Source: Bacillota bacterium
GTDB taxonomy: Bacteria; Bacillota; Negativicutes; Sporomusales; CTSoil-080
DNA: 64,000 nucleotides
Direction of reading: 5' to 3'
Assembly: GCA_017889625.1 (NCBI GenBank)
Contig: JAGGAD010000002.1
Span: 119,940 to 183,939 of the forward strand
In this document: piece after piece, positions 1 to 64,000 of the stretch
Numbering within the stretch: the stretch's first letter is position 1
Layout: every line of letters starts with the position of its first letter
Notes under the pieces: model-generated
Told to the model about the DNA's origin: nothing
Seen by the model: the letters and a program-made list of their open reading frames with translations, nothing else
The model's database searches: none
Position numbers and translations under genes: made by a program

Positions 1-1
1 A

Positions 2-166
2 TTAAGTTTCGGCTTGGGTGGCGTAGGAACCGCCCTTACCGGTGCTGTGGCTGATAGTATCGGGTTGCGAAGCGCACTTCTCTTAGCTGTAATTCCGGTT
101 GTTCTAGCTGTCTTAATTGCTGGTATTATTCCTGCCACAGAGAAAAAAGTAGAGCGAATGGTATAA
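2..166 (+). CDS. C-terminal fragment of a membrane transporter (MFS-like), cut by the window edge
   Basis: The frame is open from the window edge to TAA at 164-166. The translation LSFGLGGVGTALTGAVADSIGLRSALLLAVIPVVLAVLIAGIIP is a Gly-rich loop plus a hydrophobic helix. The family call is weak. Confidence 0.4.
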   Translation, partial: LSFGLGGVGTALTGAVADSIGLRSALLLAVIPVVLAVLIAGIIPATEKKVERMV

Positions 167-371
167 ATGTAGGTTGAAAATTCAATTTATATTCATGGAT
201 AAATTGAAGCACTAGACAACTATAAAGCATCATAGTAGCATAAAGCAAATTGATGGACCGATCAGAAAAATGAAGGCCGGAGTTACCTGATATAGGTAGC
301 TTTGGCCTTTTTGTTTTTTGGGGGGCAATCTTATGGGTGGGATTAGTTTGATTAAACGGGATTAAACGAAA

Positions 372-1109
372 CTAAAATTCGGCTAATTTTTTCAGACGAC
401 TGATTATTTTTTTTTCAGGAAAATCTTTTACATAGCCGGTTAGAGAAAGCTCATCATTAATTAAAGTGCCTGACAAAATTAATGTAAAGTTATTTAGCTT
501 TAATATTGATTTTCCCGGTGCAAATTTAGTTACATCCAATACGGCGGAGGCTGGGTTTGAAGAAATATCGCAGTGACCTATGAAATAAAATACCGAAGAA
601 CTACCTGCGATACTATTACCATGAATAACTGCTGTGCCGAAACTCATAAATTTAGGATTTACAGTAAAACATATACCCCAAAGTTGTTTTGGCATAGTTT
701 CAATATTGTTTTTCAAAATTTCTTTTACATCAACACAATGCTGTTGGACCTTTTGTAGTAGATCGTTATCATTAAATGGCTTTAGTATATAATCTTTGGC
801 GCCTAGCTTTATTGTTTTCGTTATAACAATTTTATCCAAATCTCCCGAAAGAATTAAAATTGGCGGCAAAAAACTAGCTTTAATTTTTCTCATTCTAGCT
901 AATACATCAACCCCGTTAGCACTAGGTAAATTTATGTCCAATATGATAAGTCCGACATCTTTATATTTCCAAAGATCTTGAAAATATTTCTCGGCATCTA
1001 TAAGTTCTAGCACGTGGAACCCGTTCTTTTCTAGTATGCTTTTTATCTGAAGACGAATTATTTTAGAACTATCAATAATTAATACCTTTTTACTATAAGA
1101 AGTAGCCAA
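372..1109 (-). CDS. Orphan response regulator: CheY-like receiver plus an uncharacterised C-terminal domain of about 120 aa
   Basis: Receiver motifs are present (KKVLIIDSS, LIILDINLP, ILILSG, AKDYILKPF). The ORF-track start at 1142 is probably too long, because AAGGAGGG (1117-1124, minus strand) lies 7 nt before a TTG at 1109. Confidence 0.8.
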   Translation of the reverse strand: MATSYSKKVLIIDSSKIIRLQIKSILEKNGFHVLELIDAEKYFQDLWKYKDVGLIILDINLPSANGVDVLARMRKIKASFLPPILILSGDLDKIVITKTIKLGAKDYILKPFNDNDLLQKVQQHCVDVKEILKNNIETMPKQLWGICFTVNPKFMSFGTAVIHGNSIAGSSSVFYFIGHCDISSNPASAVLDVTKFAPGKSILKLNNFTLILSGTLINDELSLTGYVKDFPEKKIISRLKKLAEF

Positions 1110-1676
1110 GTAGACGCCCTCCTTTGGGAAGCAAGCTATCAAATAACTGCAAGTGTTTTAATCTATTTTGTATTATTGACCAATACCCCCAATTAGTACA
1201 TGTAAAGGTGGTTTAGCATTAAAGCATTACATCATATTTTGCGATGATATTGAGATAATTACACATTATATTCACCTAGTTTCACAATAAGTGAAGAATC
1301 TTGATTTGCCGGAGGATAGAGGAGGTTGAAGAATTGGATGGTAGGCATAAAATGGAATTTTTGGAAAATGTTTTGCGGGTGGTTTTCAAACGATTATAAT
1401 GAAAAAAACAAAAGGATTTTGTAGTATTTTGCTCGAAAAACATAATATAGGTACAGCAAAAGTGGCGGCTCAGATTATTCGCTGATCCTTCTTAAGCAAG
1501 TCAGAGTAGATATGGCTTCCCCTAAAACTATTGAAATGACGTTGCGGATGTTCTCACGGTTGTTGGACGAATTAGAAAAGGTCGTAGTGATTCAGAGGTA
1601 CATAGTTCAATTTGAAAACGCTACAAGGTTAGATATGCAAAAATATACTAAGCTAATATGAGGAGGAATTTGACGG

Positions 1677-2492
1677 ATGAACTTGATTTATCGTGGCAAG
1701 AAAATGATTTATTTATTATTGGTTTGTGGTTTTTGGGGAATTGGCGCTGGCACTAACACGGTGGCTTTGGCCGCTGATACAGGGACTGTAAGCAATGCAG
1801 AGGAAAGCCATGTCATTCTTTATCCTGCCGGTTATGTCACTAATAATGAGGGGGCTTCTTCATATAGCGGAATTGGCAATGTCGACAAATCGCCGTACTA
1901 TTGTTCTCAGGATTATTATAATTTAAAGTCAAGTGGTACATTAACGATTTTGTCCAACTATAAGACTTATCAACAAACTACCGAGATAACTTGTGGTCCG
2001 GCGGCGGCGTTAACGGTGTTGAACCATTATGGTAATACTAGCTGGGATGAACTGAAAATCGCTAAAATAATGGGGACGAAACCAGGAACAGGTACCGATA
2101 CTAAAGGGATGGTAAAGTTTTTTAAGATGATTGGCTGGGAGGTTAATTCCAGCTTAACCGCGGCAAATAAAAATGGCGCTTCGTTTGCAACTGAGCAAGA
2201 TTTTAAAAGTTTTGTAATAGCAAATTTGAAAAATAATACTCCGATAATAGTTGAAAATATTGATTGGGGTGGGCACTGGCGAGTTATTATTGGCTATGAT
2301 ACGATGGGAACAGATACAATCGCGGATGATGTTCTGATTATGGCAGATTCGTATGATACAGGAGATCATTATCAGGATGGTTATATTGTAAATCCGGTAG
2401 AAAAATTCTATTATATGTGGTTTGATGCGCATATGCTTCCGCTGGGTCAGCAGCAACAGCAGTGGATTGTAGCTAAACCGCCGTTGTCGTAA
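1677..2492 (+). CDS. Secreted papain-like cysteine peptidase, C39-like/BtrH-like domain
   Basis: The RBS AGGAGGA precedes the ATG. There is an N-terminal signal peptide (LLLVCGFWGIGAGTNTVALA), and the catalytic-Cys context EITCGPAAALTVLNHYG is typical of the C39-like fold. Confidence 0.65.
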   Translation: MNLIYRGKKMIYLLLVCGFWGIGAGTNTVALAADTGTVSNAEESHVILYPAGYVTNNEGASSYSGIGNVDKSPYYCSQDYYNLKSSGTLTILSNYKTYQQTTEITCGPAAALTVLNHYGNTSWDELKIAKIMGTKPGTGTDTKGMVKFFKMIGWEVNSSLTAANKNGASFATEQDFKSFVIANLKNNTPIIVENIDWGGHWRVIIGYDTMGTDTIADDVLIMADSYDTGDHYQDGYIVNPVEKFYYMWFDAHMLPLGQQQQQWIVAKPPLS

Positions 2493-2527
2493 AATGCAAT
2501 AACAATATTGTTACTTATATGTTAAAT

Positions 2528-2580
2528 GCCGTAAAAATAAATGCTCCAGCCAATCGTGGCTGGAGCATTTATTTTTACGG
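2528..2580. terminator. Bidirectional intrinsic terminator
   Basis: Perfect long inverted repeat ccgtaaaaataaatgctccagcc / ggctggagcatttatttttacgg with A/T runs on both sides. Confidence 0.8.
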
Positions 2581-2610
2581 CGAATTAGTATTTGCTGGTT
2601 TTAACAAAGA

Positions 2611-2747
2611 ACATAAACTAATATAAACTAACATAAACAAATTAAAATGCTTATTCATATTGATTTTTATTTGAAAATATAGTAAATTATATACTGTAAA
2701 TGGAAAATATATAAACTAAAGGAAACAATGTTAAACTAAGGAAAACG
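2611..2747 (+). repeat. Phased direct repeats of (A/T)TAAAC(T/A)AA upstream of the import operon
   Basis: Three tandem 10-mers (acataaacta atataaacta acataaacaa) lie at 2611-2640. Two 17-mers, ataaactaaaggaaaca (2711-2727) and ttaaactaaggaaaacg (2731-2747), are spaced 20 nt apart. Confidence 0.6.
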
Positions 2748-2762
2748 TTGTGATGGCTGTAA

Positions 2763-2801
2763 CCTAATTGATGCAAATTACATCGATTAGGATTTTTTTT
2801 T
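2763..2801 (+). promoter_or_regulatory. Terminator-like hairpin plus a 9-T run abutting the RBS of the first operon gene (candidate attenuator)
   Basis: cctaattgatg (2763-2773) pairs with catcgattagg (2781-2791), giving 11 bp with one G-U. The T run at 2793-2801 is followed by GGAGGGG at 2802-2808 and the ATG at 2812. Confidence 0.5.
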
Positions 2802-2811
2802 GGAGGGGAAG

Positions 2812-3921
2812 ATGAATAAGACAAGAGTATTGGTATTTGTGGTTGTTAGTATTTTGCTAATTTTCTTAAGCGGATGTGGAGACAAGACGGCGAGTATCAG
2901 CAATACCAGTCAGGAAGCGGCTGGTAGTCGGGTTATAACCGATATGGCGGGACGTACAGTATTATTGCCGCAGCAGCTTAAAAAAGTTTATCCGGTCAGC
3001 CCGGTGGAAGCCATTATGCTGTATACCATTGATCCTGAACTGCTGGCTGGATGGAGCTACCATATGGCTTCGGATGAAGTACGGTTTATTTTGCCTAAAT
3101 ACCGGGATTTGCCAGTGGTTAGCTGGATTGACCGGGGTTCTACCGGTAATATAGAGGAAATCATCAAGACTAAACCTGATGCAATTTTGTTGATGACGGA
3201 TATAACGGAAGTGAATAAAAAATTTGCGGATGATATGGAACAACTGACCCAAATACCGGTAATAATGTTGGACAAGGATTTACCAAAAATGGAGCAAGCG
3301 TTTTTGGTTGCCGGTAAGGCATTGGATCGTGAAGCCCAAACGGCTGAACTGGCTCAATATTGCCGAGAAACTTTTGCGATGGTGCAAGCGAAAAAACCGT
3401 TGGTAGCGGAACGTAAGCCGATAGGGGTTTATTATGCCGAGGGACGTGGTGGGCTGGAAACTGAACCGCGTGGTTCCTGGCATGCCGAGATTATCGAATT
3501 TGTCGGCGGGGTTAATGTTGCCGATTCTGATTTGCCAGCTAGCGGAAAAATTGGTCGCAGTCCGGTGTCATTGGAACAGGTAATGAACTGGAATCCGGAA
3601 GTTGTTTTGATTGGGTATTTCCGTGATGGCGAATCGAGCAGCTTTCCGCAGATCATAAGTAACCAGGAATGGCGGGATATTCGGGCCGTTCGCGACCGGC
3701 GGGTATATGAAATTCCGACAGCACCGTTTAATTGGTTTGATCGTCCGCCAGCGGTCAACCGGCTTATCGGAATAAGATGGGTAGCTAATGTATTATATCC
3801 GGATATCTATCCGTTTGATTTTCGTGCGGAAGTAAAACGGTTTTATTCGCTTTTTTATCACTACCAATTGTCGGACCAGGAAGTAGACCAGTTGGCAAAT
3901 CGAGCCAGTGTGAACCAATAA
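2812..3921 (+). CDS. ABC transporter periplasmic substrate-binding lipoprotein, Fe-siderophore/heme/cobalamin (FecB/BtuF-like) family
   Basis: There is a lipobox (LIFLSGCG), and the length and sequence are typical of Peripla_BP_2 proteins. The true start is the ATG at 2812, after GGAGGGG; the ORF-track start at 2800 contains the RBS. Confidence 0.8.
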   Translation: MNKTRVLVFVVVSILLIFLSGCGDKTASISNTSQEAAGSRVITDMAGRTVLLPQQLKKVYPVSPVEAIMLYTIDPELLAGWSYHMASDEVRFILPKYRDLPVVSWIDRGSTGNIEEIIKTKPDAILLMTDITEVNKKFADDMEQLTQIPVIMLDKDLPKMEQAFLVAGKALDREAQTAELAQYCRETFAMVQAKKPLVAERKPIGVYYAEGRGGLETEPRGSWHAEIIEFVGGVNVADSDLPASGKIGRSPVSLEQVMNWNPEVVLIGYFRDGESSSFPQIISNQEWRDIRAVRDRRVYEIPTAPFNWFDRPPAVNRLIGIRWVANVLYPDIYPFDFRAEVKRFYSLFYHYQLSDQEVDQLANRASVNQ

Positions 3922-3949
3922 TTTTAATATAGATGAAAGAAGGGATAGC

Positions 3950-4957
3950 ATGAAATGCAATTATTGTGAATGGCGCTGTGAATTGGAAAACGGTAAATAT
4001 GGGGTGTGCCGCATGTACTATGAAGCTGACGGGGCAATACAAGAACGTTTTCCGAATAAATGGTGCACATACTCAATCATGCGGATCGAATCAGTGCCGT
4101 TTTATCATGCTTATCCTGGCAGCCGGAGCATGGCGATTGGTACGGCTGGCTGTAATATGGAATGCCGTTATTGCGTCAATTCCTTTATTGCCAGGGAAGA
4201 TCCGGCTAAAGTGCAAGAAAAAATGTTCGAATTTGCCCCGGAGGAACTGGTAAAAATGGCGGTTAAACGAGGCTGTCATAATATTGTGTTCAATGTAAAT
4301 GAACCAGCGGTATCGTTGCCGTCGCTATTGGAGGTTTCACGGGTAGCAAAACGGGCCGGGTTGCCGATGGGATGTCTTACTAATGCTTATACCACTGAGT
4401 ATGGAACAGAATTGCTAGCGAAAATTTTTTCCTTTGTCAATATCAGTCTTAAGGGGCTGTCATCGGAGTTTTGTCGAGAATATTTGGGGGTAACTGAGAG
4501 TAGACCGATTTTACAGAATATCGAACAATTAGCTAAAAGTGTGCACGTTGAAATAACGACTCCTGTTATCCAAGGGGGCAATGATGGGGAAATTGATGAA
4601 ATGGCTAAGTTTTTGGCGGGAGTTGATAAGAATATTCCCTGGCATGTGTTTCGGCTATTGCCGGAATATAAAATGAAGGAAGTGGAGTACCCAAACATTG
4701 AGCATATTAATGCGTCTTTAGATGAAAGCCGCCGGTTATTGCCGTATGTTTACTTTCATAATTTTGTTGGCTCGGATTGGGTTAATACTAGCTGCCCGAA
4801 GTGCGGGGCAATTGTTATTAAACGATTTAGTCTGGGGTGCGGTGGTGACAAGTTAGAAAGTTATAACTGCCAGGGCAATGCCTGCCCGGACTGTGGCTAT
4901 ATTATCCATATTCATGGCAAACGAATGGCGTGGAATTCGAAGGAGGGAGCAGTATGA
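3950..4957 (+). CDS. Radical SAM enzyme, PflA/AmmeMemoRadiSam-like, with a C-terminal Cys-rich ribbon
   Basis: The CX3CX2C motif CNMECRYC lies at nt 4151-4174. The N-terminal CNYCEWRCELENGKYGVCRMY motif is typical of COG1180-type activases. The C-terminus carries CPKCG...CQGNACPDCG. Confidence 0.8.
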   Translation: MKCNYCEWRCELENGKYGVCRMYYEADGAIQERFPNKWCTYSIMRIESVPFYHAYPGSRSMAIGTAGCNMECRYCVNSFIAREDPAKVQEKMFEFAPEELVKMAVKRGCHNIVFNVNEPAVSLPSLLEVSRVAKRAGLPMGCLTNAYTTEYGTELLAKIFSFVNISLKGLSSEFCREYLGVTESRPILQNIEQLAKSVHVEITTPVIQGGNDGEIDEMAKFLAGVDKNIPWHVFRLLPEYKMKEVEYPNIEHINASLDESRRLLPYVYFHNFVGSDWVNTSCPKCGAIVIKRFSLGCGGDKLESYNCQGNACPDCGYIIHIHGKRMAWNSKEGAV

Positions 4958-6075
4958 GTATAGCAATCATTGATGCAAGAGAATGGCAAAATATTTTTGA
5001 TCTTCGGACCGGGGGCAAGCGAACGGATAATTTGCCGAACATCCAGATGGTAAAGTCAGTACTTGAGAAACATCCCTATCCCGGTGATCTTGATCCGAGG
5101 GGGAATAAATGGGTAACGGATACTGCTTTGGATTTAGTTAACCGGTATGAGCCCAATCTTGTATTTTTGACCTATGCTCAGCAATACTACCGATTTCGGT
5201 TTGAATGTCCGGATGAAGCCGTGCGGCAAGCGTTAATTGACGAAGTATTTGCCGAGGTGGAACGGTTCAGTAAAGAATCGGGGTTTGTGCCGGTAGTTGT
5301 TGGAACCGGTGACTTAGTGGAAGTAAAAGAGTATATTGATTTAAGTAATTTGGAGGGGATAGGGATAACCAGTCATTGGTTAACCAGATATGCTGGACTA
5401 TATGATGTAAGTCCAGCTGATTGGCGATTTTTAGAGAGTCATGCCGGGATTGAAAAGGTAGTAAGCAAAAAAAATTTCATAGAGTTATTTAGCGGTGAAC
5501 CGGTTGTCGCTGACCAACTGCCGGACTATCTCGCGATAGCCCATGAAGAGTATTGTTTCCGGTCGACGCTGCTTCGGCAGCCGCTTATGATGTCGGCAAA
5601 TAATTACTCTATTCCGATAGCTGGGCCGATCAATGGCGTAAAGTCAATTGTGGACATCAGCGGTCGAGTTGATGAGATACTGCGGGATAAAAAAGTTGCC
5701 ATGATTTTTGTCGAAGGAGTTGGCTTGCGGGACTTTCGCCTGCCGTACGCTGTTTGCTCAAATGGGAAGGGATGGTATGCCTATGAGAATGGCGAGACTC
5801 AGTATTTGACAATAAGCACCGGTAGACATCAGGTATTTGCTTATCCGCCAGGAAATCGCTCGTTAAGTGAGTATGATGAAAATAAAGAATATCCTTTCTC
5901 GGGCTACTTTACGGCTATTCCCAGCGGGACAATTGGCGAAAGGTTTGGTGGCAAAAGTGTTGCGGTGGGAAACCGGAGTATGTTTATGCATACCGTTACC
6001 GGAACAGATATTGCGATTGAGTGTTTTGCCAGGAACTTGTCTAATCAAGGGTGCTTAGGCGTAATTCATCGCTAA
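4954..6075 (+). CDS. Conserved-looking hypothetical protein (373 aa), no motif recognised
   Basis: The ATG at 4954 follows GGAGGGAG and overlaps the upstream stop by 4 nt (ATGA), consistent with translational coupling. It has no TM segment or signal peptide. Confidence 0.6.
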   Translation: MSIAIIDAREWQNIFDLRTGGKRTDNLPNIQMVKSVLEKHPYPGDLDPRGNKWVTDTALDLVNRYEPNLVFLTYAQQYYRFRFECPDEAVRQALIDEVFAEVERFSKESGFVPVVVGTGDLVEVKEYIDLSNLEGIGITSHWLTRYAGLYDVSPADWRFLESHAGIEKVVSKKNFIELFSGEPVVADQLPDYLAIAHEEYCFRSTLLRQPLMMSANNYSIPIAGPINGVKSIVDISGRVDEILRDKKVAMIFVEGVGLRDFRLPYAVCSNGKGWYAYENGETQYLTISTGRHQVFAYPPGNRSLSEYDENKEYPFSGYFTAIPSGTIGERFGGKSVAVGNRSMFMHTVTGTDIAIECFARNLSNQGCLGVIHR

Positions 6076-6106
6076 AATAAATAGAAGGATATTGGAGGTT
6101 GAAAAA

Positions 6107-6706
6107 ATGGGGATTGAACAACAGCCGGATTGGCAGAAAGTTGTAGAATTTCATGGACATGTTTGTCCAGGTCTGGCAATTGGCTATCGTTTGGCTAAGG
6201 CCGCCTTGATGGCGCTAGGGTATGAAAATCCGGAAGATGGTGATTTGGTGACAATCGCGGAAAGCGACCGATGTACGATTGATCCATTCCAAATTGTTCT
6301 CGGCTGTACGATGGGTAAGGGAAAGTTGCATATGAATGTTACTGGCAAACAAGCGTTTACGGTAGGCTGCCGCAAGAAAGGTCTCGCGGTACGGGTGGTG
6401 CAATTGCCTCACGAATATTCTGCCGAAAGCGATGCTTTAACTAAGAAAGTCATGAGCGGTAAGGCATCGGATGTTGAGTACCGGATGTTCAAAAAAGAAC
6501 GGGAGAACCGGATCCAGGAAATTCTGACGATGCCGGATGCAGCTTTGCTAAAAGTAGAAACGGTAGCAAGTGTTTTACCTGAAAAAGAAACCATTTATAA
6601 CTCGCCCTGTTGTGCGTATTGCGGCGAACAAGTGATGGAACCATGGACGCGATTGCGTGATGGTAAAATTTCTTGTATTCAATGCGCAGTGACTGCTAAT
6701 AGGTAA
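6107..6706 (+). CDS. FmdE-domain protein with a C-terminal zinc-ribbon
   Basis: FHGHVCPGLAIGYR is the FmdE/FwdE family signature. The C-terminal CCAYCGEQV...ISCIQC forms a Cys4 ribbon. GGAGG precedes the ATG at 6107. Confidence 0.8.
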   Translation: MGIEQQPDWQKVVEFHGHVCPGLAIGYRLAKAALMALGYENPEDGDLVTIAESDRCTIDPFQIVLGCTMGKGKLHMNVTGKQAFTVGCRKKGLAVRVVQLPHEYSAESDALTKKVMSGKASDVEYRMFKKERENRIQEILTMPDAALLKVETVASVLPEKETIYNSPCCAYCGEQVMEPWTRLRDGKISCIQCAVTANR

Positions 6707-6717
6707 TGGAGGAAACT

Positions 6718-7704
6718 ATGAATCATTTTCTACATCCATTGTATTTACCACTTGCTGATGATCCAACACCATTATCAGCCTTATCGATGAATCGTATGTT
6801 GCATGAGAGTATTAGCCAGGCCCTGAAATTTGGCATTTTTGAACAATTAAAAACTGCCCGATCATATGCTGAAGTGGCTGAGTTGCTGAAATTTGATCCC
6901 CAGGTAACATATTATCTTTTGAAGGCACTGGTTGAATTGGGGTGTCTTGCGGAAGAGGATGGGCGCTTTTTTGATACACCGATGGCTGAGGCTTATTTAA
7001 CGAAAGATAGCTGTTTGTATTTGGGACATGAATTTACTGCTTTAGCGGGAGACTTGTTTGGCGGATTACTGGCCAAGCGCCTGAAAGGGAAAAATGGTGA
7101 CAAGCCACCAGAGCCGGAGTGGAGCCAAGAACGCCTACGCCAGCTGGGGGTGCTTGGACTGATGGGATCGATTCAGAGTGTGGTGGAGGCCTGTTCATTA
7201 GACAATGCACGGACGTTCTTGGATTTAGGCGGCGGGCATGGCTATTACAGTATTGCTTTGGTGCAAAAATATCCTGAACTAAAAGCTACGGTATTTGACC
7301 TGCCGCATATTGTGGAGTTGGCCCGAGCGTTTGCTAAACAATCTGAAGTAGAAGGTCAGGTTGGGTTTATTGGCGGCAATTTCATGACCGATGAGATTGG
7401 CCAGGGGTATGATGCGGTGTTGTGCGCCAATATCTTGCACAGCAGCAAGCGGGATATTGTTTTAAATAAGGTTTATACCGCATTGAATTCTGATGGCAAA
7501 ATTATTGTTAAAACCCGTGTTGCCGATGCCCCGAACAATCTGGAAAATGCGTTTAATAATCTGTTCTGGCAAGTGCGTGGGGGAAAAGAACTGTTTACTA
7601 CTAAGCAATGGCGGGGATTTTTAGCGGAGCATGGCTTCCGTGGGGCGAAGGTGTTTAATATATTCGGTACTTTTGCAACAATTATTGCGCGTAAAGAGGG
7701 GTAA
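6718..7704 (+). CDS. Class I SAM-dependent O-methyltransferase (Methyltransf_2-like, with an N-terminal dimerisation/wHTH domain)
   Basis: The SAM motif LDLGGGHGYYS is followed by an acidic FDLP motif, and the architecture is like COMT/CrtF-type OMTs. The start could be 6706 or 6718; GGAGG at 6708-6712 favours 6718. Confidence 0.75.
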   Translation: MNHFLHPLYLPLADDPTPLSALSMNRMLHESISQALKFGIFEQLKTARSYAEVAELLKFDPQVTYYLLKALVELGCLAEEDGRFFDTPMAEAYLTKDSCLYLGHEFTALAGDLFGGLLAKRLKGKNGDKPPEPEWSQERLRQLGVLGLMGSIQSVVEACSLDNARTFLDLGGGHGYYSIALVQKYPELKATVFDLPHIVELARAFAKQSEVEGQVGFIGGNFMTDEIGQGYDAVLCANILHSSKRDIVLNKVYTALNSDGKIIVKTRVADAPNNLENAFNNLFWQVRGGKELFTTKQWRGFLAEHGFRGAKVFNIFGTFATIIARKEG

Positions 7705-7745
7705 AGATAGCTAACTGATTGCTGCAACGTTCGGAGGTAATACAT

Positions 7746-8759
7746 ATGAAAAATAGACGGACTTCGCTAAAAGTACTAGCTTTGTTGGCAGTGCTGGTAG
7801 TAGCGTTTTTTGGATCGTTTTTAATTGGCCGCTATCCGGTTTCGCCGGATGTGGTTGTGACTATTCTAGTATCGAAAGTAATTTCTTTGCCGCAAATTTG
7901 GACAGACACTATGGAAACGGTGGTCATGAAAATCCGGTTGCCAAGGATTGCGGCGGCCTTATTGGTTGGAGGGGCATTATCTGTTTCTGGAGCGGCCTAC
8001 CAGAATTTATTCCGTAATCCCTTAGTATCGCCGTCGATCTTGGGGGCATCCTGGGGAGCGGGCTTTGGAGCAGTACTAGGGATGATTCTGCACCTTTCAT
8101 GGATATGGGTCGAAGCTTCGGCTTTTATCTTCGCTTTGGTGGCTGTAATCTGTGCTATTTTAATTAGTTCCTATTTTGGCAAAAGCTCTATACTGTCCTT
8201 AGTGCTTGCTGGGATTGTTGTTTCGGCATTTTTCCAGGCGTTGGTTTCGGTGTTGAAATATTTGGCTGATCCAATGAACACGCTGCCGGAAATCAGTTTT
8301 TGGCTGATGGGTGGTCTGTCCAAGGTCACTGAACGGGATGTAGTCTGGTCACTGGTGCCGATAATTATTTCCCTGGTGGTGTTGTACTCGATGCGTTGGC
8401 AAATAAATGTTCTTAGTATCGGTGAAGAAGAAGCGCACACCTTGGGGGTCAATGTTAAGCGAACTAGGTTGGCGGTTTTGGCTTGTGCGACCTTGTTGGC
8501 GGCGGCGGCCACCAGTATTGGCGGTATTATCCAGTGGGTGGGGTTACTCATCCCTCATATGGCGAGGATGCTGTTTGGTGCTAATTTTGTTACGGTACTT
8601 TCGGCATCACTGCTGTTAGGGGGAACATTTATGGTGCTTATGGATAATTTAAGCCGGAGCGTTGCTTCTTTGGAAATACAAGTCGGTATTCTTACCTCAC
8701 TTATTGGGGCACCGGTTTTTGTTTTTCTTTTAGCGCGGGCCAAAAAAGGCTGGGTATAG
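7746..8759 (+). CDS. FecCD-family ABC permease (Fe-siderophore/heme/B12 type)
   Basis: The protein is polytopic, with RLPRIAAALLVGGALSVSGAAYQNLFRNPLVSP typical of FecCD/BtuC. GGAGG precedes the ATG at 7746. Confidence 0.85.
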   Translation: MKNRRTSLKVLALLAVLVVAFFGSFLIGRYPVSPDVVVTILVSKVISLPQIWTDTMETVVMKIRLPRIAAALLVGGALSVSGAAYQNLFRNPLVSPSILGASWGAGFGAVLGMILHLSWIWVEASAFIFALVAVICAILISSYFGKSSILSLVLAGIVVSAFFQALVSVLKYLADPMNTLPEISFWLMGGLSKVTERDVVWSLVPIIISLVVLYSMRWQINVLSIGEEEAHTLGVNVKRTRLAVLACATLLAAAATSIGGIIQWVGLLIPHMARMLFGANFVTVLSASLLLGGTFMVLMDNLSRSVASLEIQVGILTSLIGAPVFVFLLARAKKGWV

Positions 8760-8815
8760 TCAGGTGGTTAGCGGCGAATGATGCTTTGCAGTAACTTTTG
8801 GAGGAGATGGCGGGA

Positions 8816-9412
8816 ATGTACGAGACCGTAATCAAGGGTGGTATTGTGCTTGGCGTAATCCTGGTTTGCTCATTAATCGCGATGACGATTGTCATCCAGC
8901 GGTGGTGGTTTTATCGCTCGGTCGAGCGTGAAGATGCTGATTACACGCCGAAACTAAAAAAAGCCATTGATGGTGAAACATCAAGTATTGTTGCTGATGG
9001 AAACAGTACGTTAGCCAGGTTGTGGTCGGCGATGTATGAATTGCGCCGGGGAACGGCAGCGGAACAGGAGGCTGCCGGTGAACTTGTTTTAGAAAGTGAG
9101 AGTTTACGGTTGGATAAATATCTTTATATTTTGGCGACAATTGCGACAATTGCTCCGCTATTGGGATTGTTGGGCACCGTGTTTGGTATGATTAAGACTT
9201 TTCACGCTGCGGCACTCAGTGGAGCCGGTAATCCGCAAATGTTAGCTGAGGGGATTTCTGAAGCGTTATATAATACGGCGGCGGGACTATTGGTTACAAT
9301 CTTTTGTATTGTCTGCCATAATCATTATCGCAATTGGGCTGAGCGGCGAGTACGAGTTCTGGAAAACCGGGCTAAACAATTTGCTGCGATCTTAGCTGGA
9401 GGAGGTAGGTGA
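8816..9412 (+). CDS. exbB: MotA/TolQ/ExbB proton-channel protein
   Basis: The motif LATIATIAPLLGLLGTVFGMI...GISEALYNTAAGL is typical of ExbB/TolQ, and the gene sits beside exbD and tonB. Confidence 0.85.
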   Translation: MYETVIKGGIVLGVILVCSLIAMTIVIQRWWFYRSVEREDADYTPKLKKAIDGETSSIVADGNSTLARLWSAMYELRRGTAAEQEAAGELVLESESLRLDKYLYILATIATIAPLLGLLGTVFGMIKTFHAAALSGAGNPQMLAEGISEALYNTAAGLLVTIFCIVCHNHYRNWAERRVRVLENRAKQFAAILAGGGR

Positions 9413-9816
9413 GGGGGCGTAGATCGTCTGGCCGGGCTATCGGTGTGCATGTGGATATGACGCCGATGGTTGATGTCATGATGCTGTTGGTAATTTTCTT
9501 TATGATGACTACCGCCTTTGTTAGTATTTATCCTGGCTTTGAGATAAATTTGCCGCAGGCTTCGGTTGAACGGCAGGATAAAACAACGGTAGAAGTTTTG
9601 ATTGCTAAAGATGGGCGAGTTGCGGTGGATGGCAAGCTTGTCGGAAAGGGGGAAATGAAGGCCGCGCTAAGTTCGGAAGGAAGGTTGGCGAACAGTGTTT
9701 CTATCCGGGCCGATAAAGAAGCCAGCCATGGAATGGTCGTAGCAGTTATGGATGAAATTCATAAAGCCGGAGTGACTAAGATGGCTATAGCCGTTGAGGA
9801 AAAGGGGCGGCAATAA
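9409..9816 (+). CDS. exbD: ExbD/TolR biopolymer transport protein
   Basis: The DMTPMVDVMMLLVIFFM helix is followed by a periplasmic domain. The GTG start overlaps the exbB stop (GTGA). Confidence 0.85.
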   Translation: MRGRRSSGRAIGVHVDMTPMVDVMMLLVIFFMMTTAFVSIYPGFEINLPQASVERQDKTTVEVLIAKDGRVAVDGKLVGKGEMKAALSSEGRLANSVSIRADKEASHGMVVAVMDEIHKAGVTKMAIAVEEKGRQ

Positions 9817-9817
9817 T

Positions 9818-10537
9818 ATGCGAGTAAGCACATGGTGGGGTGCGTTTGTCCTGGCTGCGACTCTGCATGCGACAGGTTTAGTCCTGGCCGGACATAGTAT
9901 ATTGGTCCCGGATGAATCAATAGTTGAGAATGTAAGTAATCAAACGATTGAGATCGAACTTGAGCAACCAGAACTGCTTGAATCAGAAGCGCTTATAGCT
10001 GCCCAGGATAGCTCGCCGGCGTTTAGCGCCAGTCCGTTGCCACAGGCAAAGGTAAGCCCGTGGCGTGATGAAACTAAACCGGCTGCTGCTGTAGCCGCGG
10101 TGGTTGTTGCATCTCCGGCAATAAGCGCAGCCGATGACGGCGATGATAATCAAATTGCGGTATCACTTGCTGGGGCTAATGGCACCGGTCAGTCTGGATC
10201 AGGTGGCGGTTCATCCGGCAATGCCCGTGGCGGAGGTGGCGGATATTCAGATAGTGATGGCGGGGTTACTAGTTTGCCGCAGGCGATATCTACGCCATCG
10301 CCTGAATTTCCGGCCGAAGCAAGATTAAATAGATGGCAGGGTACGGTGGCGGTAAAGGTTCTGGTTACGCCTTCAGGCGAAGTGGAAGAGGTTAGGCTTG
10401 CCAAAAGTTCAGGGTATGATGTCCTGGACCGTGCAACTATAAACAAAGCCTATCAATGGCAATTTACCCCGGCATACCGTAATGGACAGCCTGTAGCTCG
10501 TTGGATCATAAGGAGTATAGTTTTTAAGTTGAAATGA
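9818..10537 (+). CDS. tonB: TonB energy transducer
   Basis: It has an N-terminal anchor, a Pro/Ala/Gly-rich spacer and a TonB_C domain (EFPAEARLNRWQGTVAVKVLV...GQPV). The ATG lies 1 nt after the exbD stop. Confidence 0.85.
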   Translation: MRVSTWWGAFVLAATLHATGLVLAGHSILVPDESIVENVSNQTIEIELEQPELLESEALIAAQDSSPAFSASPLPQAKVSPWRDETKPAAAVAAVVVASPAISAADDGDDNQIAVSLAGANGTGQSGSGGGSSGNARGGGGGYSDSDGGVTSLPQAISTPSPEFPAEARLNRWQGTVAVKVLVTPSGEVEEVRLAKSSGYDVLDRATINKAYQWQFTPAYRNGQPVARWIIRSIVFKLK

Positions 10538-10609
10538 TAAGTAACCTCTTAATAATAGGCGTGGTTTTCTAATAAGCACATATGGTGGTTAGGGGGCGGC
10601 GAAAACACA

Positions 10610-11392
10610 GTGCTAACGATAGAAAATATCAGCTTTGGTTATGCGGTGGCTGATGATTTACTTAGCGACATCTCATTTACTGTGGACAAGGGGGATGTTG
10701 TCTGTCTCCTCGGCCCTAACGGTGCCGGGAAAACAAGTTTATTAAGATGTATGCTGGGGATCTCTAAAGTCAGATCAGGCATGATTAAGGTTCAAGGCCG
10801 CTCGATTAAGGAGATATCAGCCAAAGAAATGGCTCGGGCAATGGCGTATGTCCCACAGGCGACGGCAACGGTGTTTCCGCATAGTGTCATGGATATGGTG
10901 GTTATGGGCCGTACACCGCATATTGGGATTATGGCAGCCCCTTCGGAGCAAGATTTGGCTATTGCCGCCGAAGCCCTGGTGGAACTGGGCATACCTCATT
11001 TGGCGGACTCTTTGTTTAGTCAAATTAGTGGGGGGGAACGTCAGCTAACGTTAATAGCTCGGGCCTTGGTGCAACAGGCGGACTTGCTGATTATGGATGA
11101 GCCAACCGCAAGCCTGGATTATGGTAATCAGGTACGTATTTTAAAGGTTATTGATCGGCTTGCCAGCCAAGGCTATTCAATCATTATGACCTCGCACTTT
11201 CCCAATCATGCCTTTTTACTATGTAATAAAGTCTTGATCATGAAAAATGGTAAAATCACTGCTGTTGGCCGTCCTGAGGATGTGGTTACTGACGAGCGGC
11301 TGAGCGACCTCTATGCTACGACAGTCAAAGTAGTGGAAATTGACGCTGGTGATTCGAAGCTTATGAAGATTTGTGTGCCACTGATGGCGTAA
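10610..11392 (+). CDS. ABC transporter ATP-binding protein (FecE/FepC/BtuD-like)
   Basis: Walker A (GPNGAGKTS), the signature motif (SGGERQ) and Walker B (LLIMDEPT) are all present. Confidence 0.9.
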   Translation: MLTIENISFGYAVADDLLSDISFTVDKGDVVCLLGPNGAGKTSLLRCMLGISKVRSGMIKVQGRSIKEISAKEMARAMAYVPQATATVFPHSVMDMVVMGRTPHIGIMAAPSEQDLAIAAEALVELGIPHLADSLFSQISGGERQLTLIARALVQQADLLIMDEPTASLDYGNQVRILKVIDRLASQGYSIIMTSHFPNHAFLLCNKVLIMKNGKITAVGRPEDVVTDERLSDLYATTVKVVEIDAGDSKLMKICVPLMA

Positions 11393-11441
11393 GGCCGGGC
11401 GAAGCCCGGAAAAAATATTAATATTGTCATGGAGGGATAAC

Positions 11442-13445
11442 ATGCGTAAAAAAATCATTGCTAATTTGGCGCTAGTCAATTGCGTATTGCTAATGTTGCC
11501 GAGTTTAGTTGGAGCTCAGCAAAGCGAGGCTGAGGATTCAGAAACGGTTAATTTGGGAGAAGCGGTTGTCAGCGCCGTCCCGTTGGAAAAATACCTAGTT
11601 ACTACCAGTGTTATTACAGATAAGGACATTGCCGCTAAGGGCGCGCGTAATTTGGCGGAAGCTTTGGCGGATGTTCCGGGGTTGAACTTGCACCAAGGGA
11701 AAAAGGGGAATGTCGCGGTGGATATTCGCGGTGTTACCAGTACAGATGTCAAAATATATGTTGATGGAGTATTAGTAAATCCGCTAGCTAAGATGACTAG
11801 TTCATCGGCTGTTGATGCATCGATTATTCCAGTAGATAATATTGCTAAGATCGAGGTAATCAAAGGCCCGGCACCGGTTATTTACGGGACTGATGCTAAA
11901 GGCGGAGTAATATTAATTACCACGAAGAATGGCAGCGATTATCAAGGCGGCAATGTTTCACTGGCAGCCGGGACGTGGGGTTCATTAAACGGTGCGGTCT
12001 CTTATGGCGGCGGCGATAAAAAGTTTAACTACTTTTTTGATGTCGGCTCTGAACGCACTGACGGCTATCGGAGCGTTCACCGGGATACAAAAAATGTTAA
12101 TACTAAACTGAACTGGACTTTTGACAATGACGCTGTCCTTACCTTTACGGGGGGCTATTCGACCACTGATAAAGACTGCCAGAATGCAATTGATCCGGTC
12201 ACTGGCAAGGTTGTTACTTCCACAACCGGGTTTTGGCCGGGGTTAAATAATTGGCAGTATCGAGATTGGGAAAGAAGTAATTTATCGTTGGATTATACTA
12301 AAAAAGTCAACAGCAAGCTGGATTATGATGTTAAAGTATATCGGTTTACGGAGAACAACGGGTTGTGGGCGAACGGGACAGAATATACCAGTGCGACTTT
12401 AGCTTCTAAATACGGATATAGTACTACACGGTGGAATGCCAGCTATTGGGATAGTACGCTTACCGGCGTTGAACTATCAGCTAATTGGAAACTAAATGAT
12501 CGCCATTTGCTAACTTTTGGAACCCTTTATAATGATATTGACTGGAAAAAATCAGATTCGGATGACGATTATAACCCTGACGATTATTATTGGCTGGATT
12601 ATAAAAACAAACGGTATGGATATTATTTGCAAGATACCATTCAAGCTAATGAACGGACAACCTTTATTTTAGGCGTGCGGCATGATAAAAATGAAGTAAT
12701 TAATACTGATAATACAACTACAAAAGATTCGGCGACCAATCCGACGGTAAATGTGCTTTACCAGCTTGATGCTAAAAACACTTTGCGGACGGCTTATGGC
12801 CAGACCTATAGCTTTCCGAGTGCTGAAGCATTGTATACTACTACCTATGGCAATCCAGACTTAAAACCGGAAAAATCTAAGAACTATGAAATAGGCTGGA
12901 AACACGAATTTAATGATACCTTAACCGGCGACTTTGCAATCTTCAAGAATGATATTGTTGATAAAATTGATCGGCTTAAAAAATATTACTATAACTTAGA
13001 CTGGGCCAAGATCAAAGGTATAGAACTTGAATTTGATAAACAGTTTTCTACTAATGTAAAAGGCTATGTTAACTATACATACCTGGATACTGCCAGCGCC
13101 GATTATAGTGGCACGGTGACCACCCTTACATACACACCGCGGAACCATGTTAATTACGGCCTTAGTTACCAGGCAAGTAAAGGGTATAATTTTGACCTTA
13201 CCGGTCACTGGGTTGGTCGCCGGTATACCGGTGACAGCACTGGCTCTGATACGCGCTCGACAAGCGTGGTGTATTCTAAATTGCCCAGTTATAATCTGAT
13301 CGACTTAAAAATAAGCCGTCAGGTTAGCGAAAAACAGGATTGGTATATTACAGTATATAATATTTTCAATAAACATTATGAAGAAGAACTGTTCTATCCC
13401 GATCCTGGCATCTGGATGATGATTGGTACTAACTACAAAATTTAA
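11442..13445 (+). CDS. TonB-dependent outer-membrane receptor
   Basis: It has a signal peptide, a TonB-box-like ETVNLGEAVVSA, plug motifs (IEVIKGPAPVIYGTDAKGGVILITTK) and a long beta-barrel region. GGAGGG precedes the ATG at 11442. Confidence 0.9.
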   Translation: MRKKIIANLALVNCVLLMLPSLVGAQQSEAEDSETVNLGEAVVSAVPLEKYLVTTSVITDKDIAAKGARNLAEALADVPGLNLHQGKKGNVAVDIRGVTSTDVKIYVDGVLVNPLAKMTSSSAVDASIIPVDNIAKIEVIKGPAPVIYGTDAKGGVILITTKNGSDYQGGNVSLAAGTWGSLNGAVSYGGGDKKFNYFFDVGSERTDGYRSVHRDTKNVNTKLNWTFDNDAVLTFTGGYSTTDKDCQNAIDPVTGKVVTSTTGFWPGLNNWQYRDWERSNLSLDYTKKVNSKLDYDVKVYRFTENNGLWANGTEYTSATLASKYGYSTTRWNASYWDSTLTGVELSANWKLNDRHLLTFGTLYNDIDWKKSDSDDDYNPDDYYWLDYKNKRYGYYLQDTIQANERTTFILGVRHDKNEVINTDNTTTKDSATNPTVNVLYQLDAKNTLRTAYGQTYSFPSAEALYTTTYGNPDLKPEKSKNYEIGWKHEFNDTLTGDFAIFKNDIVDKIDRLKKYYYNLDWAKIKGIELEFDKQFSTNVKGYVNYTYLDTASADYSGTVTTLTYTPRNHVNYGLSYQASKGYNFDLTGHWVGRRYTGDSTGSDTRSTSVVYSKLPSYNLIDLKISRQVSEKQDWYITVYNIFNKHYEEELFYPDPGIWMMIGTNYKI

Positions 13446-13475
13446 AGTTAGCTGAGCCGCTATGGCTTAATCAAA

Positions 13476-13535
13476 AAAAGCGACCAATCCCGGTTGAGGC
13501 CTCGTGACTTCAAAGCGGGATTGGTCGCTTTTGGT
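13476..13535 (+). terminator. Intrinsic terminator of the import operon
   Basis: A 17-bp stem, aaaagcgaccaatcccg / cgggattggtcgctttt, is followed by a T-rich tail. Confidence 0.75.
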
Positions 13536-13630
13536 ATGTACTTAGTTGTGCAGTATTGACTGTAAATTTGGTATAATGGTTGCGAATGGGTTCGATTATG
13601 AGCGGAGTTAGATCGTGGGAGGGAAAGCGT

Positions 13631-14890
13631 ATGTTAATTAAAAAAAAGGTACTGAACAATTTATTTGTGTTTATTTTAATTGTCGGAGTTTTAACCGTTT
13701 CCTTAGCAACAATTGCCTCGACGATGCCAGTAGCGGCCAAGGATGTACCAAGCCATATTATATTAACCTGGACGGGCGATGCCCGGACCACTCAAACCAT
13801 TACTTGGCAGACCGATGCTAATACTCAGGATGGTCAAGTGCAATATTGGGAGGTAAGACCTGGTCATTTGGGCGAGCAAATAAATTTAGCGGCACAAGTG
13901 AAAACGGTTGTCAGTAATAAGGGAGAGTTCAATGTTCATACCGCTACGATTACCGGACTTAAGCCAGGTACCAGATATGCTTATCGGATAGGTATTCCTG
14001 GTACCTGGAGTCAACAGGCGCATTTTGCGACTGCTCCGGTGACCGGAGGGGAGTTTAAATTCTTGGTGTTTGGTGATTCTCAAAGTATAAACTATGATAC
14101 GTGGCGCACGACTTTACATAACGCGTATCAGGCAAACCTGGACACTGCGTTTTTTATAAATATGGGTGACTTGATTGATATGGGACAGGACTATAGTCAG
14201 TGGGATGCCTGGTTTAATGCAACTCAGGGCGTGTTGGAGAATATCCCTTGTATGCCAGTTGTTGGCAATCATGAAACTTATGCCCCAGAGAGACGGCTTG
14301 CTATGCCGACGTTGTTTACCGATCAGTTCAAATTGCCGATGAATGGGCCTGAGGGACTTAAAGGGCAGGTATATTCGTTTAATTATGCTGATGTGCATTT
14401 CGTCATGCTGGATACCCAAATTGACGAAGAAGGACGCTTTGTACCGGATATGCTGGAAAAACAAAAACACTGGTTGGAAGAAGATTTGGCAACTGCCGGG
14501 GAAAAGTGGAAGCTGGTCTTTGTCCACAAGGCTCCATATAACAATAAACCCAATGGCAACCCGACAATTCGGACGGGGTTTGCCCCCATTATTGAAAAAT
14601 ATCATGCCGATCTTGTTTTTACTGCCCATGACCATGTATATGCGCATACTTATCCAATGTATAATGGGATGGCAGTCGAAAATCCAACAAAGGGCACTAT
14701 CTATGTAGCAACGGGACGGAGTGGCAGTAAAACCTATTCAACCTCAATAGCGAAAGAATGGGACGATTTTTTTTACAATCCCCTAGATGAACCGAATTAT
14801 CTTACAGTGGAAGTAAATGATAATATATTAACAGTTACGGCCTATCGACAGAACGGTGGATTAATTGATAAATGGAGCATTGTTAAGTAA
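13631..14890 (+). CDS. Secreted metallophosphoesterase, purple-acid-phosphatase-like
   Basis: It has a signal/anchor helix, a PAP N-terminal beta domain (TWQTDANT...YAYRIG) and calcineurin-like motifs (GDSQ, GDLIDMG, GNHE, HKAPY, HDH). GGGAGGG precedes the ATG at 13631. Confidence 0.8.
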   Translation: MLIKKKVLNNLFVFILIVGVLTVSLATIASTMPVAAKDVPSHIILTWTGDARTTQTITWQTDANTQDGQVQYWEVRPGHLGEQINLAAQVKTVVSNKGEFNVHTATITGLKPGTRYAYRIGIPGTWSQQAHFATAPVTGGEFKFLVFGDSQSINYDTWRTTLHNAYQANLDTAFFINMGDLIDMGQDYSQWDAWFNATQGVLENIPCMPVVGNHETYAPERRLAMPTLFTDQFKLPMNGPEGLKGQVYSFNYADVHFVMLDTQIDEEGRFVPDMLEKQKHWLEEDLATAGEKWKLVFVHKAPYNNKPNGNPTIRTGFAPIIEKYHADLVFTAHDHVYAHTYPMYNGMAVENPTKGTIYVATGRSGSKTYSTSIAKEWDDFFYNPLDEPNYLTVEVNDNILTVTAYRQNGGLIDKWSIVK

Positions 14891-14993
14891 AATTAATAGG
14901 CAAAACTAATACGAAAATAAGTGAATTTATTTGCTTGGCTGTATTATTATAAATAACTTCAATAAAATAATTTGTTGTAAGAAAACAATACAT

Positions 14994-15022
14994 TTGACAA
15001 TTATTGTTTTGTTTGGTAGTAT
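14994..15022 (+). promoter_or_regulatory. Sigma-A-type promoter for abrB
   Basis: TTGACA (14994-14999), a 17-nt spacer, then TAGTAT (15017-15022). Confidence 0.55.
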
Positions 15023-15068
15023 TTATTTGTGGAATATGATAAAAAAATGTCGAAAGAGAGCGTAAACA

Positions 15069-15320
15069 ATGAAGTCAACTGGAATTGTAAGACGGGTTGA
15101 TGAGTTAGGCCGGGTAGTTATCCCTATCGAATTACGGCGTAACTTTAGTATTGAAGAGAAAGATGGTCTTGAAATTTTCACTGAAAATGATCGCATTATT
15201 TTGCGGAAATATGAACCTGCATGTATATTTTGTGGCGGTGGGGATGATGTAGCCGTTTTCAAAGGAAAAAATATATGCAAAGAATGTATGGACGCAATGA
15301 AAGTGCAAGATGTAGGCTAG
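15069..15320 (+). CDS. abrB: AbrB/SpoVT-family transition-state regulator with a C-terminal CxxC-x14-CxxC tail
   Basis: MKSTGIVRRVDELGRVVIPIELRR is the canonical AbrB swapped-hairpin N-terminus. The tail carries CIFCGG...CKEC. Confidence 0.9.
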   Translation: MKSTGIVRRVDELGRVVIPIELRRNFSIEEKDGLEIFTENDRIILRKYEPACIFCGGGDDVAVFKGKNICKECMDAMKVQDVG

Positions 15321-15345
15321 GGGAAACCCTAGCCCCTTTTTTTAT
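15315..15345 (+). terminator. Intrinsic terminator after abrB
   Basis: The stem ggctaggg / ccctagcc is followed by a T run. Confidence 0.7.
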
Positions 15346-15442
15346 TGTAAAAAATCGCCATCTATGCTGGTGGGTTGGGAAGAATGTTAGCGGTAATGAA
15401 AGATATCACATAATATTATTAAAAAAAAGAACAATAGAATGA

Positions 15443-15498
15443 TTGCATTTTAACTAAATGGAACATATACTATATATATATTCGCATATGGGAATATA
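15443..15498 (+). promoter_or_regulatory. ars promoter plus a candidate ArsR operator
   Basis: The promoter is TTGCAT (15443-15448), a 17-nt spacer, then TATACT (15466-15471). An inverted repeat TATATTC-n8-GAATATA follows at 15477-15498. Confidence 0.5.
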
Positions 15499-15520
15499 CT
15501 ACTATTGAGGCAGGTGATTT

Positions 15521-15835
15521 ATGAACTACATTGATGCTTTGAAAGCTCTAGCCGATTACAACCGATTAGCGATTATGTGTTATCTTCGAAATGGCACTAA
15601 GTGTGTTTGTGAAATTGAACAAATCTTAGCAATATCCCAGTCAGCCACCTCCAAGCACCTGAACAAATTAAGAATGGCAGGCCTTATCGAGGCAGAAAAA
15701 AAAGCGCAGTGGGTACACTATAGTATTTCTAACAAAGCTTATGCTGAATATCCATTTTTAGAAATAATTCTTTCTGAGGCAAGTACTCAGTATGTATTTG
15801 ATACTAGCAAAGTAAAAAAATATAGTGATTGTTAA
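15521..15835 (+). CDS. arsR: ArsR/SmtB-family metalloregulator
   Basis: It has a wHTH with a CVCE metal-binding motif (GTKCVCEIEQIL) and is the first gene of the ars operon. Confidence 0.85.
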   Translation: MNYIDALKALADYNRLAIMCYLRNGTKCVCEIEQILAISQSATSKHLNKLRMAGLIEAEKKAQWVHYSISNKAYAEYPFLEIILSEASTQYVFDTSKVKKYSDC

Positions 15836-15854
15836 TACGGTGGGAGTAGATATA

Positions 15855-16253
15855 GTGAAACGAGTAGCGTTTGTTTGTGTCCATAATTCATGCCGATCTC
15901 AGATGGCCGAGGCGTTTGGTAAAGTTTTTGGCCTTGAAGTATTTGAATGTTTTTCGGCGGGAACAGAAAAACGGGATCAAATCAATCAAGATGCAGTGCG
16001 AATTATGAAGGAAATTGGTATCGATATGGAGCTTAACCAGAAACCTAAGCTGCTCCAGGATATACCTCACGCTGATATTGTGGTAACAATGGGCTGTAAT
16101 GTGAACTGTCCCGTTATTTCTTGTAATTATCGTGAGGATTGGGGGCTAGATGATCCAACGGGAAAAACTGATGAAGATTTCAGGATTGCACGCAATATGA
16201 TAAAAGTCAAAGTGGAAGATCTTGGACAACGGATAAAATCCAGTTCAATCTAG
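15855..16253 (+). CDS. arsC: Arsenate reductase, LMW-PTP (thioredoxin-coupled) type
   Basis: The P-loop CX5R is present (VCVHNSCRSQMAE). GTG at 15855 follows GGTGGGAG. Confidence 0.85.
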   Translation: MKRVAFVCVHNSCRSQMAEAFGKVFGLEVFECFSAGTEKRDQINQDAVRIMKEIGIDMELNQKPKLLQDIPHADIVVTMGCNVNCPVISCNYREDWGLDDPTGKTDEDFRIARNMIKVKVEDLGQRIKSSSI

Positions 16254-16288
16254 TTGATAGATAATAAAATGATATGGAGAGTGTTATT

Positions 16289-16645
16289 ATGAAAAAAATA
16301 GCTATTTATGACCCGGCTATGTGCTGTTCGACAGGCGTTTGTGGAGCAAGCGTTGACAAAGAACTACTAAGAGTTGCAACCGTCATTGAGACCCTTAACC
16401 GAAAAGGGGCCGCGATAAGCCGGTTTAACCTTTCGGGTCAACCACAGGCATTTGTGGATAATCAATTGATAAATGATCATTTAAAACAACATGGCCCGGA
16501 CATATTGCCGATTACTTTAGTTGAGGGCCAAGTAGCTAAAACAGAAAGTTACCCTACTAATGAAGAATTTGCCCAATGGACTGGTCTGGAAATAAAAATT
16601 AAACCTAAAAAATCAGGTTGTTGCTGTGATAGCGGGTGCTGTTAA
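16289..16645 (+). CDS. arsD: ArsD arsenic metallochaperone/repressor
   Basis: MKKIAIYDPAMCCSTGVCG is the ArsD signature. The C-terminus is Cys-rich (SGCCCDSGCC). Confidence 0.9.
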   Translation: MKKIAIYDPAMCCSTGVCGASVDKELLRVATVIETLNRKGAAISRFNLSGQPQAFVDNQLINDHLKQHGPDILPITLVEGQVAKTESYPTNEEFAQWTGLEIKIKPKKSGCCCDSGCC

Positions 16646-16667
16646 CATGGAAAAAGGAACTGGGCTG

Positions 16668-18419
16668 ATGCAAGCCTATAAACCTTCGCATATCGAACTT
16701 ACAAAATACTTCTTTTTTACGGGCAAAGGAGGCGTCGGAAAAACATCAGCGGCCTGCGCGACAGCCGTTGAACTGGCCGATGCCGGGAGAACGGTAATGC
16801 TTATCAGCACCGATCCAGCTTCAAATTTGCAGGATGTTTTCGGTGTAGAGCTGGATAACAAAGGAACTTCGATTCCGGAAGTTCCCCACCTTACAATTGT
16901 TAATTTAGACCCGGTAGAAGCAGCTCGCGAATATAAGGAGACAGTAATCGGACCATACAAAGGCGTGTTGCCTGATACGGTAATTGCCAATATGGAAGAA
17001 CAATTGTCGGGGTCTTGTACCGTTGAAATTGCGGCCTTCAATGAGTTCTCTCACTTTCTAACTGATGAAAATATTAAAGATAAATATGACCACGTTATAT
17101 TTGACACTGCCCCCACTGGTCATACACTTAGAATGCTTCAGCTGCCTTCGGCCTGGAGTAACTTTATCAGCGAAAACACCCATGGCGCATCATGCCTGGG
17201 GCAGCTATCTGGATTAGAGGATAACAAACAGATGTACAAAAGTGCAGTTGGAACCTTGGCTAATTCAAGCCTTACCACGGTTATGTTAGTGACAAGGCCA
17301 GAAAAAACACCACTATTGGAAGTGGAAAGGGCCTCGAAAGAATTGAAAGCGCTTGGTGTTAATAATCAAACCATGATTATTAACGGGGTGATGGAAATTG
17401 ATACCCCAAATGATGACATCGCGCTGAGCATGTATAATAAGCAGCAGCAAGCGCTGCACGATATGCCCGAATACTTGCGTAACACTAAAACCTACTACAT
17501 TCCCCTCCGCGCTTACAATGTATATGGTATAAACAATATCCGCAAAATGCTAACCGATAATTATTTGGACGGAAATGAACCTAACTCTAAGATGAAAAAT
17601 GTATTATCCCTCGGCACATTAATTGAAGATATGTACCGGACCCGGAAAAAGGTCATTTTTACCATGGGTAAAGGCGGCGTAGGCAAAACTACCTTAGCGG
17701 CAGCGATTGCTGTAGGGTTAGTAGAAAAAGGAGTAAACGTCCATCTTACGACTACCGACCCCGCCCATCACTTAAAATTTATGCTTAGTGACAGCAAAAA
17801 ATTAAAAATAAGTCATATCGATGAAACCAAGGAACTTGAAAAGTACAAAGAAGAAGTGCTGACTAAAGCGAGGGAATCAATGGGCGATGCTGACCTGGCG
17901 TATATCGAAGAAGATTTAAGGTCGCCGTGTACCCAGGAAATCGCTGTATTTAGAGCCTTTGCTGAAATTGTTGAACAGGCAACCGATAATCAAGTTGTAG
18001 TAATTGATACCGCTCCTACCGGTCATACCCTGCTATTACTAGATGCGACTCAGAGCTATCACAAAGAAATTCAAAAGAGTCAAGGCGATATTCCGGAAAG
18101 CGTAAAAAAACTATTGCCGAGATTGAGAAATGCGGCTGAGACCGAAGTCGTAATTGTAACCCTGCCCGAGGCTACTCCCGTCCATGAAGCGATGAGACTT
18201 ACTGAAGATTTAGCCCGAGCTGGTATTAATTCAAAATGGTGGGTCGTGAACTCGAGCCTCTATTTGACGAATACCACAAGCCCACTATTAAAAGCAAAAG
18301 CAGAGAGCGAAGTAGAATGGATCAATAAAGTAGTTGAAATATCACAGGGAAATACCGTACTAATCAAGTGGCACGGTAAAGAAATTCAAGGAAAAGAACT
18401 GTTGGGGTTGATTGAGTAA
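16668..18419 (+). CDS. arsA: Arsenite-transporting ATPase ArsA (two fused halves)
   Basis: There are two GKGGVGKT P-loops and two DTAPTGHTL motifs. The start is 16668 by analogy with the MQ...FFTGKGGVGKTS N-termini of ArsA; 16647 is also possible. Confidence 0.9.
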   Translation: MQAYKPSHIELTKYFFFTGKGGVGKTSAACATAVELADAGRTVMLISTDPASNLQDVFGVELDNKGTSIPEVPHLTIVNLDPVEAAREYKETVIGPYKGVLPDTVIANMEEQLSGSCTVEIAAFNEFSHFLTDENIKDKYDHVIFDTAPTGHTLRMLQLPSAWSNFISENTHGASCLGQLSGLEDNKQMYKSAVGTLANSSLTTVMLVTRPEKTPLLEVERASKELKALGVNNQTMIINGVMEIDTPNDDIALSMYNKQQQALHDMPEYLRNTKTYYIPLRAYNVYGINNIRKMLTDNYLDGNEPNSKMKNVLSLGTLIEDMYRTRKKVIFTMGKGGVGKTTLAAAIAVGLVEKGVNVHLTTTDPAHHLKFMLSDSKKLKISHIDETKELEKYKEEVLTKARESMGDADLAYIEEDLRSPCTQEIAVFRAFAEIVEQATDNQVVVIDTAPTGHTLLLLDATQSYHKEIQKSQGDIPESVKKLLPRLRNAAETEVVIVTLPEATPVHEAMRLTEDLARAGINSKWWVVNSSLYLTNTTSPLLKAKAESEVEWINKVVEISQGNTVLIKWHGKEIQGKELLGLIE

Positions 18420-18445
18420 AATCAAATATAAAGAGGAGGCAGAGT

Positions 18446-26820: not shown

Positions 26821-27156
26821 ATGGGCGAAACGGATTGGGTTAAAGTTGTCGAGGCAGTTTGTTCGGTTGTAACAACTTATATTGCAATTGAGCAATTTCG
26901 GGATGAACGGGTTAAGTATCGGGAAAAGGTTTATGACATAATGGATAAAGCGATAATTAAACGGGCGGAAAAAGAATTGGCCTTGCTTACGGATATGCTT
27001 CGCAAAACGCATAAGCAAGAGATTGCGGAAAAACTGGAAACTTTAGAATTAGAATCAGAATATGGTCAAATTATTCTTAAAAGCTATATTGACAGTCAAA
27101 AAGTTTTAATGCCGGTAATTGAACAGTCTTACGCTGAATTGGGGTTTGTGGATTAG
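26821..27156 (+). CDS. Hypothetical protein (111 aa, helical/charged)
   Basis: The RBS AGGGGGA precedes the ATG. No motif was recognised. Confidence 0.5.
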   Translation: MGETDWVKVVEAVCSVVTTYIAIEQFRDERVKYREKVYDIMDKAIIKRAEKELALLTDMLRKTHKQEIAEKLETLELESEYGQIILKSYIDSQKVLMPVIEQSYAELGFVD

Positions 27157-27250
27157 AAGGATAATTTAATTTACAAAATATACTGCGGATTGCGACTGAT
27201 GTTTGTGAAAAACTATATATAAAATGTTGCAACAAGGAGGGCGCAGAGCA

Positions 27251-27781
27251 ATGAATGATCGTCATCGCACTCTAGATAAATTTATGAAAGCATCGAAGAA
27301 AGTCGCCGCTGCGGCGCTGGCTGGTGCAGCTATTATGTCATCAGTGGTGCTAGCGCCGGTAGTGTCAGCAGCTACTCCGCCAGAAGTAACTGCTCCTCCG
27401 GAACAAACACAGCAAGCCGCGGCGAGTCGGGAGACTGCTAAGCCACCGGTTAATTTTGAAAAAGTTCTGCACATCAAAGCTACAGCTTATGCTCCTGGAG
27501 CACATGACAATGAGCAATGGGGCAATAAAACTCATTTGGGTACTCAGGTTAGACCGGGAATTATTGCGGTTGATCCTAAAGTTATTCCATTGGGGTCAAA
27601 GGTATATATTGAGTATCCTGATGGGAAGGGTGTGTATGCGGTAGCTGAGGATACTGGTGGAGCAATTAAAGGTCATCGTATTGATGTTGCAAAATGGACA
27701 GTCAAGGAAGCTGAAAAATTTGGTATCCAGAATGTCAAAGTGTATGTTGTTAGCACGCCTGCTAGTAAAGCGAAAGTTTAG
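27251..27781 (+). CDS. 3D-domain (MltA-like fold) cell-wall protein
   Basis: A signal peptide is followed by the 3D domain (ATAYAPG...GIIAVDPKVIPLGSKVYI...AEDTGGAIKGHRIDV). AAGGAGGG precedes the ATG at 27251. Confidence 0.8.
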   Translation: MNDRHRTLDKFMKASKKVAAAALAGAAIMSSVVLAPVVSAATPPEVTAPPEQTQQAAASRETAKPPVNFEKVLHIKATAYAPGAHDNEQWGNKTHLGTQVRPGIIAVDPKVIPLGSKVYIEYPDGKGVYAVAEDTGGAIKGHRIDVAKWTVKEAEKFGIQNVKVYVVSTPASKAKV

Positions 27782-27894
27782 ACGAACCTAAGTAGTAAAA
27801 TAGGCTAAAACCTGCCAGGATTAAAACCATAATAGGAATTATGAGGGGTGCCAGTTATCTTTGGAGGATAGAATTGCTAAAAATTAAATTGAGT

Positions 27895-27926
27895 AAAATC
27901 CTGACTTCTGTCAGGATTTTATTTTC
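27895..27926 (+). terminator. Intrinsic terminator
   Basis: The stem aaaatcctgac / gtcaggatttt is followed by a T run. Confidence 0.8.
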
Positions 27927-27927
27927 T

Positions 27928-27999
27928 CGAACATTTGTACCATTTTTACTTGATTTGTACCACGCCTAGATTTATAATTATCCTGCGAACAAACGTTCT
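27928..27999 (+). promoter_or_regulatory. SOS-type promoter: sigma-A promoter flanked by LexA (Cheo) boxes
   Basis: The promoter is TTGATT (27950-27955), a 17-nt spacer, then TATAAT (27973-27978). CGAACAAACGTTCT (27986-27999) matches CGAAC-N4-GTTC. A weaker CGAACATTTGTAC lies at 27928-27940. Confidence 0.65.
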
Positions 28000-28018
28000 T
28001 TTAAGAGGTGGGTACAAA

Positions 28019-29205
28019 TTGAGTCGTACAATATTACATGTAGATTTGAACAATTGCTATGCCAGTATCGAATGCCTGTACAGACCTGAGATTTTTTAGC
28101 TAAGAATTATCTTGCAAAAGCAATGGGGGTTAAAACAGGTGAGGTTCTTTGGCAAGCGAAACAAAAATGTCCGGGGCTTGTAATTGTGCCGCCGGACTTT
28201 AAAAAATATCTGAGGTTTTCACGTATGGCGCGAGAGATATATGCTGATTATACCAATCAAATTGAAGCGTTTGGGATTGATGAAAATTGGTTGGATGTGA
28301 CCGGTGCTGAACACATATCTGGCGACGGTGAAAAGATTGCCGATACTATTCGCCAACGAGTGAAAAGTGAACTAGGTGTTACTGTGTCCGTGGGCGTTTC
28401 CTGGAATAAGACTTTTGCTAAACTCGGTAGCGACATGAAAAAGCCAGATGCGATAACGGTAATTTCCGAAAATAACTTTAAACAAAAGGTATGGCCGTTG
28501 CCGGTTGGTGACTTATTATACGTTGGTCGGGCTACTAAGCAAAAATTTGCGAATCGTGCTATTTTTACTATCGGAGATTTAGCAAAACGTAATGTACGCG
28601 ACTTAAAATTACTGCTGGGAGTATGGGGAGAAACACTGTGGCAGTTTGCCAATGGGTTTGATAACGCTCCTATCAGGCAATTGGGCGAAGAAAGCATAGT
28701 TAAGTCGGTAGGGAATAGCACTACGACAGTGCGAGACTTAGTAAATATAGAAGATGTTAAACTGATTATTTATGTGCTGGCCGAAAGCGTTGCGGTACGC
28801 CTGCGGAGTCATGGATTAAAATGCACTACGGTTGCTATTAGCGTGCGTAATAATGAATTGATATCATTTGAACGCCAGGGCAAAATTTCTACCCCAACTT
28901 TTGTATCTGGGGATATTGCCGCTAAAGCAATGGAATTGTTTAAAGCAAACTACACATGGGATAAACCAATTCGCAGCCTTGGTGTGCGTGGAGCTGACTT
29001 AGTAACGGCTGATAGGCATATTCAACTTAATTTGTTCAAATGCGATCAATCGGATAGAGAATCATTGGAACGGACTATTGATAGCCTGCGTGAACGGTTT
29101 GGTTCATACTGTATCCAGCGGTGTGCAATGATGATCGATAGTAATTTGACCGGATTCAACCCGAAGAATGATCATGTTATTCATCCGGTTGCGTTTACAA
29201 GGTGA
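28019..29205 (+). pseudogene. Y-family DNA polymerase (DinB/UvrX/ImpB-like), disrupted near the 5' end
   Basis: TTG at 28019 follows AAGAGGTGG and gives LSRTILHVDLNNCYASIECLYRPEIF, then TAG at 28097-28099. The homologous sequence resumes in another frame (AKNYLAKAMGVKTGEVLWQAKQKCPGL), so the segment normally lying between these two motifs appears deleted. Confidence 0.75.
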
Positions 29206-29441
29206 GCGCCGTGGAAAAAGTATTTGTAGAAGTTACAGCAAAACATGATAAAGAGGGTAAGGTACGACCATTATCTATTAGTTGGGAAGACGGCCGGGAG
29301 TTAAAAATTGATCGGGTTATCGATGTGCGTAGGACCGCTTCACTAAAGGCTGGTGGTCTGGGAATTCGGTACACATGCAAAATTCTAGGCCGTGCGGTTT
29401 ATTTGTTTGACGATGAAGGTCGTTGGTTTATTGAAATGTAG
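29202..29441 (+). CDS. 79-aa protein of unknown function coupled to the Y-family polymerase gene
   Basis: The GTG overlaps the polymerase stop. The protein ends YLFDDEGRWFIEM. Three further degraded copies lie in this window. Confidence 0.6.
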   Translation: MSAVEKVFVEVTAKHDKEGKVRPLSISWEDGRELKIDRVIDVRRTASLKAGGLGIRYTCKILGRAVYLFDDEGRWFIEM

Positions 29442-29545
29442 AAAAAGAATATTGGAGTATTACCGTTGCTAGATTGACGGCGTAAATAAGCCCTGGCGTG
29501 TGCTGGGGCTTATATTTATTTTTACTAATATTACCAAAAAAAGTT

Positions 29546-29593
29546 TTATCCACATGGATAATCAAAAGGTAGTATTTTTATCCATGTGGATAA
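29546..29593 (+). promoter_or_regulatory. Pair of 16-nt palindromic boxes forming a long inverted repeat upstream of the OMP gene
   Basis: TTATCCACATGGATAA (29546-29561) and its exact reverse complement TTATCCATGTGGATAA (29578-29593) are separated by 16 nt. Confidence 0.6.
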
Positions 29594-29665
29594 TTAACAT
29601 ATTTAGATATATATGTTAAACTGATGTTCATATGCTTTTAAATATTATATTATGAGGTGAATACA

Positions 29666-30346
29666 TTGAAAAAAACTTTATCCGCACTTATTTTATCGAT
29701 GCTATTTTGTAGTGTTGCCGCAGCATCGCCGCTTACAGACTATTCACAAGGAAGCACAGCTATTGATCTTACGATGAGAAACGTACATTCGCATTGGCAA
29801 GAGCTTTATGGAAGTAGTACCACTTACTCTTATCAAGGGACAAAGTATAATGGCGACTTTTCCTATACATTAGGTTTGGGAAATCGGCTTGCGGTACAAT
29901 ATCGTTACTTTGCTCCCCAATTTAATAACTATTATAGCTATCAGACGATAGGTCATGAAATGAAAACAAGTGAAATTAATGTTTTATATCAATTAAATAA
30001 GAACGTATCAGTATTTGCGGGCCGAGTTCATGCGGAAAATGCTTGGACTAATTCTTACTCTAAATACTATAATTGGGCAGATTATGAATATGTTGATAGA
30101 AATATAGCCCAGGTGGGCGTTGTAGGAAATAGGTCTATTGGATCTAAGACTACGTTATGGGGAAGTTTAGGTCTGGGCCGAGACTTAACTGATTTTACAG
30201 TAGGTGTAGGCTATAAGTTTTCACCGGTAATGGAGTTTAATGTAGATTATCGTGCATTGACGATAAAGAAATTTTGGGAGAATATTGGTTATACCGATGA
30301 GATGAAATCTAAAGGTCTAGGCTTTGGTCTTACCTATAAATATTAA
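29666..30346 (+). CDS. Small outer-membrane beta-barrel protein
   Basis: It has a signal peptide (LILSMLFCSVAAA), alternating aromatic/polar beta-strand patterns and a C-terminal GFGLTYKY. TTG at 29666 follows GAGGTG. Confidence 0.7.
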   Translation: MKKTLSALILSMLFCSVAAASPLTDYSQGSTAIDLTMRNVHSHWQELYGSSTTYSYQGTKYNGDFSYTLGLGNRLAVQYRYFAPQFNNYYSYQTIGHEMKTSEINVLYQLNKNVSVFAGRVHAENAWTNSYSKYYNWADYEYVDRNIAQVGVVGNRSIGSKTTLWGSLGLGRDLTDFTVGVGYKFSPVMEFNVDYRALTIKKFWENIGYTDEMKSKGLGFGLTYKY

Positions 30347-30354
30347 TCCAAAGA

Positions 30355-30388
30355 AGAAGGAGCTACCCATTGCGGGCGGCTCCTTTTC
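30355..30388 (+). terminator. Intrinsic terminator after the OMP gene (repeated module)
   Basis: The stem aaggagc ... gctcctt is followed by a T run. Near-identical modules lie at 36322-36356 and 37193-37228. Confidence 0.6.
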
Positions 30389-30950
30389 CACGCAATATGC
30401 TTAATGATGATTTTTAGGATTAGCACCAGTAGATATATTGGAAAATAATCTATAGTAAGGATAAATTTTAAAGGGATGATCAATATGTTCCTTAATATTT
30501 ATTTACCAAGGCTCTGCTTGCTATTTCTTATTTGGTTTCTGGCATTTCTAATCGTATATATTTCATATGGTATAAGCAACTATATGAAAAGAAGAACAAA
30601 AATAAAGTAACTATTAATTGGTGCCAGCGTACAAATCTGGAATCATTTGCTCATAGTCTCTGTTAACAAGCCATGCTATAGTAAAACTGCATTTCGATAT
30701 TATTACATACTCCCGGCTACATGGTGGGAGTTTTTCTTTTGTCACAAATTTTTCACACTTATGTAACATCTTTGTCAAAATATAAGAATATGATGTGTTT
30801 ATAAAACAACGACAGGCACAGCATATTTAGCTCCCTTTTAGTACTGTATCCGTCGATGATATATATCCTCCTATCAGTGCCCTGCCGAAATGGCGGGGCT
30901 ATTTTTCCATGTAAATTTCAGGTAAATCATATATAATTAAACTTAATCTG

Positions 30951-31056
30951 GTAACCGATGTGCGTAAAGCCGCTTCTCTAAGGGATGGTGGCGTGAGATA
31001 AGCGGTAAACAATTATATTTGTTTGAGGATGAAGGCCGTGGTTTATTAAGAAGTGA
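30951..31056 (+). pseudogene. 3' remnant of the 79-aa gene (copy C)
   Basis: gtaaccgatgtgcgtaaagccgcttctctaagg...tatttgtttgaggatgaaggccgtggtttattaagaagtga aligns by eye with 29316-29441 and contains internal stops. Confidence 0.6.
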
Positions 31057-31160
31057 TATTTGAGTGATAGGTTGACGGCATAAGGAAAGCCAGGAGCTGT
31101 TGTTGCGTTGCTCCTGGTTTCTTCATTTATATATATATCCTAACATAGGGTAAACAAAAA

Positions 31161-32609
31161 TTATTTTCCTGGAAAATTTAGTTTTGAAATTCTAGTCTGA
31201 GAAATATTTGCTGTCTGTTGATCACCACGTGACCAACAGATGATAGCACCGATTGCTCCAATAATTGCTGCTACGAGATAGGTATCGTGCAAAGCTAGTG
31301 TGAAACTGGCATTGCTGTTCAAATATGAATATCTAGCCAATTGGGTGCTAAAAACAGCGCCGCTGACAGCAACTCCCATTACTTGACCAATATTGCGCAT
31401 TAAGGCTAGCATTCCAGAGGCAACGCCAATCTGATTTTTTGGAGCGCTTCCCATGATGGCATTATTGTTTGGCGCGAGAAATAAGCCGGTACCGATTCCG
31501 ACTAAAGCTAATCCGGCGGTAATTATCAAATAGCTAAAGCTTTCCGTGTGACTGAGAATAATGGTACCAGTACATATTACGACCATTCCTATGGAAGTTA
31601 AAAGTCGTGAGTTTAGTCGGTCAGATAGCGCTCCGGCTACTGGTGAAGTCAGTAGCATTGTTAATGGAAAAACGCTCATCAAATAACCGGATATTTTCGT
31701 TGGTAATACTAAAAAGTTTACCAGATAGAATGGCATCAGAAAAGTTACCGTATATTGGGTCAAGTAATTAATCATGGCCGAAACGTTGCTGGCTAAGAAG
31801 ACGCGATTACGGAAAAGCATGAAATTAACCATAGGATATTGACATTTGGTTTCGATGGTAATAAATATTATAAACGAAACTAGTGTAGTAAAAAATAAGC
31901 TGATAATAATTAGAGAGCCCCATCCCCAAACTTGTCCGTGACTTAAAGCAAGCAAAAAAGTACTAAGGCTAATAAAAATAGTAATTGCGCCACCAAAATC
32001 AAACTTTTGTGTTTTTTTATCTTTTGTGGGTAATAACATCCATGCCCAGAAAGTGCCGATAATTCCTATAGGAATGTTAATAGTAAATATTGATTGCCAA
32101 CCGAAAGTTTGAACTAAATAGCCGCCAAATGATGGACCGGCCGCAAGTCCTAGCGAGACAAACATGGCATTAATTCCAATTGCTTTACCTCTTTCTGAGG
32201 GTAAAAAAGTATCTGCTACAATAGCCTGGACGACGGCTAAAATGGCTCCTGCTCCAATTGCTTGTAACGCGCGTGAGGCTATGAGTGCCCATATATTTGG
32301 TGAGAGGCTATTAGACAATGAAGCTATGGTGAAGATGGCAAAACCGCTAATAAAAACCGGGCGGTGACCATACATATCTCCAAGTCTGCCATAGGTTAAA
32401 AGTAGACTGCTAATAAGTAATAAATAAATCATAACAACCCATTCGACATTGTTGATAGTTGTATGAAAGTAATTTGTAATTTCCGGCATGGCTATGTTCA
32501 CAATACTAGCATCTAGCGTTGACATAAACACGCCGAGAACAGTAGTCGAATGGATTAGCCATTTACGAATAACAGGCACCTTAGTGAAGTTGGCTAATAA
32601 ATGTAGCAT
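31161..32609 (-). CDS. MFS drug:H+ antiporter, DHA2 (EmrB/QacA, 14-TMS) family
   Basis: It has 14 predicted hydrophobic segments, FMSTLDASIVNIAMPEI, GRLGDMYGHR (motif A) and LQAIGAGAI. Confidence 0.85.
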   Translation of the reverse strand: MLHLLANFTKVPVIRKWLIHSTTVLGVFMSTLDASIVNIAMPEITNYFHTTINNVEWVVMIYLLLISSLLLTYGRLGDMYGHRPVFISGFAIFTIASLSNSLSPNIWALIASRALQAIGAGAILAVVQAIVADTFLPSERGKAIGINAMFVSLGLAAGPSFGGYLVQTFGWQSIFTINIPIGIIGTFWAWMLLPTKDKKTQKFDFGGAITIFISLSTFLLALSHGQVWGWGSLIIISLFFTTLVSFIIFITIETKCQYPMVNFMLFRNRVFLASNVSAMINYLTQYTVTFLMPFYLVNFLVLPTKISGYLMSVFPLTMLLTSPVAGALSDRLNSRLLTSIGMVVICTGTIILSHTESFSYLIITAGLALVGIGTGLFLAPNNNAIMGSAPKNQIGVASGMLALMRNIGQVMGVAVSGAVFSTQLARYSYLNSNASFTLALHDTYLVAAIIGAIGAIICWSRGDQQTANISQTRISKLNFPGK

Positions 32610-32740
32610 AAAATCCCTCTCTTTATATGCATGTTATAACTGAGAAGTAACGTTATATATTATATTAAATACTACAACAAATGTTCCTTTTTAATCCAAC
32701 TTGCTTTTCATAGGATTGACCGTGGTCTCAACGCGCGCCA

Positions 32741-32829
32741 AGCGGCTGGTATATATGGTACACAGCAAGGTAATGGGTAAGCAAATTTATTTGTTTGATG
32801 ATGAAGGCCGATGGTTTATTGAGAAGTGA
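32741..32829 (+). pseudogene. 3' remnant of the 79-aa gene (copy D)
   Basis: gcggctggt...ggtacaca...atttatttgtttgatgatgaaggccgatggtttattgagaagtga aligns with the 3' end of 29202-29441. Confidence 0.6.
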
Positions 32830-32880
32830 CATAAGTTATCGATTTATTATCGGACATCAGCTTTTGCTTTTGTCTGAGCA

Positions 32881-32920
32881 AAAAAAATGGCTACCACAAC
32901 ATATGTGGTAGCCATTTTTG
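32881..32920. terminator. Bidirectional intrinsic terminator downstream of the 611-aa gene
   Basis: The stem aaaaatggctaccaca / tgtggtagccattttt has A/T runs on both sides. Confidence 0.75.
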
Positions 32921-33017
32921 CCTGGTGTAGATATTTTGATTTATTTAATTAATGCCTTGGATTAATCATTACTCATGTTATAGCAGTGTACCTTATTCAA
33001 GACACTGATTCTAATTT

Positions 33018-34853
33018 TTAGTTGACCGTCAGAATAATCGCTCCCGTATATGTAGTGCCGGCAATGATTGACATGGTAGTGCCGTTGACGGTCATGGAGA
33101 CGCTGCACCCTTCGGGAGCAGTGATCGTTGAGGTCGAGTCAACAGTAAGGGAAGTGAGATAAGAGGTGGCGGTTACTGTCCATTTGGAATCGGAGTTTAA
33201 AACGACAATGGCGCCGTTGTTGATCGCCGCGCGCGGGGTATTAGTAACTTCACCCAGTTCCGCGTATTCCGAAGAACTGATGCTGGCAACGCGGTGATGG
33301 GCTTCGGTTGACGAGACCACGCCGGTAAGGTTGGAGTTATTGAGGGTAACCACCATGTTTTGCTTGGTGACGCTGGAACTGGTCCAACCTATCGCGTTAT
33401 AACAATCTCCCGTCAAGGTGATGTTGTTGAGGTTTAGTGTTGCGGCGTCGGTTGTCGAGGTAAGATCAAATGATGTATCCGCCGTGGGCACGTTGGTAGT
33501 TCCATAATAGGGATCAGTGTAGGTTGCGGTGTTGGACTGTGTGTTGCCCGATGGGCCGGGATCGTCGTCGTCCATCACTTGCAAGATAATCCCGTTATCG
33601 GGGTTTATCTGGGCGCCAGCGGAACCGTCGATGGTGATGGTAATGGCCTCGGTGGTCTTGGCAAGAAAGGTGGCTTCAGCGGTATTGAACTCGGTGGCTC
33701 CGGCTATATTTACTGTGCCGCTGGAACCGTGCCACATCACGCCGAAACGGTCTGAGTTGACAATCGTCGGTTGCTGGTGAATGGCTGCGAGTTCTTTGGC
33801 GGTGAGACCGAGGGGGACGCTAGTGTTGAGCGCCGCAACGTTTGCCGCTGAGCTGTCGTCGTAGTAGATATAACCGCCTGTGTTTATAGTTGCGTAGGTG
33901 CCTACGTTGAATGTACTGCCATAGAGATACTCGTATGGATTACCAATGGCATAGGTGCCGTATCCATCATTGCCGGAGGTGGAAATCGTGCTGTTGATCA
34001 CGGTGAGCGTACCGTTGGAGCCGGAATCGACGGAGAGAACGCCCCAACCATCGGAGGTGATGGAGGAATTGATATAAGCGGCTTTAGAGTCGGTGCCTAG
34101 CAGATTGGTGGCGCGGACGTTGTCATAACCGTTGATGCCCAGCATCCATGGCACTGATCTCATGTAGTTTTGATCGACTGTTTGCACGTAATCAGAAGGC
34201 AGGGTGCCTTGCTTAGTATTGATGCTAGAATTCTTGACAATCACATTGCTTCCGTTATTGGCAATTACTCCGGTGCGGACCACGCCATGGGTGGAGATAT
34301 CGACGCCGTCCAGGACTAACGTGGTGTCGGTTCCTGTGGCCAGAACGGCAGTGCCATATCCTGCCATATCATTGCGGCCATCGCCGTCCATGGAGATTTT
34401 AACGGCGTTGATCGTGTAGTTTCCCCCGGCGACGAAGATGCCGTTGAAGTCCATGCCTGTCGAGGTGATTGAGAAGTCTTTAAGGGAAGTGACAGTTGGT
34501 GTTTTGCCGCTGATAGCATGAAGGACGGACAGATCTTCTTCTATGCCAGCCGCATCGAGATAAAGAGCTTCGCGAAGTGGGTAGGTAAGACTATTGAACG
34601 TCAGTGAGTTGGTCGTCGTCACCGTGAGCACGATGTCGCCGCTGTAGGTGCCGCTGACGAAAACTGTGTCAACGCCGTTTGTTGTTTCCAGTTCTTGCCC
34701 TGTTTCGACCCCGTCGACCGTTAGGGTTAGGCTGTAGCCTGTGGGAGCATCGAGATTGCCGCCGGACTCGATAATCAGTTCAGAGAGAGAGGTCGTCTCG
34801 CTGATTGTAACTGTGGTGTTTTCGGTAACTGTTAATGAATTTGAATATACCAT
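33018..34853 (-). CDS. Thr/Ser/Gly/Asn-rich beta-solenoid-like protein (611 aa), no signal peptide recognised
   Basis: This is a long ORF whose DNA is visibly richer in G+C than its neighbours. It carries repetitive short beta-strand motifs (TVT, LTV, INSS), and the N- and C-terminal modules resemble each other (YSLTLTVDGVE...TYSGDIVLTV versus CSVSMTVNGTT...TYTGAIILTV). Confidence 0.65.
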   Translation of the reverse strand: MVYSNSLTVTENTTVTISETTSLSELIIESGGNLDAPTGYSLTLTVDGVETGQELETTNGVDTVFVSGTYSGDIVLTVTTTNSLTFNSLTYPLREALYLDAAGIEEDLSVLHAISGKTPTVTSLKDFSITSTGMDFNGIFVAGGNYTINAVKISMDGDGRNDMAGYGTAVLATGTDTTLVLDGVDISTHGVVRTGVIANNGSNVIVKNSSINTKQGTLPSDYVQTVDQNYMRSVPWMLGINGYDNVRATNLLGTDSKAAYINSSITSDGWGVLSVDSGSNGTLTVINSTISTSGNDGYGTYAIGNPYEYLYGSTFNVGTYATINTGGYIYYDDSSAANVAALNTSVPLGLTAKELAAIHQQPTIVNSDRFGVMWHGSSGTVNIAGATEFNTAEATFLAKTTEAITITIDGSAGAQINPDNGIILQVMDDDDPGPSGNTQSNTATYTDPYYGTTNVPTADTSFDLTSTTDAATLNLNNITLTGDCYNAIGWTSSSVTKQNMVVTLNNSNLTGVVSSTEAHHRVASISSSEYAELGEVTNTPRAAINNGAIVVLNSDSKWTVTATSYLTSLTVDSTSTITAPEGCSVSMTVNGTTMSIIAGTTYTGAIILTVN

Positions 34854-35026
34854 TTTAAAATCCTCCTATATATTTATCTACCCATAGCAAAACAAAAAGA
34901 CCTAGCATTTAACTAAGCCTTTAAAATAACAAAATTTATTTGGTTTTTGTAAATCTTCTACGATACTATTATACCATGTAAATTATTGGAAAAGATATCA
35001 TCATTGTGTCATCATATCGCCAATAC

Positions 35027-35160
35027 AATTCGCAGCCTTGGAAAAACTATTGATATGCTTCGCAGTCGGTCTGTATCATGCTGTATCCAGCGGTGTGCAA
35101 TGATGCTCGATAGTAATTTGAAGATCATGTTATTTATCCTGTATCCTTCTTTAAGTAATA
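35027..35160 (+). pseudogene. Remnant of a Y-family polymerase 3' end (second copy)
   Basis: aattcgcagccttgg...tgtatccagcggtgtgcaatgatg(c)tcgatagtaatttga...catgttatt aligns with 28970-29190, with internal deletions. Confidence 0.65.
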
Positions 35161-35162
35161 GT

Positions 35163-35399
35163 ATGGGAAAAGTATTTGTAGAAGTGTTACAGCAAAACAT
35201 GATAAAGAGGGAATGGTACGGCCATTATCTATTATGTGGGAAGATGGCAGGGAGTTAAAAATTGATCGGGTTGTCGATGTACGTAAGGCCGGCCGCCTCT
35301 CTAAAGGCTGGCGGTCTGGGAATTCGGTACACATGTAAAATTCTAGGCCGCGCAGTTTATTTGTTTGACGATGAAGGACGTTGGTTTATAGAGAAGTAG
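35163..35399 (+). pseudogene. Frameshifted second full-length copy of the 79-aa gene (copy B)
   Basis: The copy is collinear with 29202-29441 but has an extra base in gaagtGttacagc versus gaagttacagc. It ends ...YLFDDEGRWFIEK. Confidence 0.7.
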
Positions 35400-35492
35400 A
35401 AATATTGGCGAATTGCCGTTGCTAGGTTGACGGCGTAAATAAGCCCTGGCGTGTGCCGGGACTTATTTTTTACCTAATTATTACCAGTGAAT

Positions 35493-35540
35493 TTATCCGC
35501 ATGGATAAATAGGAGGCAGTATTTTTATCCATGCGGATAA
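35493..35540 (+). promoter_or_regulatory. Second copy of the paired palindromic boxes (with compensatory substitutions)
   Basis: TTATCCGCATGGATAA (35493-35508) and TTATCCATGCGGATAA (35525-35540) are again exact reverse complements. The A-to-G change in box 1 is matched by a T-to-C change in box 2 relative to 29546-29593. Confidence 0.6.
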
Positions 35541-35638
35541 TTAACAAAGCGGGATGATTATGGTACACGTTTTAAACGTAATTTTATAATAATACGCAGC
35601 GATTTTTTATAAATAACAAATATATGAGGTGATTGATT

Positions 35639-36305
35639 TTGAAAAAACTATTATCTACACTTATATTGTCGATGCTATTTTGTAGTGTTGCTGCAGCATC
35701 GCCACTTACGGACTATTCACAAGGCCATTGGTCAATTGATTTGAATGAGAGGAATACACAGAACACAGTGTCTGCGTCGGTGTACACTCTTGATTTTAAC
35801 AAGAAGTATAAACTTGATGGTATGCTGACTTTGGGTTTAGGCAACAACCTTGCTGTTCAGTATAGAAACTTTGCGCCGATATCAAGCAATACTATTTTTT
35901 CGGAGGGAGATAGGTACTATAAAGTTGATAACGAATGAATTTAATGTACTCTATAAACTAAATAAAAAAATTAATGCGTTAGTTGGTTTAGTTAATACTA
36001 AGTTTGAAGTTTGTGATTTTGATGATCCTAGTGGTAGTTTTAACAGTAATACAAAAAAACTTTGGCAGGTTGGCGTAGTTGGTAGTACTGTGATTGCCGA
36101 TAAAACAACTTTGTGGGGTAGCGCAGCTGCAAGTAAAGACTTGACTAATTATGAAGTCGGTATTGGTTATGAATTTAGTCCTAACTGGGAATTCAACGTG
36201 AATTACCGAGATATTAATGTAAAGAATTTCAGTATGGATCAATACACCGCAAGTTATGAGATGAAAGCAAAAGGGTTTTGGTATGGTATTACCTATAAAT
36301 TCTAA
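35639..36305 (+). pseudogene. Paralog of the small OMP gene, split by a +1 frameshift near 35925-35935
   Basis: ORFs 35633-35938 and 35850-36305 together align with the 29666-30346 product. They share the same signal peptide (LILSMLFCSVAAASPLTDYSQG), the FNVLYKLNK segment and the C-terminal ITYKF. Confidence 0.65.
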
Positions 36306-36475
36306 CATGTTTATCCAAAGAAGAAGGAACTACCCATTACGGGCGGCTCCTTTTTAACTATAGTTTATGCGGAAACTAGTAAGCATGTTACCATAAAAAT
36401 TAGTCGCTTATTGGAGTATAAAACCGATTTTCCGTCACCGTATGTTTTGCATATGATAAAACAGGAGGTGGTGTA

Positions 36476-36820
36476 GTGGAGTACTCGATTAAAGTGAATA
36501 TATCGGAAAAAGAGCTTACACTTTATCAAGACGGATCCCCAGTGAAATCCTATCCAATCGGGATTGGCAAGATGCTTACCCCAACACCGATGGGGACCTA
36601 TAGTATAATTAGCAAGGTGCCGAATCCCGGTGGGCCTTTTGGAATTATGTGGCTTGGTTTAAGCAAACCTCACTATGGCATTCATGGGACAAATAACCCA
36701 TCATCCATTGGAAAAGTAGTATCTCATGGATGTATTCGCATGTATAATCAGAATGTGCTGGAACTATCGCGCATAGTTCCAATTGGAACACCCGTAATAA
36801 TCGTTAAGCCTAAGCAATGA
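36476..36820 (+). CDS. L,D-transpeptidase (YkuD domain)
   Basis: The catalytic motif is [29 protein letters not shown] precedes the GTG. Confidence 0.85.
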
Positions 36821-36927
36821 GCAATGTTAGTTCTCAATAATAATTATTGATAGGTTGACGTACCTCTGGTAAGAATTTGACAATAGAGTTTATGAATGTT
36901 AAGATGTGAAAAAACGGAGGTACTCGG

Positions 36928-37119
36928 ATGCCGCTTATTACAATAGAAGGACCGCAATTAAGTAAAGAGAAAAAGCGGGAACTGGTTGGTGCTCTTACTA
37001 AGGCTGCTAGCGGTGTTATCCAAATTCCAGAAGAAGGTTTCACGGTTATAATCAGGGAGAATAATCCTGATAATGTAGGTATTGGTGGAAGCCTATTATC
37101 GGAGATGAAATTTAAGTAG
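36928..37119 (+). CDS. 4-oxalocrotonate tautomerase family protein
   Basis: The 63-aa protein begins MPLITIEGPQLSKEKKRELV, with the catalytic Pro1 context. Confidence 0.8.
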   Translation: MPLITIEGPQLSKEKKRELVGALTKAASGVIQIPEEGFTVIIRENNPDNVGIGGSLLSEMKFK

Positions 37120-37544
37120 TACTAGTAAGTAAACCGTATTAATGTAATATTACAAACATGCTATAGTAAAAGTATACCTGATATACCTTAAAAAAGGAGT
37201 TGCCAACTATTCCGGCGGCTCCTTTTCATGTTGCTTAGTATCAGCAATCTGGCATTTTTTGCTCATAGTCTCGCTCAAAAAAATATGTTTCAATAATCGT
37301 GCAAATTGGTTATCCTCTTACATATTCCCATCTAGAATGGCGGGAGTTATTCTTTTGTCACATTTATGTAACTGGTGAGGTTATTTTTTTCATGTAGATT
37401 TCAGGTAAATCATATATAATCAAACTTGGTCGGCGAATTAGCGCAATCGCTGATCATATGAGTACCCCGCTAGGTGTCATCCACACCCTGCGGGGTACTT
37501 TGCTATTAGCTCTTAGCCTGTGGTGGTCAGGGGCGTATTTTCGG

Positions 37545-37786
37545 TTAACGATTTGTAATATGCTGCAGATAAAGTACCTCTTCTTTCCCGCCGGCAATTT
37601 TGGCTACAGTTACGTTTAATGCGTGCGCTATGCGAATTAAATCAAGTTTTGTAGGTCTAACCATATGAAGTTCAATATAAGCAATGTGAGCGTGACTGAA
37701 GTTAGTCATTTCAGCTAATTTCTTTTGCGATATCTGGTTCTCTTTTCTTTACGTTGTAGTTTTGAAGAGCGTGCAAAAAGATTCAT
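37545..37786 (-). pseudogene. XRE-family HTH regulator, apparently frameshifted
   Basis: On the minus strand the ATG frame (MNLFARSSKLQRKEKR...) stops early. The adjacent frame continues ENQISQKKLAEMTNFSHAHIAYIELHMVRPTKLDLIRIAHALNVTVAKI, a Cro/C1-type HTH. Confidence 0.5.
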
Positions 37787-38037
37787 ATTAACAACAATCC
37801 TTTCTACTGCGTTGGAATTACATGTAAATTCTTACATATATAGCCAAAAAATATAGTCGGAAAATATTATCAAGTTATCTTTGTAGGATAATTTGCCACC
37901 GTTGTTGTAGTGAATAATTTTGGTCCGAAAGATAATGGAAATAATGTTCTAGCTTGCATATAATTATCTTATTAACCAGAAATGTAGTTTTTTATACTAT
38001 TTATGCCAATGCAAGGTAAAAGGAGTAAGGAAAGTTT

Positions 38038-38823
38038 ATGGAAAAATATTTGGAGATTATTCACAATATTACATGCGAAAATAGAAACACTTCTGAGCAA
38101 GCTGCGTCAGCGTCTACACAAATAGTGAAACCGGAGTGTAACTGTCAATCATCATTGGTGAGTGAAGCGAATCAGGTTATCGAAGCTATGTCGGCTAACA
38201 TTCAGCAGATATCATCAAGCGCTAATGCGGTAATGCAAACAACGAATGAGTCAAATGCTGTTGTTAAAGGTTGTGAAGATGCTATTGATATAGCTGTAAC
38301 TCAGATGCTGAATATCGAAGATTCAGTGGTTTCATCAGCTGAATTTGTCGCAAACTTAAGCGAGCATTCGCAACAAATAGTAAATTATATTGAATATATT
38401 TCGAAACTTGCCAGTCAGACTAACTTTGTGGTTGATAAAATGGCTATTGAGACTGACCGCAGCGGTATAACGGGGCGGAGTTTGGAAAGTATTGCTGAAG
38501 AAATTAAGTATCTGTCTGAACAGTCCCAAGTGACGGCGAAAAAAATTGCCGTAGAAAATGCGGCAATGCAGATGAATATCAAAAAAACTATCGTAGCCTT
38601 GCAAGAAGGAATTCTTGAGACGAAGTTTGGTAGCGGAATAGTTTGTTCTGTTAAGAGGGCTTTTGAAAGAGTAACCGAACAAACAGTCCAAGTGTCGCAA
38701 CAAATGGAAGATATCTCGATGGACATTATTGGGGTTGCCGCTAGCAATGTTGATGTTGTTTGCGTTGTTAATGAGATCGATAAAACGATTATGAATACTA
38801 AAAGCAGCACGACAGGTAAATAA
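38038..38823 (+). CDS. Soluble, divergent methyl-accepting-chemotaxis-like signalling-domain protein
   Basis: KLASQTNFVVDKMAIETDRSGITGRSLESIAEEIKYLSEQS resembles a degenerate form of the MCP hairpin core (IAxQTNLLALNAAIEAARAGExGRGFAVVAxEVRxLAExS). No TM segments or HAMP domain are present. Confidence 0.6.
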   Translation: MEKYLEIIHNITCENRNTSEQAASASTQIVKPECNCQSSLVSEANQVIEAMSANIQQISSSANAVMQTTNESNAVVKGCEDAIDIAVTQMLNIEDSVVSSAEFVANLSEHSQQIVNYIEYISKLASQTNFVVDKMAIETDRSGITGRSLESIAEEIKYLSEQSQVTAKKIAVENAAMQMNIKKTIVALQEGILETKFGSGIVCSVKRAFERVTEQTVQVSQQMEDISMDIIGVAASNVDVVCVVNEIDKTIMNTKSSTTGK

Positions 38824-38844
38824 GGTTAGTGTTTTTATTAATTT

Positions 38845-38890
38845 AAGGCCCGCTACGGTAGAGTTAATTTCTATTGTAGCGGGCCTTTTA
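38845..38890 (+). terminator. Intrinsic terminator
   Basis: The stem aaggcccgctac / gtagcgggcctt is followed by a T run. Confidence 0.75.
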
Positions 38891-38984
38891 AGTTGAGGTG
38901 GAACCTATTTAAATAAAGGACATTAGCAATATTAAGCGAACTATATGTAATTTGTTAAAGTAATCTTATCTATTGAGGTGCAAT

Positions 38985-39194
38985 GTGAATAAAATTTCAG
39001 TGACACAGGCGTTTTCAACCGCATTGACAGCAAAACGAGTGGCTGAGTTAGCGGATGAAAAAGGAGTAAAAGTTACGTTGGTTGACGAACGGTTTATCGG
39101 AAAAGGAAAATGGGTTAATGATTTTGAGGTTGCCGGTACTCCCGGGAAGGTAGAAGCTTTTTTCGAGAAACTCGCCGATGTTCGGCGAGATTAG
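38985..39194 (+). CDS. Hypothetical small protein
   Basis: GAGGTG precedes the GTG at 38985. No motif was recognised. Confidence 0.4.
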   Translation: MNKISVTQAFSTALTAKRVAELADEKGVKVTLVDERFIGKGKWVNDFEVAGTPGKVEAFFEKLADVRRD

Positions 39195-39649
39195 CTTTTA
39201 AAAATATTTAACGCAGTAACTAATAACGAGACCAGACCGCCGGCAATCAGTGGACCTACGGCTATACCGTGTAGGAAACATACCCCTAAAATTGTTCCAA
39301 GTACCAGAAAACTTACCATTTCTGGTGATGTATTAATGAAATCGATTCCGCGCCCGGCGGTCCAGGCAACAAATAGACCGGTGATTAGGGCGACTATTCC
39401 TATTGGCGAATACATTGATCCGACCAAATCTTTTAAGGTAACCCGGCCTGTTGCAAGTGGGGTTAGAATGGAAATGGTTAAAATAGTAATGCCAATAGTC
39501 AATCCTTTGGTTTCCAATACTGGAAACCAAGAATTAAACCCAAGCAACTTAATGATTAATAGAACGGCAACCGCGATTGATACTGATTGGTTACTGCCTA
39601 GTACTGATAATATTAAAATGATTAACAATGGTAGATTATCCCATGCCAT
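39191..39649 (-). CDS. DUF441/UPF0756 (YeaL-like) membrane protein
   Basis: It has four hydrophobic helices, and the N-terminus LPLLIILILSVLGSNQSVSIAVAVLLIIKLLG is typical of UPF0756. Confidence 0.7.
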   Translation of the reverse strand: MAWDNLPLLIILILSVLGSNQSVSIAVAVLLIIKLLGFNSWFPVLETKGLTIGITILTISILTPLATGRVTLKDLVGSMYSPIGIVALITGLFVAWTAGRGIDFINTSPEMVSFLVLGTILGVCFLHGIAVGPLIAGGLVSLLVTALNIFKS

Positions 39650-39779
39650 GCTTTTTCCTCCGTTTTAAATAGACTGCATGTTATGGTATATGCGGCTGAT
39701 TAACCGATGGCGAATAGTATGACTTTATTTATATCGGAAAAGTTACGTTCTGTTGATGGTTATTAGCTGAAATTTTGAG

Positions 39780-40535
39780 TTAAACAAGCTCTTGGTCAGT
39801 TAAAATTAATGGCCCGTTACTTGTAATCGCGATGGTGTGTTCATATTGAGCTGAAAGTTTACCATCGATAGTTCTTGCTGTCCAGCCATTTTTATCAATT
39901 TTGCATTGATATAAGCCAACATTAACCATTGGTTCAATGGTTATTACCATGCCTTCTTTGAGCTTAAGTCCTTTGCCGGGTTTGCCGTAATTGAGAACGG
40001 CGGGGTCCTCATGCATGTTCCTGCCGATGCCATGGCCGGTAAAGTCTCTAACAACCGAGAGGTTTTCTGCTTCAACGAAGGTTTGGATTGCATAGCCAAT
40101 ATCGCCCAAACGATTTCCTGCTTGCGCTTGTTCAATACCTTTATACATAGATTGTTCGGCGATTTTTATTAGATGGTTTGCTTCATCTGAAATAGTGCCG
40201 ACCGGATGGGTCCAGGCTGAATCAGCAAGTGCTCCATGTAAGTTGACAACTAAGTCGACAGTTACAATATCGCCGCTTTTTAGAGGTTTATTATTTGGAA
40301 ACCCATGACAAATTTCATCGTTAACTGAGGCGCATGTAGCATAAGGATAACCTTGATAGCCTTTTTGTTCCGGTGTAGCGTGCCTCTTGGCGAGATACTC
40401 TTCGACAAATTTATCAATTTCTAAAGTGTTGATGCCGGGTTTAATAATTTTAGCGATTTCTTTATGGCAAGAAGCTAGTAGTTTTCCTGCCTCATGCATT
40501 TGTTCAATTTCTCGTTGACTTTTGAAGATAATCAT
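39780..40535 (-). CDS. map: Type I methionine aminopeptidase
   Basis: MIIFKSQREIEQMHEAGK..., the metal ligands (DIVTVDL, HGIG, ITIEP, YEHT) and AAGGAGAA before the ATG at 40535 all fit. The ORF-track start at 40658 is an over-extension. Confidence 0.9.
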   Translation of the reverse strand: MIIFKSQREIEQMHEAGKLLASCHKEIAKIIKPGINTLEIDKFVEEYLAKRHATPEQKGYQGYPYATCASVNDEICHGFPNNKPLKSGDIVTVDLVVNLHGALADSAWTHPVGTISDEANHLIKIAEQSMYKGIEQAQAGNRLGDIGYAIQTFVEAENLSVVRDFTGHGIGRNMHEDPAVLNYGKPGKGLKLKEGMVITIEPMVNVGLYQCKIDKNGWTARTIDGKLSAQYEHTIAITSNGPLILTDQELV

Positions 40536-40821
40536 GGTTGCGATTCTCCTTTGATAGATAGTTAATAAAGCCCGCCCCATAGTTGATTGGACTAATAGGA
40601 TGAGGGCAGCCTCATATATTATATAACCTTTAAGGCAATAGTGGAGAATTTCGAGCAAAAAACTGTGGATTTTTATTTAAAATCGTGTTATCCCGAGCTA
40701 TTTTTAGGAAACACCATAAAGAAAACAGCGTGCTTATGTTACAAAAAAAAGATTATGTGATACAATTATGTGATACAAGAAGCTTAATAAAATGCTTATT
40801 TAAGTAGAGGGGAACCATGAT

Positions 40822-41724
40822 ATGAAGTTTAGTTTTCGCTATTATTTGTTAAAGTGTATTAGCTTTTTTGTTTGTTTATTGCCTTATCCATTAATTTGCC
40901 ATATTGGCCGGAGAATAGGATATTTATATTTTTTATGCGCAACGCGTCCGCGAAACCGTGGAATTGATCAAGCTATGCAAGGACTGGACATATCGTTTCC
41001 TGAGGCAAAATGTATTATGCGTAAGTCGTGCATTCATTTGGGACAAACTTTAATGGAGATTTTGTATACACCGGCATTAACGCCGAAAAATATAAAAAAA
41101 TATATCTCGATAGAAGGTCTTGATAATCTTCGGCAGGCAGTAGAGGCAGGACGTGGTGTAATTGCGGTTACTGCCCATGTGGGAAATTGGGAATGGATGC
41201 CGGCAGCGCTGTTCTATTCGGGGTTTCCGACAAGTTCTATCGCTCAACCTCAGCCTAATCCTCACTATGATAGAGTGTTGAATGAATATCGGAGAATGTG
41301 CGGAACCCAAATTTTTAATCGCGGCACTACCGATATTATCAAAGCGGCTAGAGCCCTAAAACAAGGTAACATATTAGGAATGTTTTCGGATCAAGATGCT
41401 GGTAATAAAGGTGTTATGCTTGATTTTATGGGAAGAGAAGCGTTGACGCCTACTGGGGCCGCACTTTTTGCCGACAAACTGGATTCGGCTATTGTTCCGA
41501 TATTTATTTTTCACCGCCAGGGCGGTGGCCATAGGTTGGTAATTGATAAGCCAATTATTTACCAACGGACGGGAGATCACGAACAGGATATATATAACAA
41601 TACTAAAGCTATTATAAAAGTTGTTGAAGATAAAATAAAATTGCATCCTGATGAGTGGATATGGTTTTTGAAACGCTGGGAGTCGGCAAAAAAATATCAC
41701 ACATCAAAAGAAAAGACTGCCTAA
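40822..41724 (+). CDS. Lysophospholipid/lipid A biosynthesis acyltransferase (LpxL/HtrB-like)
   Basis: It has an N-terminal anchor, the acyltransferase HX4D/E motif AHVGNWEW, and SDQDAG. Confidence 0.75.
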   Translation: MKFSFRYYLLKCISFFVCLLPYPLICHIGRRIGYLYFLCATRPRNRGIDQAMQGLDISFPEAKCIMRKSCIHLGQTLMEILYTPALTPKNIKKYISIEGLDNLRQAVEAGRGVIAVTAHVGNWEWMPAALFYSGFPTSSIAQPQPNPHYDRVLNEYRRMCGTQIFNRGTTDIIKAARALKQGNILGMFSDQDAGNKGVMLDFMGREALTPTGAALFADKLDSAIVPIFIFHRQGGGHRLVIDKPIIYQRTGDHEQDIYNNTKAIIKVVEDKIKLHPDEWIWFLKRWESAKKYHTSKEKTA

Positions 41725-41832
41725 TTTGGTAGTCTTTTCTTTTCGTATATCTTGATTGGAGAAAAGTTCTGCAAATCGTTGGCAGTGAATAAAATATTGT
41801 GATTAAGATTGTACGGTGAGAGGAATGTAACA

Positions 41833-42060
41833 ATGGATCGTGATGATACGGGGAAAAAAGGCAGTGAAACGCTGGCCAAACCGGTGATAACTCAGCCAGC
41901 CGGGGTCCAGTTAGGAAATGAGATCGTTATTTATACTATGATTGTATTGCAGGATTTACTTGTTGAGCAACTAATAAATCCGGTTACCAATTTTAACCAG
42001 ATTATAGCGTTGGCTGCGACCATGGCAGCGTTAAATACCAGTATAAAGCCGGTACAATAG
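41833..42060 (+). CDS. Hypothetical small protein
   Basis: GAGAGGAA precedes the ATG at 41833. No motif was recognised. Confidence 0.4.
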   Translation: MDRDDTGKKGSETLAKPVITQPAGVQLGNEIVIYTMIVLQDLLVEQLINPVTNFNQIIALAATMAALNTSIKPVQ

Positions 42061-42158
42061 TTATGAGATAATTCTGACGGCTAAATTAGTGAACTATCGG
42101 CTGCTGTTGTATGCTATTGATTTATCAAACATATAATAGCAAGGAAGGGAGTGAGAGT

Positions 42159-43067
42159 ATGAAGATACTTTCTCTTGGCCTGACTGGTGCATTTGATGAG
42201 TTCAGGTCGAAATTGCAACAAGATTGCTGTGCGCTGGTACAGGAAGGCTTTCGAATTGCTATTGATGAAACAAATCGGGGTAGCTACACATTTTTGGGAT
42301 GCAATATCGCTGAAGGTGAGCTTTCCTTTCGCAATTATGAGCGTATTAAGAATTCCCTTAAAGACTATGCCTCGCAACTTTTAGTGGATGTAATCCTTAA
42401 TAATGAAGAAAAAGAACTGTTGCGAAAAATTGTCAGTAATAATTACCACTTTTTCAATGAGGAAGAGTGCAATATTATTTTAAGCAATGCTCTTAAGTTA
42501 CTTAGCGACAATAGCGGATTGTTTGGTGATTTTAGTTATCAGGAACGGCGTACCTATATTCTTAATCGGATTCAGGAGTACTTAACCAATCACCATGAAA
42601 TGGTTCTTGATGGATTTGTGGCTTTTCGTCTGAAAGACTACCGAGGCAAATTGGCGGAAGTAGTCGATAAGGCTGTTGATGAATATATGATGGATGTTGA
42701 GTACAAAGAATTTATTCAGATACTAAGGTACTTTGTTGAAATCCAAGAAGTACAGGTTGAAGAGGTTCATGTTATCATTGATAGTGAGGGCCAGTTTATC
42801 ATCCGTGATTCGGCTGGTAAGGTAATAAACCATCAATATCTTGAAGCATTTATAATGAAAAAGGGCGAAGAAATAAGTTTTGAGGATATGTTGATAAGTG
42901 CCTTGATAACTCTTGCTCCGCATTATGTAATGGTCCATTATCGTGCAGCAAGCGGTGAGCAGCTTGCCGCGACCATAAAAAGCGTATTTGAGGGACGGGT
43001 TATATTCTGTCATGGGTGCGAATTGTGTCAGGATTATCTTACCGGTCAATTTGACGGAAGGAATTGA
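42159..43067 (+). CDS. ytxC: Sporulation protein YtxC-like
   Basis: The gene lies directly upstream of thrS, as in Bacillus. Its length and pattern (VLDGFVAFRLKDY...EYKEFIQILRYFV) fit YtxC. Confidence 0.7.
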   Translation: MKILSLGLTGAFDEFRSKLQQDCCALVQEGFRIAIDETNRGSYTFLGCNIAEGELSFRNYERIKNSLKDYASQLLVDVILNNEEKELLRKIVSNNYHFFNEEECNIILSNALKLLSDNSGLFGDFSYQERRTYILNRIQEYLTNHHEMVLDGFVAFRLKDYRGKLAEVVDKAVDEYMMDVEYKEFIQILRYFVEIQEVQVEEVHVIIDSEGQFIIRDSAGKVINHQYLEAFIMKKGEEISFEDMLISALITLAPHYVMVHYRAASGEQLAATIKSVFEGRVIFCHGCELCQDYLTGQFDGRN

Positions 43068-43092
43068 CAGCGGTGAAAATCCAGAGTAAAAT
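43064..43092 (+). promoter_or_regulatory. Sigma-A promoter of the thrS leader
   Basis: TTGACA (43064-43069), a 17-nt spacer, then TAAAAT (43087-43092). Confidence 0.6.
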
Positions 43093-43094
43093 GG

Positions 43095-43342
43095 TAGTAA
43101 TATCATACTGGAAAATAGTAATGCCGGGAACATGATGATACTGGTCTGGTGTATCAGAGAATAAGCGTTATTAGCTGTGAACGCTTTTATGCCAACGATG
43201 TTGTTACCATCCCGAAACTGCAGGCTGAAAATAGTAAGCTGTGCCGGGGTATACTCGTTAACATTGTCAAGCCGGGCCGAAAGGCCAAGCAGGGTGGAAC
43301 CGCGGGCAGATTTCCCGTCCCTTTTTAGGGACGGTTTTTTTA
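43095..43342 (+). promoter_or_regulatory. T-box riboswitch leader (Thr)
   Basis: The T-box sequence AAGCAGGGTGGAACCGCGGG lies at 43287-43306. The terminator is ccgtccct/agggacgg plus a T run (43315-43341). The candidate specifier is GAA-ACU-G near 43215. Confidence 0.85.
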
Positions 43343-43372
43343 TTTTCCCAAAATAAATAAGGAGGGCGTTGT

Positions 43373-45283
43373 ATGGAACTGATTAATATTACCCTTAAAG
43401 ACGGCGCGGTGCGTCAGGTTAATAATGGCGATACGCTTGCCGAGGTAGCACAATCGATAAGCCGCAGTCTTGCTAAAAAGGTATTGGCGGCAAAAGTTGA
43501 TGGTAAAGCAGTCGACTTACGAGAAAAGCTTGTGCAGGATTGTTGTGTGGAGTTTTTAACCTTTGAAGATGTTGAAGGTAAGAATGTGCTCCGACACAGT
43601 GGGTCGCATATTTTGGCGCAGGCGGTAAAACGGCTCTATAAAGACGTAAAACTAGGCATCGGGCCGGCAATTGCTAACGGGTTCTATTATGACTTTGATA
43701 CGGCATATACTTTTGTTCCGGAAGACTTAGAGAAAATTCAAGCTGAAATGGAAAAAATCGTGCGCGAAGATTTGCCAATAGAACGATTTGAAGTAAGCCG
43801 GGAAGAAGCAATTAAACTATTTAGTGATATAGATGAAACTTATAAGGTAGAACTTGTCCGCGACCTGCCAGAGGATGTGACAATATCTCTATATCGTCAA
43901 GGTGAATACGTAGATTTATGCGCGGGACCGCATGTTCCTTCAACCGGTCGGGTTAAAGCGATAAAATTGCAGACTTTAGCCGGAGCCTATTGGCGGGGCG
44001 ATCAGAAAAATAAAATGCTGCAACGTATTTACGGTACTGCTTTTGAGAAAAAAGCCGAACTCGACGAATATTTGACGATGCTTGAAGAAGCGGCCAAACG
44101 TGATCATCGGAAACTTGGCCGGGAATTAGATCTGTTTAGCATCCAGGATGAAGGTCCGGGATTCCCATTTTTCCATCCTAAAGGTATGATTATCAGAAAC
44201 CAACTCGAAAACTACTGGCGTGAGCTACATGATGAATATGGTTATCAGGAAATTAGGACGCCAATTATTTTGAACCAAAGTTTGTGGCAGCAATCCGGAC
44301 ACTGGGATCATTACCGGTCGAACATGTATTTCACCACAATTGATGGCGAAGGGTATGCGGTAAAACCGATGAACTGTCCGGGCGGAATGCTGATTTACCG
44401 GTCTCGGCATCATAGCTATCGCGAACTTCCCATGAGAACTTGTGAATTAGGCTTAGTGCATCGCCATGAATTATCCGGAGCGTTACATGGTTTGATGCGA
44501 GTAAGAAGCTTTACTCAGGATGACGCTCACATTTTTATGCTACCAACGCAGATAAAAAGCGAAATCAGACAAGTAATTGACTTGTTTAACAAAGTATATA
44601 GCGTGTTTGGCTTGTCTTATCATGCTGAGCTTAGTACCAAGCCGGAAAAAGCCATGGGTTCTGATGAAGTTTGGGAAACTGCAACCAACGCCTTACGGGA
44701 AGCTTTGGAAGAGTACGGTCTTCCTTATAGAATAAATGAAGGTGATGGCGCGTTCTATGGACCTAAAATTGACTTTCACCTTAGAGACTCTATTGGGCGG
44801 ACGTGGCAGTGTGGAACCATCCAGTTGGACATGCAGATGCCGGAAAAATTTGATTTAAATTATATAGGTGAAGATGGGCAAAAACATCGGCCGGTAATGA
44901 TTCACCGGGTTGTTTATGGGAGCATCGAAAGGTTTATCGGTATTCTGATTGAACATTATGCCGGAGCTTTCCCAACTTGGCTGGCACCGGTGCAGGTTAA
45001 AATCTTACCAATCACTGACCGTCAGTTTGAATATGCTCAAACCGTGGCTAAACGATTAAAGGCAGCGGGTATCAGAATTGAAGTAGATGAACGTAATGAA
45101 AAAATCGGCTATAAAATTCGCGAAGGACAAATGGAAAAAATCCCATACATGTTGGTTGTTGGGGATAAAGAAATGGAAGCGCAGGCTGTCGCTGTTCGTA
45201 AACGTGGTCAAGGCGATCTTGGAGCCATTGCTATCCAAGATTTCCTGAATACTATTAAAGATGAAGTAGCAACAAAAGCATAA
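43373..45283 (+). CDS. thrS: Threonine--tRNA ligase
   Basis: The 636-aa protein has TGS, editing and class II core domains (HRKLGRELDLF, MNCPGG, FTQDDAHIF, GAFYGPKIDF). Confidence 0.95.
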   Translation: MELINITLKDGAVRQVNNGDTLAEVAQSISRSLAKKVLAAKVDGKAVDLREKLVQDCCVEFLTFEDVEGKNVLRHSGSHILAQAVKRLYKDVKLGIGPAIANGFYYDFDTAYTFVPEDLEKIQAEMEKIVREDLPIERFEVSREEAIKLFSDIDETYKVELVRDLPEDVTISLYRQGEYVDLCAGPHVPSTGRVKAIKLQTLAGAYWRGDQKNKMLQRIYGTAFEKKAELDEYLTMLEEAAKRDHRKLGRELDLFSIQDEGPGFPFFHPKGMIIRNQLENYWRELHDEYGYQEIRTPIILNQSLWQQSGHWDHYRSNMYFTTIDGEGYAVKPMNCPGGMLIYRSRHHSYRELPMRTCELGLVHRHELSGALHGLMRVRSFTQDDAHIFMLPTQIKSEIRQVIDLFNKVYSVFGLSYHAELSTKPEKAMGSDEVWETATNALREALEEYGLPYRINEGDGAFYGPKIDFHLRDSIGRTWQCGTIQLDMQMPEKFDLNYIGEDGQKHRPVMIHRVVYGSIERFIGILIEHYAGAFPTWLAPVQVKILPITDRQFEYAQTVAKRLKAAGIRIEVDERNEKIGYKIREGQMEKIPYMLVVGDKEMEAQAVAVRKRGQGDLGAIAIQDFLNTIKDEVATKA

Positions 45284-45308
45284 GTTAACCTATAGATTTT
45301 GAAACTAT

Positions 45309-45356
45309 AAAATACCGTTGACTGTTAGCAAAACTGTGCAGTTAACGGTATTTTAT
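45309..45356 (+). terminator. Intrinsic terminator after thrS
   Basis: The stem aaaataccgtt / aacggtatttt has a T-rich tail. Confidence 0.7.
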
Positions 45357-45398
45357 ATTAAGCAAAAAGGTTGAAAATTCAAACTTAATTGCTTTATA

Positions 45399-45452
45399 TT
45401 GACATGACATCAACCAATAAGTATAGTAATATATATAGACCACTTGATATAT
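45399..45452 (+). promoter_or_regulatory. Promoter plus a candidate TetR operator
   Basis: The promoter is TTGACA (45399-45404), a 17-nt spacer, then TATAGT (45422-45427). The following ATATATAGACC motif (45431-45441) recurs at 46063-46073, inside the palindrome TAGACCGGTCTA (46068-46079). Confidence 0.5.
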
Positions 45453-45472
45453 TTTTGTAGGGAGATTATTGT

Positions 45473-46042
45473 ATGGGCGCTAAGACCGACACGCGGGAAA
45501 AAATTCTTAATACAGCTGCTTCTCTTTTTCAAAAGAACGGTTATCATGCAACTGGTTTAAATGAGATCATAAGAGAAAGCGAAAGCCCCAAGGGGTCGCT
45601 GTATTATCACTTTCCTAATGGCAAAGAAGAATTAGCGATAGCCGCGGTAACTTTGGCCGGCAGTATGATTCAAGAACAAATCGAGGAAAAATTAGCCAGA
45701 GATAGCGATCCGGCTCAAGCTATTAAACATTATATTCTCGATTTGGCTGATTCTTTTGAAGAAGAAAATCCTGATAACCAAGTTTCCCTCAGTCTGCTGG
45801 CGTTAGAAATTGCTCCAATCCGCGATTCTTTGCGTGACGCGTGTAAACAAGTATTTGAATTGTGCGCCGATACTTATTATCGTAAGTTAATTACTTGTGG
45901 ATTTCCTGAAGAAAAAGCAAAGGAAATTAGTTCAATTATTTTCGTAATGATTGAAGGGGCGATGTCGGTGTCGCTGGTTCGTAATGATCCGGTGATGTTA
46001 GTGGCCGTTGCGGAACAAATTTCTATTTTGTTAAATAATTAG
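45473..46042 (+). CDS. TetR/AcrR-family transcriptional regulator
   Basis: The N-terminal HTH reads REKILNTAASLFQKNGYHATGLNEIIRESESPKGSLYYHF. Confidence 0.9.
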   Translation: MGAKTDTREKILNTAASLFQKNGYHATGLNEIIRESESPKGSLYYHFPNGKEELAIAAVTLAGSMIQEQIEEKLARDSDPAQAIKHYILDLADSFEEENPDNQVSLSLLALEIAPIRDSLRDACKQVFELCADTYYRKLITCGFPEEKAKEISSIIFVMIEGAMSVSLVRNDPVMLVAVAEQISILLNN

Positions 46043-46104
46043 AATGTTTCTTTTTACCTCTAATATATAGACCGGTCTAATAAAAACGCGGAGTTGATTT
46101 TATT

Positions 46105-47583
46105 ATGGAAGAGAATTTTGTTACAAAAGAAGGAAATGATCATATAAAAAGCATAAAGCCTTGGGTGATAAAAGCTACTTTGTTGGTGGCTGCTTTTATC
46201 GCCTTTTTGAATGAAACATCGCTGAATGTCGCGTTAACCAAGTTTATGGAGATTTTTAATATCTCGGTATCAACAGTTCAATGGCTGTCAACCGGGTTTA
46301 TGTTGATAATGACGATTGTAGTGCCAGCTACTGCGTTTATAATGCAACGCTTTTCTACGCGGCAAATATTTTTTTCGACGATGTTTATCTTAGTACTTGG
46401 TACGGTAACGGCGGCGGCGGCTCAGACGTTTTGGGTATTGCTTGCCGGACGGCTTATTCAAGCGGCTGGCACATGTATTATCATGTCGCTGTTAATTAAT
46501 ACGGTACTTATTCTTACGCCGCCGCATAAGCGTGGCACAGCTCTGGGAGTTGTTGGCCTGGTGCTGCTATTTGCCCCTGCAGTTACACCATCGATAGCGG
46601 GTTTAGTTATATATGCTTTTGGCTGGAGATGGCTGTTTTTAGGGTTGCTCCCATGTTTAGTTGCGATTACGGCGATTGCTCATTTTACGTTGAAAAATGT
46701 TACTGAACCGAGTTCGGGAAGACCTGATTGGCTGTCACTTATGTTATCAACAATCGCTTTTGGCGGCATCTTCTATGGAATTAGCAGCAGTGGTGATGCC
46801 GGGTTAGCAAGTATGTACACTATTGTCCCGCTGTTAATTGGTCTGTTAAGTCTGGTACTGTTTGTGTGGCGGCAGTTACACATCAAAGAGCCATTATTGG
46901 AACTTAGAGTGTTTGCTTATCCTATGTTTACGATTGGCGTTTTAATGGTTATTTTCTGTCAAATGACTGCTTTCGGTGTTACAATGCTTATGCCGATGTT
47001 TATGCAAGGCGGGTTTGGCTTAACGACGTTTGCTACTGGCTTGTCCATGCTGCCGGGCGGGCTGTTGAATGGTTTTGTAGCGCCGATTGTCGGACGCCTT
47101 TTTGATAGATTTGGTCCGAAGCCGATTGTTATTCCGGGTCTAATACTCATGATGGCGTTTGCCTGGTTGTTTTCCGTGGTTTCGAACACAACTAGTATTG
47201 GCCTGTTTATTGTTATACACTGTGGTATTATGATGGCAATTGCGATGGTTATGTCACCAGCGCAGGCTAATGGACTAAATCAACTGCCCCGCAATCTTTA
47301 TCCGCATGGAACGGCTATTATGAGTACCTTGCAGCAAATGGCGGGGGGGCTGGGAACAGCCGTATTTGTCAGCATTATGTCGATAAACCAACAGTATTAT
47401 TTGCATCAAGCTGATAGTGTAACTGATACTATCCGTCAAAGTGCTTTGGTATATGGTTTTAACCATGCCTTTCACTTTGGGGCACTTATGCTGATTCTGG
47501 GTATAGCAATTGCTTTATTTATTAAGCGTCCTGTTTCACCAGAAAGCGACAATAATAAAATTCGTGAAATGGCTAATATATAA
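46105..47583 (+). CDS. MFS drug:H+ antiporter, DHA2 (EmrB/QacA) family
   Basis: It has 14 hydrophobic segments and FLNETSLNVALTKF, and the GRLFDRFGPK motif lies in the second half. Confidence 0.85.
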   Translation: MEENFVTKEGNDHIKSIKPWVIKATLLVAAFIAFLNETSLNVALTKFMEIFNISVSTVQWLSTGFMLIMTIVVPATAFIMQRFSTRQIFFSTMFILVLGTVTAAAAQTFWVLLAGRLIQAAGTCIIMSLLINTVLILTPPHKRGTALGVVGLVLLFAPAVTPSIAGLVIYAFGWRWLFLGLLPCLVAITAIAHFTLKNVTEPSSGRPDWLSLMLSTIAFGGIFYGISSSGDAGLASMYTIVPLLIGLLSLVLFVWRQLHIKEPLLELRVFAYPMFTIGVLMVIFCQMTAFGVTMLMPMFMQGGFGLTTFATGLSMLPGGLLNGFVAPIVGRLFDRFGPKPIVIPGLILMMAFAWLFSVVSNTTSIGLFIVIHCGIMMAIAMVMSPAQANGLNQLPRNLYPHGTAIMSTLQQMAGGLGTAVFVSIMSINQQYYLHQADSVTDTIRQSALVYGFNHAFHFGALMLILGIAIALFIKRPVSPESDNNKIREMANI

Positions 47584-47616
47584 TTTTTGACGATGCTACT
47601 TAAAATCATATGGTAA

Positions 47617-47648
47617 AAGAAAAAGCACCTTTCACAGGTGCTTTTTTT
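47617..47648. terminator. Bidirectional terminator between the convergent MFS and argD genes
   Basis: The stem aaaaagcacct / aggtgcttttt is flanked by A and T runs. Confidence 0.8.
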
Positions 47649-47672
47649 ACTAGTGTAACGCTAAAATTGATG

Positions 47673-48878
47673 TTACGTTAGCTTGGTTAATACTTTAGCA
47701 AGGATTTCAATCATAGTATCAATATCTTCTGATGTCACGATTAATGGCGGCATCAATCGGATAATCGAAGGTCTGGGAGAATTTATAATCAGTCCCTCGT
47801 TCAGGCACTCTGCAACAATTTTACTACCATTACTTGTAGGTAAATCAAAAGCAACTAACAAGCCCTTACCCCGAATATTAGCGAGATTGAATTTAGCGGA
47901 TATATCTCTTAATTTATTACAGAGATAAGTTCCTTGTTTGGCGGCATTGGCAGCAAGATTGTTTTTAATAACTTCATTTACTACAGCATAGCCGACAGCC
48001 ATTGCTAGCGGCTGACCGGAATAGGTTCCGCCTTGATCGCCGGCTTCAAAAATATTGAATTTTTCTTTAGTTAATAGTGCCGATAAGGGGAAACCTCCGC
48101 CAATCCCTTTAGCGAGAGTTATAATATCTGGTTCAATGCCGTAATGCTCATAAGCAAATAATTTTCCGGTGCGGCCGATACCAGTCTGTACTTCATCAAA
48201 AATTAGCAGTATTCCGGTTTCATCGCATAGCTGCCGCAAGGCTTTAATGTAAGTTTCTTTGCTTTCAATTACTCCGCCTTCGCCTTGAATTGGTTCAAGC
48301 ATAATGGCACATGTATTCGGACTTAGCGCTGTCTTTATTGCATCAATGTCATTAAGGGGAACATGGTTAAAACCGCCGACCTTAGGTTCAAATAAAGCCT
48401 GCCATTTTTCTTTGCCGGTAGCTGACATTGTTGCCAGGGTTCGGCCGTGAAAACTATTAACGGCAGTAATGATTTCACAGGCGCCGTTCAGCTTGATAGT
48501 GCCATGTTTTCGCGCTAATTTTATTGCTCCTTCGTTAGCTTCAGCACCGCTGTTAGTAAAAAAAACCCGGTCAAAGCAGGAGTGTTCTATTAGTAATTTG
48601 GCAAAATTAATCATTGGTGTATTCAAGAAGGACGGGCTGGCATTAATTAATTGTGTAGTTTGATGTGCAAGTGCAAGTCTAATGGCGTCCGGACAATGCC
48701 CCAAACAGGTAACGGCCCAACCGCCAATAAAATCTAAATACTTTTTTTTGTCGGTATCCCAAAGGTACATTCCTTTACCATAATCCATGACGATATTCGG
48801 TCTTATGGTCGTAAATAAAATTGATTGCTGAGCTTCATTAAGAAGCTCAGTTGTATTTTCAAGATAAGTATTGGTCAT
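47673..48878 (-). CDS. argD: Acetylornithine/class III aminotransferase
   Basis: The class III PLP fold is indicated by FTNSGAEANEGAIKLAR, DEVQTGIGRTG and the Schiff-base Lys in TLAKGIGGG. The ArgD assignment rests on family resemblance and on ARG-box-like sites upstream. Confidence 0.75.
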   Translation of the reverse strand: MTNTYLENTTELLNEAQQSILFTTIRPNIVMDYGKGMYLWDTDKKKYLDFIGGWAVTCLGHCPDAIRLALAHQTTQLINASPSFLNTPMINFAKLLIEHSCFDRVFFTNSGAEANEGAIKLARKHGTIKLNGACEIITAVNSFHGRTLATMSATGKEKWQALFEPKVGGFNHVPLNDIDAIKTALSPNTCAIMLEPIQGEGGVIESKETYIKALRQLCDETGILLIFDEVQTGIGRTGKLFAYEHYGIEPDIITLAKGIGGGFPLSALLTKEKFNIFEAGDQGGTYSGQPLAMAVGYAVVNEVIKNNLAANAAKQGTYLCNKLRDISAKFNLANIRGKGLLVAFDLPTSNGSKIVAECLNEGLIINSPRPSIIRLMPPLIVTSEDIDTMIEILAKVLTKLT

Positions 48879-48911
48879 AACTTTTCCTCCTGTATTAAAT
48901 ACTTAAATAAT

Positions 48912-48938
48912 TATACAATAAAAATGTATAATTATGCA
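48912..48938. promoter_or_regulatory. Candidate ArgR/AhrC operator (ARG-box-like palindromes)
   Basis: TATACAataaaaaTGTATA (48912-48930) overlaps TGTATAATTATGCA (48925-38). These AT-rich dyads lie in the argD upstream region. Confidence 0.35.
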
Positions 48939-48971
48939 ACATAATTGTCGTTTATAAATTTAAAAATACTG

Positions 48972-49000
48972 TTGACAAAGGGGAAAGAAATCTATAATAT
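48972..49000 (+). promoter_or_regulatory. Sigma-A promoter of the ilvB leader
   Basis: TTGACA (48972-48977) pairs with TATAAT/TAATAT at 48993-49000. Confidence 0.55.
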
Positions 49001-49004
49001 AATT

Positions 49005-49316
49005 ACAAATAATATGAAAAAGACGATGAACGGAAGAGTAATTATCAATTGTGATATTTTACAGCGAGCTGGAATTGGTGTGAGCCAGTAATATCGATAG
49101 TAATGAAAATCATCCGTGAGTTGCGCACTGAAGTTTAGTAAGCTGCGCCGGCCCTCTGAGGAGGAACCGCTGTCCGTTATTGCAGCGAGGTATCGAAGGC
49201 ATATGATTACTTTCTGTACCTATGAGCGGCTATGGGCAACCATAGCAATTTGGGTGGTAGCACGGACTAACCTCCGTCCCTTACGATTTGCGTAAGGGAC
49301 GGAGGTTTATTTTTTT
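49005..49316 (+). promoter_or_regulatory. T-box riboswitch leader upstream of ilvB
   Basis: Stem I carries AGAGTA and a distal GCGAGCTGGAATTGGTGTGAGCCAG. The T-box AATTTGGGTGGTAGCACGG lies at 49247-49265. The terminator is aacctccgtcccttacg / cgtaagggacggaggtt plus a T run (49269-49316). Confidence 0.8.
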
Positions 49317-49363
49317 CATGAGCTATAAGCCAACAAAATAATGCAAAAGGAGAGTGAAAAGCT

Positions 49364-51061
49364 GTGAGTATGTTGGGAGCGGAGCTGGTCATTGATTGTC
49401 TAAAAAATGAAGGGGGTGAAGTAGTATTTGGGTATCCGGGATCAGCAGTTTTAACCTTATATGATGTATTATATAAAACTGGATTCCCCCATGTCTTAAC
49501 CGGACATGAACAAGGCGCAGTTCATGCTGCAGAAGGTTATGCCAGGGCTACTGGTAAGGTTGGCGTTTGTTTTGCGACCTCTGGGCCGGGGGCGACTAAT
49601 CTAATTACCGGTATTGCTAACGCATATATGGATTCTATTCCGCTAGTAGCAATTACCGGTCAAGTGGGGGTAGCTTTAATCGGGAAAGATTCCTTCCAGG
49701 AAGCAGATATTTGTGGTATTACCACCCCGATAACTAAACACAATTATCTTGTAAAGAATGTTCAGGAGCTGCCGAGTGTACTGAAAGAAGCTTTTTATAT
49801 TGCCCGTACAGGCCGCCCTGGTCCGGTGGTTGTTGATATAGCTAAAGATGTTTTTAATGCTAGTCTGGAGAATTGTGAATATCCTAAGTTTGTTCAGCTT
49901 AAAGGGTATACACCGAGATTTGACGGTGATGCTAGAGCGGTTGAATTGAGCGTACAAGCATTAAAACAGGCGAAACGACCAGTGATTTTTGTTGGCGGCG
50001 GGGTAAATTTGTCTGGGACAGCCGGAATATTGCAAACCTTAGTTCAGATGCTTGGAATGCCGGTGGTTAGTAGTTTAATGGGATTAGGATGCATACCTTG
50101 TAATATGCCGCAATATCTCGGTATGGTTGGTATGCATGGTGGGTATGCGGCAAATATGGCTATTTGTGAATGTGATTTATTATTAGCTATGGGGGTTCGT
50201 TTTAATGATCGGGTAACTGGTGTGGTAAAAGATTTTGCGTCAAAGGCTAAAATAATTCAATTTGATATTGATCCAGCCGAAGTGAATAAGAATGTTCGTA
50301 CCGATTTATCGGTGCTTGGTGACCTGCGGTGGTCATTGCCGCTGTTGGTTAATAAGCTCGGCTGCTATGAGTCAAGTAAGTGGCAGCAGGGGATTAGTGA
50401 CTGGAATGATGAAGTCAAAAGATGGAAACGGGAAAGACCTTTAGGCTATAGTCCGACCGGGGATAGAATTAGGCCACAGGCGGTAATTGGAAAGGTTAAC
50501 GAGCTTGCGCCGGAGGATTCGATCATTGTAACTGATGTTGGTCAACATCAAATGTGGACGGCGCAATATTATCAGTTTTGTAATCAGCGGACCTTTATTA
50601 CTTCTGGTGGGCTTGGAACGATGGGCTTTGGGTTGCCGGCGGCGATTGGCGCTCAACTAGGTCTGCCGGCAAAAAAAGTTATACTATTTACTGGCGATGG
50701 CAGTATCATGATGAATTGCCAAGAAATTGCCACTTTGGCGGAGCTGGGCTTGCCAATAAAAATAATCGTTATCAATAATAAGGCGTTAGGGTTGGTTAGT
50801 CAGTGGCAGCGGATGTTTTACGGCCAGCGTTATTCTCATTCCAGCACCAAGCGCTGTGTGGATTTGGTAAAAGTTGCGGAAGGTATGGGGATTACTGGTT
50901 TACGGATAACAACATATGAAGATTTGACGAGCGGGATAAAACAGGCCTTAGAAATTGATGGACCGGTACTGGTAGGTGTGTTGGTATCTGAGCGTGAAAA
51001 TGTATTGCCAATGGTTCCCCCTGGGGGACGATTGGATCAAATGATATTGTCGAATGGATAA
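49364..51061 (+). CDS. ilvB: Acetolactate synthase large subunit (biosynthetic type)
   Basis: The ThDP enzyme motifs are present (GYPGSAVL, GPGATNLITGIA, the ThDP motif GDGSIMMN...NN). The protein is 565 aa. Confidence 0.9.
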   Translation: MSMLGAELVIDCLKNEGGEVVFGYPGSAVLTLYDVLYKTGFPHVLTGHEQGAVHAAEGYARATGKVGVCFATSGPGATNLITGIANAYMDSIPLVAITGQVGVALIGKDSFQEADICGITTPITKHNYLVKNVQELPSVLKEAFYIARTGRPGPVVVDIAKDVFNASLENCEYPKFVQLKGYTPRFDGDARAVELSVQALKQAKRPVIFVGGGVNLSGTAGILQTLVQMLGMPVVSSLMGLGCIPCNMPQYLGMVGMHGGYAANMAICECDLLLAMGVRFNDRVTGVVKDFASKAKIIQFDIDPAEVNKNVRTDLSVLGDLRWSLPLLVNKLGCYESSKWQQGISDWNDEVKRWKRERPLGYSPTGDRIRPQAVIGKVNELAPEDSIIVTDVGQHQMWTAQYYQFCNQRTFITSGGLGTMGFGLPAAIGAQLGLPAKKVILFTGDGSIMMNCQEIATLAELGLPIKIIVINNKALGLVSQWQRMFYGQRYSHSSTKRCVDLVKVAEGMGITGLRITTYEDLTSGIKQALEIDGPVLVGVLVSERENVLPMVPPGGRLDQMILSNG

Positions 51062-51344
51062 TTTTGAAACTAAAAGAAAGGTTTGTTATACCTATATTAC
51101 TTTCCTGAATAATTATGATAACATTTTTCTTTACCATAAAAATATTATCGGACATTTCACCGGGGTAATCTGGTGGCGGCAAATATATACCTGGAGGATA
51201 AATATCTTAGGAGTAAAGACCGTTATTATATGGCCAATGCAAAATCCCTCTTGCATCGAAATCGTGAAAATGATAAAACTAATATTTTCTTGATAATATA
51301 TAGAAAATTGTTTAAAATGAGATAGTAAAGAATACATATTTAGC

Positions 51345-51785
51345 ATGGCAGGTGGAGAGGTCTTGCAAGATAAAAAGTACACCATTCCTAAGCTTTGTAA
51401 ATATGTTAGGATGGTAAATGAAGCTGCAAATAAAAAGTTAATTCCGCTGGGCATTTATAATGGTCAATGGTCGGTAATATTAGCGTTAAAGGAATTAGGC
51501 AGTTCAACGCAGTCTAAGCTAGGACAATATTTAGCGATAGAGGCACCTACATTAACAATAATGCTTAAACGGTTGGAAGAAATGGGGCTGGTAACTAGGG
51601 CGACTTCTTCAGATCAGCGGGTAAAAATAGTGTCATTAACCGAAAAGGCTGAAAGTAATTTTGAACTTTGGAATGATAAAATAATCGAGCATCGGCAAGA
51701 ACTCTTTAAGGGATTTTCAAATGATGATATGATAGAATTACATAGGATGATTGATCGGCTATTGGCTAATGTTGCAAGTAAGTAA
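51345..51785 (+). CDS. MarR-family transcriptional regulator
   Basis: The wHTH reads QSKLGQYLAIEAPTLTIMLKRLEEMGLVTR...DQR. The start may be the TTG at 51363, after GGTGGAGAGG. Confidence 0.8.
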   Translation: MAGGEVLQDKKYTIPKLCKYVRMVNEAANKKLIPLGIYNGQWSVILALKELGSSTQSKLGQYLAIEAPTLTIMLKRLEEMGLVTRATSSDQRVKIVSLTEKAESNFELWNDKIIEHRQELFKGFSNDDMIELHRMIDRLLANVASK

Positions 51786-51873
51786 AATTAATTGGCAATA
51801 TGTATTTTTGTCTGTCTAACGGCAGGAGGAAATAACCAAGTCTTAGGGCATGGTTATTTTTTAAAGTATTTAT

Positions 51874-51991
51874 TTAGCATGCTAACGAATATATATATAT
51901 AAAGAAGTTTTAGAATTGCTTGCTTAATGGTGCTGGAATAGAGGATGAAGGAAAAAAAGTATTTTTTTTAAGTAGTTGCTTAGCATACTAA
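51874..51991. promoter_or_regulatory. Candidate MarR operators upstream of the MFS gene
   Basis: A perfect palindrome TTAGCATGCTAA lies at 51874-51885 and a near copy, TTAGCATACTAA, at 51980-51991. A half-site TTAGCATG at 51339-51346 overlaps the marR start. Confidence 0.5.
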
Positions 51992-52111
51992 CTAAAACCC
52001 GAAAGGGCGTGATATTTATTAAATCAAGTTATTAAGGCAAGATACACTTAGTAATTACTCAGTGGGAAAAGTAGAAGAACAGTCAAAATATATAAAATGA
52101 GGTGGGTTAAT

Positions 52112-53335
52112 ATGGATAATAAACTATGGACCAAAAATTTTATATTTTTACTGCTGTCTAATGCATTATTATTTGCGGGGTTCCACATTTTGCTGCCGAC
52201 TTTACCGATTTATGCGGCGCAAAATGGGGGCAGTGGTACTCAAATTGGAATTATTGCTGGAATTTTTGGATTTTCGGCAATTTTTATTCGATTTTTCACT
52301 GACCTTGGCATAAAGCGATTAGGGAAAAAGAAATGCCTAATTATTGGTATCGTTATTTCTTTTATTTGTGCGGCAAGTTATGTGATATTTTCTTCAGTAA
52401 ATGAAATAATTGGAATTAGGCTTATTCATGGCTTTGGCTTTGGGCTTGCTACTACTTTTTATGCAACAATTGCTTCTGATATTGTCCCATATTCTCGGCG
52501 GGGCGAGGGAATGGGCTATTTCGGGCTTGGCACTACGGTAGCAATGGCGTTGGCGCCAGCTGCCGGAGTATGGCTGGTAAAGGACTATGGCTTTACGATC
52601 ATGTTTACTTGTGCGGCAATAAGCCAGGTAATTGCGTTAATATGGACATTTTTCTGCTCGGCACCTAAAGTTGTCATCGAGAAAGCGCAGGTAGAGGATG
52701 AATATAATAGTTCATTACTTTCCAAGTTTATTGAAAAAGGAACAAGGTTTCCGGCGATGCTTACGATGTTTTTTGGCGTTGGTTATGGCAGTGTAATAGC
52801 TTTTATCGCAATGTTAGCCCAAGAGGCTCATATTGAAAATCCAGGATATTTTTATTTGGTGGGAACGTTGTGCATAATAATGTCGAGAACAATTTCCGGG
52901 CGGCTGTTTGATAAAAAGGGCTATGTGTGGGTTATTTTGCCAGGCGCGGTTATCTTGTTAAGCGGCTTGTTGCTGTTGACGATAACTATTTCGCAAACGA
53001 TGTTGCTGGAGGCGGCAGTATTATATGGTTTTGGGGTTGGGATGCTTCATCCGGCCCTTCAGACTTGGATGCTGAATTTGGTGCAAGCTCATCGCCGGGG
53101 TGCTGCCAGTGCGACTTTTTATAATATGTTGGATGTTGGAACAAGCGCTGGTACGATTCTTTTAGGAATTGTAGCCGAAAAGACCGGGTTTATCGGTATG
53201 TACAGATATTCTGCTGGAGCAATGGGAATATTCTTGCTGGCATTTGTTTTATTTGTATTATTTATTGACAACCGGGCAAAAGCGGAAAAAGAGCTGGAAG
53301 CATCAACGGTTGCCAATAATAGTTCAGGCTTATAA
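52112..53335 (+). CDS. MFS transporter (12-TMS)
   Basis: It has 12 hydrophobic segments. GAGGTGGG precedes the ATG at 52112. It is paired with the upstream MarR. Confidence 0.8.
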   Translation: MDNKLWTKNFIFLLLSNALLFAGFHILLPTLPIYAAQNGGSGTQIGIIAGIFGFSAIFIRFFTDLGIKRLGKKKCLIIGIVISFICAASYVIFSSVNEIIGIRLIHGFGFGLATTFYATIASDIVPYSRRGEGMGYFGLGTTVAMALAPAAGVWLVKDYGFTIMFTCAAISQVIALIWTFFCSAPKVVIEKAQVEDEYNSSLLSKFIEKGTRFPAMLTMFFGVGYGSVIAFIAMLAQEAHIENPGYFYLVGTLCIIMSRTISGRLFDKKGYVWVILPGAVILLSGLLLLTITISQTMLLEAAVLYGFGVGMLHPALQTWMLNLVQAHRRGAASATFYNMLDVGTSAGTILLGIVAEKTGFIGMYRYSAGAMGIFLLAFVLFVLFIDNRAKAEKELEASTVANNSSGL

Positions 53336-53350
53336 GGCAGCTAAAATACT

Positions 53351-53396
53351 AAAAATAAGTCCCAGCATGTATGCATACATGCTGGGACTTATTTTT
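53351..53396. terminator. Bidirectional terminator (perfect 23-bp palindrome arms)
   Basis: aaaaataagtcccagcatgtatg / catacatgctgggacttattttt lies between convergent genes. Confidence 0.85.
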
Positions 53397-53397
53397 G

Positions 53398-55038
53398 TTA
53401 GTGGCTAAGAATTCTTTTGGCACTTTCGTCTTGCACATCAGTAATAAAGGGGATACCTGTATCAGCGGCTGTTTCCCGATTACTTGCAAAAATATCACCA
53501 CGGCAAATTTCGCTAACGGCGAATTTTCGTACTCCGGCCATAAATTGCTGGAGGCCGGCGGCCAGTTTATCTGCCAATGTCCAGACCGCGATAGCCCCAT
53601 AAGGAATATCCTTCATCGCATCATTGCCGACCTTAGCCTGAACATCATAGTAGCCGGCAAATATTTCTTCGGCTGTTATGCCGAGTTCGGCCACTGTCTG
53701 GGGTAATTTATCCCAATGGCCGCATACTGTTTCTTTGCGTTCGGGCCGCAAGACACCCTCAACATTTGCGCCCAAAAAGGCTGGAATCATCAATGCCCGG
53801 CCCATGCAAACCAGTTTAGTGAACGGTGCTCCCAGGGCAAGCGCCTTAAAAATGTGATCTTCCCGGGCCAAACCGCCTGCTAAGGCAAAATCAACAACTT
53901 TCTTGCCTTTGGCGGCGAGAATCGTGGCATACTCGTGGGCTTTGGAATGCAGGAGTATGGAGGGAACCCCCCAATGCTCCATCATATTCCAGGGGCTCAT
54001 TCCGGTGCCGCCGCCAGATCCGTCAATCGTCAATAAATCTAACTTAGCCTCAGAAGCAAACTTAATACTCATAGCCAAAGCTTCCATACCATACGAACCG
54101 GTTTTTAGCGAAATCTTTTTATAACCGATACTTCTTAAATAGGCGACATTATCCATGAATTCTTGCTGAACCTGGCCGACGGAACTAATGTTTGTATAAC
54201 CTAACCGGCTATGGCGGGCAAAAGATTGAATAGCACCGCCGTTGAAGGCCGCTTGCACCTCCGGCTTAGTCGGATCAGGGTCAACGACATAGCCTCTATT
54301 CTTCAGAAACAGGGCATAATCAAGGCTGGTTACTTGTATTTCACCGCCAATATCCTTTGCGCCTTGGCCCCATTTTAGTTCGATCATTACCTTGTCGCCG
54401 TATTTTTCAATAACATATTCGGCAACGCCGTTCCGGGTATCCTCAACATTCAGTTGAACAATAATCGCGCCGTACCCTTCATAATACCGCAGATATGTTT
54501 CAATACGCCGTTCTAATTCCGGGGCTTTGATAATTTTGCCGTTTTCGATAATTGCCGCTTTATCAATCCCCACAACATTCTCACCAATTACAATCGGAAA
54601 CCCAACCAAAGCTGCTCCGGTTGCGAAAGAATCCCAATATTTTGCCGCAATAAACGTAGACCCAAGGGCGCCGGTCATTATCGGAAGCCGGCAGTTTGTT
54701 TTAATCTCATTGCCAAAACTAGTTGCTAAACTGACATTTGGAAATATACAGTCATCCGCCGAATTAGATAAACCATTAGGCAGGCCCTGGGCACCATAAT
54801 TATAGCCTTCAATTCGTAATGAATTATATGAAACTCCAACTTGACAGGTATTGGCGCTCCCGGCTGTGGTCGAGCCAAAATCCCGAGGATAAAGTAACTT
54901 GCGGCCCCGTAAACTAGTTAACCAAGTCTCACATTTACCCTGGCAATCTGCCCGGCACAATGTGCATACTCCAGACTCAGCAGGATTGCCCCTGTTAATT
55001 GTCCCCAAAGCATCGTTACTCTTTGGCCACTGAATCAT
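53398..55038 (-). CDS. Glutamate-synthase-related FMN-binding protein (GltB domain-2-like) with an N-terminal Cys cluster
   Basis: DGSGGGTGMSPW and MEHWGVPS are typical of the GltS FMN domain. The N-terminus carries CTLCRADCQGKCETW. Confidence 0.75.
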   Translation of the reverse strand: MIQWPKSNDALGTINRGNPAESGVCTLCRADCQGKCETWLTSLRGRKLLYPRDFGSTTAGSANTCQVGVSYNSLRIEGYNYGAQGLPNGLSNSADDCIFPNVSLATSFGNEIKTNCRLPIMTGALGSTFIAAKYWDSFATGAALVGFPIVIGENVVGIDKAAIIENGKIIKAPELERRIETYLRYYEGYGAIIVQLNVEDTRNGVAEYVIEKYGDKVMIELKWGQGAKDIGGEIQVTSLDYALFLKNRGYVVDPDPTKPEVQAAFNGGAIQSFARHSRLGYTNISSVGQVQQEFMDNVAYLRSIGYKKISLKTGSYGMEALAMSIKFASEAKLDLLTIDGSGGGTGMSPWNMMEHWGVPSILLHSKAHEYATILAAKGKKVVDFALAGGLAREDHIFKALALGAPFTKLVCMGRALMIPAFLGANVEGVLRPERKETVCGHWDKLPQTVAELGITAEEIFAGYYDVQAKVGNDAMKDIPYGAIAVWTLADKLAAGLQQFMAGVRKFAVSEICRGDIFASNRETAADTGIPFITDVQDESAKRILSH

Positions 55039-55727
55039 TCCATTAACCCTCCCTCAAAATATAGCATCTAGCAAAGGCATAAAAGAATATCCATATCCAT
55101 TTTACCAAAAAACGGAAAATATATATACGGTTTGGGAAAAAAGAACTACTCTAAGTGGTTCTCAGACTGTATACAATCCAAGATCACCTGTAAGAGATAT
55201 AGACAAATTACCGCCTTGTCTAAACATAAAAGCTGCCGGTGACAATAATAACCATGGGGGACACAAACGCTCCCGTGCCAAGGGTCTAGTGGCAAATTTT
55301 AGCAAGAATTATACCAGCCGGCCCAGTATTCAGCCCGAATAACCTGGCAAGTAACATGAGTTGTCCATTCAAGCAAGTTTTATCAGATAGTACGACTAAT
55401 CGGGAAGGATATCGGGAATTGAATGAGTGAATCGCTGATTTTATTGGGGCAACTGTAGCCGAAAAAATAGGTTTCCAGAGTTTTGATAAATGTAAATCTG
55501 GAAAAGAAGCAACATTCTTATGAGATGCTGGATTTGATGGTGTTTTAGCTAGTAAAACAAACTGGATCAGGTGGGTATAAAAATATTGCTGAGTATTATC
55601 GGTTAATGAGCCATGGGGTGGATGAGGATGAGGTAGTTGGACGTGTTTTTGTTAAAAGAAACCAGGAGTACGGAAACGGCTTTTCAACATATTTAGCTGA
55701 TAACGTAATAATAGTTGATAATAAATA

Positions 55728-55790
55728 AGTGAAAAACCAGGGCAGGTGCCTACCGTTTTCGGTAAACACTAGCTCTGGTTTTTCACTTAT
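55728..55790. terminator. Compound hairpin terminator
   Basis: The outer stem is agtgaaaaaccag / ctggtttttcact and the inner stem is taccg/cggta. It is positioned downstream of dps (minus strand) and of decayed plus-strand remnants. Confidence 0.6.
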
Positions 55791-55814
55791 AAAAAATAAT
55801 GTATGAGGCATTCA

Positions 55815-56300
55815 TCAGCAAGGTTCTAAACTTGCATTCATCAGCCAAATCTGTTTTTCGAAATAGCAAATAGCTTCGGTAATCAAACCTATTGTACATT
55901 CATCTGAGGCTTTTTTAGCAAATGCTTCAATCTTACGTAACAATCTAACAATACAACTAAAATCGTTAATAATCATCTGGGTAACTTCTTCTGTGGTAAA
56001 TGGTTTGCTAGATATGTCGGATATTGTAGCGGCCTGCAGATATTCATGCATTGAGGCGAGCGGCATATACTCCAAAGCTTTTATTCGTTCGGCAACTATA
56101 TCTAGTTCAGTAGCCATCTTTTCGTATAATTCTTGAGTTTTAGCATGTAAACCAAAAAAACCTGCCCCAACTACATTCCAGTGAAAATTGTGCAGCTTGC
56201 TATATAAAATGTTTAAATTTGCAAGATAAACATTTAGGCCTTCGGCAACTTTGCAAGCGTTAGCAGGATTAAAGTCGCTAGAAAAATATTGTTTGTTCAT
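55815..56300 (-). CDS. dps: Dps-family ferritin-like DNA-protection protein
   Basis: LYSKLHNFHWNVVGAGFFGLHAKTQELY...DIVAERI is typical of Dps. GAAGGAGG precedes the ATG at 56300. The ORF-track extension to 56558 is rejected. Confidence 0.85.
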   Translation of the reverse strand: MNKQYFSSDFNPANACKVAEGLNVYLANLNILYSKLHNFHWNVVGAGFFGLHAKTQELYEKMATELDIVAERIKALEYMPLASMHEYLQAATISDISSKPFTTEEVTQMIINDFSCIVRLLRKIEAFAKKASDECTIGLITEAICYFEKQIWLMNASLEPC

Positions 56301-56334
56301 AGTACCTCCTTCTAGACTTTTTAACGGAGTATAA

Positions 56335-56628
56335 TTATTCTTCCCGACGCGGATGACAGGGCCGTGGATAACATTGATGGGGATAGCAAGGTCTTGGCGA
56401 GCAACTAAACGGGGCACACAGGTTCGGCAAACAGATGTTGGGATGGCATGTTCTGGGATAGCATTGGTTTGGATAACATTTTCGTGGTGCGCACTGTCGT
56501 GGTAAACAGTGTTGTTGTGGTGGACATTGGCGTTCGCCGTTTTCCTCATACTGTTCAAAATAATCTTCTATATCATAATCTGCTATGTCGGGATCGTCAT
56601 AGTTACGATTGATTGTCAATTTAATCAC
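56335..56628 (-). CDS. Small protein with an acidic N-terminus plus a 12-Cys (C-x-P-x-x) pentapeptide repeat array
   Basis: The 97-aa ORF has 12 Cys, each followed by x-Pro, with 10 consecutive 5-residue spacings (CLPRQ CAPRK CYPNQ CYPRT CHPNI CLPNL CAPFS CSPRP CYPHQ CYPRP CHP) at nt 56350-56526. Start support is weak (a GTG close to AAAGGA). Confidence 0.55.
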   Translation of the reverse strand: MIKLTINRNYDDPDIADYDIEDYFEQYEENGERQCPPQQHCLPRQCAPRKCYPNQCYPRTCHPNICLPNLCAPFSCSPRPCYPHQCYPRPCHPRREE

Positions 56629-56804
56629 ATCCTTTTGATAATAGTGATTCTAATACATAATATGCTTACACTTGTTGATGGTGAATGCTGGGACTTGACG
56701 ATATCATCATTCCGACTTTCCGGAAGTTATCCTTACTAATGGCAAATTACATCCAGTATCGCTTCGATTAGCGCAGGGAAAAAATTATACTATTAGAGAA
56801 TGAT

Positions 56805-56846
56805 AATAGACCGTTAAAAAACAACAATGTTCTTTAACGGTCTATT
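56805..56846 (-). terminator. Intrinsic terminator after the diguanylate cyclase gene
   Basis: The stem is aatagaccgttaaa / tttaacggtctatt. Confidence 0.7.
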
Positions 56847-56853
56847 TATTAAT

Positions 56854-58935
56854 TCAGGACGGAGAATCAGCGATTATCGTTTTATTGCGCCCGGTTTGCT
56901 TCGCCTGATAAAGAGCTTTATCGGCGGCGGCAATAAGTGATTCCGGTTTGTAAGAAATATCGGGGATCATTGCTACAACACCGAGACTGACAGTAACAAC
57001 GCAACTAATTAAAGATGGTTCGTGGTTAATAGCGAGCTTTTCAATATTTTTGCGAATCTTTTCTGCCACAGTAAAGGCGCCGTTAATATCTGTATCCGGC
57101 AGTATTATGGTAAATTCTTCGCCGCCATATCGGGCAGCTAGATCATAAGCCCGTTTAATGGTCGTTTTTAACACGTTGGCGACTTGTTTTAGACATTCAT
57201 CGCCGGCAAGATGACCATAGCTGTCATTATATAATTTAAAGTAATCAATATCCAGCATAATTAAGGCTAACGGCAACTGGCTTCGAGCTGACCGCTGCCA
57301 CTCTAACTCTAGTATATCATCAAAATAACGGCGGTTCGAGATACCTGTCAGCCCATCGGAGATACTAAGCTGTGCTAGCTTTTGATTCAATTGAACCAAC
57401 TCATTTGTTCGTTCGGCCACGCGGGCTTCTAACTCTTCATGGGACTTACGGAGAGCAACTTCCGACAGTTTGCGTTCCGTAATATCGGTTATAACTCCGT
57501 CAAACCACATAATATTGTCCTGCATATCGTTAGAAGCAATATCAATCATTGAGCAAACAATGGGCGTGCCATCTTTTTTTTGCATTGGTATTTCATTATT
57601 GTTAATGATGTTATTGAGGCGGCTGATCGGCTTTTCCGGGTGATTTTGGAAATAGTGTTTGAAATATAGCTCATAAGCCGGTATGGTTAAAAGCTCTTCT
57701 ACTGACTCATAGCCCAAAATATTGGCTAAGGCTGGGTTAGCCTGAAGTAACGGTTCATCCGGGTTTATGCTCCGGCGGTAGATGCCGATACTGACATTAT
57801 TGACCAGCGTGCGGTATTGCTGTTCGCTTTCCCGGATTGCCGCATCTCTTATCAACAACTGGGAGGCCATATTATTAAAGGTAGTGATAAGCTGGCCAAT
57901 TTCTCCTTGGGATGTAGCCTTGAGCTGTATTGATAAATCGCCCTGCGCCAACCGCTTAGTTGCTTCCGACAGACGTGCAAGCGGTTTAGACATTGTGTTT
58001 GCCAGGGTTAAACCTAACAATAACGCTAAAATGCAAGAACAAATTATGGCAATCATGCCGGCCGTATTGGCCATGATGATATCAGCCATTGCTTCATCTA
58101 AAGGTTGCTGAACAATAACGCCCCAACGGGCGAAAGGCAGATAACTATAGCCGGCTAATTTTTTTTGATTGTTGTATTCATATTCAATAATTCCGGCTGT
58201 ACCACTTAGGGAAGCTTTTACTGGTGCTAGATTTTTAGTAACATCGCTAGAGTCAACGAAGGCTCCATTAGTATGCAACAGAATTTCTCCCGCTTGATTT
58301 ACAACATAATAATAGCACATATTTTGGAGTTTCATTTCTTGTAAGTAGCGGTTCAAAAATTCAGGATCGAGGCCAATCATTAATACGCCGATTACAACTC
58401 CCTGGCTATCTTTAATCGGAGCGGCGAGTACTATTACAGGCTTTCCAGAAGTTTTAGCTATTAGCATATTAGATATAGTGCAAGTACCGGTTGCTAGCAC
58501 CTGTCTGTAAAATTCATGCTCAGTAAAATCAGCCGCCGGATCAAGCGGTTTGCCGTCAGATCGCGCAATTTGTTTTCCGGTTAGATCCCCAACTGTAGCA
58601 AATTGTAGTTCAGGGTACTGGTTAACCATAAATTCTAAAATGGGTGTTTGTTCATCTCTATCCATCGATGTTATTTCTGCGGGGATAGAAAAAAGGTTTA
58701 GAATTTTAATTTTATCGTCAATTAGCCGATCCAATTTTTCAGTGATATGTTCAGCAGCAGCCAGGTTGCGTTCAAATACTACTTTTAATAAGAATGGCTT
58801 ATACCAGTGCGAGGTTATGAAATACATAAATGACATGGGGACCACTATCATGATAACAAATATCACACTTAGCTGTTGGCGGAGACTAAGATTGAGTAAG
58901 CGGTTGAGGATAAGGGCATGTGTGCGTTTAATCAA
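56854..58935 (-). CDS. Membrane sensor diguanylate cyclase (Cache-like periplasmic domain, HAMP, PAS, GGDEF)
   Basis: Two TM helices flank a domain of about 250 aa. The HAMP region is PLARLSEATKRLAQGDLS. A PAS region follows, then GGDEF with RYGGEEFTIILP. Confidence 0.85.
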   Translation of the reverse strand: MIKRTHALILNRLLNLSLRQQLSVIFVIMIVVPMSFMYFITSHWYKPFLLKVVFERNLAAAEHITEKLDRLIDDKIKILNLFSIPAEITSMDRDEQTPILEFMVNQYPELQFATVGDLTGKQIARSDGKPLDPAADFTEHEFYRQVLATGTCTISNMLIAKTSGKPVIVLAAPIKDSQGVVIGVLMIGLDPEFLNRYLQEMKLQNMCYYYVVNQAGEILLHTNGAFVDSSDVTKNLAPVKASLSGTAGIIEYEYNNQKKLAGYSYLPFARWGVIVQQPLDEAMADIIMANTAGMIAIICSCILALLLGLTLANTMSKPLARLSEATKRLAQGDLSIQLKATSQGEIGQLITTFNNMASQLLIRDAAIRESEQQYRTLVNNVSIGIYRRSINPDEPLLQANPALANILGYESVEELLTIPAYELYFKHYFQNHPEKPISRLNNIINNNEIPMQKKDGTPIVCSMIDIASNDMQDNIMWFDGVITDITERKLSEVALRKSHEELEARVAERTNELVQLNQKLAQLSISDGLTGISNRRYFDDILELEWQRSARSQLPLALIMLDIDYFKLYNDSYGHLAGDECLKQVANVLKTTIKRAYDLAARYGGEEFTIILPDTDINGAFTVAEKIRKNIEKLAINHEPSLISCVVTVSLGVVAMIPDISYKPESLIAAADKALYQAKQTGRNKTIIADSPS

Positions 58936-59399
58936 TCGGATTGCAATCCTCCTTTTCAGAAAAAGTAGGTAAGAAATATAGAATCATTTCTAGGGTTGAA
59001 TTTATTTAATTTATAAATAACATTATACTATACTGATTGCTATTTTGTATAAAAAATCAAGCATTGTCAAGAAAAATAGCTAATATACTGCAGAATCATC
59101 TAAAAAATGCCCCAAAAATGGATATTAGGAAAAATTTGAGTAAATTGGAATTTATTATAGCCAAAAGACCACACCAAGTAAAGAATGTGATCTTTTGGCT
59201 ATAATAAAAAAAGAAGGAAAAAAAAGGAAATAGGCGTATATAATTAAATAGTAAATTAAGTATTAACCAAATCTGAAGAAATTTACCGGACGCTTATTGA
59301 AGCTAAGGTTTTTGATACTAATATGATTAATGAAATATATTTTCAATTCACTAAATAAGAATAACAAGGGATAAAAATACATAATAAGGAGTGGTTATT

Positions 59400-60560
59400 G
59401 TGGTAAACCGTATCATCCTAAATGAGACTTCCTATTTTGGGGCTGGTGCAATCAGTGTGATCGCTGATGAAATTGCCCAGCGGGGATTTAAAAAGGCATT
59501 TGTGGTAACCGACAAAGACCTGCTCAAATTTAATGTGGCCCAAAAAGTTACCACACTCTTAGAAACCGCTGGTATTCCCTATGAATTATACAGTAATGTA
59601 AAATCTAACCCGACGGTGGAAAATGTTCAGACGGGGGTTAACGCCTTCAAAGTATCGGGGGCTGATTTTCTCATTGCCATTGGCGGCGGCTCGCCGATTG
59701 ATACCGCCAAAGGAATTGGTATCATTACTAATAATCCTGAATTTACCGATGTAATATCATTAGAAGGGGTAGCCGCTACTAAAAATCGAAGTGTACCTCT
59801 TATTGCCATACCTACCACCGCCGGTACTGCCGCTGAGGTAACTATTAACTATGTTGTTACCGATGAAACCGCGGTTAAAAAAATGGTCTGCGTCGATCCC
59901 AAAGACATCCCGGTAATAGCTATTGTCGATCCAGAAATGATGGCGTCGATGCCCAAAGGCCTTACGGCATCAACCGGGATGGATGCACTGACTCACGCTA
60001 TTGAAGGCTATATAACGAAAGGGGCCTGGGTACTTACCGACATGGTTGAGCTCAAAGCCATTGAGCTTATTGCAAAACATTTGCCTACGGCTGTAGCTGT
60101 ACCTGGCGATCTAGAAGCTAGGGATGGCATGGGAACAGCTCAATACATTGCCGGAATGGGCTTCTCAAATGTTGGGCTAGGAATCGTTCACTCAATGGCC
60201 CATTCCTTGGGCGCAGTATATGATACTCCGCATGGTGTGGCTAACGCATTACTTTTACCGTATGTTATGGAATATAATGCTCCGGCAACCGGTGAAAAGT
60301 ATCGCGAAATCGCACGTAACCTTGGTGTGACCGATGTTGACAGTATGACTGCCGAACAATACCGGACTGCTGCCGTAGAAGCGGTGATTACTTTATCTCA
60401 AACTGTTGGCATTCCACAAAAACTAGTAGAAATTGGAGCGAAGGAAGAAGACTTGCCCAAACTGGCTCGACTGGCTTATGATGATGTCTGTACTCCCGGT
60501 AATCCACGCGACACTACCGTTGATGAAATCCTTGGAATATATCTTAAAGCATTTGGTTAA
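59400..60560 (+). CDS. Iron-containing alcohol dehydrogenase (lactaldehyde reductase/FucO-like)
   Basis: NRIILNETSYFGAGAI, GGGSPIDTAK and the His cluster HSMAHSLGAVYDTPHGVANA are present. GTG at 59400 follows AAGGAG. Confidence 0.85.
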   Translation: MVNRIILNETSYFGAGAISVIADEIAQRGFKKAFVVTDKDLLKFNVAQKVTTLLETAGIPYELYSNVKSNPTVENVQTGVNAFKVSGADFLIAIGGGSPIDTAKGIGIITNNPEFTDVISLEGVAATKNRSVPLIAIPTTAGTAAEVTINYVVTDETAVKKMVCVDPKDIPVIAIVDPEMMASMPKGLTASTGMDALTHAIEGYITKGAWVLTDMVELKAIELIAKHLPTAVAVPGDLEARDGMGTAQYIAGMGFSNVGLGIVHSMAHSLGAVYDTPHGVANALLLPYVMEYNAPATGEKYREIARNLGVTDVDSMTAEQYRTAAVEAVITLSQTVGIPQKLVEIGAKEEDLPKLARLAYDDVCTPGNPRDTTVDEILGIYLKAFG

Positions 60561-60676
60561 AAAATCAACCCATAAATTCCCATTATAGTGGCGGTTATGT
60601 TATGATGAATAGGGTTGATTTATTCGAATTGTTAGAACAACCTATAGTAAAAACAAACGGAAGGAAGCTTGAAAAA

Positions 60677-60925
60677 ATGAACAAGGAAATTTTTGCTGAT
60701 GGTATTAGCGCTATCCACGTGACTGGGAATCTCGTCCGGATCGATTTAATGTCATTACAGCCGCAATTGAAAAACGATAACAGTCAGCCGGTGGTTGAGG
60801 TGAATAAAAGAATTGTTATGCCGTTGGAAGGGTTTGTAAAAGCGTTCGACGTACAACAAAATATTGTTAATCAGCTTATGAAAGCTGGAGTGTTGAAAAA
60901 AAATGATCAGCCGCAAGAGATGTGA
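60677..60925 (+). CDS. Hypothetical small protein
   Basis: GGAAGGAAG precedes the ATG at 60677. Upstream ATGs at 60602/60605 are possible alternatives. Confidence 0.4.
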   Translation: MNKEIFADGISAIHVTGNLVRIDLMSLQPQLKNDNSQPVVEVNKRIVMPLEGFVKAFDVQQNIVNQLMKAGVLKKNDQPQEM

Positions 60926-60933
60926 AATTTTTG

Positions 60934-61446
60934 CTATACGCCTTTATTAAGTACATAAGTTTTGTATTTTAAGGCTAGTCCATAGAGGAGGGCGTTAATA
61001 TCGAGAATATCTATCTTGGTGTCGCCGTCCTGAAATGGAAAAACAACATAATCTAAAATAATATCGTTTTTGTTGTAATCTGTGATTTCCAATAGCTGTG
61101 TGTGGATATCGTTGGATTGTAGGTTGATACTGATTATCATGTGTAAAGATAGATGGTCAAATTTTTGAAAGTCTTTATCTTGAAAACCAAATTTTTTCTT
61201 TGCTTCCAATCGATATTTAATACCTTCTTTGGTTGCTTGAGCTTTAATCCAGCAGTTTAATATAATTGCAGTTTTGTTGTTGCTGATACTGACCTTTATT
61301 TTGTTGGTGTCAAGATAATATAAGTATTTTGGGCCTGTTAATATTTTATAATATTGCTCTTGGCAGTAACCTTGTTGGAGTGAAAAGCCACTTATTATAA
61401 CAAGCGTCAAAGCCAATGAGGTAATTATGTTTGTAAACCTAAACAT
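60934..61446 (-). CDS. Hypothetical secreted protein
   Basis: It has a signal peptide (ITSLALTLVIISGFS). AAAGGGA precedes the ATG. No motif was recognised. Confidence 0.5.
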   Translation of the reverse strand: MFRFTNIITSLALTLVIISGFSLQQGYCQEQYYKILTGPKYLYYLDTNKIKVSISNNKTAIILNCWIKAQATKEGIKYRLEAKKKFGFQDKDFQKFDHLSLHMIISINLQSNDIHTQLLEITDYNKNDIILDYVVFPFQDGDTKIDILDINALLYGLALKYKTYVLNKGV

Positions 61447-61768
61447 GCAATAGATCCCTTTAGTGTTTTATTGTAATAATTTACTATAAATGTAAATTAC
61501 CCTGCCTATTGCTGTTAAATATTTAACTAATTGATGATATTTATCTTAGAAAGGCTGAAGCCTGGGGTGTAATTAACACTCCGGGCTTCAGCCTTTTTTG
61601 ATATATTTAAATAGAAGCCATGAAAGGATAAAGGGCATCACTTATTTTAAAAACTCGCGCCTTTTCTCAATGCCTCATGCACTCATGCGGTCGTTTCTTT
61701 CATCTTCCCTTTTAAGGGGCAGTTCATCGCTTTTGTTGTCGATTTAGGATATACTCACAAAAAAGCAC

Positions 61769-61799
61769 TTGACTTGGAGCTAACTCCGAATGTTAGACT
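61769..61799 (+). promoter_or_regulatory. MerR-type promoter (19-nt spacer with an internal dyad)
   Basis: TTGACT (61769-61774) is followed by a 19-nt spacer containing TTGGAGCTAACTCCGAA, then TAGACT (61794-61799). Confidence 0.65.
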
Positions 61800-61818
61800 G
61801 AACCTCAAGGAGGTAACT

Positions 61819-61890
61819 ATAACGATTGCATAAGCAAGTAAACACTTTGGGGTCTCTCTAGCTACGTTACTTTTTTATAAAAGAATTGGT
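61819..61890 (+). pseudogene. Remnant of a MerR-family regulator N-terminus (HTH), start lost, stop gained, body deleted
   Basis: After AAGGAGG the frame reads (ATA)-T-I-A-stop-ASKHFGVSLATLLFYKRIGL, which resembles the MerR HTH (TIGELAK..GVS..TLR.YE..GL). It runs in frame into the flavoprotein ORF. Confidence 0.55.
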
Positions 61891-61929
61891 TTGTTTAAAA
61901 AAGAACTATTGAATATGGAGAATATAAAA

Positions 61930-62465
61930 ATGAGCAAAAATGTATTGATATTATCTGCCAGCCCGAGGAAAAGCGGAAACTCCGACCTGTTATGCGACCA
62001 GTTTATGCTTGGAGCAAAAGAAGCTGGTAATCAAGCGGAGAAAATTTTTTTAAGAGATATAAAAATCAATTATTGTGTTGGATGCTATGCCTGCAAAGAG
62101 AAAGGCATAGCATCCAACACAATGACATGGCTGAAGTTCTGGAGAAAATGATCGCAGTTGATGTGATCGTGATGGCAACGCCAGTTTATTTTTATACCAT
62201 GGACGCACAGATGAAAACGCTGATTGACAGAACCGTTTCAAGGTATACTGAAATCAGAAACAAGAAAATGTATTTTATTGTGACTGCCGCTGACAGCAGC
62301 AAGCAGGCTATGGAAAGGACTCTGGAAGGATTCAGAGGATTTACCTCCTGCCTTAGCGAGGTAGAAGAAAATGGGATTATCTATGGAACGGGTGCCTGGA
62401 ATATCGGAGATATTGAAGGACAGCCAGCAATGCAGCAGGCATATGAAATGGGTAAAAACGTATAG
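61930..62465 (+). pseudogene. Flavodoxin-like NADPH-dependent FMN reductase/iron-sulfur flavoprotein-like gene, frameshifted
   Basis: MSKNVLILSASPRKSGNS...INYCVGCYACKEKG is in one frame and ...SIQHNDMAEVLEKMIAVDVIVMATPVYFYTMDAQMKTLIDR in the next. The switch maps to the 62092-62123 hairpin region. Confidence 0.7.
62072..62123. repeat. Perfect 20-bp inverted repeat inside the flavoprotein gene
   Basis: attgtgttggatgctatgcc (62072-62091) and ggcatagcatccaacacaat (62104-62123) are exact reverse complements with a 12-nt loop. Confidence 0.9.
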
Positions 62466-62480
62466 TCAGGAGAAACAAGC

Positions 62481-63776
62481 TTGGAGCAAAAGTCTTTAGC
62501 AATAAAAAAAATATTTACGAATCAGGATTTGTACAAATTATTTCTGCCAGTTATCGTAGAGCAGTTTTTAGAATATCTGGTAGGATTGGTAGACTCAATC
62601 ATGGTAGCGCATGTCGGGGAATCAGCCGTGTCTGGCGTATCTTTGGTGGATTTCGTCATGGCATTGCTCATCAGTCTGTTCGCAGCTATATCTACTGGTG
62701 GTGCAGTCATTGCGGGACAGTATATAGGCAGGAAACAAACGGAAGAAGCAAGAGAAGCAGCGAATCATCTAGTATGGTTTTCCGGTGTCATATCCGTCAT
62801 AATCATGGTCATGATTTATCTAGGGAAACCGCTTATTTTAAACGGTCTGTTTGGGCAGATTACGGATGATGTACGCAGGGATGCGAATACCTATCTGATG
62901 ATTACAGCGATATCAATTCCGTTCCTGGCACTATATAATGCGGGAACTGCAATATTCCGTACTATGGGTAAATCCAAACTGCCAATGAAGATAATGCTGT
63001 ATATGAACATAGCCCACGCGGTAGGAAATGCAATATTAATTTACGGCTTTCACTTTGGCATAGGGGGTGTTGCTATACCGACTTTGATAGCACGGATTGC
63101 GGCTGCGGTTATTATAATCATGTTGGCTTTAAACAAAAAACATTCAATATATATAACGAAAAGTTTAAAACATAAATTTGACTGGTCGATGCTCAAAAGA
63201 ATTTTAAGCATTGGTGTTCCATATGGATTGGAAAATGGTTTGTTCTATCTGGGAAGAATTATTGTACTTAGTCTGGTTGCTACTTTTGGTACGGCGGCAA
63301 TTGCGGCAAATGCGGTGTCCGGTACTATTGTTATGTTTCAGGTACTACCTGGGATGGCAATTGGTCTTGGATTAACTGTAGTTATAGCAAGATGTGTCGG
63401 CGCAGGAGATTATGAACAGGCTAAATATTATACCAAAAAGGTTATGGGTTTTGTGTATGCGGCCCATTTGGTGAGTTGTGCAGTGGTACTTGCCTTACTA
63501 CCTTTCATTATGGATGTTTATGGATTATCGAAGGCTGCAACTTTGCTGACCGTGCAAAATGTTTGGTGGCATGCGGCATTTATGGTTGTAATTTGGCCGC
63601 TTGCTTACACCTTGCCAGTAATATTTCGAGCAGCAGGGGATGCTAGATTTCCAATGATTGTTGGTACTTTGACCATGATTTTCTGTCGTATTGCACTAGC
63701 TTATCTGCTAAGTATTTATTTTAATATGGGAATGTTCGGCACATGTGGAAGTTGGACTAAATTTCAGGCAATTTAA
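62481..63776 (+). CDS. MATE-family efflux transporter (possibly truncated at the 3' end)
   Basis: It has 12 hydrophobic segments and a MATE-like N-terminus (LFLPVIVEQFLEYLVGLVDSIMVAHVG). The last residues (GMFGTCGSWTKFQAI) diverge from the usual hydrophobic MATE C-terminus. Confidence 0.75.
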   Translation: MEQKSLAIKKIFTNQDLYKLFLPVIVEQFLEYLVGLVDSIMVAHVGESAVSGVSLVDFVMALLISLFAAISTGGAVIAGQYIGRKQTEEAREAANHLVWFSGVISVIIMVMIYLGKPLILNGLFGQITDDVRRDANTYLMITAISIPFLALYNAGTAIFRTMGKSKLPMKIMLYMNIAHAVGNAILIYGFHFGIGGVAIPTLIARIAAAVIIIMLALNKKHSIYITKSLKHKFDWSMLKRILSIGVPYGLENGLFYLGRIIVLSLVATFGTAAIAANAVSGTIVMFQVLPGMAIGLGLTVVIARCVGAGDYEQAKYYTKKVMGFVYAAHLVSCAVVLALLPFIMDVYGLSKAATLLTVQNVWWHAAFMVVIWPLAYTLPVIFRAAGDARFPMIVGTLTMIFCRIALAYLLSIYFNMGMFGTCGSWTKFQAI

Positions 63777-63947
63777 CTGAACGTGGAGCTTGGAAGACGG
63801 GAGAGCGTTATAAAGGGAGTTGACAAAATGAGAAAATTAACCAAATCTCTCAAGGAGAAATTAATAGTACGGTTGAATGTATTAATAGAACTAGAAAAAT
63901 GCCGTTTTTCGGATGATATACAAAAATTATCAGGATCAAATTGACCG

Positions 63948-63978
63948 CTTGACTTGGAGTTAACTCTAAGTGTTATAA
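63948..63978 (+). promoter_or_regulatory. Second MerR-type promoter (19-nt spacer), followed by an RBS at the window edge
   Basis: TTGACT (63948-63953) is followed by a 19-nt spacer with TTGGAGTTAACTCTAAG, then TATAAT (63973-63978). CAGGAGGTGAAA follows at the window end. Confidence 0.65.
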
Positions 63979-64000
63979 TATCGGATATCAGGAGGTGAAA

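Follow-up and report, generated by a model that had tools for sequence, protein, structure and literature searches.

Why does an import operon carry four enzyme genes inserted after its binding-protein gene and ahead of its permease gene, and which cargo does such a system serve? This question was raised by a locus within the window (the whole 64-kb stretch of DNA analyzed), for which the original prediction had proposed import coupled to anaerobic modification or demetallation of the cargo, with a tetrapyrrole, corrinoid or Fe-siderophore as the expected cargo class.

Anatomy and boundaries of the operon

Eleven open reading frames on the plus strand, all co-directional, occupy positions 2800–13445 (Table 1), and gene prediction carried out independently on the contig of the window returned the same genes with the same starts. 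The layout, junctions, motif and domain calls previously described for the eleven genes at 2812–13445 were all reproduced, and each domain of the diderm import chain was supported by Pfam/NCBIfam. These genes represent a single operon for TonB-energized uptake from the outer to the inner membrane.

Table 1. Features of the operon and its immediate surroundings (positions in the window).
Feature	Position	Strand	Details
ATAAAC, three copies, 10-bp spacing	2608–2637	+	Just upstream of promoter; read from sequence
Likely promoter, TTGATT-17 nt-TAAATT	2660–2688	+	Positional alignment with related Sporomusa-type loci
Structured 5' leader, two hairpins	2716–2803	+	2725–2751; 2763–2791, then U-run ending at ribosome-binding site
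Periplasmic binding protein (PBP), lipoprotein	2812–3921	+	Peripla_BP_2, PF01497 63.4 bits; cluster A; LSGC lipobox
Radical SAM enzyme (rSAM), 335 aa	3950–4957	+	PF04055; CNMECRYC, plus cysteine pairs CNYC, CPKC, CPDC; first half of conserved pair
UNK, 373 aa, cytoplasmic	4954–6075	+	Uncharacterized family; second half of conserved pair
FmdE-domain protein	6107–6706	+	PF02663 125.5 bits; HGHxCPG; C-terminal Cys4 ribbon CAYC...CIQC
Family-2 SAM-dependent O-methyltransferase	6718–7704	+	PF00891 80.7 bits; dimerization domain PF08100 29.1 bits
Type II ABC importer permease, FecCD family	7746–8759	+	PF01032 285 bits
ExbB/TolQ-type proton channel	8816–9412	+	PF01618 94.5 bits
ExbD/TolR	9409–9816	+	PF02472 99 bits
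TonB	9818–10537	+	PF03544 81.4 bits
ABC importer ATPase	10610–11392	+	PF00005 110 bits
TonB-dependent receptor (TBDR), outer membrane	11442–13445	+	Signal peptide; Plug and beta-barrel domains; no NCBIfam equivalog cutoff reached
Intrinsic terminator, operon end	13476–13535	+	17-bp stem, then UUUU
Secreted purple-acid-phosphatase-like phosphoesterase	13631–14890	+	Pur_ac_phosph_N and Metallophos domains

Four junctions are tight as read from the sequence: rSAM and UNK overlap by 4 nt (ATGA, 4954–4957), the TAA stop of the FmdE gene (6704–6706) is followed by GGAGG and the O-methyltransferase ATG at 6718, ExbB and ExbD share a GTGA overlap (9409–9412), and the ExbD stop ends at 9816 with the TonB ATG at 9818. 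The remaining intergenic gaps measure 28–72 nt, each featuring a GGAGG-type ribosome-binding site. Describing the genes as a translationally coupled unit overstates the case, as no more than four of ten junctions qualify as truly tight. Within the operon, a consensus scan yielded no more promoter or terminator matches than expected by chance. A promoter-like site is located at 10529–10556, within the 72-nt gap between the TonB and ATPase genes.

Folding analyses confirmed the predicted bounds of the operon, namely the leader hairpin at 2763–2791 including its U-run (-13.2 kcal/mol, z = -3.8) and the strong terminator (stem of 2 x 17 bp within 13476–13532, -36.8 kcal/mol, z = -5.5), while the leader region 2700–2815 folds with z = -3.1. 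No Rfam family matched the leader; its YTAA...TTAG hairpin preceding the ribosome-binding site is kept in relatives, with a poor alignment and weak covariation support. Related Sporomusa-type loci carry TTGATT-17-TAATAT/TAATAG at the position matching 2660–2688, which is likely the operon promoter, and the consensus scan chose an overlapping site (2654–2683). The ATAAAC repeats may either bind a regulator or act as an UP-like element; comparable A/C-rich AAACA repeats occur at the equivalent position in L007, L008, L009, L010 and L012. The phosphoesterase encoded downstream of the terminator is a conserved, separately transcribed neighbor of the system, showing 53% identity to an in-operon gene of a related locus (L014, 7705–8982); furthermore, Metallophos genes lie directly 3' of UNK in many Desulfobacterota loci.

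The radical SAM–UNK pair and its attachment to importers

About 80 related loci were compared, with counts given over 85, 81 or 51 loci, the last subset comprising those with at least 7 kb of flank on each side. The CNMECRYC motif of the radical SAM enzyme was located at nt 4151–4174, as reported previously. Its nearest NCBIfam model, TIGR04337, scored 142.6 bits, under the cutoff of 220, and its 625 homologues are of fixed length and 58–76% identical across phyla. UNK had been described as a 373-aa protein without recognizable motif, and indeed zero Pfam or NCBIfam matches were obtained for 4954–6075. UNK has 571 homologues, every one annotated as hypothetical, and 1.84 billion proteins contained 138 clusters of the family at 50% identity. 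The AF2 model of UNK is confident (pLDDT 91.5), its best PDB match being ENPP6 (E = 8e-3, TM 0.29–0.34), and NPP-like matches are weak. UNK is a previously undescribed protein family.

The radical SAM gene adjoins UNK in 81 of 85 loci, where the two mostly overlap by 4 nt; among the 51 long-flank loci, 49 show this adjacency. Moreover, natural rSAM–UNK fusions of 668–734 aa were found (P0128, P0131, P0141, P0176). Between Negativicutes and Desulfobacterota, identity amounts to 59–62% for rSAM and 47% for UNK, compared with only 22–43% for the transport proteins. Since the two genes overlap here and are encoded as a single fused polypeptide elsewhere, rSAM and UNK are considered a cytoplasmic two-protein module working as a unit.

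Attachment of this module to importers is equally recurrent: an importer permease is encoded within 10 kb of the pair in 43 of the 51 well-flanked loci (84%), spanning at least five phyla. The pair occurs with three importer classes, namely FecCD-type (FecBCD-like with TBDR), ECF-type and true modABC. These results support the proposed tie between enzymes and import, and so does a paralogous radical SAM enzyme fused with a binding-protein-like domain. That the enzyme genes are passengers, co-transcribed with the transporter and functionally unrelated to it, would suit the small share of overlapping or nearly overlapping junctions and the promoter-like site ahead of the ATPase gene; however, their position between the binding-protein and permease genes, the paralogous fusion and, strongly, the association with importers across phyla argue against this explanation, which is hardly credible.

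Conservation of the four-enzyme block with transport genes holds for rSAM–UNK and does not extend to its other two members. Roughly half of the loci contain FmdE, whereas only 5 of 85 contain the O-methyltransferase type of the window, other methyltransferase families replacing it elsewhere. The FmdE-domain protein has the solved relatives 2glz, 2gvi and 3d00, and FmdE is a member of the molybdate-regulated fmd operon (PMC3087415). Among solved structures, DsyB (65 bits) and the BchU/CrtF-related 1x19 lie closest to the O-methyltransferase.

Regulatory and genomic context of the cargo

In two pair-containing operons, the first gene is immediately preceded by a molybdenum-cofactor (Moco) riboswitch (RF01055): L078 (TBDR-ABC-FecCD-PBP-PBP-rSAM-UNK-Metallophos) and L083 (mop-modA-modB-modC-rSAM-UNK), the latter being of the plain mop-modABC type. 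In the two closest O-methyltransferase-bearing relatives (L014, L015), Moco riboswitches flank the operon and do not head it. A regulator with HTH and PBP-like PF12727 domain is encoded divergently from the operon in L041 and L050; the PF12727 domain also occurs fused to MoeA. Recurrent neighbors are MoeA, true ModA (TIGR01256, 226 bits vs. a cutoff of 62.5), ModB and a TP_methylase–molybdopterin-binding fusion; 20 of 81 loci (approx. 25%) harbor at least one of them, while about 75% of loci lack any Mo/W gene within 10 kb. Genes for Mop and molybdate-type regulators likewise recur near the pair. Besides the fmd operon context of FmdE, DUF364 speaks for Mo/W, as this gene resides in an M. maripaludis modABC operon cofit with nifH (bioRxiv 10.1101/2024.03.05.583561; PMC2954201). 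The direct Mo/W regulatory evidence originates from distant relatives (Syntrophales, Geobacter, Acidobacteriota) whose transport proteins are 21–43% identical to those of the window; the window itself featured neither a riboswitch nor a recognizable Mo-responsive operator. In its best reading, the locus comparison ties the rSAM–UNK pair to Mo/W supply in oxygen-free bacteria, and not to heme or vitamin B12.

Import of a tetrapyrrole (heme, corrinoid or other metalloporphyrinoid) followed by its anaerobic modification or demetallation, as initially assumed, is very unlikely. A TBDR combined with a type II ABC importer is the classical route for heme and B12, and the nearest NCBIfam models were haloarchaeal corrinoid BtuC/BtuD for permease and ATPase and the tetrapyrrole C-20 methylase BchU for the methyltransferase. 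However, all of these scores are far below their cutoffs (61 bits vs. 276 for the BchU equivalog). B12 transporters of these taxa are normally under riboswitch control, whereas not a single cobalamin riboswitch was detected in 43 loci and the window, S. ovata included. TP_methylase-domain genes occur in six loci, but they carry the fused molybdopterin-binding domain. ECF-type importers and CobW in some loci, as well as a speculation by Aklujkar et al. on novel porphyrins beside such receptors in Pelobacter (PMC3543383), would also fit a tetrapyrrole; the presence of the pair in modABC operons and the dissimilarity of its radical SAM enzyme to HemN/ChuW do not.

CobW-family GTPase genes (five loci) and ECF modules with CbiO/CbiQ-like components (about ten loci) would suit Ni, Co or Zn just as well, a point against Mo/W. 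Another scarce metal (Ni, Co, Zn, Fe) might be imported as a chelate, with the radical SAM pair breaking the chelator and freeing the metal, and the nearby Mo/W genes would then reflect co-location of trace-metal genes. The binding protein resembles Ni-binding CeuE (4ino/4inp, 37 bits) and iron-chelate binders, and the context of DUF364 includes Fe and V transport (PMC2954201). This option is decidedly unlikely given that Moco riboswitches were the only metal riboswitches found, two of them heading operons, with no NiCo or other type, and that the recurrent regulator and cofactor genes (MoeA, ModA, Mop, PF12727-type regulators) are Mo/W-specific.

Alternatively, the cytoplasmic enzymes (rSAM–UNK together with the methyltransferase-fold protein, joined in relatives by DUF364) could build a small SAM-derived metallophore that is secreted and re-imported loaded with Mo/W or another metal. 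In metallophore clusters, genes for biosynthesis are commonly accompanied by those for TBDR and FecBCD-type uptake, nicotianamine-type chelators are assembled from SAM-derived azetidine and aminobutyrate units, and a TBDR, normally required for cargo bigger than free oxyanions, suits such a complex. Of 85 loci, 30 encode DUF364, and 36 of 51 harbor a methyltransferase-fold gene; moreover, recent work demonstrated cyclization of a SAM derivative to methyl-azetidine carboxylate by a DUF364 enzyme (PMC12930334). Nevertheless, metallophore synthesis appears rather unlikely: the related loci share no conserved exporter, the 64-kb window lacks DUF364, monoderm-type loci (L028) possess no TBDR, and the pair also occurs in plain mop-modABC operons with a free-molybdate binding protein and without a receptor.

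Proposed role and comparison with known systems

With about even confidence, the operon is regarded as an accessory system for Mo/W acquisition, equipped with a novel processing module in the cytoplasm, in an anaerobic diderm, Sporomusa-like Negativicute. The rSAM–UNK module would act in the cytoplasm on Mo/W species delivered by the neighboring importer and turn them into a form usable by the cofactor pathway (MoeA). In this process, the FmdE-domain Zn-ribbon protein would probably handle the metal or cofactor, and the SAM methyltransferase would probably modify a leaving group or carrier. To our knowledge, neither a radical SAM enzyme nor a methyltransferase is needed in any biochemistry of molybdate or tungstate use, and such a processing step would be without precedent. 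From the original prediction, the linkage of enzymes to import is retained, and demetallation or modification is possible for an imported Mo/W species rather than a porphyrin; a tetrapyrrole, corrinoid or Fe-siderophore cargo received little support in view of the riboswitches, the MoeA/ModA/ModB neighbors and the similarity to MolBC described below.

The gene set had not been recognized as a described pathway before, and none fitting it was found in the literature searched. The radical SAM enzyme is PflA/AmmeMemoRadiSam-like and not HemN/ChuW-like. Among named proteins of solved structure, HI_1472/MolA matches the binding protein best, a modest similarity (E = 4e-15, 58.8 bits) ranking third behind the unnamed binding proteins 4pag and 4ovk. 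For the permease, HI1471/MolB scored best (221.7 bits vs. 180 for FhuB, 155 for HmuU and 113 for BtuC), and HI1470/MolC (155 bits) was the sole solved structure matching the ATPase below 1e-40. Among solved structures, permease and ATPase of the window are thus nearest to MolBC, the molybdate/tungstate importer of Haemophilus (H. influenzae), for which the function of MolBC-A has been described (PMC4031551).

Architecture of the import operon and its enzymes

The region from 2800 to 13445 was found to be filled by eleven plus-strand open reading frames, with which independent gene calls on the window's contig agree. Coordinates of these genes and of the other features are compiled in the table. 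The four tight junctions listed in the original prediction were read correctly from the sequence, and the remaining gaps measure 28–72 nt, every one of them containing a GGAGG-type ribosome-binding site. Its description of a translationally coupled unit therefore holds as far as a compact operon is concerned, but coupling is real at four junctions only. The leader hairpin and the strong terminator bounding the unit were likewise recovered by folding, and all domain assignments were upheld by Pfam and NCBIfam, including the absence of any match for the 373-aa uncharacterised protein (UNK).

Positions of features in the window and in related loci (L numbers) carrying UNK homologues
Locus	Feature	Position	Strand	Remarks
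Window	Response regulator	372-1142	-	receiver domain alone matched
Window	Peptidase_C39-like protein	1677-2492	+	
Window	Three ATAAAC repeats	2608-2637		10-bp spacing, upstream of promoter
Window	Leader with two hairpins	2716-2803		
Window	Leader hairpin plus U-run	2763-2791		-13.2 kcal/mol, z = -3.8
Window	Binding lipoprotein	from 2812	+	
Window	rSAM	3950-4957	+	335 aa
Window	CNMECRYC	4151-4174	+	residues 68-75 of rSAM
Window	UNK	4954-6075	+	ATGA junction 4954-4957
Window	FmdE	from 6107	+	TAA 6704-6706, then GGAGG
Window	Methyltransferase	6718-7704	+	ATG 6718
Window	Permease	from 7746	+	
Window	ExbB	from 8816	+	
Window	ExbD	from 9409	+	GTGA overlap 9409-9412; stop ends 9816
Window	TonB	from 9818	+	ATG 9818 after 1-nt gap
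Window	Promoter-like TTGAAA-16-AATAAT	10529-10556		in 72-nt TonB-ATPase gap
Window	ATPase	from 10610	+	
Window	Small GC hairpin CCGGGCGAAGCCCGG	11393-11441		ATPase-receptor gap; no U-run
Window	Receptor	from 11442	+	
Window	Terminator	13476-13535		-36.8 kcal/mol, z = -5.5
Window	Phosphoesterase	13631-14890	+	
Window	ArsR-type regulator and arsenate reductase	15521-16253	+	
Window	T-box leader	49017-49284	+	RF00230, 108 bits
L003	586-aa rSAM paralogue fusion	10859-12619		also in L058
L005	TrmO-FmdE fusion	12877-13701		
L014	Moco riboswitch and 538-aa protein	17244-19455	-	Selenomonadales MAG
L015	Moco riboswitch and 538-aa protein	1065-3272	+	Selenomonadales MAG
L022	583-aa methylase-molybdopterin fusion	13972-15723	-	
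L078	Second Moco riboswitch and aldehyde dehydrogenase	68-1892	+	
L078	Moco riboswitch	1893-2016		
L078	Receptor	2078-4240		
L078	rSAM	8994-10004		
L078	UNK	10001-11140		
L078	Metallophos	11137-11904		overlaps UNK by 4 nt
L078	586-aa rSAM paralogue fusion	12328-14097		
L083	Moco riboswitch	4841-4959		

A search of positions 2480-2830 against Rfam at permissive E-values returned noise from terminator-like hairpins only, and neither of the two leader hairpins matched a family; the leader is thus without a known riboswitch. The ATAAAC repeats and the hairpins recur by position in Sporomusa-type relatives, with weak covariation evidence for the hairpins. A conserved leader RNA was not found across these relatives (poor alignment, consensus energy of about 0, compensatory change at two pairs only). 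Within the operon, the promoter-like site preceding the ATPase gene and the hairpin preceding the receptor gene are possible spots for differential expression, judging from sequence.

Genes flanking the operon were also inspected. Just past the terminator, a secreted purple-acid-phosphatase-like phosphoesterase is encoded behind its own promoter; in L014 and L013 its orthologue, 53% identical in the former, forms part of the operon. It is followed by an ArsR-type (HTH_5) regulator and an arsenate reductase of the low-molecular-weight-phosphatase type, which are probably unrelated to the operon. The response regulator and the Peptidase_C39-like protein encoded upstream could not be linked to the operon. 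Over the full 64 kb, no Rfam family other than that of the T-box leader exceeded its gathering score.

The radical SAM enzyme (rSAM) belongs to PF04055 (59.5 bits, cutoff 29.5), carries the predicted CX3CX2C motif CNMECRYC and features extra cysteine pairs at both ends. Its nearest family is TIGR04337 (AmmeMemoRadiSam), aligning over the full length with 142.6 bits, below the cutoff of 220, and the PflA activase models TIGR02493 and TIGR02494 reached 45.9 bits (cutoff 174) and 19.9 bits (cutoff 232), respectively. Neither Pfam matches within 10 kb on either side nor the recurrent neighbour clusters included AMMECR1 or Memo partners. Furthermore, no glycyl-radical enzyme gene was detected near the window operon, and an analogy to glycyl-radical activation was discarded since UNK lacks the corresponding RVxG[FWY] motif. 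Models for HemN, ChuW or HutW were absent from the 22 NCBIfam matches of rSAM at E ≤ 0.01; it has no SPASM domain, and no SPASM family reached its cutoff. The depositors' name 'molybdenum cofactor biosynthesis protein' was discounted as an automatic MoaA-type label.

UNK is predicted to be cytoplasmic and lacks a signal peptide. Between phyla, its sequences are about 50% identical and share invariant His, Asp, Glu and Cys residues. All 571 homologues retrieved at E ≤ 0.001 are named 'hypothetical'. Of the searches proposed for this protein, those by sequence profile gave no link to a known family in Pfam, NCBIfam or the PDB, and a profile search of 1.84 billion representative proteins returned 138 clusters, all of its own family. 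A first, mediocre structural model matched phosphonoacetate hydrolase (1ei6) in Foldseek with E = 4e-5 and TM 0.39. The better model obtained from the 85-sequence alignment (pLDDT 91.5, pTM 0.92) had no PDB match at E ≤ 0.001, ENPP6 being the best with E = 8e-3 and TM 0.29-0.34. As the better model weakened the match, the similarity of UNK to the alkaline phosphatase superfamily is regarded as a distant resemblance; at most, the modelled fold may contain a remote NPP/alkaline-phosphatase-like core, with no close structural relative.

The remaining two enzymes are assigned to known families. The FmdE protein matched PF02663 with 125.5 bits (cutoff 22.9) and carries a C-terminal Cys4 ribbon formed by the pairs CAYC and CIQC. 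The methyltransferase represents family 2 (PF00891, 80.7 bits, cutoff 22.3; PF08100, 29.1 bits, cutoff 25.6), its nearest structures being DsyB and BchU-like. It was not accepted as a BchU/CrtF-type C-20 bacteriochlorophyllide enzyme, given 61 bits for TIGR02716 at a cutoff of 276.

The rSAM-UNK pair as the conserved unit

In order to evaluate which parts of the operon are conserved, 85 loci encoding UNK homologues (80 fetched and five from exact look-ups) were compared, scoring neighbours by phmmer and by unbiased all-against-all clustering. Carriers comprise Sporomusa and other Negativicutes, Desulfovibrio/Solidesulfovibrio, Syntrophorhabdus, Smithella, Syntrophus, Geobacter/Pelobacter, Acidobacteriota (Holophaga) and Spirochaetota; archaea were not represented among the 80 fetched loci. 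The rSAM gene lies directly upstream of UNK in 81 of the 85 loci, and several rSAM-UNK fusion proteins (668–734 aa) were observed. Across phyla, rSAM retains 58–76% identity at invariant length.

Further features were counted within 10 kb in the 51 loci extending at least 7 kb to both sides. An importer permease of any type was present in 43/51, being of the FecCD type in 35 and of the ECF type in eight, and ModA or ModB indicated a Mod-type importer in four. Methyltransferases of some family were found in 36, TonB-dependent receptors in 29, FmdE domains in 24 and DUF364 in 20 of these loci, and a family-2 O-methyltransferase as in the window in three (five of all 85). According to these neighbour counts, conservation applies to rSAM-UNK together with an importer and not to a block of four enzymes. 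The neighbourhood check suggested with the original prediction hence bore out the coupling of enzymes to import, but of the proposed block the rSAM-UNK pair alone is kept, FmdE and the family-2 methyltransferase being far less constant companions.

G+C content amounts to 0.45–0.51 over positions 3000-12000, covering the operon, versus about 0.38–0.41 in the rest of the window. Together with the 60% rSAM identity across phyla, this suggests that the module spreads by horizontal transfer. Moreover, a 586-aa protein encoded in three loci combines a paralogous rSAM (32% identical) with a Peripla_BP_2-like C-lobe; this fusion hints that the rSAM family may handle what binding proteins bind.

Other arrangements recurred among the relatives. 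A fusion of TrmO-like SAM-binding and FmdE domains was found in 15/85 loci and sits between the permease and ExbB genes of Sporomusa-type operons. The window has no equivalent gene there and instead places its family-2 methyltransferase upstream of the permease. In many Desulfobacterota loci, Metallophos genes shorter than the window's phosphoesterase overlap the UNK stop codon.

Full-text literature searches retrieved no description of the rSAM-UNK pair, its fusions, its association with three importer classes or its membership of Moco-riboswitch regulons, in agreement with the earlier statement that the gene set was not recognised as a described pathway. The closest published statement comes from a genome paper, according to which molybdopterin-binding proteins, tetrapyrrole methylases and Moco riboswitches are found in the vicinity of Pelobacter receptors (PMC3543383).

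Molybdenum and tungsten signals and the proposed role

When the window and 43 loci were scanned with Rfam, no cobalamin riboswitch (RF00174) but six Moco riboswitches were detected, the latter in four loci; two of the six head rSAM-UNK operons. In L078 (Syntrophales), genes for receptor, ATPase, permease, two binding proteins, rSAM, UNK, a Metallophos protein and the fusion of an rSAM paralogue with a binding domain lie co-directionally behind the riboswitch. In L083, from a Geobacter MAG, the riboswitch precedes genes for a di-TOBE Mop protein, modA, modB and a TOBE-bearing modC, then rSAM and UNK. The window's own leader contains no Moco riboswitch. The lack of cobalamin and the presence of Moco riboswitches in these scans speak against the tetrapyrrole or corrinoid cargo that had been proposed originally. 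As points against a Mo/W cargo, the nearest NCBIfam models for permease and ATPase are haloarchaeal corrinoid BtuC/BtuD, far below threshold, and CobW or CbiO/CbiQ-like ECF modules occur in some loci.

Moco riboswitches also adjoin the operon in L014 and L015, the window's nearest relatives bearing the methyltransferase. They were dismissed as operon regulators, being directed away or controlling an adjoining 538-aa protein. This protein has no Pfam match, is 83% identical between both loci and lies on different sides of the operon; no homologue was present in the window or the remaining loci. In L078, the second Moco riboswitch is followed by an NAD-type aldehyde dehydrogenase directly upstream of the riboswitch-controlled receptor operon, which would fit a cofactor-independent stand-in for tungsten aldehyde oxidoreductase.

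Unbiased clustering recovered further Mo/W-related neighbours. MoeA was found in seven loci, often in two copies, and a true ModA (TIGR01256, 226 bits, cutoff 62.5) as well as ModB were obtained. Another neighbour recovered is a regulator combining an HTH with the PF12727 binding domain, the latter being found in fusions with MoeA too; in L041 and L050, its gene and the operon are divergently transcribed. These regulators are probably TunR-like, judging from the NCBIfam match to the MoeA-fused domain; TunR is a tungstate-responsive regulator family, reportedly described in J Bacteriol in 2013. A 583-aa protein was likewise recovered that joins a tetrapyrrole-methylase-like to a molybdopterin-binding (Oxidored_molyb) domain; it occurs in L022 and five other loci and often has an amino-acid-permease-family gene adjacent. 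At least one of MoeA, ModA, ModB, the PF12727 regulator and the methylase-molybdopterin fusion was present in 20/81 distinct loci; by rough estimate, one of these genes would be expected in a few per cent of random 20-kb stretches from genomes of this sort. FmdE was named after the molybdate-regulated fmd operon (PMC3087415), and in Methanococcus maripaludis DUF364 is encoded in a modABC operon cofit with nifH, beside fmdE (bioRxiv 10.1101/2024.03.05.583561; PMC10390477; PMC2954201).

The transporter itself was compared with solved structures. The permease scored highest with HI1471/MolB (2nq2_A, 221.7 bits), followed by FhuB (180), HmuU (155) and BtuC (113), and HI1470/MolC (2nq2_C, 155 bits) was the sole match of the ATPase below 1e-40; since solved type II importers number only about five, closest to MolBC does not mean orthologous. 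For the binding protein, MolA (3psa/3psh) is the best named relative (E = 4e-15) at a modest 58.8 bits, ranking third. No window component reached an NCBIfam equivalog cutoff for B12, haem or siderophore uptake: BtuB models gave 154 bits (cutoff 600) and 128 bits (cutoff 836), BtuC 222 (cutoff 461) and BtuF 22.6 (cutoff 234).

Because riboswitches, neighbouring genes and transporter similarity all point the same way, Mo/W is preferred over a tetrapyrrole as cargo. The regulatory evidence comes from distant relatives: window and L078 transport proteins are 21–43% identical, the rSAM proteins 59% and the UNK proteins 47%. The argument is carried over to the window by its conserved rSAM-UNK core, its FmdE and its resemblance to MolBC, and the operon there rather probably serves Mo/W supply. 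That it combines Mo/W import with cytoplasmic processing is given an even chance. In such a scheme, rSAM-UNK would act in the cytoplasm downstream of import, as the pair also follows plain modABC, an importer of the free oxyanion. Action on an exotic, transporter-specific chelate is not thought likely. A position between uptake and assembly of the cofactor would be in keeping with the Metallophos, MoeA and NTPase genes that are often found nearby. Regarding the chemistry, removal of a ligand such as sulfide from the Mo/W species taken up would be the first preference, followed by salvage of pterin-cofactor fragments and, in third place, synthesis of a carrier or chelator. It appears unlikely, though worth stating, that rSAM-UNK (with FmdE and the methyltransferase, or Metallophos and DUF364 in relatives) forms a new system by which strict anaerobes use non-oxyanion Mo/W. 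Its cargo could then be either the thio-anions of sulfidic water (thiomolybdate, thiotungstate), or pterin cofactor or its fragments, salvaged via a Moco-riboswitch-controlled, TonB-dependent route; the latter, if true, would be equivalent, for Mo/W, to the salvage of B12.

To our knowledge, the acquisition of Mo and W by anaerobes is an unsolved question. In sulfidic water, both metals are locked up as thio-anions or sulfide minerals. M. maripaludis grows on tetrathiomolybdate and molybdenite by an uptake route that is not known (PMC11484787). The compact, strongly conserved gene pair offers a concrete, testable candidate for anaerobe Mo/W acquisition. Its carriers comprise acetogens, sulfate reducers, syntrophs, Geobacter relatives, Acidobacteriota and Spirochaetota, which all rely on W/Mo-type formate dehydrogenases and aldehyde oxidoreductases. 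Furthermore, UNK represents a new protein family without close structural relative, a new job is proposed for a PflA-like radical SAM enzyme, and the long-unexplained FmdE and DUF364 families gain context. Should the cargo be other than Mo/W, a conserved radical-SAM step on three importer classes would still be new transport biology.

Comparison with known uptake systems

Regarding the enzymes, the families nearest to rSAM are AmmeMemoRadiSam and the PflA type (TIGR04337, TIGR02494), whose partners are missing beside the window rSAM. The window pair resembles the anaerobic sulfatase-maturating enzyme (anSME) with its sulfatase, an alkaline-phosphatase-superfamily hydrolase, in that a radical SAM gene is coupled to one whose product may have a remote NPP/alkaline-phosphatase-like core. 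This is an analogy only and was rejected as an explanation, since UNK lacks the C/S-x-P/A-x-R motif, rSAM is devoid of SPASM and structural similarity is weak (TM 0.29-0.39). The ChuW/HutW and CbiZ systems also encode cargo-processing enzymes with uptake genes; in the window, by contrast, rSAM does not resemble HemN, CbiZ is missing, and regulatory signals for haem or B12 were not detected.

Among transport systems, ModABC/Mop operons can include the pair, as rSAM-UNK closes the modABC operon in L041 and L083, the latter headed by a Moco riboswitch and a Mop gene; the window operon has neither ModABC-type genes nor such a riboswitch. MolBC-A of Haemophilus influenzae (HI1470/HI1471/HI1472), a type II ABC importer of molybdate and tungstate (PMC4031551), shares the cluster-A binding protein, FecCD permease and ATPase; beyond these, the window operon encodes four cytoplasmic enzymes and, for TonB-dependent uptake, a receptor with ExbB/ExbD/TonB. 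TonB-dependent uptake is indicated by receptor matches to PF07715 (87.8 bits) and PF00593 (152 bits), and by PF01618, PF02472 and PF03544 above their cutoffs. The same full diderm chain of plug/barrel receptor, ExbBD-TonB, lipoprotein, FecCD permease and ATPase is found in BtuB-BtuFCD and in the Fec, Fhu and Hmu systems, whereas the window has enzyme genes between those for binding protein and permease. The transport chain is thus of a known kind, namely TonB-dependent uptake with a MolBC-like type II importer, and has the uncharacterised rSAM-UNK enzyme core embedded in it.

Follow-up and report, generated by a model that had tools for sequence, protein, structure and literature searches.

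What is the product of a small reading frame that carries a cysteine at almost every fifth residue, and what does its position just upstream of dps mean? The question is raised by the minus strand of the window (the whole 64,000-nucleotide stretch of DNA analysed here), where the list of open reading frames and the sequence itself show a frame open at 56335-56628. A sequence-only reading had proposed a spore coat or crust component, with metal-thiolate binding as an alternative in view of the adjacent Dps. The answer is approached here from the gene itself, from its relatives and the enzyme encoded beside many of them, and from the promoter that they have in common.

The repeat gene and its dps neighbour

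Two start codons are available to the frame. A GTG at 56628 is the alternative that gives a protein of 97 aa, and a TTG at 56619 gives one of 94 aa (Table 1). From the sequence, the TTG is the likelier start because the Shine-Dalgarno sequence stands 10 nt from it, as against 1 nt from the GTG. The protein has a head rich in Asp, Glu and Tyr, reading ...NYDDPDIADYDIEDYFEQYEENGERQ, which is followed by 12 cysteines. Counted from the TTG, these lie at residues 32, 38, 43 ... 88 (spacings 6,5,5,5,5,5,5,5,5,5,5), with x-Pro after each. The earlier description of a 97-aa frame with 12 cysteines, all in a C-x-P context and with ten spacings of five residues, was therefore accurate, as was the extent that it gave for the block. 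When the 63-residue C-terminal part was shuffled 100,000 times with its composition preserved, 12 or more C-x-P never arose. As modelled, the protein is intrinsically unfolded by itself; its AF2 model (pLDDT 45) predicts no fold and is uninformative.

Table 1. Features at the repeat locus, in positions of the window.
Feature	Position	Strand	Remarks
dps (161 aa)	55815..56300	-	34 nt downstream of repeat gene; Pfam Ferritin 1.7e-20
Cys-Pro repeat CDS	56335..56619	-	94 aa; TTG start 56619; TAA stop 56335-56337
Twelve C-x-P units	56350..56526	-	one 6-residue spacing, then ten 5-residue spacings
Arg-Gln junction, residues 30-31	56527..56532	-	between acidic module and first Cys
Leader-like N-terminal motif YDDPDIADY	56575..56601	-	alignments A1, A4
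Shine-Dalgarno AAAGGA	56630..56635	-	10 nt before TTG start; read from sequence
Extended -10 box CATATTATGTATTAG	56650..56664	-	sigma-K/E-type CATA...T core
-35-like CAC ('AC' of sigma-K-type promoters)	56681..56683	-	16 nt upstream of CATA

The array had also been described as a 15-nt periodicity in the DNA. This is true at the codon level, but not of the DNA as a repeat. The 15-nt units average 51% identity to one another, and Tandem Repeats Finder, run on 56200-56800, reported nothing. Cysteine is encoded by seven TGT and five TGC codons and proline by CCA, CCC and CCG, and the arginine codons also vary synonymously. With low identity between units, synonymous codons and no repeat detected by Tandem Repeats Finder, the periodicity is therefore held at the level of the protein and not at that of the DNA.

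A frame of this kind could have opened by chance in the 5' leader of dps. The 94-aa and 97-aa forms are both absent from the public protein collection searched by exact look-up, as a chance frame would be, and a word-indexed protein search with the repeat protein returned zero candidates. However, dozens of genomes have protein-level homologues, and the ribosome-binding site, the conserved promoter and the synonymous variation of the repeats likewise speak against this explanation; together these points leave it exceedingly improbable. Conservation of the repeat as protein, a point on which the sequence-only reading had made its proposal depend, is evident from six-frame searches, in which 34 of 41 relatives gave matches, often several per genome, that extend across N-terminus and repeats alike. 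By these features, the frame at 56335-56619 is a genuine gene, and it looks translated. The same reading had allowed that an overlapping frame might supply the true N-terminus of Dps. This is not the case, because dps starts from a separate ATG at 56300 that is preceded by a GAAGGAGG ribosome-binding site and the Ferritin domain fills its product (residues 20-159 of 161); the overlapping frame of 247 aa is spurious. NCBIfam models for Dps match the product below their cut-offs.

No terminator-like site was found between the repeat gene and dps, and one is found after dps at 55741-55754. Judged from this arrangement, the two genes are probably co-transcribed in this genome only, and Dps may thus be produced from a sporulation-type promoter in the window organism. 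Does the neighbour then disclose the function of the repeat protein? A metallothionein-like metal or redox buffer working with Dps would suit a protein in which 13% of the residues are cysteine and whose gene lies directly ahead of dps with no terminator between them. However, dps adjacency is absent in every relative examined, the closest one included, and the family tracks sporulation and a radical-SAM enzyme rather than dps. Moreover, the protein has no CC or CxC motif of the type sought as the mark of a metallothionein, its cysteines all being 5-6 residues apart, and x-Pro follows every one of them. The link to Dps is a local arrangement, and the metal-thiolate idea is, in our estimation, very unlikely. 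Beyond dps, at 53398-55038 on the minus strand, lies a gene for a 546-aa protein with a Glu_synthase (glutamate-synthase) domain and a Cys-rich N-terminal segment, CTLCRADCQGKCETW.

An uncurated family and its radical-SAM/SPASM partner

No bacterial family had been recognised for the protein at first sight, and curated models bear this out. Pfam returned zero matches for the repeat protein and NCBIfam only sub-threshold ones (elgicin, CefA), and no description of a C-x-P repeat family was found in the literature. Sequence comparison nonetheless places the protein in an uncurated multigene family, for which there is no public model. Its members consist of an acidic W-[DE]-x-P-E-[IL]-x-x-W module, an R-Q junction and a variable (C-x-P-x-x[x])n array, and no export signal was found in their products. 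Matches spanning the N-terminus and the repeats are present in 68 of 301 Negativicutes genomes, with up to about 10 paralogues per genome; the genome of the window has three further ones, on contigs C27, C36 and C70. The paralogues differ in unit length (5 or 6), in unit number and in residues (CFPRQ, CWPRQQ, CFPRQG, CxPRP) over low-complexity repeat cores of 60-100 residues, and they retain the N-terminal motif. Named members come from Sporomusa species, Propionispora hippei and Negativicutes MAGs, where they are annotated as 'hypothetical' or are uncalled. The closest relative of the window copy, at 56% identity, is from a genome of the same taxonomic family and has the DPDxxDYD and CLPNLCAP segments in common with it.

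The window copy matches a profile of the family alignment with an E of 8e-30, its 12 units following the R-Q junction, and the Cys and Pro columns are invariant family-wide in the alignments. In the acidic N-terminal module, the family consensus is W-[DE]-x-P-E-[IL]-[DE]-[DE]-W. Both Trp are replaced by Tyr in the window copy, and the Pro and the acidic character are retained. Pro10 is invariant in alignments A1 and A4, and in A4 conservation reaches 90% or more at W7, E11 and W15. Both alignments show an R30 that hardly varies, usually as R-Q, and the junction might be a processing site, with cleavage by YabG as a speculative possibility. The leader-like motif is present in enzyme-adjacent and unlinked members alike.

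A HMMER search against 1.84 billion representative proteins gave 60 matches, only four of which are true members (P0016, P0017, P0023, P0058). These four include the N-terminal module, and both of those with a named source are Negativicutes records. Most of the other matches are restricted to the repeats (query residues about 40-95), and the ones inspected are repetitive low-complexity proteins. The likeness to keratin-associated proteins that had been suggested is compositional only, as the HMMER matches to long or repetitive proteins cover the repeat region alone.

Some family members lack a promoter region of their own and directly follow a gene of about 415-440 aa. The encoded enzyme combines Radical_SAM and SPASM domains with a radical-SAM motif, CxxxCxxC, and a C-terminus rich in Cys. 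For a representative orthologue, the best 25 of 76 NCBIfam matches all fall below their cut-offs, and the nearest solved sequence is that of the sactipeptide maturase SkfB (1.5e-19). The AF2 model of the enzyme (pLDDT 77) has an RRE-like domain at the N-terminus (beta-beta-beta-beta, three-helix), and its best structural matches over the full length are the RiPP maturases SkfB, SuiB, CteB and TigE. On the strength of this model, the partner is a peptide maturase of the RRE-radical-SAM-SPASM type. A candidate selenocysteine in the enzyme was also considered, from a 'TGA inside' match in one genus; the TGA is a stop codon, after which the precursor follows in frame.

How closely are the family and the enzyme associated? 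From the coordinates of the family and enzyme searches in the 301 Negativicutes genomes, at least 35 genomes have a family member immediately next to the enzyme gene, usually downstream of it and in three cases upstream. The enzyme is single-copy and occurs in 68 of the 301 genomes, 63 of which have the family too; five have the enzyme only, and five other genomes have the family only. Of these ten exceptions, six are incomplete genomes (three family-only, 85-87% complete; three enzyme-only, 65-87%), and the other two family-only matches are weak. The synteny of the cassette is conserved, divergent from a tRNA and from tig-clpP-clpX-lon. Most genomes hold linked and unlinked family members together.

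The window copy is one of the unlinked members. The enzyme gene of its genome is found on another contig (C112:25700-26992); it is intact, encodes 431 aa with 62% identity to a Sporomusa orthologue, and carries the same promoter box as the window copy. The precursor gene downstream of it (C112:~25560-25750, minus strand) has decayed: a TAG interrupts the PKW motif in frame and one or more frameshifts follow, so that it reads MRNNSKFNHP-stop-WKHPEIDD before the frame is lost. The cassette precursor is intact in genomes of the same genus and the same family, and another Sporomusa genome has a truncated one.

The promoter box and the link to sporulation

A sigma-K-like element had been noted upstream of the repeat gene and had been called short and weak. 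It is present exactly where it was placed, with AC at 56682-56681, a gap of 16 nt and CATATTAT at 56664-57, and the weak motif turns out to be part of a conserved box. Of 32 distinct family members, drawn from many genera, 22 have CATATTAT[GA] in the 160 nt ahead of the gene, compared with ~0.003 per region expected by chance. The conserved block comprises 15 nt, CATATTATGTAaTAG, with CAC standing 15-17 nt upstream, and in the window it takes the form CAC-16 nt-CATATTATGTATTAG (56683-56650), which leaves 45 nt to the start codon. When 27 promoters, drawn from family members and from enzyme genes, are aligned, box positions 0-10 and 13 vary hardly or not at all, and C, A and C predominate at -18, -17 and -16. 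The family members without a box are mostly those located after the enzyme gene. In four genomes, that of the window included, the box also precedes the enzyme gene, at a distance of about 36-52 nt from its start. A sigma-70 reading of the site (TTCACC-17-TATTAT, 9/12) was rejected, as it leaves the invariant CA before and GTA after TATTAT unexplained across genera.

Which sigma factor would read such a box? In C. difficile, sigma-E and sigma-K promoters have the same -10 and differ at -35, with ATA in the former and AC in the latter; the sigK P2 promoter has CATATAAT with AC, and a -35 AC with a CATATAAT-type -10 is the sigma-K pattern (PMC3789822). A marker gene in the window genome was then needed. 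No orthologue of dpaA (spoVFA) was found there (best match 20.9 bits against a cut-off of 320), and yabG was used as the sigma-K marker in its place. A sporulation signature gene, yabG is under mother-cell control (PMC10681294). In the window genome, yabG (C80:612-1460, minus strand; TIGR02855, 346 bits) carries CATACTATGTATTAG about 30 nt upstream, which is one position different from the window box, and its -35 region is not a clean AC. The spoIVA gene has an A/T-rich -35 with CATATATT. At the level of the motif, the box would be a late mother-cell (sigma-K-type) promoter of this clade, an assignment that draws on motif resemblance and on one marker gene, yabG.

Several features of the same genome touch on this promoter type. 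The yabG box could itself serve as a marker of the late mother-cell promoter type in the clade. The sigK gene is split into two parts (C71:15-278 and C71:5339-5773, both on the minus strand), of which the N-terminal one covers model positions 3-148 and the C-terminal one 139-226. About 5 kb separates the two, and within this insert is a 546-aa ORF that resembles a serine recombinase by eye, in the manner of a skin-like element. Upstream of the N-terminal part stands a CATACAATAG box, with GGCAC at -35. Looser matches to the promoter, AC-N15-17-CATAwwATrTA..AG, precede small Cys/Tyr/Pro-rich ORFs as well as Amidase_3, DUF2935 and ferritin-like genes. Small ORFs behind this type of box encode 58-83 aa rich in Cys, Tyr, Pro or His, with the box on C84 (at 98399, -), C45 (2686, +), C73 (35689, +), C83 (39165, -) and C26 (56556, +). 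Among them are an 83-aa product starting MDYDDWADEYADDDNDEER..., a 66-aa product with EEWNYPEIQ and a 58-aa Tyr/Pro-rich product. These may be more distant relatives of the family or other coat-type proteins.

The distribution of the family was compared with that of SpoIVA. Among the 301 Negativicutes genomes, 64 have both, four the family only, eight SpoIVA only and 225 neither, a co-occurrence that is inflated by relatedness and confounded by shared ancestry and lifestyle. The four family-only cases consist of two incomplete genomes and two weak matches. The large taxonomic families without SpoIVA (0/14, 0/66, 0/13, 0/62 and others) are also without the enzyme, and in these the C-x-P family was not found except for one weak match (1/66). 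Judged from these searches, the family is restricted to spore-forming (SpoIVA-bearing) Negativicutes, with a few weak or incomplete exceptions. Four SpoIVA-positive genomes (G003, G015, G045, G066) have neither the C-x-P family nor the enzyme, and the system is therefore accessory to sporulation and not an essential or core part of it. The genome of the window has SpoIVA, YabG and CotJB in addition to the split sigK. The fit to a spore coat or crust that had been proposed has thus gained ground: a role in sporulation or in the spore envelope is the best-supported reading, because the box is conserved and is common to the enzyme gene and yabG, and because the family co-occurs with SpoIVA.

A partner of this type also invites a more conventional explanation, in which the products are RiPPs with an antimicrobial, cannibalism or signalling function whose leader is cut off and whose modified Cys-Pro core is freed at mother-cell lysis. 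The enzyme is similar to those that mature sporulation killing factor, streptide and SCIFF, the R-Q junction and the leader-like motif are conserved while the cores vary, several precursors occur per genome, and release by lysis needs no exporter. However, no transporter, protease or immunity gene is conserved beside the enzyme-precursor cassette. The number of paralogues and the long, low-complexity cores are also unlike such peptides, and the sigma-K-type promoter is one that coat-type genes have in common. Furthermore, Pelosinus-like genomes have a Coat F gene at a distance of two genes from the cassette, past an amino-acid permease gene (L052:8634-9131 and L054:2437-2916; Coat F domain PF07875 with 2.7e-26 for the L054 copy, the one scanned). 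We therefore regard a freely released RiPP as unlikely and continue with a role in the spore envelope.

Known systems and the proposed role

The CteB and PapB systems are known cases in which an RRE-radical-SAM-SPASM maturase goes with a small Cys-rich precursor containing a short, repeated Cys motif, and the alignment of the enzyme model with CteB (5wgg) is full-length. PapB cross-links six C-X3-D/E units by thioethers (PMC9413430). Unlike SCIFF peptides and ranthipeptides, the proteins described here have a core of 60-100 aa, x-Pro after every Cys and no acidic acceptor residue in the repeat, and they have numerous paralogues away from the enzyme gene as well as a promoter of the sporulation type; a shared thioether chemistry is presumed. 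The NCBIfam models for SCIFF and ranthipeptides gave no match to five family members at E up to 1, and the SCIFF maturase model is likewise not reached by the enzyme, whose best 25 of 76 NCBIfam matches were all below cut-off. A Cys-rich protein in place of a short peptide as substrate, here presumed, has a parallel in Methanococcus voltae, where CrpC, a SPASM radical-SAM enzyme with an RRE, installs ranthionines on the Cys-rich CrpA protein (PMC13692751). The CrpA-CrpC pair differs in being archaeal and in having no sporulation context, no sequence relationship and a substrate that is not a C-x-P array. The five-residue spacing of the cysteines recalls the NCBIfam model NF038108, 'Cys-every-fifth RiPP peptide CefA', but the match (residues 27-78) is weak, with 13.4 and 12.2 bits against a cut-off of 30, and other family members are unmatched.

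Anaerobic sulfatase-maturating enzymes (anSMEs) act on C/S-x-P-x-R. They, too, are SPASM radical-SAM enzymes with a target Cys of the C-x-P type, and anSMEcpe is among the structural matches of the partner enzyme (E 1.4e-9). However, anSMEs are without an RRE and rank below the RiPP maturases, and Arg stands at +3 in the repeat and not at +4. Formation of formylglycine on C-x-P, as by anSME, is a speculative alternative to the chemistry proposed below.

Cys-rich proteins of the spore envelope offer a different comparison. CotY/ExsY, CsxA and CdeC resemble the repeat protein in being Cys-rich, and they are made in the mother cell and have been proposed to form cross-linked outer spore layers. 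These proteins are folded, self-assembling and disulfide-stabilised, whereas the repeat protein has no predicted fold and has an enzymatic partner, and no homology to them was found. The protein could still be an ordinary Cys-rich coat protein held by disulfides only, with the enzyme serving the adjacent precursor alone and the unlinked paralogues sharing ancestry and promoter. Disulfide-stabilised Cys-rich proteins recur in spore outer layers (bioRxiv 10.64898/2026.09.03.749163), the window copy is not linked to the enzyme, and its motif has undergone the changes from Trp to Tyr. This explanation would not lead one to expect that unlinked members keep the leader-like motif across orders, as they should not if the motif went unread, nor that the enzyme of the window genome stays intact despite the decay of its adjacent precursor, and we think it improbable. 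The sequence-only reading, which had likened the array to disulfide-crosslinked coat proteins, was in our view probably right as to cross-linked spore material, but not as to disulfides as the whole of it; since the family is genomically tied to an RRE-radical-SAM-SPASM maturase, the cross-links are likely to be enzymatic and RiPP-like.

Taken together, we favour, with a little more than even confidence, a reading in which the repeat protein is an enzyme substrate in trans of the mother cell late in sporulation, probably ending as cross-linked material of the spore envelope. The family genes and the single-copy maturase gene would be transcribed from one sigma-K-type promoter, CAC-N15-17-CATATTATGTAaTAG, and it is this promoter type that would place their expression in the mother cell late in sporulation. 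The RRE domain of the maturase would bind the N-terminal motif of the precursors, and the enzyme would modify the cysteines of the array; by analogy, thioether cross-links are the most probable product. The enzyme's targets would be the adjacent precursor, in cis, and unlinked paralogues such as the window copy, in trans. As this copy is unlinked to the enzyme, action on it in trans is purely what we infer; it is plausible and would explain why the enzyme is intact after its own adjacent precursor decayed. With Tyr in place of both conserved Trp residues, recognition of the window copy by the enzyme is not assured. The most likely fate of the products would be covalent cross-linking into the spore coat or the outer layers, a location that we infer.

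A bolder version of the same proposal, which we put forward tentatively and as one that may well prove wrong, is that one maturase under a sigma-K-type promoter reads a shared W-x-x-P-E-I-x-x-W tag on the whole regulon of linked and unlinked Cys-Pro proteins and installs non-reducible thioethers, forming a cross-linking machine of the spore envelope. If true, this would be covalent coat material distinct from the disulfide, dityrosine and isopeptide links of Bacillus and Clostridium spores. Hardly anything has been described, to our knowledge, of the molecular make-up of spore envelopes in diderm Firmicutes (Negativicutes).

What does the locus mean for the biology of these organisms? The window shows a stand-alone paralogue that keeps the leader-like motif and the promoter box, in a family of which annotation misses dozens of small genes per clade. 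The conserved 15-nt box is a usable signature for the late mother-cell regulon in Negativicutes. The family and its radical-SAM partner are a candidate for a new post-translational chemistry on C-x-P repeats, and may provide a first case of RiPP-type enzymology that feeds a structural or developmental programme instead of a secreted natural product.
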